DNA of 55,583 nucleotides, from IMG/VR virus record IMGVR_UViG_3300028197_000011, positions 1-55,583 of that record; one strand, 5' to 3'. Under the pieces are notes generated by a model. It was not told where the DNA came from, searched no databases, and saw only the letters and a program-made list of their open reading frames with translations. Positions 1-55,583 of this stretch are shown here, one piece after another. How positions within the stretch are numbered: the first letter of the stretch is position 1; each line of letters starts with the position of its first letter. The DNA is from a virus. Taxonomy: Duplodnaviria > Caudoviricetes. Made by a program: the position numbers and the translations under genes.

Positions 1-3000
1 TGGTTTTCTTGGTGGTTTAAGTGGTGGTGTTGGTAAAGGTTTTAATGCGGGAGGACCAGTAAGAGCTTTCGCTAGAGGCGGTCCCGTTCCGGGTAGTGGC
101 AATGGAGACACAGTGCCAGCAATGTTAACTCCGGGCGAGTTTGTAATTAAAAAGAGTAGTGTTAAAAAATTGGGGATGGGCAATCTTCAGGCTATGAATG
201 AAAATAAGTTTAGTGGTGGAAAAAAAATTACTTCAGGATTATCTCCAGATGCTCTTGCGGCAAACGCGGCAAGAAAACAAAAAAGAGAAGCTTTGGCTAG
301 AAAGCAAGGAGAAGAGTCTTCTTTAAAAAGACCAGATGGTAGACCTTATCAATTTGGTTTAGCTTCAATGTTTGGTTCAGATCTTGGAGTTAAGCCCACG
401 ATTCTACCAAAGAGTAGGCAAGTTGTCATGACTAACTTTGGCACATTAGATAAAAGTATGTCTGAAAAGTATGAAGGTCAAATGAGAACCTCTGTTAAAA
501 AGATAGCTAGCAGTATGGCTAAATCGCTAGCTGGAGACATTAAAGACAAAACTCCAATAGCTGGAGGTCAAATTGACGAGCTAATTAATAAGGCTGGATT
601 TGCTAATGCTGTAGGTGCTTTCTTTGAAACAGCAATTGCCTTGACGGGCGCTCCTTACGAGAAGGGTCAGATTAATGACTCTCTCGATTTCCCTTCTGGG
701 CTAAAAAATGCTGCTCAAAAATTTGGTTTACCGGGAGATATTCCCTCAGACGCTACAAGAACTAGTGGTCCTAATGGAAAAAATCGCAACAAGTTTGCGG
801 CACAGGTAGAAAGATATTTGGAAAAGATGGGCGTGTTAAAGAAGATGGCTACGGGTGGACCAGCTGGTAGTGATACGGTTCCTGCCTTACTAACCCCCGG
901 TGAATTTGTAGTTAATAGAAAGTCTGCTAATAAAATTGGATATGGTAATTTAAATAGAATGAATAAAGTTGGCAAGTACGCCAAGGGTGGTGTTGTACAA
1001 AGATTCGCAAGTGGTACTGGAGCTAGGGGCGCACAACCTTCAGGCGGTGGAGGGGGTGGTGATATTTCTGGTTTGTTAAGTTCTTTTGATGCTTTAACAG
1101 CCGCTATACAACAAGTAGTTGCAGAACTTGAGGGTGTTAATACTTCTACTTTAAATATGTCAGACCAGCAAGACGAAGCGGCTACGGCTACTAAAACAAA
1201 TACAACGCAAACTATTAAAAACTCAAAAGCGCAGAAATCATCTACCGAGTCTAGTCTGAGAATGATGGCGATATTTGGAGCAATAACTACTGGCCTTGCT
1301 ACCCTAGCTCCTGAGATCGACGAGACTTCTGGTTACTTGGATTACTTAAGGAAAAATCTTAGTGAGTTTGCACTACAAACTGTTACAGCGTCATATCTTC
1401 TATCTTCACTAGGAGCATTTAAAGTTGAAAATTGGAAAAATACTATGTCATTTATTCAAGGTTCTGCTCAAGAGGTAGCGCAAGGATTTAGTAAATTTCG
1501 TAAGGTTCTTAATAATCCTATACAGTCTCTTAAAACATTACATGCAGCTACTATGGCTGCTGTAAAAGCTGAAGCAGCTGAAACTCTTGCTAACAAAGCC
1601 GCCGCTGCGTCAGAAGCTCAAGAGACTCTTGCTAACAAAGCCGCTACTTTATCAGAAGCTCAAGAGACTCTTGCGAATAAGGGTAGCACTCTTGCTGGCG
1701 TTTTTGCTTTTCTTTCGGCGACGGTTATAGCAGTTGGTGCTGCTTTTGGCATTGCTTTCGCTCCGGTTACAGCTATGCTTATTGGTCTTGGGGTAGTTAT
1801 TGGTGCGCTTACTGCGGTTTTTGGCGGCTTACATTTACTAGCCTCTTCTGAACTTGCAGGCGCTAGAAAAGAGAGAGCTATAGAAGAAGGCGATGTAGAC
1901 GAAGCTGGAAAACAAGCTGTCATAGAAGGGGGTCTGTATTCAAGTTTGCTTCGGTTAAATGATGGTTTGAGAGCCACGGCTAGAGCTGCTGCCGCTGCCA
2001 CTAAATCTCAAAAATCAAATGAGGAAGCCCAAGATAAAGCTAATAGAGCTATGGAGAAGTTTAGGAAAGGTCTTAGTACTGTTGGAGAGCTTTTAGGTTC
2101 TACTGCTATAGCGCAGAGGGATGCCGTTGAAGCGAGAGTAGCAGCTGATGCAGCAATTGCACAAAGCGCTCGTGACGCTCAAAGTGCTTTAGATTCTTTC
2201 TGGAGAGGTCTTTTGAGTTGGTTGCCTTGGATCGACAGTGGAGAACAAGTTCTAGCAAAAGCAGAAAAAGAACAACAAAGACTTGACAAGGATGCTAAAC
2301 AAAAAGAAAGAGCTGCTGTTAATGTTGCAATGCCTCAATTAAATATTTTACAAAGACAAGTTGCAGCTGCTGGTGGAAGCTTTGAAGATTTTATGATTAG
2401 TTTAAGGTCTTCCGCTGCTGGAAACGATATATACAAAAATCTAAAAAGTTTAGATATGCTACCTCAAGTAAGGGAAGCGTTTGAAAATATAAGAGACGAA
2501 GTAGAAAGAACAAGAAAAGCTTTTGAAGCTTTGAATTTAGGATTAAGATCTGTTCAAGGAGCTGCTCTTGCTATAAAGACTTCTGTTGACAATCTTCTGG
2601 ATGGGCAAGATGGAGACACTGGAGCTTTAGGTCCAGCTATAGCAACTCTTGAAGCTTCCATTACGTCAGCCGCTGAAGCTATGGACCCTGCTGCTATTGC
2701 TGCTGCTATGGAGACGGCGGGGGATGCTTTACGGACGCTGGGAGCAACAGATGCACAGATTAAGAAATTTCAAGAAACTATGACAGCTATTCAGGCAGCT
2801 CAAAGAGGTTTTGCCAATGCTACCGAAGACGCTAGAAGGTCTTTACTCGAAGACTTAGGTAATATAGACACCAATGCTGGCTCAGACAATATAAGAGAGG
2901 CAATAGCAGATGCTATTGTGAACAATTTAGATGATCCTACTATTGGCCCAGAAGTAAAGAAAAGGCTTAAAGATGCTATCAAAGGTGTTGAGTTAGATCC

Positions 3001-6000
3001 GGGCGTTATAGAAGACATAATGGCAGGAAATCTTCAAGGTATAGATAAAATATTAGAAGATCTTGGAGAAGGCACTCTTAAACAAGTCATTACATCTTTC
3101 AATCAATTAAATGAAGTTTTAAATAAAAAATTAGCTCTTGAAACTCAGCTTGTAGAATTAGAACAAAAACTAATATCTGCTAAACAAAAAGCTTTAGATG
3201 TTGAATTAGAAGCAAGAGAGTGGGAAGAAAAGTTTGGTGGCAACAAAGTTAGTCCGCAAGAAAGACGGGCGAATATTCTTGGTAAAGCTAATATTCGTGG
3301 AGACGAGATGGGTCTTCCTAGACTTAGAACCGGAAGCGCCCAAGAGTTTAGAGAACGATCTGCTGTTGCTAGACAGCAACAACGAGCAAATGCTGATACT
3401 AGAATAGCAGCTGCTGGTCCTGATGGTCAACCGGGAGTTATGGATGCTAGAAGAACAGTCAACTCCCAAGCGTTTAAAGAATCTGAAGCAAACTTGAAAC
3501 AATTTTTCGCTGAAGATTTAAATACTAGACGAAAATTATTAGAACAGATTGAAAAAGAAATAACAGCCGTTGAAGCAAAAACTACGGCAGAGAAAAAAGC
3601 GGCTGATGCTTTATTAAACGGAACGTATGAACAGTTTGTAGAAGAGATGGCAGCGATGGGCGCTTTAGCTGCTGCACAAACTGGCGATCCTAGATTAATG
3701 TCTGAGTTTAGTAGAACAGACTATGGTAGAGCTTCTAACAATATTGACGAAATGAGAAAAGCTGGAGTAACTAGTATTGATGGAATAGAAATTGATGACG
3801 TAGATGTTAGTGTTAGATCTGCTGGATTAAGAGCTGGTGGATTGAATGCAGGTCAGGCTGATAGATTCGCTCGACTAGGTGTACCTAATAGAAATCCTGA
3901 AACCCAAGATCTACGAGACGAGGGTTTAGAATTAGCTGCTAGTTTACCTGACGCTTTCCAAGGCACGATACAGGGTATCGAACAACAAATAGAAGTACAA
4001 AAGAAGTTAATAAAAACTATAGAGGCAGAAATAGCAGCTAGATCCGCAGCCGGTTTTGAGGTAAATAAAAAAAGAGAAGAGACAAACAAAAAAACGGAGA
4101 AAGACAGAGAGGCTCTTGAAGAAAAACGGCGAAGAAAACTTGAAACCACTTCCTCAATGGAAAAAGAAGGTGGTGGAGGCGATAATTGTTGCGACGGCGT
4201 AAGTAAGGTAGAAGTTACCAATCCCAACGATATGACAGATGACATAGTAAATGGCCTCCAAGATGTAGTTCAAGGTTTGAGATTATTTAATTTTATTAAA
4301 AGGTTACTTGATGTTCCTAGGAAACCGCCAGTACCTGACACATTAAGACTTCCAGAAGCTGACAAGCCAAGACTTCCAGAAGCTGACAAGCCAAGACTTC
4401 CAGAAGCTGACAAGCCAAGGCTTCCTGCACCTGATAAGCCAAGGCTTCCTGCACCTGATAAGCCAAGACTTATTGGTCCAGAAACTCCCAAAGATCCAGA
4501 TTTTACGGTGAGAGATCCTGATAAACTAAGAATTCCCGGTCCTGATCGAGCGCCAACAATTGAACTTCCCGGTCCTACACAGCGAAGACTTCCCGGCCCT
4601 CAACAGCGAAGACTTACCGGCCCAGAATCTAGAACTATGATTGATCCTAATGCTGGCAGAAAAGCTAGAATTATTGATGAAACACTAAATCTTCCCGGCC
4701 CTCAACAGCCAAGGCTTACCGGCCCTCAACAGCCAAGGCTTACCGGCCCTCAACAGCCAAGGCTTACCGGCCCTGCTCCAGAGGCGACACCCGTTCTTAA
4801 GGGAGAGACTATTCCGGGCAAACAAACTAACATTCCAAACAAAACGCCACAGCCTAATAAGCCAACGTCAATGACCCCGTATCAACCACCAGTAATAGAT
4901 GCTACTAATGTTGAAGTGGTAAAAGCAGCTGATGCAGCAGAAGACGCATCTAAAGGATTTAAAATATTTGACAAGCTTAAAGATGGTCTTGGTGGGTTTG
5001 GTACAAGTTTGCTTAACGTGGGCAAGACAACGCTGAGAGTTCTGGATGTATTAGATCCTTACTTGATGGCTGCTGATTATGGCTTTGGTGCGTATAAGGG
5101 TGCAACTGCCAAAGAGGGGGATAGAAAAGGAACGCAAGCTCGAAGTGCAGATAAAGGACTAGACGAACAGAGTACACTTTGGAAAATGTTTACAGGGGCG
5201 ACAACTGGAGATCCTCGCATGGGTGGATCTGTTACGAACGACTACCTTATTGGTTCTGAAACTGGATCAGATTTAGATTTATTTTTGGGCGGTTTTGAAG
5301 CTGTGCTACGTGGGGCAATGGATGGAGGAACAGTTACCGGATATAATCCAGCAGGTATTGTAGGAGGCGCTGTGTATGGGGGAAGCGCAGAGATAGCTAA
5401 AGCTCTGAATTTCTTGCAGCAAGACATGGGCGAGTTAGCAAAAGCAGAAGAAAAAACAACACGAATGAGAGAAGCTTCAAAAGATGAAAGTGGTTTAGAT
5501 GTAAATACAAGAAACTTATTAGGCCATAAAGGAAGTATACAATTAAATTTAGAAGAAGCGAAAAAATCTGGAGACTCTAAAAGAGTTACGGAGTTAGAAA
5601 AAGAACTAAGCAACGCTAATATTGCTCTTGAAAATAGAATACAAGAACGCACTGGTCAGGGTGGTGATTTAAGAAGAAGTACTGGCAGGAATCAGTTTAA
5701 CGGAGGACTTACGGACAAGGCTGTAGAGGAAGATAGAATTCTACAAGATCAATACTTAGAAAAAGACAAGGCTGCACAACAAGAAGAACGTGCAGCTCAA
5801 GCAGCGGTTGCAAAAAGGCAAGCAGAACTCAAAGCTGTTCAACAAAAAACAATTCAAGCTAACCAAGAGGTCGCTTCTCAAGCCACAACGGGAACGTTTG
5901 ATTATAGAACTGGTGCGCAATTAACTACAGGTGATACTGGTTTAGGATTATCAAGACCTGAAGAAGAAGGCGCTCGCACTGGCTTTGCACAACGTGTAGC

Positions 6001-8575
6001 TAAATCAGCTATTAATGTAAGTAAACCCGCTCCATCTGGTATTGAGCAAGAATACGAACAATTTAACAGCATGATTGACCAAATAAACGAAGAAGGTTAT
6101 CGTGAGTTTAATAAGAAAAGCATGACTTTACCTCAAACATCAGAAGCAGAAAGATTACCTACTTCATATGATATTGACAACATGACTCTACCAGAAACAT
6201 CGTCAGCAAAAACAGAAATCGCAGCACAGAAAGTTTTAATTGATGCGCCACTAGCGCCGGGAGATGGTGCTGACCCCTCTGGTGGAACTGGTGGAACTGA
6301 CCGACAGGTTGATCCGGGTCGTATGGCCCTTCTGGAAACGAAAAAACAACGGTTCGATCCTTTATCAAAAGGAATCCCCGGAATTCCTACAGGAACAGGT
6401 AAATATGATATTAATACGCAGGAAGAACAAACAAATAAATTAATACCTCTTGAAGAAGATAAGAAGGAGATGAGTAAGATAGCTACTGTGGATAAAATAT
6501 TAGAAGCTCCAAAAGCACCAAGTGATGAAAGCGCTGTCTCTAGTATGGCAGGTAATGATCAAATCATTAAGTTGTTGGCTGCTATATTACAGCAATTAAA
6601 AGACTGTTGCGTAGGCGGTGAGGGTGGTGGTGGTAGTGGTGGTGGCGGCGGTGGTTCACAAAACGCAAGATCAATATTTGATTTTGAGAAAACATACCCG
6701 GCAACTGCTGGTGGTGGGAGCATACCCGGAAATGAACAATTACATCCACGACGCGGTGGCTTGACTATTGATAAAAAATTACCGAACAAATACGACATTG
6801 ATCAGATGACCCTTCCAGAAAAAGATCAGCTACATCCAGAGGGTGGAGGCTTAATGATTGACGGAGGTAAGACTTTAATTGAAGACAATAGAGGAGTTAC
6901 ATATCCTGATCGTAAACAAAACAATGTTTTATCTGAACAAAAAAGAGTAAGAGAAAGAGAAGCTACTGTAAATAGAGACAAGAACTTACTCAACACACCA
7001 GAATCACCTACAACGCCACTTAATCCATCAGAGCATGGAGATCAAAGTCTTAGAGTCTTGGACGATTTAGGGGTTTCATCATACCCTGAAAGAAAACAAG
7101 CTAACATTCTCTCTAGACAAAAAAGACAGAGAGAGTCTAATGTAGATAGAGAAACGTCAGAAGCAATTACTGGCCCAAGCAAACACGGGGATAAGACCAC
7201 TCACAAAGCTTCTCAATATCCTGAACGTAGGCAAGCTAATATTTTGGCTAGACAAAAGAGGCAGAGAGAACGAGAAGCTAATGTAGACAGAGATAAAAAT
7301 GTAATTAGTTCTTTCCAATTTAATACTCCTCAAATGACTGCCCCCACATCTACGGATGAACATGAAGACAAAACTGTTAGTGTCTTAGACGACTTAGGAG
7401 TTTCAACATATCCTGAACGCAAACAGGCTAATATACTATCTAGGCAAAAAAGGCAGAGAGAGGCCACTGTAGACAGAGAAGCTTCAGAAGCAATTACTGG
7501 TCCAGACAAACATGGAGATAAGACCACACACAAAATTGAGCTTTATCCTGAACGTAGACAAGCTAATATTTTGGCTAGACAGAAAAGGCAGGGAGAGCGA
7601 GAAGCTGGAGCTGAAGACCATTCTAAGTTTAACATAAAAACAAGGCAAAGAATTCCTAACATGTTCTTAGATGATCCTTTCCCTACGCAAAGTGATACAA
7701 GTCAATTAGCCAATAACGCATCTAAATCAGCTCGCGGTCATAAAACTTTATCAAATAAAGTAATGAGGAAGAAAGATGCAATTAAAAAACTTCCACCATC
7801 ATTCCATGTAGATAGTCCTTTCACTCAATCTGAAGACATTCGCGCTCAAGGTGGACCGAGGCTTTTAGCTCCCGGCACTACGAACCAAGAAAATGCAATG
7901 CTAAATTCAGCTGAGAATAAAATAATGCAAGGTGTATCCGCTAGTGCGGGAACTCCATTCTCTGCTGGTATATCTGATGCTCCTGCGATTTCTAAAGGCA
8001 GCGCCTTACCACCTACTGCTCCACAAACAGCTCCTTCTAGGACTAGCGATAACGGATCTCTTGGAGTTGGGTCTGGAACGCCACCTAGTAATCAAATGAT
8101 GAGGAGTGTAGGTAGCGTCAGCGGATATACTGGCGGCAATACTTCTGGAGCTATGGAGATGGGGGGCATGGTAAGCTTACTTACCAGCATGACTCAGATA
8201 CTACAGAGTATTGACCAAAAAGCTGTCAAGCCTGCCGCTGGTCAAAACTCTAATGCAAGATCACAAGATAATGCTGGTATCGGTGGAGAAACTAAAGATC
8301 TTACTCAATCTCTTAGTAGTGTATTTGCTACGTTTAATTCTGATTTTTCAAATATTGTTCAAAGATTAGAAAATGTATCAATACAAATTCAAATAGCTCC
8401 CGTTCAGGTAAACATTGATCTTAACGGTGGGTCAATATTACAAAGTATAAGACAGTATGTTTCTGAAGAATTGTGGAATGGAATACAAAAAGAAATTTCT
8501 CAATACACAATGGGACCAAACGGCAAGTTACAAAAATCAACATCTACATTACCTTCTGGATTTGGATCGAATTAA
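1..8575 (+). CDS. Tail tape-measure-like protein, 5'-truncated (>2850 aa)
   Basis: The frame is open from the window edge (GFLGGLSGG...FARGGPVPGSGNGDTVPAMLTPGEFV). There are two copies of the GG...DTVPAxLTPGEFV motif typical of tape-measure proteins, long Ala/Glu/Lys coiled-coil stretches and hydrophobic segments near 1690-1850. It sits directly upstream of tail genes. Confidence 0.75.
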   Translation, partial: GFLGGLSGGVGKGFNAGGPVRAFARGGPVPGSGNGDTVPAMLTPGEFVIKKSSVKKLGMGNLQAMNENKFSGGKKITSGLSPDALAANAARKQKREALARKQGEESSLKRPDGRPYQFGLASMFGSDLGVKPTILPKSRQVVMTNFGTLDKSMSEKYEGQMRTSVKKIASSMAKSLAGDIKDKTPIAGGQIDELINKAGFANAVGAFFETAIALTGAPYEKGQINDSLDFPSGLKNAAQKFGLPGDIPSDATRTSGPNGKNRNKFAAQVERYLEKMGVLKKMATGGPAGSDTVPALLTPGEFVVNRKSANKIGYGNLNRMNKVGKYAKGGVVQRFASGTGARGAQPSGGGGGGDISGLLSSFDALTAAIQQVVAELEGVNTSTLNMSDQQDEAATATKTNTTQTIKNSKAQKSSTESSLRMMAIFGAITTGLATLAPEIDETSGYLDYLRKNLSEFALQTVTASYLLSSLGAFKVENWKNTMSFIQGSAQEVAQGFSKFRKVLNNPIQSLKTLHAATMAAVKAEAAETLANKAAAASEAQETLANKAATLSEAQETLANKGSTLAGVFAFLSATVIAVGAAFGIAFAPVTAMLIGLGVVIGALTAVFGGLHLLASSELAGARKERAIEEGDVDEAGKQAVIEGGLYSSLLRLNDGLRATARAAAAATKSQKSNEEAQDKANRAMEKFRKGLSTVGELLGSTAIAQRDAVEARVAADAAIAQSARDAQSALDSFWRGLLSWLPWIDSGEQVLAKAEKEQQRLDKDAKQKERAAVNVAMPQLNILQRQVAAAGGSFEDFMISLRSSAAGNDIYKNLKSLDMLPQVREAFENIRDEVERTRKAFEALNLGLRSVQGAALAIKTSVDNLLDGQDGDTGALGPAIATLEASITSAAEAMDPAAIAAAMETAGDALRTLGATDAQIKKFQETMTAIQAAQRGFANATEDARRSLLEDLGNIDTNAGSDNIREAIADAIVNNLDDPTIGPEVKKRLKDAIKGVELDPGVIEDIMAGNLQGIDKILEDLGEGTLKQVITSFNQLNEVLNKKLALETQLVELEQKLISAKQKALDVELEAREWEEKFGGNKVSPQERRANILGKANIRGDEMGLPRLRTGSAQEFRERSAVARQQQRANADTRIAAAGPDGQPGVMDARRTVNSQAFKESEANLKQFFAEDLNTRRKLLEQIEKEITAVEAKTTAEKKAADALLNGTYEQFVEEMAAMGALAAAQTGDPRLMSEFSRTDYGRASNNIDEMRKAGVTSIDGIEIDDVDVSVRSAGLRAGGLNAGQADRFARLGVPNRNPETQDLRDEGLELAASLPDAFQGTIQGIEQQIEVQKKLIKTIEAEIAARSAAGFEVNKKREETNKKTEKDREALEEKRRRKLETTSSMEKEGGGGDNCCDGVSKVEVTNPNDMTDDIVNGLQDVVQGLRLFNFIKRLLDVPRKPPVPDTLRLPEADKPRLPEADKPRLPEADKPRLPAPDKPRLPAPDKPRLIGPETPKDPDFTVRDPDKLRIPGPDRAPTIELPGPTQRRLPGPQQRRLTGPESRTMIDPNAGRKARIIDETLNLPGPQQPRLTGPQQPRLTGPQQPRLTGPAPEATPVLKGETIPGKQTNIPNKTPQPNKPTSMTPYQPPVIDATNVEVVKAADAAEDASKGFKIFDKLKDGLGGFGTSLLNVGKTTLRVLDVLDPYLMAADYGFGAYKGATAKEGDRKGTQARSADKGLDEQSTLWKMFTGATTGDPRMGGSVTNDYLIGSETGSDLDLFLGGFEAVLRGAMDGGTVTGYNPAGIVGGAVYGGSAEIAKALNFLQQDMGELAKAEEKTTRMREASKDESGLDVNTRNLLGHKGSIQLNLEEAKKSGDSKRVTELEKELSNANIALENRIQERTGQGGDLRRSTGRNQFNGGLTDKAVEEDRILQDQYLEKDKAAQQEERAAQAAVAKRQAELKAVQQKTIQANQEVASQATTGTFDYRTGAQLTTGDTGLGLSRPEEEGARTGFAQRVAKSAINVSKPAPSGIEQEYEQFNSMIDQINEEGYREFNKKSMTLPQTSEAERLPTSYDIDNMTLPETSSAKTEIAAQKVLIDAPLAPGDGADPSGGTGGTDRQVDPGRMALLETKKQRFDPLSKGIPGIPTGTGKYDINTQEEQTNKLIPLEEDKKEMSKIATVDKILEAPKAPSDESAVSSMAGNDQIIKLLAAILQQLKDCCVGGEGGGGSGGGGGGSQNARSIFDFEKTYPATAGGGSIPGNEQLHPRRGGLTIDKKLPNKYDIDQMTLPEKDQLHPEGGGLMIDGGKTLIEDNRGVTYPDRKQNNVLSEQKRVREREATVNRDKNLLNTPESPTTPLNPSEHGDQSLRVLDDLGVSSYPERKQANILSRQKRQRESNVDRETSEAITGPSKHGDKTTHKASQYPERRQANILARQKRQREREANVDRDKNVISSFQFNTPQMTAPTSTDEHEDKTVSVLDDLGVSTYPERKQANILSRQKRQREATVDREASEAITGPDKHGDKTTHKIELYPERRQANILARQKRQGEREAGAEDHSKFNIKTRQRIPNMFLDDPFPTQSDTSQLANNASKSARGHKTLSNKVMRKKDAIKKLPPSFHVDSPFTQSEDIRAQGGPRLLAPGTTNQENAMLNSAENKIMQGVSASAGTPFSAGISDAPAISKGSALPPTAPQTAPSRTSDNGSLGVGSGTPPSNQMMRSVGSVSGYTGGNTSGAMEMGGMVSLLTSMTQILQSIDQKAVKPAAGQNSNARSQDNAGIGGETKDLTQSLSSVFATFNSDFSNIVQRLENVSIQIQIAPVQVNIDLNGGSILQSIRQYVSEELWNGIQKEISQYTMGPNGKLQKSTSTLPSGFGSN
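1571..1681 (+). repeat. 42-bp coding tandem repeat (EAxETLANKAxxxS, ~2.6 copies)
   Basis: gaagctcaagagactcttgc(t/g)aa(c/t)aa recurs at 42-bp spacing. Confidence 0.85.
4345..4471 (+). repeat. 24-bp coding tandem repeat (RLPEADKP x3, RLPAPDKP x2)
   Basis: aagacttccagaagctgacaagcc x3 exact, followed by aaggcttcctgcacctgataagcc x2 exact. Confidence 0.95.
4691..4774 (+). repeat. 24-bp coding tandem repeat (L[P/T]GPQQPR x3.5)
   Basis: ctt(c/a)ccggccctcaacagccaagg in tandem; related copies at ~4565-4623. Confidence 0.95.
6900..7606 (+). repeat. Dispersed/nested coding repeat YPxR[K/R]QxNxLxxQKR x5
   Basis: Five copies in the translation; a ~75-aa block (LDDLGVS...EREA) is duplicated at ~327-bp spacing. 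Confidence 0.85.
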
Positions 8576-8588
8576 TAAAGGAAAAGAT

Positions 8589-11500
8589 ATGTCGAATTTA
8601 TGTGGAAATGATGGAATTAAAATTGATATTGTTAGCAAGTCTAAATTACGAGGCTTTGCAACTAAGCTATGTAAAGTTCGCGCTAGATCAAGGGTCAAAT
8701 GTTTATTTAAAGCAGGCGTGTCTGTACTCTTCCAAGGATTTGTTATAGGTTCAGGCGAATCTGAACCTTCAAATAATTTTGGTTCTTCCAATTTTGGCGA
8801 CACGCCAAGACGTAACCCTCCCCAAATATTAGTTAGGTCTATCTCTGGGTCTGGCGGTATTCGTATTAATACTACTATTCAGACTATCCGTCGATGCTCT
8901 ACCGATTTGCCTAAAGCTATCTTCGACATTACTTCTCAAGAATATATTGATCGTGGTTATAATGCTATACCAGATAGTATCTATTCCCCTTTTAATTCTA
9001 ACAATTCTATTCAAGTAAATTCTAAAGGTCCACTTATAGAGCATAGTTTAATTACCCAAAGGAAAAGAAGTAGTAATAGTAGATTGATCGCTAATTTAGG
9101 AAGACCCGTAAATAATATGGGTGTAAAACTTACTGGTATTGCGAAAGTTAAATCTAGATTCTTTGAAAAATTACATGGACATTTTGATATAATTAACAGT
9201 TTTGATAATTTTATTCCCACAGAAAAACTCTTTCCTATTAGAGATATTAATAATAAAAAGAACGGTATATCATTTGTAACAGAACGAACTAAGTCTAGTG
9301 AAATATATAAAAGTATTAATGAGGGCGTACACGTTGGTAATATTACCAAGCATGGAGCCAAAGGCTTTGTTATAGCAGACGATATTGATTCATTTATTAC
9401 ACCTTCTTCAATTTACACTGAGGGTGAATTTACTTACAAGTGTGAAGTCAACGCTCCTAGCATTACTCCCCTCGAAACATTTTTCTTCTTAAGAGCTTCT
9501 GCTCCTCTTACAAACTTTGACTCAGACATTCCACCAACTTATGAAGTATCTAATATTAAATTAGAAGACCCCTATGGAAATCTTATAGCTAAGTATAAAG
9601 ATTTTACTATTAGGGGTGAGCAAGACTATAGCGATAAGGATCATCATCACTATGTTACTTATGTAACTGAACCAGAGGTTAATTATGCTAAAGGTAATAC
9701 TTGGGATTATTATTATCCAGTTCTTGGTGAGGATAGTGGATACACTTTAAGCTTGGATATAAAAGGAAATTGTTTCTTCCATGCATTTGAAGAGGACTCT
9801 TTTAATAAAGGTTTCCAAGACGGTTGTAATCTAGATGATAAATTTGTCCAATCCTCTAACTCAGATTATCTAGGAATTGATGGAGCTGCTTTTTCTACTC
9901 AATCTAAAAATTACTTCGTAAGACCTACCGATGCTCTCAGAATTTCTGCGATTGAAATTAATAACAAAGGTAGCCTAAATGGAATATTGCATGATAATAA
10001 ATTAAATATGTTTTTAGATGTGGTTCCTACTGGATTATTACTAGAGAGAGTTCTTAGACCTCAAAAAATCTTATCAACAAATTATACTAATAATATATAT
10101 CCAACTAATACAATAAATATTTGGCAAACATCTCCAGATATTGATGGAAATAGATATGACAATACTGTAGATAGTGGTAAAAATAATTATGAACTTAAGG
10201 ACAGATTAAGTAATGAATATATAGAAGGGCATCTAACTTTAATAGACACTGATCCTATCGCAGATTCTGGAAAAATACAATTATTTTACTCTCATCAAGA
10301 TCCAAAAAGAGTAAAGGTTAAAACCGGAGGCGCTTTAAATATTGGAAATAAATATGAAGGTGCTTTTTCCAGACCAGAAATTAAACAAGTATTCCCAGAT
10401 GATAACTACTTCATTGTAGAAGAAATATTTTTAAGAATAGATATTAAAAAGGATGCGTCGAAACCAGACTTCCCTATAGATGTTGTTGGTTATTCAGATG
10501 ATGGCGTAATGATCTCTACTAAACAAGTAGGAGGATTTTTACAAAATGCTTCTTCTGGCGTAGGAACTGTTCCCTTAACTACTGGTTTTGATGATATTAA
10601 TGAGCTTGGTTTTTCATCAGAAACTATGTCTGATAAGTTTGCATATTATTCTAGACCTATTACTCCAAATCCTGCTGGCGATCATTACAGGCTAGAAGAT
10701 TCTGTAATAGTAACTAACAGTTCAGATTTTAAAACTTACGATGTTCCTCTTAAAATATATGAAGATAAAGTAGAACTTGGCAGATCTAGAGACTACAGAA
10801 ATAGTAGATTATTTGAAGCTCTTTATCTAGATATATATCCAATACCTAGCGGCACTGAAATATCTAAAGCAGACTTAGTAATTAAATATAAACCATCAGT
10901 AGCTTTAGCGTTGAACACTTTAGGTTGTGATCAAGTCCGTATTGGTCCTGCGTTTAGTCTTCTTACTCCAATCAAATCCTACGCTGGTAATAATAGCGAT
11001 GGATATATATTATCTAATATACCTCACGCTTATGAGACGAGAGAGCCTACTTTAAAAACGAATTACTCTAAGAGGTGGAGAGGTAGTAGCGGTCTTACAA
11101 GTACTGGTCCTTTTGACGCAGACGGTTTTGGTTTTGGTTTTGAATTTCCACAACTCGATTCTCCATTTAGTTCTGGTTACTACAATTTCTCAGATGTTGA
11201 TGGCACTGATATATACTCTTCTCAATCTTCTAGTCTTGTTGGTCAACTTTCCAACGCTAGCATGTCTAATAACATTGTTAGAAATATAGGTATGAGATTT
11301 ATATCTGACTCTTTATTCCCGCCCCCAACAGAACCTCCTGCTCCTGTAACAGAGGATGGTTTTGATCTTACTCAAAACATAATGTACAATTACCATATAG
11401 TTGGAACTTCTAATGGATTAAATTCAGCTAACGCTATTACTGTTAGAATTCCAGATGAATATGATAATAGAGCTGATGACACCGATAAAACTTATGTGAC

Positions 11501-14500
11501 CCCCACTTTATTTACGGCAAACTACGATGGTAACGCAAGGTTATACAATCGCGCTCCTAACTCTATTGGTATATCAGGTTTATGGACTTTATCAGTATTA
11601 GTTAATGATAAACACGTAGGAGATATATTTACTGAACAACAATCTTTCTCACAAACTTATGATGAATTTTTAAATATTGATGTTAACGTAGGTGATGAAA
11701 TTGCTTTGAGTGGAGTTACAACTAGTGTTAATCATGTAGCTGATGAATTTAATCTTATCTGCGAGTACGTAGGTATTCATATGAACACTTACGCCCCTTC
11801 ATATTACAAGCCTTATAAGACTATTAATTGGACTGAATCTGGACACGAGTTAGAAGACAATATAGTTGATGCGTTTGACCACGCTGTTAGAGCTTCAGGT
11901 GCTGATGGATATATAAACTTTGGAGATGTAGACACAGCTGATGGGTTTGCTATCTTCATGAGGTTTTCACCAGATATTACAGTTAGCGGTGTTAATCCAG
12001 ACTATAACCTTTGGAATTCTGGAGTACTATTCCACAAGCAAGATGCAGGGCAAGACTTAGAATTTGGTCTTAAGTATAACTATGGCAAGCTTCAAGCTTA
12101 TGCGCAAGATGATTTGGGCAATATTATTAGTATTGAAGACACTACTGATTATACTGAGTATCAATATCCTTTATCTGTATTACTAACTTATAATGCCAAC
12201 AAAAATGAGAAATTAAAACTATACACTCATAATGAAATGGCAACTGAAGAGTGGACAAGACTAAGAGCAGAATCAAATATATTTAATTTAAATGATGGCA
12301 ATAGTGACCTCACGTTTGCTTACGATAAAGAAAATGATATAGGTTTCAATGCATTTGTTACAGAGATAGGAATATCGAACTCTCACCCAGACGGTGGTTC
12401 TAATATAGTTGATGGTACTCCAGAAAAGTCATACTCTCAAGCTAATGTAGATACATTCTTTGATACTATAACAACTACTCATGATGATAGCAATCCATTG
12501 TGGCAATTTGTTGACAATAAAACTACTGAATGGAATCTTGGTGCATTTAAATACTGCTCGTTTGGTAATGACTTCAATACTATGACTACTCGTAACGGTG
12601 AAGATTATGTATATCACACTTATTACCATGACGGGCTAGACTATGCTGCTAGAACAGATATTAGTCTACCAGAATCCTTAAGCAACGCATCTGGTGTAGC
12701 GTATCATTCTCAGGTAGAAAATGATATGCTTAGATTTAATGTGGGTGGAAAGTCTGAAGAATTCTATGCTATTAGACCTAGAATTGCTAGAGCGTTTCCA
12801 AGAAGTTACATGTTGGCTGAAGACGCTCTGCGAGTTAACACTGTTTTACAACATCATTGTGATGGAGATATTTTCTGGCCTGATGGTAACAAGGGAGCCA
12901 AGTTAATTGTTAGTCTATATACTCCAGCGAAAGAAAGTGAGTTGACACCAACTAAGAATTATGGATTAATTAATAGAGCTACTCACTACGTTAATCCAGA
13001 AGATTGTTGGAATAAAATTAGAAGTGTATTTACTCTTAATGATATAAAAGACAAGACTAGCGAACCTTGGGCATTTTTTGACACTACCATAACAAAGCAA
13101 GAACTATCTGAAAACTATTTTTCAAAAGAAATAGACGATATGTTCATCCAGTATGATTTAGTTTATCCTTCAGGTGGTAATTATACAGAATCGAAAATTA
13201 CTATTCATTCTTTAGATGTTTCTTTACATGACGCTTTAACAAAAGAAGCTACAGTTACTGACTATTTATTCTTGCACTCTTCTGGCGCTTTTATGCAAGA
13301 GTCTGACGTTAACTTATTCTCTGACGCAAAGGGCATTAGTAACGACTACCTATGGCTTAGTAATACTGGTATAGCTTATGTTCCCTCTTCTGGAGAATTA
13401 TGGCTTACAACTTCAGGAACATTCAGAGATACAAACGACTTAATGTTAATGCAGCCAGATGTTTACGGCACTGCTACTAGTGATGATACGGGATCTAATT
13501 TTGGTGCAAACTTTGGTTCTGAAGAAGATCTTTCTGATCCACACAGAGACAGCGTAAAAATTCTTTTACCTTTTGATAATCATCTTAATGATATTTCTAT
13601 AAATAATCATTCAGCATCTCTTATTGATCAGATTACCCCCTTACTAACTAGTATATACCCAACCTTATCAAGCAATTCTGTTTTTGAAAATGGACAATCT
13701 GCTAACTTTGTAGATACGGAAGTGGGAAGCGATTGGATGAAGGGTAAATCAACCTTGAAATATGAAGGGGTTCAATTCGACCCAACAGGTATGGATGGAG
13801 ATTGGATGATAGATTTCTGGTATAACTTATATAATACTGAGAATTTCTCAGGATACGAATCACCGCAGGGAGCATGGCGAACTCAAGTTGGTTTTCACGC
13901 GACAATTTTTGAGTGGGGAAAATGGCAGCGAACGGAACATGGTATGCACGGCGCTGAAACTAAATTTGTTGGTATGAAGCTCGTATGGGCAAATGGTATT
14001 CTATCTTTAAAATTTGGTCTAAATCATTATGGCGCGGAGGCAACTCCATATCCAGAAGGTTGGACTTGGAGGGATCACCATAGTTTGTTTGACTCAAGCG
14101 AAGGTCTGAGTGCAACGGGTATGGCTGGTAGTGGAGACGACATAACTAGAAACGACAACCCAGCTGATTGGGTAACTTACGCATCTATAGGAGTAATCAA
14201 TAGACCTGATCGCCCAAATGTACCACATTACAATACAGATTTTTATGGATATGAAGATATTAGAAATATTTGGTCTAAGTTTATAATTAGAAAAATTGGT
14301 ACAGTTATTCAAATTTTTATCAATGAAGAAAAAGTAGCAGAAGCTGATATAGGTCGATGGAAATTCGATTCTTTTGATGAAGTTAATTACGATCCTTCAC
14401 TTGGTATTCCAGATAGTAACCCTCTTCAATTTAGATCAGGATATAATCATGAATTCTTGCTAGATGATTTTAGAATAACTATGGGTTCAGCAAGAAGTAC

Positions 14501-17500
14501 TGACATCAATTCAAATCCTACAACATCTCCCGACGCTGAATCCAATGGGTTATCTATATCTTCACCAATACCATCTCGTAGTCCAATAATAGAGCCACCA
14601 CCACCTCCACCACCTCCTACAACTCCTCCACCAGTTATTGGTTTGAGTATGCGTACTGTCGGAGGATACCCCAACACTCGTCAAGACATACATTTGTATT
14701 CTACTGGTACTGCTGAACTCATAAGTTCTAATGCTACATTACCTCTCAATCTTTTAGATTATGATAATCCAAATACACTTACTAATACATTTGATCTTTA
14801 TGTGTTATGTCTTCCCTCCGCATATACTCCTGAATATACTACTATTGATGCTGGTTTTAATTTATATTCTCTAGCTCCCCCATTAGCCCCTACTCCTTAT
14901 AGTGATAGTATTGCTCTTTTCTTAGAAGCTACTCCTATAATTTTAGATGTTGCTTCTAATATTCCATTATTTTTACAGCATCGCAAGCCAATAAATAGTG
15001 GGCCTAATCAATTAGAATCTTTTGTTTGGGACGGTGATAATTATGGGGTATCTATAGACGTAGTTGATAATAGTTTGGCATCTATATCTGCTAACAACGA
15101 AATACGTGGAGTTAATACTATATGTTATGGATCATGTGACGCTGTTAATAATATCAGTTGTACAGAAGTTGACATTTATACTCACGAAACTTTATGGAAT
15201 CCTTCTCTATGCGCAGAAGGTGGCGTTGCTAGAGCCATAAGAACATATAGCAATCCAGATGTTAACGCTTTTGGTTCGGATGTTCCTTATGATAATCATT
15301 ACTACGGTATGAGAAAGATAACAAATTTAATTCCTTTGGCTCCTTATAATATTATCTTAACAGGAAAAACTGGTAGCGATAAAATATTGGAAGTACCAAG
15401 AGAAATAAAGGAATGGGAATATGGATTTAAAAATGCTTCTACTGGAGACCCTAATAAAAACATTAATTACACTGGACTTAAACTGACAGCCCCCGTGTCA
15501 AACATTGAAAGTAATCATAACTTTGGCAAGGCTGTAACAGTTTTGGGCGACAGGGTTATTATTGGCGCTCCGTTTGAAGATGCCCCAGTTGGTGTTGACG
15601 ATTTATTAAACTCTGATACCGCTTCTTACAATTTAAAAGATGCTGGTAAAATTTACATATACAAAAAAGCCCCAGAAGCTACAGGCTATAGCTGGACAGA
15701 TCAAGATGACAAAGCTCCTTTCGTTTTAGAGCAAGAACTTGTTTTACCTGTGGGTTTCCGTAGGGATTATTATTTTGAAACTACAGAGGAGTTTAAAGAT
15801 GATGCCGGTGATAAGTTAGATTTTGAAGCTACTATTAGAAACTGGGTCAATGTTGGAGAAGGTAGACAGCTTGGTCACTCTCTTGATTCAGCTTCTAGAG
15901 GAGCTAAAGAAGTCATAGTTGCGGGTGGTCCCGGCTCTCTGTGGACAAGAGAATTCTCTCCCATTGCTACGACTCCAGTAAAAATTGCATTAATGGTATT
16001 TAATAATGAGCTTGTAACTAATCCAGCAAATACTAGCTGGCGAAATATTATTGAAGAGTTAAATAATAGAGATGTGTTGTATAGGTATTTTTCTGATCCA
16101 CCTGTAGAGTTCGATATTGAAATTATATTAATGGAACCGCTGTTAGGTTTAGATCTACCTTTCTCAGAGTCTGATGAATTTGATTATCCACAGCCAGATT
16201 TTGTTAGTAAACATCTAGTAAATAGACACTACAACTTTGATTTTAATTCACAAGAATATAAAGATCAAGAAAGTATTATGTTACAAGAGCTTATAAATGT
16301 TTACCATGAAAGATTTCCTCTAGACAGTTCAGCTTTGCACAACGGGATACCACCACTGTTTGGTATTTACATAGATAATTCAAGATCTCTAGGAACTAAC
16401 GCTGTGGGTTATTTTGATGGAGGTTTAACTCAGGGTGCAATTAATAAGTTTATAGAGTATGTAAAAGATTATTCATATGCTAATGGATTAAAATATTTCA
16501 ATAATACTCCCGGCTATACAGAATTTAATGTCACTGTAAAATCAGATGAAGATTGGATAACTCAATCTATTGAATGTTTAAAAGACTTAACTGACCAGAC
16601 TAGACTAAAAAATAGTGGTGGGTTTAATCTTATAGCTAATGATATTGGAACTTTTAACACAAATGCTTCTGAGTTTAATTATCCCCCAGCAAGTGGTGGT
16701 GCTGTATTTGTTTTCGAGAGAGAGCATCATGGCAATTTTGAATTAGTTCAGCATATCGAATCTCCTTCTACCTATAACAATGATGTTTCTGACAGATTTG
16801 GTCACGATGTAGCGATTAGTGATGATGGTAAAGTAATTGTAATAGGCTCTCCATTCTGTGAAGAGGCTGTACAAATATGGGAATATAATGATAGATATGA
16901 TAATATCCTTGACTCGTCGGTGGTTAACGGGAGATTCACTGAGTTCCTATCTGTAGATCATCAAGCAGAAAGATTGAATCAAACGTTTGGAGAAGCCTAT
17001 CAAGCTTATGAGCGTTATATAACTGAAATAGTAAATCAATCTTCTCCGTTTGATTTATTAAGAGATATATATTCTAATGCTTCAGAGTCGCTGAAATATA
17101 AATTTATTCTTTATGCCAACTTGAATTCATACAATAAAATTAAAACTGTTTCCTATAGTTCGTTGTTTTCTGGAGTTGGATCATGGGATAGATTGTACTC
17201 ACGATACATACCAACAGCTAGATTGGGCTATAGTGTAGATGTTAATGAAGATGGTAGCTTAGTTGCGATAGGTTCTCCAACTGATAGTCTTGGAGAAAGA
17301 GACAGTGCGATGACATGGTTTAGGTATGATCAGGCTGGAGGAGAACAGGTTACTGGATACGGTGGTTCTGATTGGCAATGGCAAAATTACACAAACGCTG
17401 GAGCTGTTAGATTATTAGAAAGTAGAGACTACTATCCGCACTCTAGAAAAGTAGTTGAGTATTACAAGTTTGGAAATAAACATGAAAGCATTGCTCCAGA

Positions 17501-20500
17501 AGAAGATTCTGGACTTTTCCTTACTTCTATGCGCAATCTGTTTGCTAGCAGGGGTTATGATTTCTCTAGAACTAGTTTTTCTGAAGATAAGAAAATACCT
17601 CAAGATGCTGGCTTGGCTTTTATAATTACTCCAGAGATAGACGCATCTAGTGATGAGATATTAGATAACATCCGAGAGTGGTTGGCTTATGGAGATAGAC
17701 ATCTTGTCTTAGTTGCTGACGATCCATTATATGAACAAGGTGGAGTATATGAAGATACAAACAAAATAATAAATTATATATTAAAATCATTAGATATAAA
17801 CTTAAGAGTTTATCCATCTAGAAATCGTTATGACGCTTTGCTGGAAGACACTGGACTATTCTTCAATGTTCGTACATCTTTTGTGCCATCAAAGACTACC
17901 AATTCTATATCCACCCCAATTCCGTTAAGAGCCTCTGGCGTAGCTGATATTAGATTCTATGATGAGGGTAAATCTGATCTTTATAGTTGTGACCTACCTT
18001 ATGGCATGAGGAAATCTAGCGATCCATTTGTTATATTAGAACAGATAGACGGTCTAAGCTCAAGTGAAGCTGGACGTATTCAACAGTACAGAGAGTTGCA
18101 CAGTAGGTGTGAACTACCAATCGTTCACGAGGGAGATTTAAGAGCTAAATATACAGATCAGTGCGTCTACAGAAGCTGTAAAGGGGAATCTACCTTGCTC
18201 AACTATCAGCATAATTTAGGGTTTATGTATGGCTCTCACACAACCTGTAATGATTGGGATTGTACAATATGTGACGAGTTTTGCCCACCAGTATTAAGCG
18301 TGAATGATAGAGAAGCTAGTGAGCCTATGCCAATTATGACTGCTTACGAGTCAATAAGTAAAACCATTAACGTTCCCGCAACTCCTGACTATGAAACCTT
18401 TGTAAAAACATTTGTTGGATTCAAAGAACCTTTGCCGGGAGTACCATACTATGACTTCACTGATATAGCATATTCTGGGATACAATACATGTGGTCAGCA
18501 GAGAGTGGTAATTTCTCAGCGATAGATTATAATATTAATAATACTATTAGCCAGAGTCTCTTTTTTGACCCTGAAGAATATAATGGTCAAGATGCATTAT
18601 TACAATCTAAAGCTAGTGTACCTTATGAAACAACAGAAAGACTTGAAAAGATATCTGATACTTTTGATTTTTGTGCTGAAGAAAGATTTGAAGCCTTTAC
18701 TGAATCTTCAGTTATTCTTATAGCTGGAACTTATACAGAAAAGAAAGAATCATTAGTATTACGTGCTGGCGATGTAAATCTTAATTTCTATTTTAATCTT
18801 TTAGCTAAGGATGTAAACGGATCTTGCAAGGTTGCACAGGTTGGTGGATTTACACAAAGAGCTTCTTACCAAGACGGTTATGCGTCTTCTGATATTCAAA
18901 TACAAATGCTTGGCTTAGGAATCAACATGTTAGACACAAATGTTCCTACTCATGAGCTTTATGATGTTTCAAAATATTACGATGTTGCTTGGATAGCTAA
19001 TAGTAATGACTATCCTTCCGACGAAGAAATAGAAGATATCAAAAGATTTTTACGTCTTAAGAATAAAAAGTTAGTAATAACTTATGGTCAAGATTCTGAT
19101 GGTGAAGATTTTGATCCAAGTACTGGTGCTATTAATCCTTCTCTTATTAATAAAGCCAAAATAGCTGAGTACATTTGTGAAAAACTTAACCTTACAATGA
19201 AACCAAGATTTTTAAATGGTAATAATGTTTACGCTTCTACTAGAAACGTCGTCGGAGATTGGCAACTCACTAGTTACTTTATTAATATTAATGAGAGTAG
19301 TCGTCTGTGGGCAGGATTTCCTACTGACCCAAATACGAGAATAGAAGAATTCTATATTAATAATCCACCGTTTGGTCGTAGAGGTAGAGGTCGTGGTTAT
19401 TCCCACGATGTAGTTCCTATTGAAGTGAATTCTGCTTCTCGGGTTGCCTACTTTGACCTACCAATATCAGATTTAATTACGGAAGAGCAGGGAGTGCCAA
19501 CATTCAGGACGGGCATAACTAAAGTGACTTTCGATGTTAAAGAACCTAAAGAAGATCAAGATAAATTTAATCTATTCAAATTGTTCTTTTCTGTTTCTAG
19601 TGAAAGTGAATTAGAAAGTTCTCCTCTTGAAGTATTTGTTAATAATTGTTCAACAACAGTAAGCCATCCAAGTGAAGCCACAGCCGTCGAGAATGGAATA
19701 AATGTAGAAGACGAAAGTGATTCTGGAGATATAATTTTAACTACTATAAAACATGGGTTTCACGAAGAACTTAGAACTGAAAATAGAAAAGAATATGAAG
19801 CTTTTATACAAATACCTTCTGGTGTTCCTAGTTTTGATATATTTATAACTGGATGTAGAAAGAAATATGAATTACAAAGTAATCCAGAATATTTAAGGAC
19901 TAATAGATTAGTAAGCATATCTGGTGTCAGAGTTAAAGCGTTAGAAAAAATAGATGAAAACAGACCAATTCCTATATATGAAGATGTACTTACTATAGTG
20001 CCGGGAACTGACGCTTATTCATATGAATATGATGTAGTTAGAGAAATTAGCAACTCTAGCGCACAGTACTGCTTTGCTGCAAATAGTGATGTTTGCGCCG
20101 AAGACGATCCGGCTGGATATGGAACTGAAGCCAACGCTCCCGATATTCCTGATGGCCCAATGGTAGTAGCTCAGGCTATATACCATCAAGCAGGATTTTT
20201 CTCTGGACATAACAAGTCTAGAGTAACAGTTATTAGTGATGCTAGTTTAATCCAAGGACGTACCACCTTATTAGAAGATGGCGTTCGTGTTAATCCAAGT
20301 CTCGTTAGTTTTCTCACTGGAATGTATCCAGCCACTAGTTTTGATAGCGAAAATTACGGTAGACAGTACGAGTCTGAGTTCAAAATAATTTCCCCTGAAA
20401 GATCTTCTCCTAGTAGATTAATTAATGCTTATCCAGAAAACTCTGGTTTAAATCATAGATTTGGTCAGTACCCAAGCAATGAATTGGCATTAAATAAATA

Positions 20501-22334
20501 TTCTGACGATGAAGGAAAGAAGCAAATTACTCCTGTTCCTCCGAATAAATTTGTAAGACAGCCGTTCGATGGTATGCTTGGGTTGATGGACGCTGTTGAT
20601 CCGGGTAAATTTAGAAAACTTCCTAAAGAACTTCAAATTCCTCCCGGTGAAAGATTTGCTCGTATGAGACCTACATCTGCGGGAGTAGCCGCTAAGAAAG
20701 CATACGAACAAGCTTGGTACGTTGATAATTTTGAGCCAGTACAGGCAGCTTACGCATCTAAGACTAAGCTACATGATACATATAATGGAGTTACATATGA
20801 AGATGCTGGATATAGAGATTTAATACCTCCAATACTTAGAGAAACTGGACATGACCATCTAGATCTAAAGGTATTTAATTCTGGCTATCCCGGCGATTTG
20901 TTTGGATACAAAGTAACTTTACATAAAGATAAATTATACGTAGGCGCTCCATTCGCAGTATACAAAGACGAGCAGGATATTGTCACTTGGAAAGACGTTA
21001 TTGATCAATCTTCAGAAGGTATATATGGCGCAGAGATTGGATTCAATGGAGGGGCAGGAGCCGTGTATGTTGTGGAAAGAACTGGAGTAATAGGATCTGG
21101 CGTTGGCAGCTTTAATAGATCTCGGGAAATTACAGATGGTATAGCTTGGGATGTAACTCAGAAATTTAGACCGGAAGAAATTAACGTTGGATTCTCTGGT
21201 ATTAATACTTTAAATTCAGAATCTTTAATTGGACCTAATTCATACTCTGATGAATTCTTAAAAGATCATGCATTTATGCCTGACATGTTTGGTTATGATA
21301 TAGCTCTTGAAGGAGATATATTAGCTATATCTGCTCCGGGGCATGACTTTGAAACGTTCTTTGAACACACGCCGGGAACGTTTATGAGGAAAGAATTTAA
21401 CGAGCAATTTGCTATTCCCAAAGTTAATTCTACTGATTTAGGCTCATCAGCTAACAGGTCTCTACTACCTGCAAGTGGAGATGTTGTTATTAATCATGGA
21501 GCAGTATTTACTTACGAAAATAAAATAGATAATTGGGGAGATAAAACGCAGCAATGGACGACCATACATAAAGTTGTTGGTCAGGGTTATAACACAAGAG
21601 TTCAAAACTCTGGAGAAAATACATTCTTCGGATCTGCTTTAGGTTTAAGTAGAGCTAGAAGAAATGATGGAGATTATATCTTAGCAGTTGGTGCAAGTAA
21701 TCATCTTTTCTCTAACAACAATAACACAGAAGTTGCAGAAGGTGGCGCTACTTATGCATACGATGGTATGCTTAGAAAGCTCAGGCCAGCATTTTCACAT
21801 CCAGATACATATATTTCTGGGCGTGTGTTTGGCAGTATACCAGATAAGGTTGATATGAAGTTCAATTTCTCTAATGGTTCTGTTAGTAATAAAAATGTAT
21901 TCTTTGATGGAAGAGTTCACTCTGACAGGCAGGGGCAAATATTTATAGAAGTTTCTGGTCAGGACAAATTGGAAAAAGGATATGTTATTCATAGACCATA
22001 TATAGAAAAAATCAGCGGTGGCTATGCTTTCGGCAAAGCAGAAGTCGCTACCATGCCTTTAATATCTGACGGTAGATTTGCCCCACATTCTGGCGTTATG
22101 CCTCTAATAAGTTTGGGTCCAAGTACTGGCAGTGTGTATAATAATATGAACTTAATTATGCAACGAGATCTCCAAACTTCTGGAGAATTAAGATTATACA
22201 GTAGTGGAATTAATTTATTTGGTCAGGTTCCTTTTGGTGAAAACGTTGAAAACACTGAAGGAGCTAAGGAGCTAGAAAATAATATTGCAAATATAAATAA
22301 TTTTGCATTTCTAGTTGGTAGAGGAGGATTTTAA
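8589..22334 (+). CDS. Giant (~4580 aa) virion/tail protein with LamG-like domains, seven FG-GAP repeats and GIFT-like domains
   Basis: Start moved to ATG 8589 after an aaagga SD. LamG-like module from DPHRDSVKILLPFD to LLDDFRITMGSAR. FG-GAP motifs such as NFGKAVTVLGDRVIIGAP and DRFGHDVAISDDGKVIVIGSP. Poly-Pro linkers. Follows the tape-measure gene. Confidence 0.7.
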   Translation: MSNLCGNDGIKIDIVSKSKLRGFATKLCKVRARSRVKCLFKAGVSVLFQGFVIGSGESEPSNNFGSSNFGDTPRRNPPQILVRSISGSGGIRINTTIQTIRRCSTDLPKAIFDITSQEYIDRGYNAIPDSIYSPFNSNNSIQVNSKGPLIEHSLITQRKRSSNSRLIANLGRPVNNMGVKLTGIAKVKSRFFEKLHGHFDIINSFDNFIPTEKLFPIRDINNKKNGISFVTERTKSSEIYKSINEGVHVGNITKHGAKGFVIADDIDSFITPSSIYTEGEFTYKCEVNAPSITPLETFFFLRASAPLTNFDSDIPPTYEVSNIKLEDPYGNLIAKYKDFTIRGEQDYSDKDHHHYVTYVTEPEVNYAKGNTWDYYYPVLGEDSGYTLSLDIKGNCFFHAFEEDSFNKGFQDGCNLDDKFVQSSNSDYLGIDGAAFSTQSKNYFVRPTDALRISAIEINNKGSLNGILHDNKLNMFLDVVPTGLLLERVLRPQKILSTNYTNNIYPTNTINIWQTSPDIDGNRYDNTVDSGKNNYELKDRLSNEYIEGHLTLIDTDPIADSGKIQLFYSHQDPKRVKVKTGGALNIGNKYEGAFSRPEIKQVFPDDNYFIVEEIFLRIDIKKDASKPDFPIDVVGYSDDGVMISTKQVGGFLQNASSGVGTVPLTTGFDDINELGFSSETMSDKFAYYSRPITPNPAGDHYRLEDSVIVTNSSDFKTYDVPLKIYEDKVELGRSRDYRNSRLFEALYLDIYPIPSGTEISKADLVIKYKPSVALALNTLGCDQVRIGPAFSLLTPIKSYAGNNSDGYILSNIPHAYETREPTLKTNYSKRWRGSSGLTSTGPFDADGFGFGFEFPQLDSPFSSGYYNFSDVDGTDIYSSQSSSLVGQLSNASMSNNIVRNIGMRFISDSLFPPPTEPPAPVTEDGFDLTQNIMYNYHIVGTSNGLNSANAITVRIPDEYDNRADDTDKTYVTPTLFTANYDGNARLYNRAPNSIGISGLWTLSVLVNDKHVGDIFTEQQSFSQTYDEFLNIDVNVGDEIALSGVTTSVNHVADEFNLICEYVGIHMNTYAPSYYKPYKTINWTESGHELEDNIVDAFDHAVRASGADGYINFGDVDTADGFAIFMRFSPDITVSGVNPDYNLWNSGVLFHKQDAGQDLEFGLKYNYGKLQAYAQDDLGNIISIEDTTDYTEYQYPLSVLLTYNANKNEKLKLYTHNEMATEEWTRLRAESNIFNLNDGNSDLTFAYDKENDIGFNAFVTEIGISNSHPDGGSNIVDGTPEKSYSQANVDTFFDTITTTHDDSNPLWQFVDNKTTEWNLGAFKYCSFGNDFNTMTTRNGEDYVYHTYYHDGLDYAARTDISLPESLSNASGVAYHSQVENDMLRFNVGGKSEEFYAIRPRIARAFPRSYMLAEDALRVNTVLQHHCDGDIFWPDGNKGAKLIVSLYTPAKESELTPTKNYGLINRATHYVNPEDCWNKIRSVFTLNDIKDKTSEPWAFFDTTITKQELSENYFSKEIDDMFIQYDLVYPSGGNYTESKITIHSLDVSLHDALTKEATVTDYLFLHSSGAFMQESDVNLFSDAKGISNDYLWLSNTGIAYVPSSGELWLTTSGTFRDTNDLMLMQPDVYGTATSDDTGSNFGANFGSEEDLSDPHRDSVKILLPFDNHLNDISINNHSASLIDQITPLLTSIYPTLSSNSVFENGQSANFVDTEVGSDWMKGKSTLKYEGVQFDPTGMDGDWMIDFWYNLYNTENFSGYESPQGAWRTQVGFHATIFEWGKWQRTEHGMHGAETKFVGMKLVWANGILSLKFGLNHYGAEATPYPEGWTWRDHHSLFDSSEGLSATGMAGSGDDITRNDNPADWVTYASIGVINRPDRPNVPHYNTDFYGYEDIRNIWSKFIIRKIGTVIQIFINEEKVAEADIGRWKFDSFDEVNYDPSLGIPDSNPLQFRSGYNHEFLLDDFRITMGSARSTDINSNPTTSPDAESNGLSISSPIPSRSPIIEPPPPPPPPTTPPPVIGLSMRTVGGYPNTRQDIHLYSTGTAELISSNATLPLNLLDYDNPNTLTNTFDLYVLCLPSAYTPEYTTIDAGFNLYSLAPPLAPTPYSDSIALFLEATPIILDVASNIPLFLQHRKPINSGPNQLESFVWDGDNYGVSIDVVDNSLASISANNEIRGVNTICYGSCDAVNNISCTEVDIYTHETLWNPSLCAEGGVARAIRTYSNPDVNAFGSDVPYDNHYYGMRKITNLIPLAPYNIILTGKTGSDKILEVPREIKEWEYGFKNASTGDPNKNINYTGLKLTAPVSNIESNHNFGKAVTVLGDRVIIGAPFEDAPVGVDDLLNSDTASYNLKDAGKIYIYKKAPEATGYSWTDQDDKAPFVLEQELVLPVGFRRDYYFETTEEFKDDAGDKLDFEATIRNWVNVGEGRQLGHSLDSASRGAKEVIVAGGPGSLWTREFSPIATTPVKIALMVFNNELVTNPANTSWRNIIEELNNRDVLYRYFSDPPVEFDIEIILMEPLLGLDLPFSESDEFDYPQPDFVSKHLVNRHYNFDFNSQEYKDQESIMLQELINVYHERFPLDSSALHNGIPPLFGIYIDNSRSLGTNAVGYFDGGLTQGAINKFIEYVKDYSYANGLKYFNNTPGYTEFNVTVKSDEDWITQSIECLKDLTDQTRLKNSGGFNLIANDIGTFNTNASEFNYPPASGGAVFVFEREHHGNFELVQHIESPSTYNNDVSDRFGHDVAISDDGKVIVIGSPFCEEAVQIWEYNDRYDNILDSSVVNGRFTEFLSVDHQAERLNQTFGEAYQAYERYITEIVNQSSPFDLLRDIYSNASESLKYKFILYANLNSYNKIKTVSYSSLFSGVGSWDRLYSRYIPTARLGYSVDVNEDGSLVAIGSPTDSLGERDSAMTWFRYDQAGGEQVTGYGGSDWQWQNYTNAGAVRLLESRDYYPHSRKVVEYYKFGNKHESIAPEEDSGLFLTSMRNLFASRGYDFSRTSFSEDKKIPQDAGLAFIITPEIDASSDEILDNIREWLAYGDRHLVLVADDPLYEQGGVYEDTNKIINYILKSLDINLRVYPSRNRYDALLEDTGLFFNVRTSFVPSKTTNSISTPIPLRASGVADIRFYDEGKSDLYSCDLPYGMRKSSDPFVILEQIDGLSSSEAGRIQQYRELHSRCELPIVHEGDLRAKYTDQCVYRSCKGESTLLNYQHNLGFMYGSHTTCNDWDCTICDEFCPPVLSVNDREASEPMPIMTAYESISKTINVPATPDYETFVKTFVGFKEPLPGVPYYDFTDIAYSGIQYMWSAESGNFSAIDYNINNTISQSLFFDPEEYNGQDALLQSKASVPYETTERLEKISDTFDFCAEERFEAFTESSVILIAGTYTEKKESLVLRAGDVNLNFYFNLLAKDVNGSCKVAQVGGFTQRASYQDGYASSDIQIQMLGLGINMLDTNVPTHELYDVSKYYDVAWIANSNDYPSDEEIEDIKRFLRLKNKKLVITYGQDSDGEDFDPSTGAINPSLINKAKIAEYICEKLNLTMKPRFLNGNNVYASTRNVVGDWQLTSYFININESSRLWAGFPTDPNTRIEEFYINNPPFGRRGRGRGYSHDVVPIEVNSASRVAYFDLPISDLITEEQGVPTFRTGITKVTFDVKEPKEDQDKFNLFKLFFSVSSESELESSPLEVFVNNCSTTVSHPSEATAVENGINVEDESDSGDIILTTIKHGFHEELRTENRKEYEAFIQIPSGVPSFDIFITGCRKKYELQSNPEYLRTNRLVSISGVRVKALEKIDENRPIPIYEDVLTIVPGTDAYSYEYDVVREISNSSAQYCFAANSDVCAEDDPAGYGTEANAPDIPDGPMVVAQAIYHQAGFFSGHNKSRVTVISDASLIQGRTTLLEDGVRVNPSLVSFLTGMYPATSFDSENYGRQYESEFKIISPERSSPSRLINAYPENSGLNHRFGQYPSNELALNKYSDDEGKKQITPVPPNKFVRQPFDGMLGLMDAVDPGKFRKLPKELQIPPGERFARMRPTSAGVAAKKAYEQAWYVDNFEPVQAAYASKTKLHDTYNGVTYEDAGYRDLIPPILRETGHDHLDLKVFNSGYPGDLFGYKVTLHKDKLYVGAPFAVYKDEQDIVTWKDVIDQSSEGIYGAEIGFNGGAGAVYVVERTGVIGSGVGSFNRSREITDGIAWDVTQKFRPEEINVGFSGINTLNSESLIGPNSYSDEFLKDHAFMPDMFGYDIALEGDILAISAPGHDFETFFEHTPGTFMRKEFNEQFAIPKVNSTDLGSSANRSLLPASGDVVINHGAVFTYENKIDNWGDKTQQWTTIHKVVGQGYNTRVQNSGENTFFGSALGLSRARRNDGDYILAVGASNHLFSNNNNTEVAEGGATYAYDGMLRKLRPAFSHPDTYISGRVFGSIPDKVDMKFNFSNGSVSNKNVFFDGRVHSDRQGQIFIEVSGQDKLEKGYVIHRPYIEKISGGYAFGKAEVATMPLISDGRFAPHSGVMPLISLGPSTGSVYNNMNLIMQRDLQTSGELRLYSSGINLFGQVPFGENVENTEGAKELENNIANINNFAFLVGRGGF

Positions 22335-24391
22335 TGGATAAAGAATTGTTTGGAGCCGTCAAACCTCAAGATGAAGATGGTGACGGCGAAATATTTGACG
22401 TAATAGAATCTTTTGAAAACAACCCTGCACCTCTTGTTGGAGTTTCTACTGCTGCTTTTGTTGATAGGAAAAGAGAAGGGCTAACCAAAGTTCACACGGT
22501 TAGAGTTATAGGCTATCATGTTTATGAAACATTTTCGGAGGATAATGCTAAAAGTATTTTAGAAGAACAAAAAGGTCTTAGGGATAAGTTTACAAACAAC
22601 AAAGAATATAAAATACAAATTAAAGACAAAGGAGGTAGCGTTGTTTCTACTTTTTCTAATTGTAGATTATTAGATATTGTTTTTGAAGAAGGCGCTTATA
22701 CTCATTACGGAAAATTTGTAGCTTCTTTTGAATCTACTCAGTTAGATACTGATAATATTATAGACCTTAATTACAGTCTTGATATGTCTCAAGATTATAG
22801 CATGGGATACGTAGATACTAATGGAGCTATAGTCAGCGACTCTTATTATACCTGCTCAGAAAGTATAACTGCTACTGGCTTGAACGTTGATGATGTAATT
22901 AAATCTATAAAAGATGACCACATGTTGAGCGACGGTGATACAGTTAAAGCCGCTGGAGATGGTAGAGTTTTTAATGTAAGAAAACTTCAAGGTAGTCGAA
23001 ATAATGTAGTTGTCACCGGCGCAGAAGTGACTGTTGAACAAACGATGATATTAATACCAAGCGCTTTAAAACAAGACTTAGTATGCGGTCTTAGCGTAGA
23101 AATATCAAGATCCTATAACTCAGGACCAGCTGTCATAACAATTTCTGGAACCGCTTTAAGTTGTGACGAAGATACGACTCCTTACGAATCTTTTAAAGAT
23201 TTTGAAGATAATATATTTTTTTACGCTAGAGATTTTGAAGGCTTATTGGACTCTGAATATGTTAGAGATGTTCGTGGCGGTGGAGGATTAAGCAATACGG
23301 ATAGAAATAAAAAAGGATCTGAAATATCCAGAGATATAGGAATAGATAATCAAACTGGGGCAATAACTTTTTCATATCAATATGAAGTAACTAAATCTTA
23401 TTTTGTCAGCAACGCTGTTTACGAAAGAATCTCAGAAGATATACAACGATCTACTCCAACTTTTGCAATTGTTCCAGTTCTTGGTAAAACTAATGGTCCT
23501 GTTTTACAAAGTACTTACAGTAGAACAGAAAACCAAAAAACAGTCAACATAGAAGTTGTTTTTGCAGAAGGTTACGATAATATTACAGAGAAAGCCTCTG
23601 TTGACAATGTAATAGCGTCTTATATTCCTGAAGGCAATGTAGCCGTTGTTGGTGATGTGCAAGAATCTTATAACCCTTCTGAAAGAAAATATACATTAAG
23701 TATGAGCTGGATATATACAGATCCTATATTTAATTTAATAGAAAGAAAATTCGATGAAGATGGTGGGTTAGTCAAGATAAAACTTAATCAGGAAATGATG
23801 ACTGCGGCAGAGTACAACAGAAGGTATCAGTTTGTAGAATGGAAAATGGATGAGGATGAAAATGACGCTTTTGGTGGCTATGATAATGAAAAGTTTACAG
23901 TAAGCGGAGGAGGCATAGAACAAGCCATCTTGTCTTCTTTAGGAGAATTAAATTTTGAAACAAGAGACTCTTACGTTTGCAGAGTTAAAGCCGTAGGTAA
24001 TATCAAACCTTTGCCTTCCTTTGGAAGTCCTCCAGAGCAAAAAAATTTCCACATGACAATAAGAGTCTTTCCAGACGATAAGAATGAAGACGCAGAAGAT
24101 CCAGAGACTGTAATATTATTAAGTAATAAAACTATGTATACTCCTGCTCCAAAAAATATGATAGTAGGAATTCTTAGCTACAACGGCGAACCTGACGAGA
24201 GGCACGGTAAAACAAGATCTGTAGATAGAGAAGTTAAGTTTGAAGGTAGTGGTAGTATTTTTAAAGTGGTTGGCAATAAGTTGATGACATCTGAAAAATA
24301 CGAAGGGGAAGCCGGGGAAAAATCAGCAACTATTGAAGCTAAAATTAATGGATCGACGTATTCAAAAACATTTACAATTACGGTGTTATAA
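22334..24391 (+). CDS. Putative tail/baseplate protein with C-terminal cadherin/Ig-like modules; paralog of the next gene
   Basis: 685-aa ORF, TAATG-coupled, gaggagg SD. LNFETRDSYVCRVKA and ILLSN...FKVVGNKL resemble cadherin repeats. Confidence 0.55.
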   Translation: MDKELFGAVKPQDEDGDGEIFDVIESFENNPAPLVGVSTAAFVDRKREGLTKVHTVRVIGYHVYETFSEDNAKSILEEQKGLRDKFTNNKEYKIQIKDKGGSVVSTFSNCRLLDIVFEEGAYTHYGKFVASFESTQLDTDNIIDLNYSLDMSQDYSMGYVDTNGAIVSDSYYTCSESITATGLNVDDVIKSIKDDHMLSDGDTVKAAGDGRVFNVRKLQGSRNNVVVTGAEVTVEQTMILIPSALKQDLVCGLSVEISRSYNSGPAVITISGTALSCDEDTTPYESFKDFEDNIFFYARDFEGLLDSEYVRDVRGGGGLSNTDRNKKGSEISRDIGIDNQTGAITFSYQYEVTKSYFVSNAVYERISEDIQRSTPTFAIVPVLGKTNGPVLQSTYSRTENQKTVNIEVVFAEGYDNITEKASVDNVIASYIPEGNVAVVGDVQESYNPSERKYTLSMSWIYTDPIFNLIERKFDEDGGLVKIKLNQEMMTAAEYNRRYQFVEWKMDEDENDAFGGYDNEKFTVSGGGIEQAILSSLGELNFETRDSYVCRVKAVGNIKPLPSFGSPPEQKNFHMTIRVFPDDKNEDAEDPETVILLSNKTMYTPAPKNMIVGILSYNGEPDERHGKTRSVDREVKFEGSGSIFKVVGNKLMTSEKYEGEAGEKSATIEAKINGSTYSKTFTITVL

Positions 24392-25833
24392 TGGAATTTA
24401 AAAATAAAAAAAGTCAACAAGTCTTTTTATATAAACCGGGAGAAGCTAGCAAGCAGAAAGGTTTTGGAGATTCTGTGGCTGGTGCATACGTCTTCCCAGC
24501 TCCAGCCCCGCTTGTATCTATTTCTTCACAAATAATTTCTGAAAGGTCTCGGGGTTTACATCCTCAAGGTACTTCTGACAATGAAGTAGCAAGAAAAGAT
24601 ACTATTACTTTACATGGGTATTTTATTGAACGGGAAACCCTACCGGGAGAAGAGCAAGCTCAATATATTTTTGGTCAAATAGAACAGATGCAGGATGCTA
24701 TAAAGAAAAAAGATGTAACTTTAGAAGTAAATACTGGAGACGGGGCATTAATACAATCTTGGGAAAAAGCAAATCTTGTTTCTATAGACATACCAGAAGG
24801 TAAGTTCGTAAATTATGGCGAATATACTATTGTATTTGAAGCTTTTGACACTGACGATATGGACAATGATCATATAGAATATTCTTGGTCGTTTGAGGTA
24901 AGCGAAGACGAAAGCATGGGGTATTTGGATCAGGCGATGACTGAAATGCTCAGTAGCTCCGTAGTCAGAGGCACAGAGACTATCACTGCCACCGCTTTAG
25001 ATGTCGATGATGCTAGAGCATTTGTAGACTCTAAAGTTCAATTTGATTCAGGCACAGTCTATTTGCACACGAAGGGTAAAGTGTATGATGTATTAGACTC
25101 TTCTGAAGCATGGGATGTTTGTAATATTGTTGCTAATTCAAGCTCAGATGTAACAACCGGGAGCGTCACTTATTCATCCACCTTTGTTTTAGTACCTCAA
25201 GAGTTAGATGCTAGCACGACAGCTATGGGAGGTTTTAGTTTATCCAAAAATGCATCCTACGACCAGCCTAGAGATAGGGGTTCTATATCAGGCACAATTC
25301 AGGGATTACAAAAAGGAGCCAAGTTAAGCGATTCAATATTAGCTGCTAATGCTTACTCAGCTTTTTCAGCGCTGAAAGACGCTGCTATAGATAAAATTGG
25401 TGAAGTAGGTATAAATATAACCGTTGAAGATCCATTATCAGAAAATGTTAGCAAGAATTATGGTGCAGGAACTTGCGAATTTACGCTAGAATATGATAAT
25501 AGAGCAGAATACCAAGTAGACAATGTGGTATACGAAAGAATAGATGTTACCAATAGACCGTCTCGCAGAATACACGCAGTCATTCCCGTAATGGGCAGGC
25601 CAAGTGGTCCCATATTGCAGGATACGTATGCTAAGACTGAATTGCAAAGAGACTTCAGTATAGAAGTAGTTTACAAAGCAGGCTTTGGTGACGCTGATGG
25701 TCCGGGGACACAAGCTATAGAAGATGAGTATAAGCCTGACGGTGATATTGTATTTGAATCTTCTGCTTCTACATCTTGGCAGTCTGCGGAACGAAGATTT
25801 GTTAGACAAAAATCATGGGTTTACGAGGAATAA
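24391..25833 (+). CDS. Putative tail/baseplate protein, paralog of the upstream gene
   Basis: 480-aa ORF, TAATG-coupled. Shares PAPLV, VYERI and PVxGxxxGPxLQxTYxxTExQ...IEVV motifs with 22334-24391. Confidence 0.6.
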   Translation: MEFKNKKSQQVFLYKPGEASKQKGFGDSVAGAYVFPAPAPLVSISSQIISERSRGLHPQGTSDNEVARKDTITLHGYFIERETLPGEEQAQYIFGQIEQMQDAIKKKDVTLEVNTGDGALIQSWEKANLVSIDIPEGKFVNYGEYTIVFEAFDTDDMDNDHIEYSWSFEVSEDESMGYLDQAMTEMLSSSVVRGTETITATALDVDDARAFVDSKVQFDSGTVYLHTKGKVYDVLDSSEAWDVCNIVANSSSDVTTGSVTYSSTFVLVPQELDASTTAMGGFSLSKNASYDQPRDRGSISGTIQGLQKGAKLSDSILAANAYSAFSALKDAAIDKIGEVGINITVEDPLSENVSKNYGAGTCEFTLEYDNRAEYQVDNVVYERIDVTNRPSRRIHAVIPVMGRPSGPILQDTYAKTELQRDFSIEVVYKAGFGDADGPGTQAIEDEYKPDGDIVFESSASTSWQSAERRFVRQKSWVYEE

Positions 25834-25835
25834 AA

Positions 25836-28800
25836 ATGTCACAACCAAAACAAGCATCAGATCCAATGGATGATAAAACTGATTATTTCAAAGTAGAAAT
25901 ACAGGGAAAAGAGACTACCACTACTCCTGCCCCTACTGGTGGTGGTGGTGGCACTCCTTCCATTAGGACTGCACTTTCAGCACCTGAATATACAGCAACT
26001 ACCCCTCCACCAGACAAAGTAGACCAGCAGCGTTTCCTTGGATCTACCATAGTATCATTTTCATGTAGTGGAGGATTTGGAGAAAGTCCTTCACAGCTTA
26101 ATGTGACATTAGTTAATGATGAGGGTGATTCTTTTATAACTCCAACGGTTGGTCAGCCAGCTTGGTTCTGCTTTGGAGATAAACAAAAATATGCAAGTGA
26201 TGGCGGTTTTAGAAAAGCTATTTCTGATTTATATAGATATAGCGATGATGAACATAAACAGTTTTATGAAACTGACACTGATCCTGTTACTGGAGATGTC
26301 GTAAAGTCAAGGCACTTTGCCTTTGGGGGTTTAGTTCAATCGTGGAATTATAATGAAGACCCAAATAGTGGTCAGCTATATACAGTTACTTTAACAGATC
26401 CTAGAGAGATATTATCTAATGTAAGCTTATTATTAAATAATCATGCTGGCACAACTTATTCTAATAATAATTTAATTAATATATATGGATTTTTAGAACA
26501 TGTATCTGACGATCATCGTGCTAATTTTATGATTCAATCAAATCTCCAAAAATCATATACTTTTCCACCAAAAGAATTTAATGATGTTGGCGCTGCTTAC
26601 ACGCAGGGACGCATAATAACAGGAATTGGTCTTTCTTTAAGGTCTGAGCTTGGAATGCCACTTTTTAGAATTGTGCAGGCTATGAACGCTTTGATGGGTA
26701 GTCATGAGACTCCAGTACTACAAGGGGATGAATATTCACAATACGGTGGATTTATAAAATTCAGAGGAAAGACTTATGTTGTAGATTTGTCAGAAGTGCC
26801 TATACCAGATCCAAATTATAAAATTAATTATGATACTATAAGTATATTAGATTTATGCATGGAACTTTGCGAAGCTTCTAATCATGAAATGTTAGTATCT
26901 TTACTTCCTTTAGAAGAAACTCACATGGCTATTGACACCCGTGGTAGTAAAGCTGATAAAATAACAAATTGGTATAGCAACTGGAGAGGAGTAGTACAGG
27001 CTGATGGTGTTATTAAAGTATCTACAGTTGACAGAAGTGTGGCTGGAGGTACAGGAGCGTCGGCATATATTGCTGATACGCCGTTCTGGATTGAGAATAA
27101 AGATATTGGCACAGAGATGCAGAGCGCTGTAACCGATAGGTTTATAACTGGCGCAAAAGAAGTTATGATGTATTATTTTACTGCGCAGCATGACCTTTGG
27201 CCTGCACAGGGACCGTGGAAATTAGAACATAGTTTAAAAAATCAAATTCTTCCATATTACGGAACTTTAGGAACTGGCATGGTGACTATACCCAGAGGTT
27301 ATGGTCCTTGGAGCCAAATAATATTAGATGCAAGTGGTGTTACAGCTTTTGGTGTGGGACAATACTACGTAACAACTGAGATGGAATTGAGAGCTGCTGA
27401 CGTATCATTTGATCAGTGGCTTAACTTTTTAAATCAATACAATCGTAAATACTGGGAGTATGTTGTAAATGGGGACATTAGAGATGGTGGAGCTGAAGGA
27501 AATGAAAAAGGAGACGGGAGTGGTGGAATAGGAGAAGGTAGCGGAAGTGGTGGACAAATAGAAATTACTGTGCCAAGATGTTGTTGGCCTCCTCATCCAA
27601 AAGATTTAAATAATTGGGCGGGTGATAACGAAAGATACGCAGTAACTAAACAAATTTGTAGCCCTCCTTACGGTTGGCCTTTGTATTGGAAAAGAGCTTC
27701 TGGACTAGGCGCTTTTAGTGGTGGCGCTGTTGGTAATCCTAACACTGGATTAGAAAAATCTGGCAAAGGAGATGCTGCAAACAATGATGAAAAAAATACC
27801 GGGAACGATGCTTTTAATGCTCAATCTGGTGGAGCTAATACAGCTGTTGATGGCGCTCAAGCAAAACGAGGGTTAAAGAATCTTCAGATAGTTTATAACT
27901 TTTTAAAGAGTGTTGCCGATGAGTGTCTGGGTAAAAAATTCTTAGTAAAAATTCCTCAAATGCATAATAACGGATGGTCTGTTGGTAATCCTTATGGGTT
28001 TGCTCCTAGAAACGCTGAGGGTGCGGTTGACCTGACTTTGGCACAGGGCGGTTGGAATAAGGGTACTAAAGATACAATGCTGTACCCAGCGAATTTCGGT
28101 GGAACCCCCAAGCCTACAAGTATAAGAAAAAAAGGCGCACTAGATATAGGATATAATTCTGAAAAAGGTAGTTTTGTTTTTAGCTATTATCCAGAACCAC
28201 AAGGGGGAATGGACCCAAGAAATTTAAATCTGGTTCCTCCTGCTTTAAGCGGTTTCTTTTCTCAAGAGGGTAGAACAGGGACTTATGTAAAATTTCCAGC
28301 AGGAGATTTTGACGTAGAAGGATTAGACAAAAACTCTTTTTGTTACTTTGGTGGATCGTTACACGTTTTAGCAGATTTGGATAGCAACTATTACATAGCT
28401 CCACCTTTGACTAAAGTTTCCCCGCAGGTAGCTGGAAATGGCGCTGGCCCAATAGAAATAATAGAGGCTGGATATCAAACGATTACCGACCCAACAACTG
28501 GCGAAAGAAAACAAGTCGAAAAAGTAAAGCCATACATTATACCTCCACCTCAATTTCAACCATCTTCAGAAGATGAAAATCCAACACTACCAACAGTATA
28601 CGATATTGATAATATGGATGTGGACGACGGAGCAGGTAAAGTCGATGTCTTCGTCCCCGGTTCAGCAGGACAGCTGATAACAATAGACTTACTGAGAGCA
28701 AAAGCTAACTGGTCTCCTGACTTTTATAATGAAGGTTTTCATGTCTATGTTTTAATAACTGTACCTAGAATTAGCATTGGAGATGAAGAAGCTCAAGCTA

Positions 28801-29957
28801 GAGCTATGAATTTTAATGTAAATCCAGCATTAATACAACATTATTTAAGGTGGGACGCGACAATAGGAATGCCGGGAATGAACGGCGTAATTGCAAACTA
28901 TCCTACAGAGGGACAATTGCTGGGAAGTCAGCCAGTATCAGATCCTAAGAATATTAGCGCTATAGAAAAAGCTGTAGATGGCTTGACATTTTCTATTAAC
29001 AATAGAATACAAGTTGCTTCTCCAGCATCAATATATCCTTTAAATGTAGCTGTGCCTATGCTTTCTACGCAACGATCTTATGGGCCTTATTATAATAGTG
29101 CTATAGACTCTGGGGAATTAGAGTATATTCATGACGAAAGCTTATCCCCTTGGACGTATGGTAGCTATGCTGGGATGGACGCAGTAGCTCAAACTCTTTT
29201 AAATGGAACTGCTGGTTCTGACTTAGATACTGAAAGAGCTTCTTTCACAATGGTTGGCTGGCCTGAAGGTATCACGCTTGGAGGCTTGCTACGAGGTGGA
29301 CCAGCTATTACCAGTATCAATACAAACTTTAGTACTCAAGGTATTAAAACTAATGTGACTCTAGACTCTTACACTCCTAGCTTTGGAAAGATGGCTAGAC
29401 AAAGAACTGAGCATATTAAAAAATTAAGCAGAAACCAACAAAAATTTCAAGATCATGTTAATGCTTTGATTAGAAAAAATGTTATTAGTGGTAGAGATAA
29501 TTTTTCCAAGTTTAAGGCTGGTGCTGAATTCCATGCTTTAGAATCTGCTAGAGTGTCTACATCAAATTATGGATCAACTCCTCTTGCTAGAGGTGAAAAA
29601 AATCCTTCCAACTCAATTAATATCGACGTAAGAGTAGAAAGCGCAATGGTTAACGGTGTTCATCAAAATGTTAATTTCCCCGTAGGATACCGTGACTTTT
29701 CTCCATATCCATACAAGCAATATGCATCTTCTATACAAAGCGCTAAAGATACAGCAGAGATGGGAGGAATGCTATTAGCTAATAAGTATTCTTATTTGAG
29801 ACAATATTGGCATTCCATATCCACCACCATTGAAGAAATGTTTCATCCAGCATCGACTACTTGGCATAATATATTCCCAGCTATGGGACAACCCACGGAT
29901 TTAATTTTGTATCATGATGGTCACGATGATGATCACGAAATAAGTTACTACGATTAG
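25836..29957 (+). CDS. Large hypothetical virion protein (possible tail hub/baseplate)
   Basis: Long ORF with probable ATG at 25836 after gagga. The N-terminal SFSCSGGFGESPSQLNVTLV and YTVTLTDPRE segments resemble hub-type beta strands (weak). Confidence 0.5.
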   Translation: MSQPKQASDPMDDKTDYFKVEIQGKETTTTPAPTGGGGGTPSIRTALSAPEYTATTPPPDKVDQQRFLGSTIVSFSCSGGFGESPSQLNVTLVNDEGDSFITPTVGQPAWFCFGDKQKYASDGGFRKAISDLYRYSDDEHKQFYETDTDPVTGDVVKSRHFAFGGLVQSWNYNEDPNSGQLYTVTLTDPREILSNVSLLLNNHAGTTYSNNNLINIYGFLEHVSDDHRANFMIQSNLQKSYTFPPKEFNDVGAAYTQGRIITGIGLSLRSELGMPLFRIVQAMNALMGSHETPVLQGDEYSQYGGFIKFRGKTYVVDLSEVPIPDPNYKINYDTISILDLCMELCEASNHEMLVSLLPLEETHMAIDTRGSKADKITNWYSNWRGVVQADGVIKVSTVDRSVAGGTGASAYIADTPFWIENKDIGTEMQSAVTDRFITGAKEVMMYYFTAQHDLWPAQGPWKLEHSLKNQILPYYGTLGTGMVTIPRGYGPWSQIILDASGVTAFGVGQYYVTTEMELRAADVSFDQWLNFLNQYNRKYWEYVVNGDIRDGGAEGNEKGDGSGGIGEGSGSGGQIEITVPRCCWPPHPKDLNNWAGDNERYAVTKQICSPPYGWPLYWKRASGLGAFSGGAVGNPNTGLEKSGKGDAANNDEKNTGNDAFNAQSGGANTAVDGAQAKRGLKNLQIVYNFLKSVADECLGKKFLVKIPQMHNNGWSVGNPYGFAPRNAEGAVDLTLAQGGWNKGTKDTMLYPANFGGTPKPTSIRKKGALDIGYNSEKGSFVFSYYPEPQGGMDPRNLNLVPPALSGFFSQEGRTGTYVKFPAGDFDVEGLDKNSFCYFGGSLHVLADLDSNYYIAPPLTKVSPQVAGNGAGPIEIIEAGYQTITDPTTGERKQVEKVKPYIIPPPQFQPSSEDENPTLPTVYDIDNMDVDDGAGKVDVFVPGSAGQLITIDLLRAKANWSPDFYNEGFHVYVLITVPRISIGDEEAQARAMNFNVNPALIQHYLRWDATIGMPGMNGVIANYPTEGQLLGSQPVSDPKNISAIEKAVDGLTFSINNRIQVASPASIYPLNVAVPMLSTQRSYGPYYNSAIDSGELEYIHDESLSPWTYGSYAGMDAVAQTLLNGTAGSDLDTERASFTMVGWPEGITLGGLLRGGPAITSINTNFSTQGIKTNVTLDSYTPSFGKMARQRTEHIKKLSRNQQKFQDHVNALIRKNVISGRDNFSKFKAGAEFHALESARVSTSNYGSTPLARGEKNPSNSINIDVRVESAMVNGVHQNVNFPVGYRDFSPYPYKQYASSIQSAKDTAEMGGMLLANKYSYLRQYWHSISTTIEEMFHPASTTWHNIFPAMGQPTDLILYHDGHDDDHEISYYD

Positions 29958-29968
29958 GAGAAGAATAA

Positions 29969-32900
29969 ATGTTTAAAGGAAATGCTATATCTTGTGTAGA
30001 TTCTGGTCATTACTTTTACTTAGGAGAATTAGCTAAATTTGGTTTGGCTATTATGTCTAATGGAGAATTCAAGGTAGTAAAAAAAGCCGCTGGAGTACCA
30101 CCCATTGTAAAAAATGCTATAGCTGAGAAGGTGCTGGATTGGTGTCAGGAAGACACAGGTGGTGGCGAAACTTGGTACTACATGGAAAACATGGGTAATG
30201 GTGCGGTTCAAAAAACTTCAATGACAAAAGAAGAAGTTCAAGAACTTATAACTTATGTAGATACTAAGTCATACGCTGAACGTATTAAACAAGTTAATGT
30301 TGCAGATAAAGAAAAGAAAATTAGAAAAATACAGAATAGTGAATTTGGATCTTTGTGGCAAGAGTATACGAAGTCAGAAACTGTTGCAAACGAAAGTTTC
30401 CAGATGAAATATTTAAATAAATTATATTTTCACAAGAAACATATAGAAAGAAAAGAAAGAGTTCCTGCTTTTAAGGGGGGAACTTTAATAGCAGATCACC
30501 CACGGAGAAAGAGTGGTGCTAAGTACGCTTTTAAACACACGTTGGGAGCAAAAAGATACGCAATAGAACAAGACAAAGTATCTACAGGTATATATGTTGG
30601 TGATATAAATTTAACAGAATTTGATTATGCCTCTATGGTCGCGGCTCCTCTTAAGTTATATTACAACGCTAATGAAAGTATGTGGGAAACTAATTCTATA
30701 TTTTTAGTAAGCTTGCTAGAAGATATAGATGCAGCAGATAATTTAGCTCCAGCTTTAGATAAAGATAATCTTGATTATGAATCTTCAGAATTTTATGGTT
30801 CAGAACCTCCTGCTAAACTATGGGATTACAGAACTGGCCTAGCCATTCCTCTAGCTATTCAAGATAATAATCCACAAGCTTTCGGTCCTAATATAATTCA
30901 AAAGTGGAACGCTGATGATGATAAATATGATAATCAGGTAGAAAAAGTAAGAGTGGTAAATAGAAGTGGACAAATATTTAGAACTGGAGAAATTGCACTT
31001 TGCATAAATGTAGACGGGGAAAACTTGTTGTTACGTATGGGTGAAGGCGGTGTGGTAGAGATTAGACCGCCTGCTTTTACTAGCCCTTGGCTGTTTGCAA
31101 AGTTTTTGGCTAGTTCAGATTCGTATTTTAGAAAGGCAGATGACACTAGAATTAATATTGGGCAAGAGTGTATTGATGAGGTGCATAAGTGCATTACAAA
31201 TCACCCTACTGCAATAGGATTAAGGGGCTATATTCAAGATACCTCTCACAGCATGACAGGGAAGGACACCGCTACCGACGATGATAAACCAAAAATAATG
31301 GGTGGCAAACTTAGTGAAAACAAAGATGCTTATTCTTCTAGAATTAATGTCAGCGTACCAGTTGGAGATAATGAAGAAACTATTATTGACAGTATTACAT
31401 GCAATGATATAAAATTATTTTGGGGGCCAGTATTTTCTAACGGTCACGCTACCGGCGTAGGAAGACATGACAAAAATCAAACTCCTGCTGATGTTGCTGC
31501 TTGTGGTCCACTAAGAGGAGCCGATGGAAACTATGACGGATCTCCAATTGAAGATCATGAATCAATATTATATTTAATTAATACAATTGACGATAGTACA
31601 GAAATCAATTTAGCGAAATTGTGTAGGAATTATAATAATAACGCAACCGATGGTACTCTAGATAGATTTTGGTTTGGACCTGATATTGAAGTAGTGCAAG
31701 AAGATGGGTCTAAAACGATGGTAGCCACCGCAACTAATTCTAAACCTAATGATCCATCGACTATTCAGTACTCACTACTTAGCGCTGACGTTTATGCTCA
31801 TCTAGACACAAATGCTGGAAACACATCGCTTACTAGAAATATGGAGAAAGCAGCAAGAGATCATTACACTGTGTGTGGAGAATTTTCTAATTACGATGTC
31901 GGCACAAATTTGTTTGGAGGTAGAACTTTTGGTCCTTTCGCTGGCACTAATGCGGCAGCTTATCAGCATATCTATGGAGACGCTCCTCCGGGTGGATACC
32001 CCGGCCCTAAGTACGATGCTTATATTACCAAGGAGCCTCTCAACAGACCTCAAGCTGCTTACGATATATATGGAGATGACGGTGCATACCGTGGAGCTAA
32101 CGCTATTGGTATGACATGTAGTAGAAGATTAGCTTTTAATAAGGGAGCTTGGACTTTAAATGTTGACACAGAACAAGTATATGGAACTCAAGGTATATTC
32201 TATGGTGGCGCTGTTGGTGGTGGTATTAGTTTAACCATACTTCCGGGTATTGGAGGTTGGGTAAACGACACTACGGGTAAGATGATATCTGGGACTACTC
32301 AAGTTTACGGATCTTCTTTAGATAGTTTAGATAGTTTTGGAACAGCTGCTATGAACGTACAAGTGTGGGACGGTTGGCCTAGAGAGTTGTGTATGTGGCT
32401 ACCACAATATGCAGTTCCTCTACATTTTTCAGATTTTCCAAGCTATACGGAGACAGAATATCAAGTACAAAAGTGGAATGGCGAGGAAATGGAAGAGACC
32501 ACTATTGATGTTGGTGATACTGCTTGTAGGTATGATTTTAGAGTTCCTACGTTTGGAGATAAACACAACGACATAAGAAGCTATACTACTAACAGAGATG
32601 GAGAAGGAGTGCCACTTGGTGTAATCCCGCCAAAGGAAGGTGGCGAGACAGAAGTGTTACGACCCAAAGAATATTGGAACTTGAGTACTACAAGAAGGGG
32701 TAGATTTCTTACTTACTATGGATTTGTATGGGCAGAGCCTGTTATTGGTTTAAGTAATCAATTTTCTATACAATTTTCTGGTGCGCCAGAATCCTTTGTG
32801 ACAGGCGATATAATAGATTGTGGAAGAGGTGTATGGGTTAAGTGTACTACAGGAGGTGGAACCCCAGCATTTACTTTTGCAAAAAGTGACGAAATTACAC

Positions 32901-33337
32901 CAGATGCTTCAATTTATCAAGAGGTTTATGGAGGTGGTGATCCAACTAAAACAACTTTCAAAATGCGGGGGCGGGATTTTGAACCGCAGGAATTCCCATA
33001 TAAATTAGTAATACCTTCTCCAAATGGAGGTGAAAACGCTGAGATGATTTGCGACCTTTCCCAGTGTTATGAAGTATACCACATGGATTATGGCCCAAAA
33101 CCTCAAAGCTCTATGACAAGATGTTCTAGAGCTAGCGGTGCGGGGCAAAAAAGGGTCACAGGAGTCAAGTCTACTCAAATTGGTGTATTAGATAATCAAG
33201 ATCCAAATAACCCATATCCGGGCGAATATGAGGTCTTTGTCTATGTCCATAATGATATAGGATTATGCCTACATAAGCCTGTAGCCGCTACCACTGGAAC
33301 CCAATTCCACAACTATATTAAAGCTACTTTCAGCTAA
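29969..33337 (+). CDS. Hypothetical structural protein (1122 aa)
   Basis: Long ORF, aggag SD, located in the structural block. Confidence 0.6.
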   Translation: MFKGNAISCVDSGHYFYLGELAKFGLAIMSNGEFKVVKKAAGVPPIVKNAIAEKVLDWCQEDTGGGETWYYMENMGNGAVQKTSMTKEEVQELITYVDTKSYAERIKQVNVADKEKKIRKIQNSEFGSLWQEYTKSETVANESFQMKYLNKLYFHKKHIERKERVPAFKGGTLIADHPRRKSGAKYAFKHTLGAKRYAIEQDKVSTGIYVGDINLTEFDYASMVAAPLKLYYNANESMWETNSIFLVSLLEDIDAADNLAPALDKDNLDYESSEFYGSEPPAKLWDYRTGLAIPLAIQDNNPQAFGPNIIQKWNADDDKYDNQVEKVRVVNRSGQIFRTGEIALCINVDGENLLLRMGEGGVVEIRPPAFTSPWLFAKFLASSDSYFRKADDTRINIGQECIDEVHKCITNHPTAIGLRGYIQDTSHSMTGKDTATDDDKPKIMGGKLSENKDAYSSRINVSVPVGDNEETIIDSITCNDIKLFWGPVFSNGHATGVGRHDKNQTPADVAACGPLRGADGNYDGSPIEDHESILYLINTIDDSTEINLAKLCRNYNNNATDGTLDRFWFGPDIEVVQEDGSKTMVATATNSKPNDPSTIQYSLLSADVYAHLDTNAGNTSLTRNMEKAARDHYTVCGEFSNYDVGTNLFGGRTFGPFAGTNAAAYQHIYGDAPPGGYPGPKYDAYITKEPLNRPQAAYDIYGDDGAYRGANAIGMTCSRRLAFNKGAWTLNVDTEQVYGTQGIFYGGAVGGGISLTILPGIGGWVNDTTGKMISGTTQVYGSSLDSLDSFGTAAMNVQVWDGWPRELCMWLPQYAVPLHFSDFPSYTETEYQVQKWNGEEMEETTIDVGDTACRYDFRVPTFGDKHNDIRSYTTNRDGEGVPLGVIPPKEGGETEVLRPKEYWNLSTTRRGRFLTYYGFVWAEPVIGLSNQFSIQFSGAPESFVTGDIIDCGRGVWVKCTTGGGTPAFTFAKSDEITPDASIYQEVYGGGDPTKTTFKMRGRDFEPQEFPYKLVIPSPNGGENAEMICDLSQCYEVYHMDYGPKPQSSMTRCSRASGAGQKRVTGVKSTQIGVLDNQDPNNPYPGEYEVFVYVHNDIGLCLHKPVAATTGTQFHNYIKATFS

Positions 33338-33386
33338 TTTTTCGTGTATATTAATATGTACCCCCTACAATAACGGAGACCCAATT

Positions 33387-34178
33387 ATGCCAGCTACTAT
33401 CACATTTTATGGAAATCAAAAGTTGAGCGATTCTCAGGACTTGCTAGATCATAATACTGGCAGTGGTATTGGTTTTTTTGGCAGTAGTTTTGGAGTTCCA
33501 GTTCCCCTGACTGAATCTCAGCAGACTACATGGGTCACAGATGAGCTTGGTAGAGAAACTGGAAATCAGCTTAACAACAATCAATACGTAACTGAGGGTG
33601 ATACTACAGGCTTGGGAACGGGTGAGCAAGGTACTGTTAAAATTAATGGAGCTGATCCTTTAAATATTAGCAGATTACCAAATCATAAATCAACTTTAAA
33701 CATTAGATTTGAGTATGATGAACCTGTAGTTTGTAATCAACCTACCATTGTTATATATGATAGAAGCACCATTGAAAACCACGCTGTAGACGTTATTACA
33801 TATGTTTATGAGTGTAGACATCCACAATCAGAAGAAAGTGCCGCAAGTTTATCTCACAGAGCTAAAGGTACATTTACTTGGACTACATTTAACCCCAGAG
33901 CAAGTGATAAACCTACACCTATGTTGTTAACTAATTCCCCCGGACCTAGCGGACTTAATAGTAGTCCAGCAGATACGGCTGGAAGTTATGGTGCTTATGT
34001 AGACTCAGAAATGACAGCGATTGGCAACGGCTTAACCAGAGACGATTTTAATAAAGAAGACGTTGGATATTTCATGAGGCACGATTGGTTTATATCTCTT
34101 AGTTCTTCACCAATTGAGATTGGACAAAAAGCATCTTATGGCCTCTACTTCACTGTAGATTATTTGCCACAGGCATAA
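33387..34178 (+). CDS. Hypothetical structural protein (263 aa)
   Basis: ORF with ggag SD; beta-strand-rich; last gene of the + block. Confidence 0.6.
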   Translation: MPATITFYGNQKLSDSQDLLDHNTGSGIGFFGSSFGVPVPLTESQQTTWVTDELGRETGNQLNNNQYVTEGDTTGLGTGEQGTVKINGADPLNISRLPNHKSTLNIRFEYDEPVVCNQPTIVIYDRSTIENHAVDVITYVYECRHPQSEESAASLSHRAKGTFTWTTFNPRASDKPTPMLLTNSPGPSGLNSSPADTAGSYGAYVDSEMTAIGNGLTRDDFNKEDVGYFMRHDWFISLSSSPIEIGQKASYGLYFTVDYLPQA

Positions 34179-34203
34179 AAAGAGGGGGCATTTCTGCCCC
34201 CTC
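34177..34203 (-). terminator. Intrinsic terminator at the convergence point of the two blocks
   Basis: Perfect 9-bp stem gagggggca-tttc-tgccccctc. The A5 run on its left gives a U-tract on the - strand. Confidence 0.8.
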
Positions 34204-34206
34204 GTA

Positions 34207-34260
34207 ATAGAGATAACAATCTGAATCTAGAATAAACTAGTTAATGTTTTAAATCTCTAT
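34207..34260. other. Conserved hairpin element, copy H3
   Basis: atagagat-aaca-atctgaat-ctag-aataaa-ctag-ttaa-tgtt-ttaa-atctctat; same architecture as the copies at 47306 and 47366. Confidence 0.8.
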
Positions 34261-34261
34261 G

Positions 34262-34291
34262 TTTAAACTAGGTTATGATGCGAACCTCTAT
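34262..34291. repeat. Half copy (right arm) of the hairpin element
   Basis: tttaaa-ctag-gtta-tgat-gcga-acctctat aligns without gaps to the right half of H1-H3. Confidence 0.55.
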
Positions 34292-34620
34292 TCCATAGCC
34301 TTGGTCTTTGGGTTCCACTTGAGCCAGCCATTATCTGGTAGCCATGTGTCGCCATCCTTACGCTTGGGAAACAGACCTCCACCCTTCTTCATAGAGCCAA
34401 AAGCAAGTTTGGCCCCACAGTCTGCACATCGTAGTTCATAGTATTCATTTTCGTCCACAGTTCTAACTACAAATCTTAGGTTCTCAGAACCACACTTTCC
34501 ACATTTACTTTCTTCAAAGACTTCTTGAAATCTTGAGATTTGAGTAAACACTTCTCTGTGCGTATCTGCTTCAAACTCTGCTGTAATCCTGTTATTTGCT
34601 GTTGTATAGTTTAGCTTCAT
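34288..34620 (-). CDS. Zinc-ribbon hypothetical protein (110 aa)
   Basis: Likely start MKLNYTT after ggag; CGKC and CADC motifs. Confidence 0.7.
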   Translation of the reverse strand: MKLNYTTANNRITAEFEADTHREVFTQISRFQEVFEESKCGKCGSENLRFVVRTVDENEYYELRCADCGAKLAFGSMKKGGGLFPKRKDGDTWLPDNGWLKWNPKTKAME

Positions 34621-34621
34621 C

Positions 34622-35377
34622 TTATCTCCACTCTTGATTATATCCAGTAATTTCACTTGGAATAGTACTCTTGTCACGTTGATATTCATTGAGACGATCA
34701 ATGATTTCGCTGGCGACCTTCTTTGAAATTTTACGATTATTATCTACTTTAAATATATCTTTTAGTAGTTTTGCTCCATCTATATTTAACTGTTTACATT
34801 TAATGTCTATAAAGTTATATTGCGCATCACTCATCCTTGCGGATTCATCAAATTCCCCAGCGCTGCTACTATTTTGCTTGGATAGATCGCGTACAATTTT
34901 TGCAGTATCTTTCTTTGTTAACTCTTCTGCTGCTACACCCTTGATCTTTAGAACTTTTCGTAAAGCTCTAGCTTCTGCTCTTGTGCTAGCAATCGCAACG
35001 GCGAAAGCGCAGAACATGTCATCTGTGTTTCCCTCCCAAGAGTCTGCTACTTCTGAGCATCTTAAACCATTAACAAATTCTATCGTAAAAATAACAGTTG
35101 CTCTACCGTGATGGTCGTCTCTATCTGTAGGCTTTACCCACGTTGGACCACTAAACGACATCGGCCCCAGAACAATTTCAGAAACCCTCCTAAGACCAGT
35201 TACGAGAGGATGACCATTCATTAGCTCATCTTCCTGAAACAAGGTCATAGCGTAATCATGCCACTCTGGTGACAACATAGAAGGAGCATCTTCAAGTACC
35301 ACGTTTTTCACTGATGTGTCAGTATTTGATGGCGTATCTAATGATTCCATACCATCAAACAAATTCTCTTCATTCAT
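34622..35377 (-). CDS. Rad52/Sak-like single-strand annealing protein
   Basis: ATVIFTIEF...EVAD...AVAIASTRAEARALRKVLKI...AEEL pattern; gagga SD before MNEENLF. Confidence 0.55.
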   Translation of the reverse strand: MNEENLFDGMESLDTPSNTDTSVKNVVLEDAPSMLSPEWHDYAMTLFQEDELMNGHPLVTGLRRVSEIVLGPMSFSGPTWVKPTDRDDHHGRATVIFTIEFVNGLRCSEVADSWEGNTDDMFCAFAVAIASTRAEARALRKVLKIKGVAAEELTKKDTAKIVRDLSKQNSSSAGEFDESARMSDAQYNFIDIKCKQLNIDGAKLLKDIFKVDNNRKISKKVASEIIDRLNEYQRDKSTIPSEITGYNQEWR

Positions 35378-35385
35378 ATTTATCC

Positions 35386-36156
35386 TCATGCTTCTAGTTC
35401 AATATATCTACTGGATTTAGATGGAAATACTTTTTCCATACCGTGTAACAAATCAATCAACTTGTTCTTCAACTCTTCCTGCGCACTTAAGCACACAGAA
35501 TCTGAAAGGTGCTTTACTCTTATTATAGCAAATCCTTTGCTTAAAATCAACCCCGTCTTGTTAGAATCTGCTTTAATTTGTTTCCTAAGTTTTTCTTCCC
35601 CCCAAATTGGCAAAAAATGCGAAGGACCATCTACTTCTATAATACATTTTATCTTTGGTAAGTATAGATCTATTTCAAGATTTTCGTTTGGTATTAAATT
35701 CTTTTTGTGTTTTTGTATATTCAATCCTGTTCTAGATAGCTCTTCGTACAAAAACCTCTCTAGTTTAGAACCTTCTTTTCCAGCTTTCTGTATAGCTTTA
35801 ATTGCTAGACTTTGCATATTCTGTTTATCTTGAGCTGTCATATTTGACCATCTTACTTTAGCTTGTTTAACATGTTTATTATATTCTTCATCACTTATAT
35901 TATCCCAGTATTGTTTTAAAGAGCTACTTATTTTAAGTTTCTCTTCCTTACTTCTTTTTTTTCCTTGAGTTGGAATTTTAGCAATTCCTTTTTTGATTGC
36001 ATTCTTCTGCGCTGTACTTTTATCGTTAATCTGAACCCCGTTCTTTAATAAAATTCTTCTAATCTTATTGGGGTACGTATTTAAAAACTTGGCTATCTCG
36101 TATGTACTCATATTTTCTTTTTCGTACATGTTTACTATATCTGTTGTGTTTTTCAT
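35386..36156 (-). CDS. HTH/NUMOD3 plus Vsr/DUF559-type endonuclease (homing-endonuclease-like)
   Basis: N-terminal HTH (STYEIAKFLNTYPNKIRRIL), NUMOD3-like GKKRSKEEKLKISSSL, catalytic-type EIDLYLP...IEVDGPSH. Confidence 0.7.
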   Translation of the reverse strand: MKNTTDIVNMYEKENMSTYEIAKFLNTYPNKIRRILLKNGVQINDKSTAQKNAIKKGIAKIPTQGKKRSKEEKLKISSSLKQYWDNISDEEYNKHVKQAKVRWSNMTAQDKQNMQSLAIKAIQKAGKEGSKLERFLYEELSRTGLNIQKHKKNLIPNENLEIDLYLPKIKCIIEVDGPSHFLPIWGEEKLRKQIKADSNKTGLILSKGFAIIRVKHLSDSVCLSAQEELKNKLIDLLHGMEKVFPSKSSRYIELEA

Positions 36157-36160
36157 AATG

Positions 36161-36586
36161 TTAACCTAATTTATTTTTGAGGAACTCATCTATTGTTATC
36201 CCGCTACTTTGAAATATTCTTTTAGATTTCTCTACTACGTTTTCGTTGTCACAAACTATCTGTATATCACTATCATGTTTACTATATTCAAATAATCTTA
36301 CTATATCCACACCTTGTCCTATATAAAGTATCGCCGTGTCTATATTATTTTTAATAGATCTAGCATATATTATATCATTGACTGTGAAGCATAGCAAAAC
36401 TCCTGAAAAAAACGACATCTCAGCTATACCAAAAGTGCCAAAAGGAACTCCAGCGTTAACCTGAAAGTCTGCAAACATAGAAACATCTAAGTTTTTATAT
36501 TCTTGTTTAGCTACAGTCCCCACATTGGCAGCTGCCGACACAAACTCTGTAGCAGGGTGAAGTGCAAAGCCTAAACTAATTCCCAT
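36161..36586 (-). CDS. Hypothetical protein in the glycan cluster
   Basis: 141-aa ORF with aggag SD. Confidence 0.6.
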   Translation of the reverse strand: MGISLGFALHPATEFVSAAANVGTVAKQEYKNLDVSMFADFQVNAGVPFGTFGIAEMSFFSGVLLCFTVNDIIYARSIKNNIDTAILYIGQGVDIVRLFEYSKHDSDIQIVCDNENVVEKSKRIFQSSGITIDEFLKNKLG

Positions 36587-36595
36587 ACTTAACTC

Positions 36596-37348
36596 CTATA
36601 TAAAGTGATTCTCTTGTTCCAAGCATAATGATACATAGAAATAAAATCTTTCTAATGCGTGTGACATATCTCCATCTGGTCTATAGTGAGATGGAAAAAA
36701 ATTTTCATGAATACACGAGTGCGCTAAAGACAAAACCCTTTTATCTATTAGAAACATAGTCCCCGACGTAAATTTAAAGTTAAGATTATCTCTTTTTATT
36801 AAGCCATGTTTTTCATACATTATATATTGAAGCTCTCTTAACCATATCAAAGTCTGCCTGCATAATACCACTAAGTGTTTTTGGTCAAATCTTAATACCT
36901 TGTCAAGATTAATTAACTCTTCTTCGCTCTTTAATGATTCTAGTCTTTTAGGATGCTTTGAAGATACTAGACCAGAAGTTTCATCGTTTATTAATGAGTT
37001 AACTTTTTTCTCTTGTTCTATCAGAGGGTCTACTATTTGATCAATCCATTCGAGCTTATCGTTGCTTTTATCATGAGCGTAAAAGACCCAATCCTTATTC
37101 TCTTTATTTGTTTTATAAGATGCAAAAAATCCATTTTGATCTGTACCTTTATTTGGAACGTATACAGTTTTTACATCACAAAAATTATCATGTGCAAAAT
37201 CTAGTATAGCATCATTAGACTCTGAATCATGTATTAATGAAATGTTTATACGTCCCTTCCAATAGGGGCTAAGTTTTTTTAATAAGTATAATGAAGAATC
37301 TTCATACCAGAGATGTAGATGGACTTCTATTTTTTCTTGATTTAACAT
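36596..37348 (-). CDS. Rhamnan synthesis protein F (RgpF)-like protein
   Basis: VHLHLWY, PNKGTD, AHDKS, SGTMF and DGxxSHALER match RgpF-family motifs. Confidence 0.7.
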   Translation of the reverse strand: MLNQEKIEVHLHLWYEDSSLYLLKKLSPYWKGRINISLIHDSESNDAILDFAHDNFCDVKTVYVPNKGTDQNGFFASYKTNKENKDWVFYAHDKSNDKLEWIDQIVDPLIEQEKKVNSLINDETSGLVSSKHPKRLESLKSEEELINLDKVLRFDQKHLVVLCRQTLIWLRELQYIMYEKHGLIKRDNLNFKFTSGTMFLIDKRVLSLAHSCIHENFFPSHYRPDGDMSHALERFYFYVSLCLEQENHFI

Positions 37349-38199
37349 TAAATTTTTTGTGGTAATTGTGATAAAATAGTTTTTACTCTATTAATATTCG
37401 TGTGCTTGTCTTTAGTGTTCTTCTTTAGTTTTGAGAAGTCTTGTATCTTATTTTTATTGTTATAGTCTAAACTTTCTTCTATTTTAAAAATCTTTTTAAT
37501 CATATCGTCTATTTTTTCTGCTTTATTTTCAGAATAAAAGTAAACTTTATCACAGTAGATTATGGATTGAAAAAAGAATTCGTCTAAACCATCGTCTAAA
37601 TTTGTAAATAATACTTGATTATAATTTTGAATTAGATTTGCATAGTGAAATCCAGCAGGAACTTTTAAATCTCCGAGACCTTCAGTGGGAAATATATGAT
37701 AATGATCTTCATTTATTTTAATATCTAATTTATCTAGACTTTCTTGACCTTCAGTCACTATTAAGGTGTCAAATTTTTTAGACCACTTCTTCGACTCGTC
37801 TAACAGTCCCAGCTCAACAGCTGGCAACAAAGGGATAGCATTATCTGGCATAAATAAAACTTCTTTGTTCACAGTTTTATTGTAAAATACTCTATGATTT
37901 ATATTCATATTCTTTAAAGCTTCAAACGTATTTTTAGAAGAACCATATTTAGCTCCATCGTTACATATAAAAAGTGGTATATTTTTTTCTGAGTCCTGAA
38001 TATAGCAAACTGTATCTCTTGATAGTGTTTCACAATGGGTAATGTAAGCATCTGGGTTAAATGAGTCTAGCATTTCAAACATTGTTTGAGAAAAATCGTT
38101 AAGTAATACCTGATGATCTCCAACTTCTTGAAGTCCTCTAGCTAAATACTCAGGTTGAGAAATTGAATCTGTAGAATATTTATCAATTACTAACTTCAT
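37348..38199 (-). CDS. Hypothetical protein, possibly a degenerate GT-B glycosyltransferase
   Basis: 283-aa ORF; FNPDAYIT and C-terminal KHTNINRVKTIL resemble GT-B/CgeB-like termini. Confidence 0.45.
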   Translation of the reverse strand: MKLVIDKYSTDSISQPEYLARGLQEVGDHQVLLNDFSQTMFEMLDSFNPDAYITHCETLSRDTVCYIQDSEKNIPLFICNDGAKYGSSKNTFEALKNMNINHRVFYNKTVNKEVLFMPDNAIPLLPAVELGLLDESKKWSKKFDTLIVTEGQESLDKLDIKINEDHYHIFPTEGLGDLKVPAGFHYANLIQNYNQVLFTNLDDGLDEFFFQSIIYCDKVYFYSENKAEKIDDMIKKIFKIEESLDYNNKNKIQDFSKLKKNTKDKHTNINRVKTILSQLPQKI

Positions 38200-38935
38200 A
38201 CTTACTCCTAACCTTATTATATGTCTTAATGTTCTTAATTTTCATTATAGTTCCTGTATTTGATTTTGGCTTAATGTTATGTTTATTTGTTATCTTGTTC
38301 ACTGCTTCAAATAAAAACTTCTTTCTAAAAGATTTATCACTAAGTATTTTTTCTAAATCTAGTATAGTTTCTTTTCCATTAAAAAAAATGATTTCAGACC
38401 AAGGCTGACTTGCTCCGTAGCAGAAAAATTCTACAGAGTCTTTGCTAGCATTAACTCCTATTTCCAAACTTTCATCTGAATACTCATTAAGTATTGCGAA
38501 TGAATTAGCAAAATCTAACCCAGTGAATACTTTTGGCTCAAACAATAAGCTACCATCTATGAATAATATCTTATCATTAAATGTATTGTGCAGGCATAGC
38601 CTAGCACTCTCACATGAATTTGTATTTTCGTAGTCTTTGTTTTCTACAATTCTTATGGTATTGTCTTTATACTTATTCATAATGTAACTATAAACTGCGC
38701 TTGTAGAACTACCTACAGATATAATAAGTTCATAGTTAGTAAATTTTTTATTTATCGCATTTATTTGTTTGTCTATTAATTTTTGTTCTCCAACATCTAT
38801 AAAAAGTGTAGGGCTGTGTCGTTTCATTCTGTTTATAGTCTGATCGTGAAGAAGAACTATAGTAATAAATTCTTCATACTTTCTAGGTCGTCTTTTAACA
38901 GGTTGTTTTTTATTCTTCTTAGCAGATGATCTCAT
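38183..38935 (-). CDS. Nucleotidyltransferase-like protein (LicC/MobA fold), probably degenerate
   Basis: IVENKDYENTNSCES and ILFIDGSLLF are present; the N-terminal LAAGxGxR loop is replaced by LLHDQTINR. Confidence 0.6.
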   Translation of the reverse strand: MRSSAKKNKKQPVKRRPRKYEEFITIVLLHDQTINRMKRHSPTLFIDVGEQKLIDKQINAINKKFTNYELIISVGSSTSAVYSYIMNKYKDNTIRIVENKDYENTNSCESARLCLHNTFNDKILFIDGSLLFEPKVFTGLDFANSFAILNEYSDESLEIGVNASKDSVEFFCYGASQPWSEIIFFNGKETILDLEKILSDKSFRKKFLFEAVNKITNKHNIKPKSNTGTIMKIKNIKTYNKVRSKYEVSN

Positions 38936-39363
38936 GCTAACCTTACTCCATTAAATACAAGAAAATATTCTCTTTGTTCTATTTTTTCTATGTTTACATT
39001 TCTACGAGCCAACAACTTCTTAACCTCAGACAAAGCTATGATAGAATTGAGACTAGGCAAGAATTTGTTTAATTGTTCTAGTTGTAAATTTCCAGACGTA
39101 AAGTCAATACATACTCTTTCAAAGTCTGAGATGGAAACGTCAATAGTACCTTTAATCCTAATTTTTGAAATAGATTTATTCAATACCTCTAATGCGTCTT
39201 CTCCACCAATAAGTTGTAAAGCTTCTGATATAATAACTGCATTACAAGAAGATGTTGGCACAGCATCTAGTTCTTTCATGTAGGTTTCTTTGTTTTTTGT
39301 AATGTCTATGTTTGTAAATCCAGACATATGTTTTTTGTCGGAATATGTAATGTGTAGATTCAT
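38932..39363 (-). CDS. Methyltransferase-like protein (degenerate)
   Basis: GFTNIDI...CNAVIISEALQLI...KIRIKGTIDVSISD follows the class I SAM-MTase pattern common in glycan loci. Confidence 0.45.
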   Translation of the reverse strand: MNLHITYSDKKHMSGFTNIDITKNKETYMKELDAVPTSSCNAVIISEALQLIGGEDALEVLNKSISKIRIKGTIDVSISDFERVCIDFTSGNLQLEQLNKFLPSLNSIIALSEVKKLLARRNVNIEKIEQREYFLVFNGVRLA

Positions 39364-39857
39364 TTAAAATATCCTTTATATAAGCTTATAAGTAAATCAT
39401 TAAGTTGATTTGATTCAAATATGTTATTAACAACACAGAGTCCTTGTTTAATTTTCCAAGAATTTAATATTTTATCGGAAGTAAAGATATTCATATCACC
39501 AGCTAATTTATTTACTGCTGATTCAAATTTAGGAGTAATTTCTTGGGGAGGATGGGTAGTAAATACGCATAGTTTAGGTATATCAAAAATTTGAACTATA
39601 GAATCACTGACTTGATTTGTTACGTTGTCATTATCAAAACATATAAGAATGTCATAGCTAATATTAGACATGCCATCACCTTCTGGAAGTTCAAATATAT
39701 TATCTACCTCTCCTGAGTCTTCTATTTTTTCTACTGAAAAAAGATTATTTTTATTAATTAATAGCGCTGTTTCTTTTGTCAAGTGGCAACAAAATAAATT
39801 TAAAACTTCTTTTTGTTGAGACACAACGCTACGTAGCACTGATGAATTTCTATTCAT
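39360..39857 (-). CDS. Hypothetical protein in the glycan cluster
   Basis: 165-aa ORF overlapping both neighbours. Confidence 0.55.
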   Translation of the reverse strand: MNRNSSVLRSVVSQQKEVLNLFCCHLTKETALLINKNNLFSVEKIEDSGEVDNIFELPEGDGMSNISYDILICFDNDNVTNQVSDSIVQIFDIPKLCVFTTHPPQEITPKFESAVNKLAGDMNIFTSDKILNSWKIKQGLCVVNNIFESNQLNDLLISLYKGYFK

Positions 39858-40965
39858 TTAAACTTTCCTTAATCTTATTACCCACCGTATTGTAATTAAA
39901 CTTTTCCCCTAACATATAAGATTTTGTTTTATCTTTTTTATGCCTATTATTATAGTAATATCTCATTGCTTCAGAAACTTTCTTTTCACTGGGATGAAAC
40001 CAAAACTCTGAGCCAGTAAAAATATGATTGAATGCACCATCTTGTTGATTACAAATGTCGTATACTCCATCCACAAGAGTCCCTGACCACTTGTTGTCTG
40101 GGTCTATAAATGTTTTTGGTCCACCCTCATTGCTACATATGGGAGTATTACCAAAGCACATGGCTTCAAAAGATGGAATAGACCAAGCCTCTCCATAAGA
40201 TGGACTAACAAAGCAGTCGCACGAGTAGTGTAAAGATTGTATCTCTTCGTCTGTTACAGGGCTTGTAATAAATCTAATTGCTGGATAGTTCATAGAATCA
40301 TTGTAAAGTCTCATTTCTCGTTGAATATTTACGCACATATTTTGACATTGCTGGTCTAACTCCTCTGGGCCTATATTAAATTTGTTTAGTTTTAATACTA
40401 ATAAAGTATTATCTCTTGGAGAAAAAGTGTGATAATAGCTTCTTATTATGCTTTGTATGTTTTTTCTGTTAGTAACATCCCCTATAAAATAAAATTTAAA
40501 ACAACTTTGATGGCATCCAAAATCAATACTATTATATGATTCTTTATATTTTTCTGTGTTGAAAGTGTGATGTATTGTAGAGACTTTATTTTTTACAAAT
40601 TTTTCTGTATTTTCTTTTAACGTGTCGTTAGGAACCCAAACCTCGTCAACTAAATCCAAAGAACTGTGCCACATATTTTTCTTTGTGTGTATTGTTTCCG
40701 CTTCTAGATAAGCAATATTTTTCTTAAACAAAGAGCTACCTAATATGTGATGAGGCAGAACGTGCTGTATGCAATGCGTGACATCTTCTAAATTGTTTCT
40801 TTCTAGCTCTGTTATTCTGCTGGGTAAACTATAATCTTTATTAGTAAGCTTTATATCCCTACAAACTATTGGTACTCCCACACTATCTATAGCTAGTATA
40901 TGATCTATAGCAGAGTTGGCCCAACCGCTTGATTCTTTGTAATGTCCTATATATAATATTTTCAT
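39850..40965 (-). CDS. Glycosyltransferase family 4
   Basis: VDEVWVP, RKNI and CDCFVSPSYGEAWSIPSFEAM (ExxxxxxxE motif). Confidence 0.9.
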   Translation of the reverse strand: MKILYIGHYKESSGWANSAIDHILAIDSVGVPIVCRDIKLTNKDYSLPSRITELERNNLEDVTHCIQHVLPHHILGSSLFKKNIAYLEAETIHTKKNMWHSSLDLVDEVWVPNDTLKENTEKFVKNKVSTIHHTFNTEKYKESYNSIDFGCHQSCFKFYFIGDVTNRKNIQSIIRSYYHTFSPRDNTLLVLKLNKFNIGPEELDQQCQNMCVNIQREMRLYNDSMNYPAIRFITSPVTDEEIQSLHYSCDCFVSPSYGEAWSIPSFEAMCFGNTPICSNEGGPKTFIDPDNKWSGTLVDGVYDICNQQDGAFNHIFTGSEFWFHPSEKKVSEAMRYYYNNRHKKDKTKSYMLGEKFNYNTVGNKIKESLNE

Positions 40966-42620
40966 TGTATGCCTAACCTATCCCCCCTCTTTTTTTCTAA
41001 TGCGTTCTCTATACTCCTCATTTGCTTTACATATCTATAAGCTATCTCGTAATTGAAAGCTGACTTTTGAATATTACCATCTGAAATCATAGAACTATCA
41101 TTCGCATAAGTTCCAGCAGTAGAAGACGTACTGAATCCATAAAGTAAATCTCTTTGTAATTTCTTGTGGAAATAACTATTTATCTTTTCTGGTTTACATA
41201 ATACATTAGATATTAGAAAGTGACTCATGTGATCTGTAGATGAAAAATTTTCTGGATTCAACATCGGGTGAGATTCTTTAATGTTTAAAGGAGATTTCCA
41301 AGTTAATTCTTCCGGCAATATTTCTACAGAATCAAAATACTTCTCCCAAACTGCCCCACTTTTATCCCACTGATAATGTTTCAAAAAGTTTTGCTTGATA
41401 TTAAATCCTACCTTATTTCTCATGGCTGATGGCTTACTTAAGAAATCAATAATTTTTTCACACGCTGATTCATTGTTGGGTACAGCCCTCATGCATCCTG
41501 TTTCCATCTCTTTATATAAGCTCTTTGTCTCAAGAATTATTCCTTCTAGTTTTCTTATAACACTTGTCATAGCTGAATAATCTATAGATGCTACCGGAAC
41601 TCCTCCAGCTGCTGCCTCTACTTGTGGTAGCCCAAACCCCTCTGAGTTAGCATATTGCACATACAAATCAAAACAATTTATAATTGTAGATAGATTTTCA
41701 TATGTAATTCCGTTCTGAACGTTGGACATAACAGCGTCTACTTCGTTCGTAAAAGGAGAAATAGTCCTTGGGCCTTGAAAGAAAGAGGCAAAGGGCTTGG
41801 AAGTTTTTTTACAAACATATGTAAACATAACATGAGAAGATAGCTTATGCTCCTGTAATAACTGTGGTAAATCCCACCCCATATCTGGATAACTGGTGTG
41901 GCAGTAAAGCAAATAATTTTCAGGATCTTCAACCTTGTCAAGCATCATTCTAAAAGTTTTAAATAAATCGGGATATAATTTTCTTCTTTGATTTCTCATT
42001 ACTGTGCCGAGTATTTTTTTATCTTCTGGTATATTCATATTTATTCTGCACTGAGTCTTGTCTTTTTCCACAGAGTAAGCAGGGTGTGCTGAAGGTGGTG
42101 CAGAACCTACAATATTAATAGAGTTAAAACTTTGTTTCTTTAGCAATTCAGATGCCCAATCAGAGTATGTTAGGCAAGCATCTGCTTTTTTGTAAGCTTC
42201 TATCCACTGGTGCGCTTGAGGTTCAGCGTCTACAGTGGGCATAATACACCATTTATAAAAGTTTCTGTATGGAGATCTCTCTTCAAATTCCATCATCCAG
42301 AAATCTCTAATATCACATACTATATCAGGCATAAAGTCTAAACAAGCATCGTGAAAGTAATATTCTCCAAACTGATTAGTGTATTGAGAATTGTATTTTC
42401 TTTTTTCATCTTCACTAGCTGTCTTTGTCAATGCAGCAGGATAATATTTCCAAGGAATTGATGCTGATCTTGGATCGTCAGCAGACCCGTAGGAAGACAA
42501 CTCAGCAATTTCATACTTACCAGTGTCAAGTAAGTAATTTAAGATTTCTCTAGAGTAGGTAGCGTATCCCGTATTAAGAAATGTCGCTTCCGTGCAAAAC
42601 AAAATTCTTTTTTTTCTCAT
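40962..42620 (-). CDS. Glycosyltransferase family 4
   Basis: RNQRRK and FDLYVQYANSEGFGLPQVEAAAGG; start MRKKRIL by ATGA overlap. Confidence 0.9.
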   Translation of the reverse strand: MRKKRILFCTEATFLNTGYATYSREILNYLLDTGKYEIAELSSYGSADDPRSASIPWKYYPAALTKTASEDEKRKYNSQYTNQFGEYYFHDACLDFMPDIVCDIRDFWMMEFEERSPYRNFYKWCIMPTVDAEPQAHQWIEAYKKADACLTYSDWASELLKKQSFNSINIVGSAPPSAHPAYSVEKDKTQCRINMNIPEDKKILGTVMRNQRRKLYPDLFKTFRMMLDKVEDPENYLLYCHTSYPDMGWDLPQLLQEHKLSSHVMFTYVCKKTSKPFASFFQGPRTISPFTNEVDAVMSNVQNGITYENLSTIINCFDLYVQYANSEGFGLPQVEAAAGGVPVASIDYSAMTSVIRKLEGIILETKSLYKEMETGCMRAVPNNESACEKIIDFLSKPSAMRNKVGFNIKQNFLKHYQWDKSGAVWEKYFDSVEILPEELTWKSPLNIKESHPMLNPENFSSTDHMSHFLISNVLCKPEKINSYFHKKLQRDLLYGFSTSSTAGTYANDSSMISDGNIQKSAFNYEIAYRYVKQMRSIENALEKKRGDRLGIQ

Positions 42621-42946
42621 GACCACTCCCAATCCTCAAAGTCTGAGTCCTGACAAATATCAAATTCATTAACCCTAAAAATTATAGAATCATTATCCTT
42701 AGAAAGATTTTTTGCAGAAGCCTGTATGGATATTTTAGTACCTTTTTTTGCAAATTTTTCTATGGTCTCTGCGCCAGTGTGCCAAGCTTCGCAGTAGATG
42801 TGTGTTGGTATTCTACTCTTCTCTCCTGTACTTTTCGTTCTCCTGTAATTATATACTACTACCACAAATTCTGCTAGAAGTACACTACCAACGTGAGATG
42901 TTTTTGGGTTTTCTATAAGATACCCAGTAAAACAACAATTATTCAT
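42617..42946 (-). CDS. ssb: Single-stranded DNA-binding protein (short, OB fold)
   Basis: MNNCCFTGYL...CEAW...AETIEKFAKKGTKISI with an acidic tail. Confidence 0.7.
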   Translation of the reverse strand: MNNCCFTGYLIENPKTSHVGSVLLAEFVVVVYNYRRTKSTGEKSRIPTHIYCEAWHTGAETIEKFAKKGTKISIQASAKNLSKDNDSIIFRVNEFDICQDSDFEDWEWS

Positions 42947-42993
42947 ATTCTCTCCTATCTTTGTATATTAGCTTGTACAATGTAAAAAAACAA

Positions 42994-44559
42994 TTAAATT
43001 TCGTGAATTTTATCTACGATAAAGGAAGTGTCATTTTTATTAACGGAACCACAAAATATAAGATTATTTCCTTCATATAATATATATTTATATTTACGCT
43101 TAACACTGGGGAAAATAATTACGCTATCAAGTAAACATGTATCATCTTCTATTGTTAAGAAAGACATAGCCTGACCCTTTGAATCACCTTTAGTTATGGT
43201 ATAGTCAGACATTCTTTGTATGTTTGCGCCAACGCAGATATTCTTTCCTTTCTTTCCGTTTAAGATCTGCTTACAAGTAGTATTAGAGGCTGATGTATCT
43301 GACATTTCTACCCGAGTCATAGTAACGGGACAACCTAAGAATCTAGTTTCTTGATCTATTATCCATCCGGCATCATCATCTAAGTCGTAGGGTGGATCTA
43401 TTAAGAGCTGTATCTCGTTTTCAACAATTTGTTTTCTCTCTACCTTGCTGGTTCCACCGCCCTCTTTCTTTGTTGGAGCTAGGCCGGACAAGCAGTCTAT
43501 AAAGTTCTTCCATTTATATGTGGAATAGTTTTTGTGTAACCAAGCTTGCTCTGCTTTGGTTAAACTTCTGTATATTTCGTATTCGTATAAAGCCTTATTT
43601 CTGCTAATAGAACCATTAAAATCTCTAAAGAATCCAATAGATGCCAATGCTTTGAATGCTGTAGAATTAACTTTAGTAGCAAAAAATAATAGTATCTCCA
43701 CCCAGCTAAACTGCTTTACTTTTTTACTAAGTTCTTTTTCGGATTCTAGCAAAGAAGATATTACTTTGTCCCCAGTTTTTCCTGTTAGTGATTTTATATC
43801 TTTTATTCCAAAGTAAATTTTACCTCTATTGACATTGAATTTTTCTTTATAGTTAATTATACTTGGAGTTCTTGCTTGAATGTCAAACAACTTAGCTTCA
43901 GAAATCAGTTCGTATATCTCTTGATGTGGATCTTGTTTTTCGTTTGCAAAATATAAGTAAGCTAGAAAAAATTCTTTCGTATTATGAGCTTTCTGATAAG
44001 CGCTCCAGTATGAACACACTGCGTAGGATATACTATGTGATTTGTTAAACGCATACCTTGCCGATGCTTGAATCCACCCAAATATTTGTTCTGCCTCTTC
44101 TTTATTTACAATCTTAACCCTTTTAGCTCCAGCAATAAACTTCTTTTTGACCTTAGCCATGAGGTCTGCTTTCTTCTTACCAATAGCTTTGCGTAACTCA
44201 TCTGCTTCTTCAAGATTAAAACCAGCTACTTTTTGAGCAATACGCATGGATTGTTCTTGATATACTAGCACTCCATATGTAGGCAGCAACACATCTTCCA
44301 ATGATTCGTGCAAGTATGTTACTTCTTCACGACCATGCTTACGATCAATAAAGTGTTGGGTCATAGACTTGCCGTCCACGAAAGCTTTTAGACATCCGGG
44401 GCGAATGATAGCAATTAATGCTGACAACTCTTCAATATTATTAGGTGCAAGTTTCTTAGACCATGATTTGCCAAGGTTGCTCTCTAGTTGAAACACACCC
44501 TTAGTTTTGCCTTCTGCAAATAATTTCCAAGTATCCTTGTCGTCATATTCATTTGACAT
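42994..44559 (-). CDS. dnaE: DNA polymerase III alpha, C-terminal half (fingers, HhH, OB)
   Basis: GVFQLES, IIRPG, TYGVLVYQEQ, ADELRKAIGKK, YAFNKSHS and MSFLTIEDDT. Confidence 0.92.
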   Translation of the reverse strand: MSNEYDDKDTWKLFAEGKTKGVFQLESNLGKSWSKKLAPNNIEELSALIAIIRPGCLKAFVDGKSMTQHFIDRKHGREEVTYLHESLEDVLLPTYGVLVYQEQSMRIAQKVAGFNLEEADELRKAIGKKKADLMAKVKKKFIAGAKRVKIVNKEEAEQIFGWIQASARYAFNKSHSISYAVCSYWSAYQKAHNTKEFFLAYLYFANEKQDPHQEIYELISEAKLFDIQARTPSIINYKEKFNVNRGKIYFGIKDIKSLTGKTGDKVISSLLESEKELSKKVKQFSWVEILLFFATKVNSTAFKALASIGFFRDFNGSISRNKALYEYEIYRSLTKAEQAWLHKNYSTYKWKNFIDCLSGLAPTKKEGGGTSKVERKQIVENEIQLLIDPPYDLDDDAGWIIDQETRFLGCPVTMTRVEMSDTSASNTTCKQILNGKKGKNICVGANIQRMSDYTITKGDSKGQAMSFLTIEDDTCLLDSVIIFPSVKRKYKYILYEGNNLIFCGSVNKNDTSFIVDKIHEI

Positions 44560-45229
44560 ACAAATTGCCGTCTGCAAACGCCTTATCTAGTTCAATGTTT
44601 TGGTAAACTGCACGATGAGTCTTAAGCAACTTTATAAATATATTAGCCGTATCTTTAACATCTTGCAATGCATCGTGAGCATTTTCTTTGCTCAGTCCCA
44701 TACGCTCCCTAAGAGTATCCATACTGATAGACCTAATGCTTGGATCACCCTCAGTCCACATGTGCATATTATCCATAACGTCACACTTGTGGATCTTACT
44801 AAAGATCTTTTGTTGCTGCCTAGCGTCATCAAAAGGTCCATATTCTTTACATAATCTATTAATAATAATCATATCAAAGCCAATAATATTAAAACCAACG
44901 GGGATAGGATTAAAGAATGGATCTTTTTTCCAATTATATTTATCCACAAAGGTGCAAAACTTTCTCCACACTGACTTAAGCGTTGGGGCTTTTGCCAAGT
45001 CTTTTCTATTTTTCCCCGTGACTTTTAATGCGCCCTCTTCTATAGGGTCAAGACCGGCAGCAATAGCCGCATCGTCATTTAGTATTGGTCTAATCTCACT
45101 ATTAAAAGATCCTTTCATAGCAAGGTTGCGACCGTCTAGTGCGATGGCAGCAATTTGAGTGGGTTGAGTATTATGAGGATTACGACTTCCTGTTTCAAAA
45201 TCAAATACAATAAAATCTCTGTTAGCCAT
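44549..45229 (-). CDS. DEDDh 3'-5' exonuclease (DnaQ/epsilon-like)
   Basis: ExoI VFDFETG, ExoII GFNIIGFD, ExoIII AHDALQDV. Confidence 0.9.
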   Translation of the reverse strand: MANRDFIVFDFETGSRNPHNTQPTQIAAIALDGRNLAMKGSFNSEIRPILNDDAAIAAGLDPIEEGALKVTGKNRKDLAKAPTLKSVWRKFCTFVDKYNWKKDPFFNPIPVGFNIIGFDMIIINRLCKEYGPFDDARQQQKIFSKIHKCDVMDNMHMWTEGDPSIRSISMDTLRERMGLSKENAHDALQDVKDTANIFIKLLKTHRAVYQNIELDKAFADGNLYVK

Positions 45230-45231
45230 TG

Positions 45232-45723
45232 TTAGTCCTTCTTTTCTAGTTTTTCTAGTTCATTAATGCTTAAATTATAGCAGTCTGCTTTAACCTTAAA
45301 ATTATTACTTGGGTCTATCTCGCCTTTCTTGAGTTTTCTGGCTTGCTTAAAATACTCAGCCTTGTCCTTTTGTCCTAATACCCACGCTTTAACAGGTCTA
45401 TCACCTTGAAATTGTACTCTTACAAAAAAGTAAATATCACATCTTTGTTTTGTATTATAAGCAGCTACTGAACAGTCATAGTTTGGTTTAGGAGGACTTG
45501 TGCATCGCTTGGTTTTTACATCATATGTTTTACCATCACTTACAATGTCAAAATCATAAGTATTGGCTTTAACTCCACCCAGATAATCCAAAGCTATCAA
45601 CTCTCCCACAAAACCAGCAACGTTACCTTCACCTTTGGTTATAGAATTTTTAAGCTTGCCTAAATCTCTAGCCATGCTTCTGGCTTTAACTCTCATATAA
45701 TCTGTAACTTTAACTTCTATCAT
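45232..45723 (-). CDS. Small PD-(D/E)XK-fold nuclease-like protein
   Basis: GELIA...YDFDI...YDVKTK arrangement. Confidence 0.55.
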   Translation of the reverse strand: MIEVKVTDYMRVKARSMARDLGKLKNSITKGEGNVAGFVGELIALDYLGGVKANTYDFDIVSDGKTYDVKTKRCTSPPKPNYDCSVAAYNTKQRCDIYFFVRVQFQGDRPVKAWVLGQKDKAEYFKQARKLKKGEIDPSNNFKVKADCYNLSINELEKLEKKD

Positions 45724-47281
45724 TAGTCAATTCCTTAATTTTCATTAGCTTGTCTAGTAGATTAATTCCTAGAACGTCAAATTTTACATGACCTAGCGCT
45801 TCTAGATCAGTCATCTCTAATCCTGCTATCTTTTCTTCTGCGCCTTTCTGTGTTACCATTGGACACACGTTTTTTAATTTATCTTTAGATATTACAACGC
45901 CAGCAGCGTGTTTGCCCTGAGTTTTAAACGTGCCTTCAATATCTATTGCCTGCTTGAAGTATTCAGCATAATCTCCCTCAAGCTTTCCCTCGTCTGTTAT
46001 GTGACAAAAATCTCTTAAGTCATCAGAGCGATTCAATAGTGACCATCTAATGATTGACCTGTCTTCGTCTTCCATGTCTGCAAGTTGATCTGATATGTCT
46101 GCCTCGTTTGGTATGCTCTTTGTTATAGCATTCATCTCACTAAAAGAACAAGCCTCATTTATACGAAGCACTTCTTTTATTGCGCTGCGTCCTTGGAGTC
46201 TGCCAAATGTAATCATCTGGCTAACATGTTCATTTCCATAAGTTGCTTTTAGATAATCTATAACATCGTCTCGACGCTTACCGGGAACGTCCATGTCAAT
46301 ATCTGGTAGAGAAACGTGACCGCCCGTATTACGACCAGCATTATAAAATCTTTCAAACAACAGATCGTGTTCTACCGGATCTATCTTGGTAATACCTACT
46401 AGATATGATATTAAACATCCAGCAGCAGAACCTCTGCCGGGACCAGCTAGACATCCCATATCTTTTTCTATATGTCTAATAATATCTTGAACAATTAAAA
46501 AATATCCAAACAGATCTGCATTTCTAATAACTTCTAATTCTTTGTGGAACCTGTCTCCGTATAGCTTTTGTTTATCTTTATCTTTTCCAACTTTTGGTTT
46601 TAATAATTCTGTGTATCCTTCACGCGCCATCTTTGTTAAGTAATCTTCTTGAGACATACCCTTGGGGCATACAAACTTTGGCAGCATGGGTGGATTTAAA
46701 ATTTCATATTCTTCACAATTTTCGTATACGTATTGTAGTTCTCTATCGGCCTTGCCTTCTACTATACATTTATTATCATTAATAAAGTAATCTAGAATAT
46801 CACTTTCTAATTCTTTTTTCCTAATCTTGTTTTGTATTTTAGGTAATGTTGTCTTGAGTGCGGAACATAATAAAACTCTATGTAATACTGCTTGTTCTTT
46901 CTTTGCGTAATATGATGGTTTAATATTATCATTAGACTTGCTGATTGCTATTAAATTGTTTTTGCTTATAATTTCTTTAGCAACTTCAGATACAATATTC
47001 CCACTGTCATCTGTAGAGGATACCATCTGTATAAGATCATACCAGCCATCTTTGTTCTTAGCGTACACTGTGGTATTGTCAAATGAGCAACCAATTATTG
47101 GCTTGATGCCAACTTTTTTGCAAGCTTGATGGAAAGATACTGCGCCTGATATAGATTTATAATCTGTAATTCCACAAGCTGGATAGTCATTATCAGAACA
47201 AATTTTTGCCAGTTCGTGTGGCTTAGAAAATCCTTTTAGCAAACTATAATGTGTAAAATTCTTCAATGGAAACCAATTCAA
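45710..47281 (-). CDS. dnaE: DNA polymerase III alpha, N-terminal half (reduced PHP, palm, thumb)
   Basis: THYSLLKG, KPIIG, GPGRGSAAG, LLFERF, PDIDMD, HAAGVVI and KFDVLG; TTG start after gaggagg. Confidence 0.92.
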   Translation of the reverse strand: MNWFPLKNFTHYSLLKGFSKPHELAKICSDNDYPACGITDYKSISGAVSFHQACKKVGIKPIIGCSFDNTTVYAKNKDGWYDLIQMVSSTDDSGNIVSEVAKEIISKNNLIAISKSNDNIKPSYYAKKEQAVLHRVLLCSALKTTLPKIQNKIRKKELESDILDYFINDNKCIVEGKADRELQYVYENCEEYEILNPPMLPKFVCPKGMSQEDYLTKMAREGYTELLKPKVGKDKDKQKLYGDRFHKELEVIRNADLFGYFLIVQDIIRHIEKDMGCLAGPGRGSAAGCLISYLVGITKIDPVEHDLLFERFYNAGRNTGGHVSLPDIDMDVPGKRRDDVIDYLKATYGNEHVSQMITFGRLQGRSAIKEVLRINEACSFSEMNAITKSIPNEADISDQLADMEDEDRSIIRWSLLNRSDDLRDFCHITDEGKLEGDYAEYFKQAIDIEGTFKTQGKHAAGVVISKDKLKNVCPMVTQKGAEEKIAGLEMTDLEALGHVKFDVLGINLLDKLMKIKELTNDRS

Positions 47282-47305
47282 TCTTTCCTCCTCAATTTAT
47301 AAGTT

Positions 47306-47357
47306 GCCAGATAGCAACCTGAATCTAGAATGAACTAGGTGATGCTTTGAATCTGGC
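47306..47357. other. Conserved hairpin element, copy H1
   Basis: gccagat-agca-acctgaat-ctag-aatgaa-ctag-gtga-tgct-ttga-atctggc. Confidence 0.8.
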
Positions 47358-47365
47358 TTGTATTC

Positions 47366-47419
47366 TAACGGATGGTGTGTTGAAGCTAGACTAAACTAGT
47401 TAACAGCATGAATCCGTTA
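47366..47419. other. Conserved hairpin element, copy H2
   Basis: taacggat-ggtg-tgttgaag-ctag-actaaa-ctag-ttaa-cagc-atga-atccgtta. Confidence 0.8.
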
Positions 47420-47521
47420 TTATTTTGACGTTGCAGGCATGGGTCTGCGTATGGGTTCTTCCTGTTTTGGTCTATGCTCTCCGGGGCGTGTCAATGGAAA
47501 GCTCTTTACCTCTTCGCTCAT
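47420..47521 (-). CDS. Unannotated 33-aa Pro/Arg-rich peptide MSEEVKSFPLTRPGEHRPKQEEPIRRPMPATSK
   Basis: Translated by hand. aaagga SD 8 nt before the ATG; overlaps the 3' end of the PAP2 gene in the same way as other coupled genes here. Confidence 0.45.
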   Translation of the reverse strand: MSEEVKSFPLTRPGEHRPKQEEPIRRPMPATSK

Positions 47522-48173
47522 CGTCAAGTCCTTTCATTATATCATACAATTTCTTTGTTGCAACTTTTGAAGCCTTGTTATCTGATGGATAGTGGACACC
47601 TTGTAATATTCTAGCTAAAGCACAGTAATCAGACAACTTAAAAAATACTTCTTTATGTACTGGATACTGGTCTGCAAGTATATGAGCTGCTAGCTCTGAG
47701 TATATAGTATGACCACTAGGATATGAGGGGGTGTGGTGAGTATCTGTATAGAGAACATTAATATCTAAATTATAATAAGGAGCTAATTGCTCTGGTCTAG
47801 CTCTATTATAATAATATTTAAGCGCAAATTGATATTGTTCTATTACATTGTAATAGCTATTAAACTTAGATCTGGGAAAAGTTAGATCATTCTTCTTTAA
47901 AAAATCACTAAATATATTAATAGGATCTTTATCCACAGATATTATCAAATCTACTTCTTTAGAAGTCCTAGACTTAGTTGCTTTAGATATTTCTTGTAAT
48001 TCTTTAACCGTTGTTAAACTGCTATTCTTATGGTGAGGCGGTATAATAGTTTTAAATTCTATATCTAAAAGAGATATATCATCATCATAATCCATCTTAT
48101 TATTAAGATAGGTAACTTCATCTACCGACTTCTGAGAGTCTATAATTGCTGCTACTTTATTTATTAAGCTCAT
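47472..48173 (-). CDS. PAP2-superfamily acid phosphatase/haloperoxidase-like protein
   Basis: Motifs KxxxxxxRP (KYYYNRARP), PSGH and RxxxxxHxxxD (RILQGVHYPSD). Confidence 0.88.
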   Translation of the reverse strand: MSLINKVAAIIDSQKSVDEVTYLNNKMDYDDDISLLDIEFKTIIPPHHKNSSLTTVKELQEISKATKSRTSKEVDLIISVDKDPINIFSDFLKKNDLTFPRSKFNSYYNVIEQYQFALKYYYNRARPEQLAPYYNLDINVLYTDTHHTPSYPSGHTIYSELAAHILADQYPVHKEVFFKLSDYCALARILQGVHYPSDNKASKVATKKLYDIMKGLDDERRGKELSIDTPRRA

Positions 48174-48378
48174 ATTTTCTCTCGGTAAATACTTTGTCTA
48201 ATCTTTGAACTAACTTAGTGCCAGCTCTGCGTCTAAAACATGGTAGTAAACCATGTATACATAAATATACACCAGCTCTGATACAACAGAACCCATGACA
48301 TGTAGCAAACTTTAAATGCTGCCAATAGGTCATATTATTTTCTTTTAAATGTTCATTCCATCTTTGATAAAAATTCAT
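48157..48378 (-). CDS. DUF6356-like small protein (73 aa)
   Basis: HLKENNMTYWQHLKFA...IHGLLP; start reassigned to MNFYQR immediately after the upstream stop. Confidence 0.65.
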   Translation of the reverse strand: MNFYQRWNEHLKENNMTYWQHLKFATCHGFCCIRAGVYLCIHGLLPCFRRRAGTKLVQRLDKVFTERKYELNK

Positions 48379-48379
48379 T

Positions 48380-49015
48380 CTACCACGCCTTGCAAGACCA
48401 ATAACGCGCTTTCCATTTTGGACCGGGATTTGCACAGTTATGTCTAGCTCTAAAAGACTTTCTTCTTGCCGGATTATCCTTCTTGATAGACATATTAGGA
48501 TCGCCAAAGTTTACTTTAACAACATTGCCAGAGCCATTTTTGACATAAACGCTTCTTTTCTTAGGCCCGTCTGGAGTTAAGAATGGTTTTCCAAGCTTTA
48601 CTTTTTTCCCCTGATATTCTGCCGCCATACCCTTACATCCACACCCATCTGATTTTTTACCTTTTTTCTTACGTAATATTTCAAAGTCTTCTTCAGTTAC
48701 TTTACCATCGTTATTTACATCAAGGGATTTTTTTTGTTCTTTAGAAGGCTCTGACTGAGCTTTTTTCCAAGACTTTGGATCTGGCCTGTCTTTATCACCT
48801 TTTTTTGCTGGTTTATAATTCTTGCCTTCTCGTTCTTTCTTCTTGCGAATATTTTCCCACAGTGAAGCGGCATCATATTCTCCTTCATCTTCTCCACAAT
48901 CTTCATATTCAGCTTCTGTGGGTAGATAAAAATTTTCTTCTGTTAATTCTTCTGTAGAACCATAAGTTTGAAAATTATATTCTTCGTCAGTTTCTTCTAT
49001 AAAAGACATAATCAT
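48380..49015 (-). CDS. DUF6321-like phage protein with an EF-hand-like loop
   Basis: VNFGDPNMSIKKDNPARRKSFRARHNC...ARYWSC and DVNNDGKVTEEDF. Confidence 0.65.
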   Translation of the reverse strand: MIMSFIEETDEEYNFQTYGSTEELTEENFYLPTEAEYEDCGEDEGEYDAASLWENIRKKKEREGKNYKPAKKGDKDRPDPKSWKKAQSEPSKEQKKSLDVNNDGKVTEEDFEILRKKKGKKSDGCGCKGMAAEYQGKKVKLGKPFLTPDGPKKRSVYVKNGSGNVVKVNFGDPNMSIKKDNPARRKSFRARHNCANPGPKWKARYWSCKAW

Positions 49016-49020
49016 CTCCT

Positions 49021-49875
49021 CTACAAAGTTTGTTTAATGGCAGCAGTAAGTAAAGAATCTATACTGCCGGGGGGAATTTTATTTTTAAAATGTTCGTAAG
49101 CACCTTTAATCATTTCATGTTCTGGATCTTGTGTAAGTTCTAGCCATCCTACAAAGTAATTCCATATTCTATCTTCTAATATTAATGGGTATTTTACTCC
49201 GCTAGGTCTATCGAATCTGTGAATCCATTTAAGTTCTGGCAAGCAGATAGTTCTACCACCAAATTGTCTAAACTTTTCATGTATATATCCTTCCTCCGCT
49301 CCAAATCCTTTAAATTTTTGATTAAATTTTACCCAGTTCTTTGTTTCGCAGGAGAATAATCCTAAACCCTGCATAGGTATGTCAAAGGGCTTTCCTTCTT
49401 TTAACTTCTGATGGTCTGTAGCCCACTTTCCATACATTCCCGATCCCCATCCCGGCGTAAAGTGCGTTGACGCAGCTTCGTGCTTAAGATGATCATATAT
49501 TAATGGTCCTTGTACTAGGTCTTTACAGTTTGGTTTATCTTTATAATAATCTAATAAGCTTTGTATGGCTCCGGGGAATAGCATAACATGCGAATCCATA
49601 GATATAGCGTATTTACCCTTAGCTTGTCTGAAAATCTCGTTTCTTACCGCTGTCCCTGTTTTAAAAGTATAAGGTATGTATGTTCCATTTGCGACCCAGT
49701 TCATATATTTTTCATTGGCTTTACCATGAGCTGAGTCTGGGTTGTTATCTATTAGTATTATTTCTACTTCTTCTGTATTACATATCGGGTGATACATTCT
49801 CAATGATTGAATAGAGAAATATACTCCATCATAATCATCGTATGTAGCCATGCCTATTGTTAGTTTTTTTTCCAT
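49021..49875 (-). CDS. Glycosyltransferase family 2
   Basis: LTIGMATY, EIILIDN, RN...AKGKYAISMDSH and GFGAEE. Confidence 0.85.
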   Translation of the reverse strand: MEKKLTIGMATYDDYDGVYFSIQSLRMYHPICNTEEVEIILIDNNPDSAHGKANEKYMNWVANGTYIPYTFKTGTAVRNEIFRQAKGKYAISMDSHVMLFPGAIQSLLDYYKDKPNCKDLVQGPLIYDHLKHEAASTHFTPGWGSGMYGKWATDHQKLKEGKPFDIPMQGLGLFSCETKNWVKFNQKFKGFGAEEGYIHEKFRQFGGRTICLPELKWIHRFDRPSGVKYPLILEDRIWNYFVGWLELTQDPEHEMIKGAYEHFKNKIPPGSIDSLLTAAIKQTL

Positions 49876-50912
49876 TAGCCCGGAGCCTCATAAAATCCTA
49901 TGTCAAATCCTTCTCTACTACAATCCTGAATGGTCTTGTCTATACCGTGAGTTTCGATATGCTTCCCTATATACATACACATATTTTGGTCAGTTTCAGG
50001 CCAGTTGTTCTTGCAAAAATGGCACAATTTAGTGCATTTCCAGTGGCTTCTATCGCTAGAAATAGGTCTTGGAGACGTATTTTGTTGTATTTCTTGAAAT
50101 CTATTTTTTAACATTTCTAAAAATTTGCCTTCATCTTCAGGAGAAAAACATAAACTAAAAGGTGATGGGTCTGGTTTTCCATCCTTGTCCTTATAAAAGA
50201 AAATGCTCATAATTCTATTGGGAAATTCAGGGTATAATTTAGATATAGCATAGTAATACAATAGTAATTGTGGATCATTTTCTAATTTTTTGTAGTCTTT
50301 TACCTCTCCTGTTGTCCAATCCATCCTTCTTCCAGTTTTCCAATCCACTACTTCAATAGTGTCATCGTTAATCTTTGTAACAAGATCAATAGTTCCCTTA
50401 ATAGCTAGTTGTCCCTTTATCGTTTTACCATTAATTTCATACTCAAATTTCGCCCAATCCTCTTCAATAGGTATATCAAAATGAGGTTCTGGAAAATGTA
50501 TATTCCTTAACCTTGGATCAAATTGATTATCGCCGTGGGTTAAAAAGCACCAAGCTGCTTTAGATATATCTTCCCTGTCCTTAAGGCTAAAAGAAAAAGC
50601 AGATGTTTTTTCATAAGCATCTATACTTAGATCAATTAAATTATTTACTATTTCATCAGTATGCAGTTCTTCTTTTTTACATTTAAATTTACCAATAGCA
50701 TCATCATTAACTTTTAAAAATTTTACTTTGGGTTTATCCTGTTCGTGTTTCTTCAGTCCAGCCAGAACTTCCATTACCTTGTGGACCATTGTTCCCATGT
50801 CTGCCTTTTTCCCACTTGTGCTTTGATGACCAAGCACATAAGTGATAAAATATTGCATTTGACAATATTCGTAATTGTTATAGCTGGAAGATCTAACGTA
50901 GGTTATTAACAT
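49875..50912 (-). CDS. PD-(D/E)XK exonuclease, Cas4/AddB-like with Fe-S cysteines
   Basis: SSYNNYEYC, GTMVHKVME, KGTIDL, VVDWKTG, QLLLY and CTKLCHFC. Confidence 0.85.
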   Translation of the reverse strand: MLITYVRSSSYNNYEYCQMQYFITYVLGHQSTSGKKADMGTMVHKVMEVLAGLKKHEQDKPKVKFLKVNDDAIGKFKCKKEELHTDEIVNNLIDLSIDAYEKTSAFSFSLKDREDISKAAWCFLTHGDNQFDPRLRNIHFPEPHFDIPIEEDWAKFEYEINGKTIKGQLAIKGTIDLVTKINDDTIEVVDWKTGRRMDWTTGEVKDYKKLENDPQLLLYYYAISKLYPEFPNRIMSIFFYKDKDGKPDPSPFSLCFSPEDEGKFLEMLKNRFQEIQQNTSPRPISSDRSHWKCTKLCHFCKNNWPETDQNMCMYIGKHIETHGIDKTIQDCSREGFDIGFYEAPG

Positions 50913-50926
50913 GTAGAGTCCTTATG

Positions 50927-51628
50927 TTATAAGATATGATTCATTTTACTTTTTATGATATCGTTTAGTTCAGAAACTGTAATGTTAGAATTTGATATTA
51001 CATAATCAAAATTATCCCAACTATAATTATCTTTGTCTAAAGCAGACTCGCATGTATGAGAGCTGTTTAATATATTTCTATCTAGCCTTATTACAATTCC
51101 TCCAGCGTCGTGTATCGCCTTTACTTCGTTGGGAAACCTTACGTCTGGCACTACTGCTATGCTAGGATCTTCATCTTTTATTAACTTTATGGTGCAGTCT
51201 ACCCATACTGAATCCTTAATCTTCCTCATTATGTCTGTACCGAGATGCTGTAAAAATTCTCTAGCTGTCATACCGTATGGCGTTTCTGTATTTTTATCAT
51301 TGTCAGATCCATAAACTTGTTGTCGTGTTAAATCAAATAAATCCATGCTTATTTTTTTAAGATAGTCTGCAAAGTGATACGTCTTTATATAAGGCCAAAG
51401 ATTCTGTTCCGCATAGTCACAAAAATCATCATCTGTCCTTAGAACGTCAAAGATGCCCCAACCCTCTACGCCTTGCGCGTTAGTAGTCTTAATGACTAGT
51501 TCTCCTTTTTCATTTATCTGGTACTCGGAGATCATTTCATTGTGTTCTAAAACCATACCATTAATGCAGTTTGCGAGGGTATTTTTACCCGCCTGCTTTC
51601 GTCCTGATATGCCTATAATTTTTGTCAT
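50927..51628 (-). CDS. Deoxynucleoside monophosphate kinase
   Basis: GISGRKQAGKNT, FADYLK, REFLQHLGTD, DVRFPNE and HxxE. Confidence 0.85.
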   Translation of the reverse strand: MTKIIGISGRKQAGKNTLANCINGMVLEHNEMISEYQINEKGELVIKTTNAQGVEGWGIFDVLRTDDDFCDYAEQNLWPYIKTYHFADYLKKISMDLFDLTRQQVYGSDNDKNTETPYGMTAREFLQHLGTDIMRKIKDSVWVDCTIKLIKDEDPSIAVVPDVRFPNEVKAIHDAGGIVIRLDRNILNSSHTCESALDKDNYSWDNFDYVISNSNITVSELNDIIKSKMNHIL

Positions 51629-52647
51629 TAGTATGTACCTTTAAGTTTAGAAAGTATTTTATCTTTAATATCCTTGATTCTCATGTCTCCTATATCTTTG
51701 TTTTCTAGTTTGGGAAATATTAGATTATACATTCTACCAAGCTGTCTTTTAATTTGCACCCTAGCTTCTCTTCCTGCCTGATCATTATCAGTAAGTATAA
51801 TAAGTTTCGTAATAGGCAAGCTACGGATTTTCTGCTCCTGTTCTTTGGATATAGTTTTTCCGAATATACTAACTGCATTTTTAACTCCACATTCATGCAT
51901 TTTCCAAACGTCTCCTTGTCCCTCTAGTATATATAAGCAGTTTGTTTCTTTAGCTTTTTTGATAGCTCTGTGGAAGTTATAAAAGTAATATCTTTTGTTA
52001 AATCCAGTTGGATAAAACAGAAACTTAGGCTGTCTATATTCTTTTACAGACCTTGCTATTGCTCCTACAATTATATCCCCCTGATCATTATGAATTGGTA
52101 TAATCGCTCTTTCTTTCATTATACCTTTATCACTACAATCTCCCACGCCAAAATATTTTAGTGTGTTTTTTTTAAATCCTCTTCCGTAAAAATATGAAGA
52201 TGGAATACAAGCGTCACACCCAATTTCTACAGGAATATCTGTTATTCCGTATTCCTTTTTCTTTATATGTCTTATTAATTTTGAAAACTCGTCTTCATCT
52301 ACAGTAGATATATTAGTAGTGTTACTCTTATATTGTGATATATCAAACTCTTGCGATATCCATTGTAAAGCATCTTTAAATTCTAAATTCTCTCCAGACT
52401 TAGCAGACAATACTCCTGTTATTAATCCAAAAATATCATTGTTATGCTCTAACTGACAGTCTCTTGTCCAGCACTTCCATATGCCTCTCTCTGGAGAAAA
52501 AGAAAAAGCTCTGGGGTTATCGCTACCCTCATGAATTGGACAGGTAGAATATATATTTCCACCAAAATTTTCACATTCCATGCCTAGTTTTTCAAAGACC
52601 AGTTCAGCTTCGCTGTTAAGTTTTTGTTTCAGTTTCTTCAAGTTCAT
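51628..52647 (-). CDS. dnaG: DNA primase (CHC2 zinc finger plus TOPRIM)
   Basis: CPIH...WKCWTRDC, ILEGQGD, DNDQAG and KDIGD. Confidence 0.9.
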   Translation of the reverse strand: MNLKKLKQKLNSEAELVFEKLGMECENFGGNIYSTCPIHEGSDNPRAFSFSPERGIWKCWTRDCQLEHNNDIFGLITGVLSAKSGENLEFKDALQWISQEFDISQYKSNTTNISTVDEDEFSKLIRHIKKKEYGITDIPVEIGCDACIPSSYFYGRGFKKNTLKYFGVGDCSDKGIMKERAIIPIHNDQGDIIVGAIARSVKEYRQPKFLFYPTGFNKRYYFYNFHRAIKKAKETNCLYILEGQGDVWKMHECGVKNAVSIFGKTISKEQEQKIRSLPITKLIILTDNDQAGREARVQIKRQLGRMYNLIFPKLENKDIGDMRIKDIKDKILSKLKGTY

Positions 52648-54079
52648 CTTTTATTTTATCCATGTTGTTTACTAATCCTGTGTCTCCAACTGGAGCGTTT
52701 TTAAATTCATTTCTTGTTTGTAGCTCCACAAGCTTGGCGTGTGATCCTATCATGTTCATGTTTATATAGTCTCCATCATCCATCCCAGCACCATGTCTAG
52801 AGACGATAGGTACTAATTTTCTGTTGCCAGCGTTGGGTCCATCTTCTGCAAGTTCTTCTGTAGATTTAGATTTAAAAATACTAAACGAAGTACAGAGCCA
52901 AATAAGCCTGTCTGATCCACTAACAGCGTCTGTGCTTTCCTTTGTAATCCCATCGCGGTTTAATTGCACGAAAGATAGACAGGGTATGTCTAGCTTAACG
53001 CATAAATTATGCAGTGAAGTAATTTGAAATCCTAACGCTTGGTATTCTTGTATATTATTTGTTATTGAGGACGAAGACATTAGCTTCAAGTAATCATATA
53101 TAATCAGACAGTCGTTAGTTTTGCCTGCTTCGTCTGTTTTAACCTCTTGCATTACCCAGCGACGAATAAGATTCAGTATTCCCTCAAAAGGTTTCCCGGC
53201 GACACTAATATAACTATATGGTATAGATTCTAATTTTGCTACAGCTGTTTTAATTTTATCTTCTTTGTGCGAATCATCTACAAATTTGCCAGTAGATATT
53301 TCATTAATAGGAACTCCACTAATGTTCGCTATTAGTCTATTTAGATGGTCTTCTTTGGACATCTCTGTGTCTAAAACAAGTACTGGTATATCTAATGAGG
53401 ATACGTTAAGGGCAACATTATCGGCAAATACCGACTTACCAACTTTTGGTCTTGCAGAAACAAGGTCAACGCATTTTCGTCGCAACCCACCACCAATGGC
53501 TTCATCGTACTTTGAGAATCCCGTGGGTACACCAATAATATCACATTTATTTTCTGATAAAAATTGTACATAATCTTCTACGCCCTCTCCAATCTTTTCT
53601 GGATTCTCTGCACCGTCGTCTTCTCTTAAAAAATCTGTAACAGGATTTTCTAAAATTTGTATAATTTCATTTACGCTTTGAGTTCCGTCAACACTATCTA
53701 TATCCTGATGAATCTTCTTTGTTAGTTTCTTTATCTTTCTGGCGAACTCAAACTTTTTTAATTGTAACGCAAAGCCAAAGATGTTACCCTGACTGACAGG
53801 AAATTCATAAAGCGAGTTGATATAGTTTAACTCTTGTTTTGTGCTAATTTGTTCTGATAGTCCCAAAGAATTAGCAGCAGACAATAGGGTAGGTATATCA
53901 GGAGACTGATCTTGATCTATTACTTGTGATATACATGCAAATATCATTCTGTTGTTATCATGGACGAAGCTGTCTGAAGATAGCAATTCAGAAATAACTA
54001 CGTAGCTATCTATACCGTATTGCAACAGTCCAGCAAGCACTGCTCTTTCTGATCCTATGTCTGATAGTTTTTGATCCAT
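52616..54079 (-). CDS. dnaB: Replicative DNA helicase
   Basis: ERAVLAGLL, ARPKVGKS, TEM, IIYDYL and QLNR. Confidence 0.92.
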   Translation of the reverse strand: MDQKLSDIGSERAVLAGLLQYGIDSYVVISELLSSDSFVHDNNRMIFACISQVIDQDQSPDIPTLLSAANSLGLSEQISTKQELNYINSLYEFPVSQGNIFGFALQLKKFEFARKIKKLTKKIHQDIDSVDGTQSVNEIIQILENPVTDFLREDDGAENPEKIGEGVEDYVQFLSENKCDIIGVPTGFSKYDEAIGGGLRRKCVDLVSARPKVGKSVFADNVALNVSSLDIPVLVLDTEMSKEDHLNRLIANISGVPINEISTGKFVDDSHKEDKIKTAVAKLESIPYSYISVAGKPFEGILNLIRRWVMQEVKTDEAGKTNDCLIIYDYLKLMSSSSITNNIQEYQALGFQITSLHNLCVKLDIPCLSFVQLNRDGITKESTDAVSGSDRLIWLCTSFSIFKSKSTEELAEDGPNAGNRKLVPIVSRHGAGMDDGDYINMNMIGSHAKLVELQTRNEFKNAPVGDTGLVNNMDKIKDELEETETKT

Positions 54080-54475
54080 TTACTTACCACCCGTGCAAGA
54101 TTCACATCTATAATATTCTCCATAAACTAAAGAAGAATTAAGTGTAAAAGTTTTGCCACAACTATTACAAGTTATATCCTTCATCTTTGGTGGTTGTCTA
54201 TTTCTAGGAGTTCTTTTTACTTTTGGTGTTGACACATCAGAATGTTCACCAGTATCTTCCCAAGTATTCTTGCCAGCCTTCACTACTCTTTTTCTGCTTT
54301 TATGTTTATCTAAATCTCTGTTCATGGTAAAGTCTCCATCAACAGCTTCTGAGATTGGTTCTTCATGCTGAAACCTAGATTCTACTTCTGGTTTAAAATC
54401 ATCACCAGTAAGCGCCTTTAATAAAGCTGCTCTTTGTTCATCTGACAATGTTTGTATAAAATTATCCATACTCAT
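54080..54475 (-). CDS. Hypothetical protein with a C-terminal zinc ribbon
   Basis: CNSC and CESC motifs. Confidence 0.7.
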   Translation of the reverse strand: MSMDNFIQTLSDEQRAALLKALTGDDFKPEVESRFQHEEPISEAVDGDFTMNRDLDKHKSRKRVVKAGKNTWEDTGEHSDVSTPKVKRTPRNRQPPKMKDITCNSCGKTFTLNSSLVYGEYYRCESCTGGK

Positions 54476-54936
54476 GATCTTTTACCCTTCTCTAATAGTA
54501 TGTCGGCTTTACGTTTTAGTTCGTACACTTTGCCCTCCATAGCTTGAATCCTAATTTCTGCAATTTCTCTATAATGATCTACAGCTCTAGCGTATTCGTC
54601 ATTCACTACAATTAATTGTCTGCGCATCTCATGCTTTGTGTATGGGTTAAATTCATCCATGTTTTTTGCTACCATCTTATTTAACTTATCATTGCACCAA
54701 TTCAGTGCAATCTTCTGCATATTTAATTCATCTTGTAGGTGTGTAGAGTAGCTATAAAGTACATAAGCATAATCAAACATCTCATCTCTTGTGAGAATTT
54801 TTAATGTATCCCTGTCGGCATCAGCTGCGCTTTGCCAATCTTCATTAAATTTTTTATTAAACCTAGCATGACTAGCGTTGAGAAAATCATCTACCATAAC
54901 TCTTAATTCAGCTAATTGTTCATTCGCCGTTTTCAA
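54472..54936 (-). CDS. Helical hypothetical protein, possibly a UvsY-like mediator
   Basis: All-helical 154-aa ORF downstream of recA; the resemblance to UvsY is weak. Confidence 0.45.
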   Translation of the reverse strand: MKTANEQLAELRVMVDDFLNASHARFNKKFNEDWQSAADADRDTLKILTRDEMFDYAYVLYSYSTHLQDELNMQKIALNWCNDKLNKMVAKNMDEFNPYTKHEMRRQLIVVNDEYARAVDHYREIAEIRIQAMEGKVYELKRKADILLEKGKRS

Positions 54937-55345
54937 TTTGGTCTCTCCATTGTTCGTTTGCGTCAGAGTACTTCAATACTATTATATCAATTTTATTCAA
55001 CTCGCACCACTCTATTTTATCTTCATCCTTAGCTTTTGCAATGGCAAAGTCTGCTTTGTTCTTATGAAAAAAAGAAGTATACTCATAGTGTTGTTGACCA
55101 TGCACTTCTATCGCTAGCATAATTTGTGGTATATAAAAATCTAAATACAACACACCCTTCTTATGACTTGCCGTGCTGCCCGGAAGCTTTACCTCTTCTA
55201 ATATCCTATAACTATGGAAGATAGTCTTCAAGAGTTTTCTTGCGCGAACGTGAAACTTTGATCTCTTCCGATTGTCGTTTGCGTCTACAGAATAGTTTGT
55301 TAGATTCCAAGCGTACTCTCTCCCATTTATACCAATAACTTTCAT
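54920..55345 (-). CDS. Vsr/DUF559-like endonuclease
   Basis: LYLDFYIP...AIEVHGQQHY...DEDKIEWC. Confidence 0.75.
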   Translation of the reverse strand: MKVIGINGREYAWNLTNYSVDANDNRKRSKFHVRARKLLKTIFHSYRILEEVKLPGSTASHKKGVLYLDFYIPQIMLAIEVHGQQHYEYTSFFHKNKADFAIAKAKDEDKIEWCELNKIDIIVLKYSDANEQWRDQIENGE

Positions 55346-55415
55346 TTATGATTCCTATCAATAATTTGGCTAGCAATATGCCAGCACATATGTTTAATAT
55401 TGTGTAAATATGCAT
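55212..55415 (-). CDS. Possible small membrane protein
   Basis: TAATG-coupled to the upstream gene with a hydrophobic N-terminus, but overlaps the next gene by 134 nt. Confidence 0.3.
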   Translation of the reverse strand: MHIYTILNICAGILLAKLLIGIINESYWYKWERVRLESNKLFCRRKRQSEEIKVSRSRKKTLEDYLP

Positions 55416-55583
55416 TAAAATAACTCTTTAATTTTGTCATAGATAAATGCAGATACTTTAGGATTGTCATTTAAAAACTCAAGGGTATTATTAGCGCCCT
55501 GAAATTTAAAAAATCTTTCTATATCCTCTTCTTTGTCTGAAATATTATTGTCTTTGAGTAGTTTTGTATTACCGGATCTTCTA
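55415..55583 (-). CDS. recA: C-terminus of a RecA-like recombinase (truncated by the window edge)
   Basis: Manual translation ...FKFQGANNTLEFLNDNPKVSAFIYDKIKELF* matches the RecA C-terminal QGxxNxxxxLxxNP pattern. Confidence 0.55.
   Translation of the reverse strand, partial: RRSGNTKLLKDNNISDKEEDIERFFKFQGANNTLEFLNDNPKVSAFIYDKIKELF

Follow-up and report, generated by a model that had tools for sequence, protein, structure and literature searches.

The hairpin that occurs three times between early genes of an uncultured marine phage contig is a real and new family of structured repeats, with an unexplained hypervariable feature in the form of two three-base bulges. The analysed stretch, hereafter the window, comprises an entire viral contig from IMG/VR (55,583 bases, estimated completeness 35%). 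The sequencing runs that carry it are DNA runs labelled as marine or seawater metagenomes, and no RNA run is listed for 44000-49000. A megablast search returned no close relative among isolated phages, and the best tblastn match of the DnaE protein was 32% identical. A first-pass annotation made from the letters of the window had described the hairpin near 34.2 kb (H3) as a third copy, in the same orientation, of an element present twice near 47.3 kb (H1 and H2), and both the sequence and the covariance-model score bear this out. Its observation is confirmed and its interpretation partly supported; the 2-bp middle helix, the two-fold symmetry, the hypervariable triplets and the origin of a neighbouring half copy by insertion are points that it did not contain. 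With a covariance model, clear helices and 92 distinct copies, the element would join the small set of well-supported structured elements from uncultured marine phages.

Table 1. Positions of the hairpin units, their parts and the adjoining genes in the window
Feature	Position	Strand	Remarks
H1 unit	47304-47359	+	P1 GCCAGAT/ATCTGGC; ends 22 nt from the dnaE-N start codon at 47281
H2 unit	47365-47420	+	P1 AACGGAT/ATCCGTT; 61 nt start-to-start from H1
H3 full unit, model columns 1-56	34206-34261	+	Given on the strand that bears TGA, which is antisense to the - strand genes on either side
H3 helices	P1 34208-34214/34253-34259; P2 34217-34218/34245-34246; P3 34225-34230/34237-34242; loop 34231-34236	+	Window positions
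H3 variable triplet 1	34219-34221	+	ATC; bulge between P2 and the invariant TGA
H3 variable triplet 2	34247-34249	+	TTT; second hypervariable bulge
31-nt insertion	34241-34271	+	Relative to the orthologous single-copy loci of G001 and G002; supplies the present right arm of H3
Ancestral right-arm remnant	34272-34291	+	Main part of the half copy; TGA to CGA, ATC to ACC
Intrinsic terminator of the - strand block	34182-34203	-	GAGGGGGCA GAAA TGCCCCCTC then TTTTTAT; 4 nt beyond H3 along transcription
Zn-ribbon protein, last - strand gene	34288-34701	-	137-aa ORF from TTG
Split DnaE	42994-47281	-	PHP and NTPase part 45710-47281; finger/HhH part 42994-44577
DnaE N-terminal part (PHP and NTPase domains)	45710-47281	-	Directly downstream of H2-H1 in transcription sense
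PAP2-family gene	47472-48173	-	Upstream of H2-H1 in transcription sense

A covarying three-helix hairpin and its family

Read on the strand that bears its TGA motifs, the 56-base unit runs P1 (7 bp), rA, P2 (2 bp), nnn, TGA, P3 (6 bp, consensus ATCTAG/CTAGAT), a loop AnTnAA, P3', rA, P2', nnn, TGA and P1', with 23 nt in each arm, 15 bp and two asymmetric loops. All helices of this three-helix fold are supported by covariation. P1 occurs as 25 arm types that have no more than the inner GAT/ATC in common, which 83-90 of 92 copies retain. The short P2 helix is paired in all 38 distinct copies compared, with four pair types at each of its two positions, and P3 shows compensatory changes from G-C to A-T and to CTGG/CCAG and CTCG/CGAG, with its top replaced in two copies. 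Watson-Crick pairs fill 1331 of the 1380 pair cells in the 92 distinct copies. For a set of 33 distinct copies, standard pairs made up 97.6% of the pair cells, falling to 21-36% when the partner columns were slid, and the covariation score of 0.594 was reached by none of 500 shuffles (0.183 in shuffles). The TGA columns carry about 2 bits of information and the six n columns 0.0 bits, and no pairing of these six columns was found with anything, including one another. Even among phages with diverged flanking genes, about 40 of the 56 positions hardly vary, and orthologous copies retain locus-specific stems. Both arms carry the core GAT-rA-NN-nnn-TGA-ATC, which gives the middle of the hairpin a near two-fold symmetry, as would suit a protein dimer.

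Within the window, the core CTAGNNNNAACTAG occurs exactly three times (34227, 47325 and 47386), always on the + strand, against an expectation of 0.12, and none of 100 shuffles reached three occurrences. An unfiltered run of the covariance model over the whole window, with a model built from 23 copies of which three came from the window and 20 from related contigs, scored H1 at 72.6, H3 at 64.9 and H2 at 64.2 bits (E 7e-17 to 1.4e-14), and its next-best match reached 14.2 bits (E 0.62). The first-pass annotation had named two checks on the pairing, namely its presence in homologous loci and folding energies better than those of shuffles. The homologous loci covary strongly, and the energy comparison for H3 was weak: folded alone at -10.7 kcal/mol, it gave marginal z values of -1.8 and -2.3, and 11 and 6 of 200 shuffles did as well. 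The case for structure therefore rests on comparison with relatives.

The pooled set of 92 distinct copies comes entirely from contigs of related, uncultured marine phages. Viral contigs were scanned twice for the motif, which gave 34 and 67 loci; most single matches were due to chance, and the real members were separated by the model. In this way, seven copies at four loci were recognised in G001 (119.9 kb, 75% complete), five copies in G003, four in G007, three each in G002 and G009, two each in G006 and G010, and one copy plus a weak second in G008. In two unrelated complete phage contigs (G004 and G005) the model found nothing below an E-value of 0.2. A strict pattern identified 49 metagenome loci, and the model placed 81 matches in 48 of them; the remaining locus (L154) was left out of the model run and taken to be the same 77,567-base contig as G007. 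One metagenome contig with copies is 160 kb long. No match to the element came up when 185,579 species genomes of bacteria and archaea were scanned twice by pattern, and a search of the whole window against Rfam gave none at the gathering score (best weak matches at most 21.5 bits, against gathering scores of at least 35). Linkers of 10-12 nt beside the units (CTTGTATTGTG and CTTTGTATGGTG) are also conserved, for example at 47352-47366 of the window and in loci L013, L032 and L014. Their presence on both sides of the unit in some loci indicates a repeated block longer than the hairpin, with a period of 62-70 nt.

Placement between replication genes and possible roles

Copies are found only between genes of early or replication blocks, singly or in tandem sets of two to three, and within each contig they have one orientation. 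Both neighbouring genes run opposite to the modelled strand for 27 of 30 copies, the remaining three being H3-type copies at a convergent junction. Among the 81 metagenome matches, 46 had both neighbours opposite, 26 had one opposite and none visible on the other side, nine had one neighbour on the same strand and none had both. Several copies overlap the upstream stop codon by 5-6 nt, and the copy nearest the following gene stops 17-22 nt short of its start codon in 10 of 17 arrays. In three phages, the H3-type copy is flanked by a stop codon and the intrinsic terminator of the - strand. The more distant G007 also has the element ahead of dnaE, with another gene upstream of it, G006 carries one copy between dnaE-N and the exonuclease gene and another after recA, and copies follow ssb in G007 and G008. 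As had been noted in the first reading of the window, the element fills real intergenic gaps of the - strand block, and the same holds for the main gaps of the G001 replication block. The accompanying argument against pure SD occlusion also stands, since copies occur before a start codon as well as between a stop codon and a terminator. The three roles put forward there, namely RNA processing or stability, a small-RNA array and a DNA-level site, are all still candidates. The proposal that the two loci bracket a 13-kb block did not hold up as anything special, given the number of copies and loci in G001 and the copies that other lineages carry at other intergenic points, and contigs of four DNA runs covering 33800-47800 contained no joint between 34.2 kb and 47.3 kb.

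At the H3 locus, the left arm ATAGAGAT (34207-34214) pairs with ATCTCTAT (34253-34260) and encloses CTAG-AATAAA-CTAG. The orthologous loci of G001 and G002 were aligned to the window; in each, a single copy lies between the corresponding terminator and stop codon. Against them, the window carries the 31-nt insertion of Table 1, the exact placement of which is ambiguous because AACTAG is repeated. The half copy described earlier exists as a right-arm-only copy, AACTAG GTTATGATG CGA ACCTCTAT, which ends at 34291 and overlaps the TAG stop of the Zn-ribbon gene (34288-34290, - strand). Its nature turned out differently, in that it is the ancestral arm of the unit, stranded by the insertion, and it differs from the G001 arm at two of 39 aligned positions (TGA to CGA and ATC to ACC). 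This second right arm could also pair with the H3 left arm, as had been proposed, with one A.C mismatch, and the 91-nt stretch spanning both folds at -19.3/-19.6 kcal/mol by using the long-range pairing of the left arm with the distal arm. Tandem Repeats Finder called no repeat at H3 and the remnant arm. H3 itself departs from the consensus in a T.T mismatch within P3 and in a TAA in place of TGA (34250-34252), an A at the middle column of this motif being seen in one of 38 distinct copies. On the basis of this TAA in the present arm and the altered distal arm, the H3 locus looks slightly decayed. In one weakly supported contig of run X1 (depth 3.5, side 23), 34201-34287 is replaced by six other letters, so that H3 and the remnant arm are gone; this contig would be a variant without the element at the H3 site.

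Copy number does vary across relatives, a point that had been proposed for checking, with one copy against 1.5 at the H3 site and two to three at another. This variation, the differing sites between lineages and the X1 contig are in line with a selfish or relic repeat, similar to REP or MITE sequences, that spread through tolerated intergenic sites and is functionless for the phage. The REP and BIME elements of enterobacteria are imperfect palindromes in transcribed intergenic regions and at operon 3' ends, often in tandem. The present element resembles them in its imperfect palindromes, in its intergenic position within operons or at 3' ends and in its frequent tandem arrangement, but all its copies are in direct orientation, it has neither a GTAG motif nor a RAYT gene, and it belongs to one phage lineage only. 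A Y1/RAYT transposase (Y1_Tnp) was found in none of five contigs. The near-invariance of some 40 positions despite diverged flanking genes, the locus-specific stems kept by orthologous copies and the absence of the element from the bacterial and archaeal genomes scanned speak further against a functionless repeat, which we consider improbable.

Folding energy is without preference for either strand (means of -16.4 and -16.6 kcal/mol; 20 versus 17 copies; Wilcoxon p 0.80). Mismatched cells comprise 24 of the A.C type, which would be G.U on the gene-sense strand, nine G.T and 16 others; counted as separate events, these are roughly 15, 8 and 8, and one subfamily shows four different A.C changes and no G.T. 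The mismatches favour the gene-sense strand no more than slightly. It is on the antisense strand alone that the conserved unpaired bases resemble a tandem G.A next to a bulge. Set against the kink-turn and box C/D pairing rules, the antisense internal loop reads nnnUGA opposite rA beside a helix, approximately a bulge followed by tandem G.A. Departures from these motifs are a bulge that would measure 4 nt, a frequent A at the 2n position, a polarity opposite to that of box C/D and a canonical stem of just 2 bp that serves both turns; no L7Ae or Nop protein was found.

A lack of clear strand preference in mismatches or energy would be expected if both strands fold, as in a DNA-level hairpin or cruciform that is extruded when the DNA is replicated or transcribed and that binds a dimeric protein of replication or recombination, for example in priming, loading or fork control. 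Such a site would also agree with the confinement of copies to replication and recombination blocks, beside dnaE, the exonuclease gene, ssb and recA, and with the co-orientation of all copies in a contig. The gradient of substitution rates described below (free unpaired bases fastest, P2 intermediate, P1 almost none) could reflect base exposure. Nevertheless, the copies take their orientation from the genes in every case that allows a judgement, and their short distance from start codons points towards mRNA. The triplets are near uniform in composition and not depleted in C as deamination of exposed DNA would make them, and no partner protein was identified, so that we regard a site acting in DNA as unlikely.

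Promoter-like sequences were recorded at some copies. A sigma-70-like site, TTGCCA-16-TAGAAT (10 of 12), lies inside H1 at 47304-47331 on the strand antisense to the genes and was the only such site at H1; none was seen at H3. In most copies, conserved bases of P3 and the loop make up a -10-like TAGAnT. In the gene sense, TATAAT/TATAAA is present 4 nt after the dnaE-proximal copy. The PeSLs of T4-type phages combine a sigma-70 promoter with a simple stem-loop (PMC4122927; see also PMC2839356), and they share with the present element the character of conserved intergenic repeats in the early regions of large phages. A composite promoter and terminator cassette of this kind would account for an intergenic repeat in early regions and for the boxes after the dnaE-proximal copy and on the opposite strand of H1. 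It is very improbable here, as the -35 position falls in a covarying stem, no -10 is common to the other copies, no U tract follows the hairpin in the gene sense, an H3-type copy would fire straight into a terminator, and a promoter needs no three covarying helices; compared with PeSLs, the element has no promoter boxes in common and folds into three helices. A promoter for a phage polymerase is likewise unlikely, given that G001 has a sigma factor at the head of its late block and no recognisable RNA polymerase.

Fold, conservation and placement inside operons together make a cis-acting RNA hairpin the plainest account. We tentatively favour, with a probability of roughly 30%, an operon-embedded RNA hairpin that is bound by a dimeric protein and controls mRNA processing or stability. 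H1, H2 and H3 would be transcribed as part of early or replication operons, RNA rather than DNA would be the active form, and each arm, taken in the gene sense, would read GAU-UCAnnn-NN-Uy-AUC. The near-two-fold-symmetric three-helix hairpin would then be the recognition site of a dimeric protein, for which a double-strand-specific endoribonuclease, such as host RNase III, and a phage-encoded RNA-binding protein are candidates. By punctuating the polycistronic mRNA, the hairpin may set its processing, its segmental stability and possibly the translation of neighbouring cistrons, and the copy before the terminator may act on the 3' end, for which lambda sib is the 3'-UTR precedent.

Five early intergenic stretches of T7 fold as a lower stem, an internal loop and an upper stem with shared sequence, and they are said to be the RNase III sites described by Dunn and Studier in 1983. 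Like the present element, the T7 hairpins are repeated, are about 50-60 nt long and lie between cistrons of one-directional operons, and they have conserved internal-loop sequence, variable stems and a position just upstream of the next ribosome site. The element differs from them in its opposed 6+2 internal loops, its 2-bp middle helix, its near two-fold symmetry and its hypervariable bulges, and we know of no tandem sets of two to three units, such as the element forms, among the T7 sites. Cleavage by RNase III in particular is opposed by the two 6+2 internal loops, which would kink the helix and are atypical of RNase III substrates; a phage RNase III gene was found in none of five contigs. 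Sites of the T7 type are hairpins of some two helical turns that contain an internal loop and lie in a polycistronic mRNA; the element shares the position inside operons, and its geometry is atypical. An mRNA hairpin controlling processing or stability also has against it the energies without strand preference, the roughly eight G.T events tolerated on the other strand and the likeness of the conserved unpaired bases to a familiar RNA motif on the antisense strand alone.

Hypervariable triplets and likeness to guide RNAs

What is unusual about the element is a rigid symmetric scaffold around two three-base bulges whose rate of change is about 20 times that of silent sites. A single base separates two contigs over 819 nt, and it falls within a triplet. 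Across 21 orthologous pairs with flanks 1-6% diverged, 90 of 126 triplet positions differed (71%), as against 272 of 8784 among all flank sites (3.1%) and 188 of 2933 in the fastest codon phase (6.4%). For 15 orthologous pairs in which reading frames were inferred from stop-free stretches, 62 of 90 triplet positions (69%) and 90 of 1071 four-fold degenerate sites (8.4%) differed, a Jukes-Cantor ratio of about 21. The pairs compared share sequences and so lack independence. Column by column in 20 pairs, the triplet columns differ in 11-17 pairs, the purine columns of rA in 5 and 8, those of P2 in 2-3, with compensation, and those of P1, TGA and ATC in 0-2 each. The triplets are 49% G+C (254 of 516) and near uniform in composition, against 37% for the window. 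Their combinations are almost all different, with 85 distinct triplet pairs in 86 copies and a single pair common to different stem types. Gene conversion or exchange between copies was considered as the source of triplet change and rejected, since the one shared pair compares with an estimated chance value of about 0.9. Run contigs are identical to the window over the units (H1 and H2 in X1, X2 and X4; H3 in X1 and X2), which indicates that the triplets change over evolutionary time and not per infection.

Control of mRNA processing or stability by a hairpin leaves the triplets unexplained, as a cis-regulatory hairpin predicts neutral rather than faster-than-neutral change. Possible readings of the triplets are targeted diversification, guide-like specificity segments or a structure-dependent mutation hot spot. 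Each triplet together with its two P2 bases makes a 5-nt variable segment, and the order of parts is then stem, motif, short variable segment, motif, inner hairpin, motif, variable segment, motif and stem, to which a putative dimeric phage protein would bind. This order is reminiscent of the stem-loop guide RNAs of TIGR systems, and the element may be a minimal, dispersed relative of these or another C/D-like guide, with two programmable 5-nt segments.

According to the two TIGR reports (Faure et al. 2025, PMC12045711; Xu et al. 2026, 10.64898/2026.09.09.750476), stem-loop tigRNAs have palindromic stems that are conserved only beside the motifs and diverge from unit to unit of an array. Two short motifs each occur twice, the spacers may be separated by a secondary hairpin, pseudo-C2 symmetry fits a protein dimer, and the systems are mostly viral. 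The spacers are given there as 8-12 nt (PMC12045711), and CUU at the base of the tigRNA stem as the processing site (10.64898/2026.09.09.750476). Features of stem, repeated motif, inner hairpin and symmetry are all present in our element, including a palindromic stem and a motif pair repeated twice (rA...TGA), and the two kinds of unit further share their tandem arrangement, their occurrence in phages and fast-changing variable segments. In the gene sense, the conserved blocks of the element start with U and end with UCA, which may be compared with UG...CCA in TasR. Its variable segments are hypervariable between close relatives and are not shuffled between copies.

Several features set the element apart from the tigRNA units of these reports, and we regard a relation of this kind as unlikely. 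The variable segment is 5 nt and not 8-12 nt, and two of its five bases always pair with the other segment, a structural constraint not reported for spacers. The units are dispersed inside operons, with one to three per site at no fewer than four sites more than 10 kb apart, and they stay at orthologous sites. CUU is not general at the stem base; it occurs only in copies of the GCCAGAT type, and there only on the antisense strand (CTT after P1). Matches of the variable segments elsewhere in the same sequence were at chance level, with one distinct site in the window and one in G001. The contigs, none more than 75% complete, yielded neither a Tas gene nor a domain of the Nop, L7Ae or IS110 type: Pfam Nop matched in none of four contigs and IS110 DEDD in none of five, L7Ae had no match in the contigs searched, and no weak Nop match appeared among 22 unassigned proteins at E-values up to 5. 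Pfam may miss Tas proteins, for which the TIGR authors needed a custom profile, and PF23667, which the TIGR paper lists, is an unrelated CUB family in the profile library that we used and is uninformative on Tas.

A broader form of this idea, with somewhat slim prospects, is that a stripped-down guide-RNA-like module is processed from the mRNAs of replication genes and shows two diversifying 5-nt segments to a putative dimeric phage protein, or else that the triplets are sites of a targeted diversification of a kind so far undescribed in phages. In the former case, the module would be akin to TIGR stem-loop tigRNAs or to box C/D RNAs, with dispersed units and short spacers. Targeted diversification or guide-like specificity, if true, would be of wide interest for RNA-guided systems and for phage gene control.

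Neighbouring genes and the rest of the window

The + strand of the window holds giant structural genes, beginning with an open frame of more than 2857 aa followed by frames of 4625, 685, 480, 1380, 1122 and 263 aa. In the first two of these (2-22334, the first being open at the contig start), the sole recognised domain is an FG-GAP repeat. This region also contains tandem repeats, with a 24-nt period at 4304-4495 and 4555-4773 and repeats of 135-327 nt at 6899-7606. The replication block occupies the - strand from 34288 to the right end and encodes DnaB, a Toprim primase, a dNMP kinase, a PD-(D/E)XK nuclease, glycosyltransferases, PAP2, the split DnaE, SSB and more glycosyltransferases, together with a homing-endonuclease-like gene and the Zn-ribbon gene. 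The DnaE halves are separated by a 163-aa ORF of no assigned function and an RNase T-like exonuclease gene (44549-45229).

Two small Zn-ribbon proteins lie beside arrays of the hairpin. One, a Zn_ribbon_8 protein of 110 aa (L141:16170-16502, equal to G001 116170-116502), starts 17 nt after a triple array, and the other, the last - strand gene of the window, ends inside the H3-type copy. An alternative ATG of the latter at 34620 would give 110 aa, the length of its G001 orthologue. The two proteins were considered as paralogues and this was rejected, as they are unrelated. A 256-aa neighbour was considered as TasH and also rejected, being a homing-endonuclease-like protein instead; neither this nor a 255-aa neighbour matched a solved structure by sequence. 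At the end of the late block of G001, 88089-91718 (L140) comprises about 3.6 kb with gaps of 1330, 626 and 383 nt, without a long ORF and without a hairpin copy. Finally, a 141-aa protein (window 54920-55345; G001 112999-113424) weakly matches the N-terminal domain of PvuRts1I-like restriction enzymes, and this match, together with the many glycosyltransferases and the dNMP kinase, hints at modified DNA.
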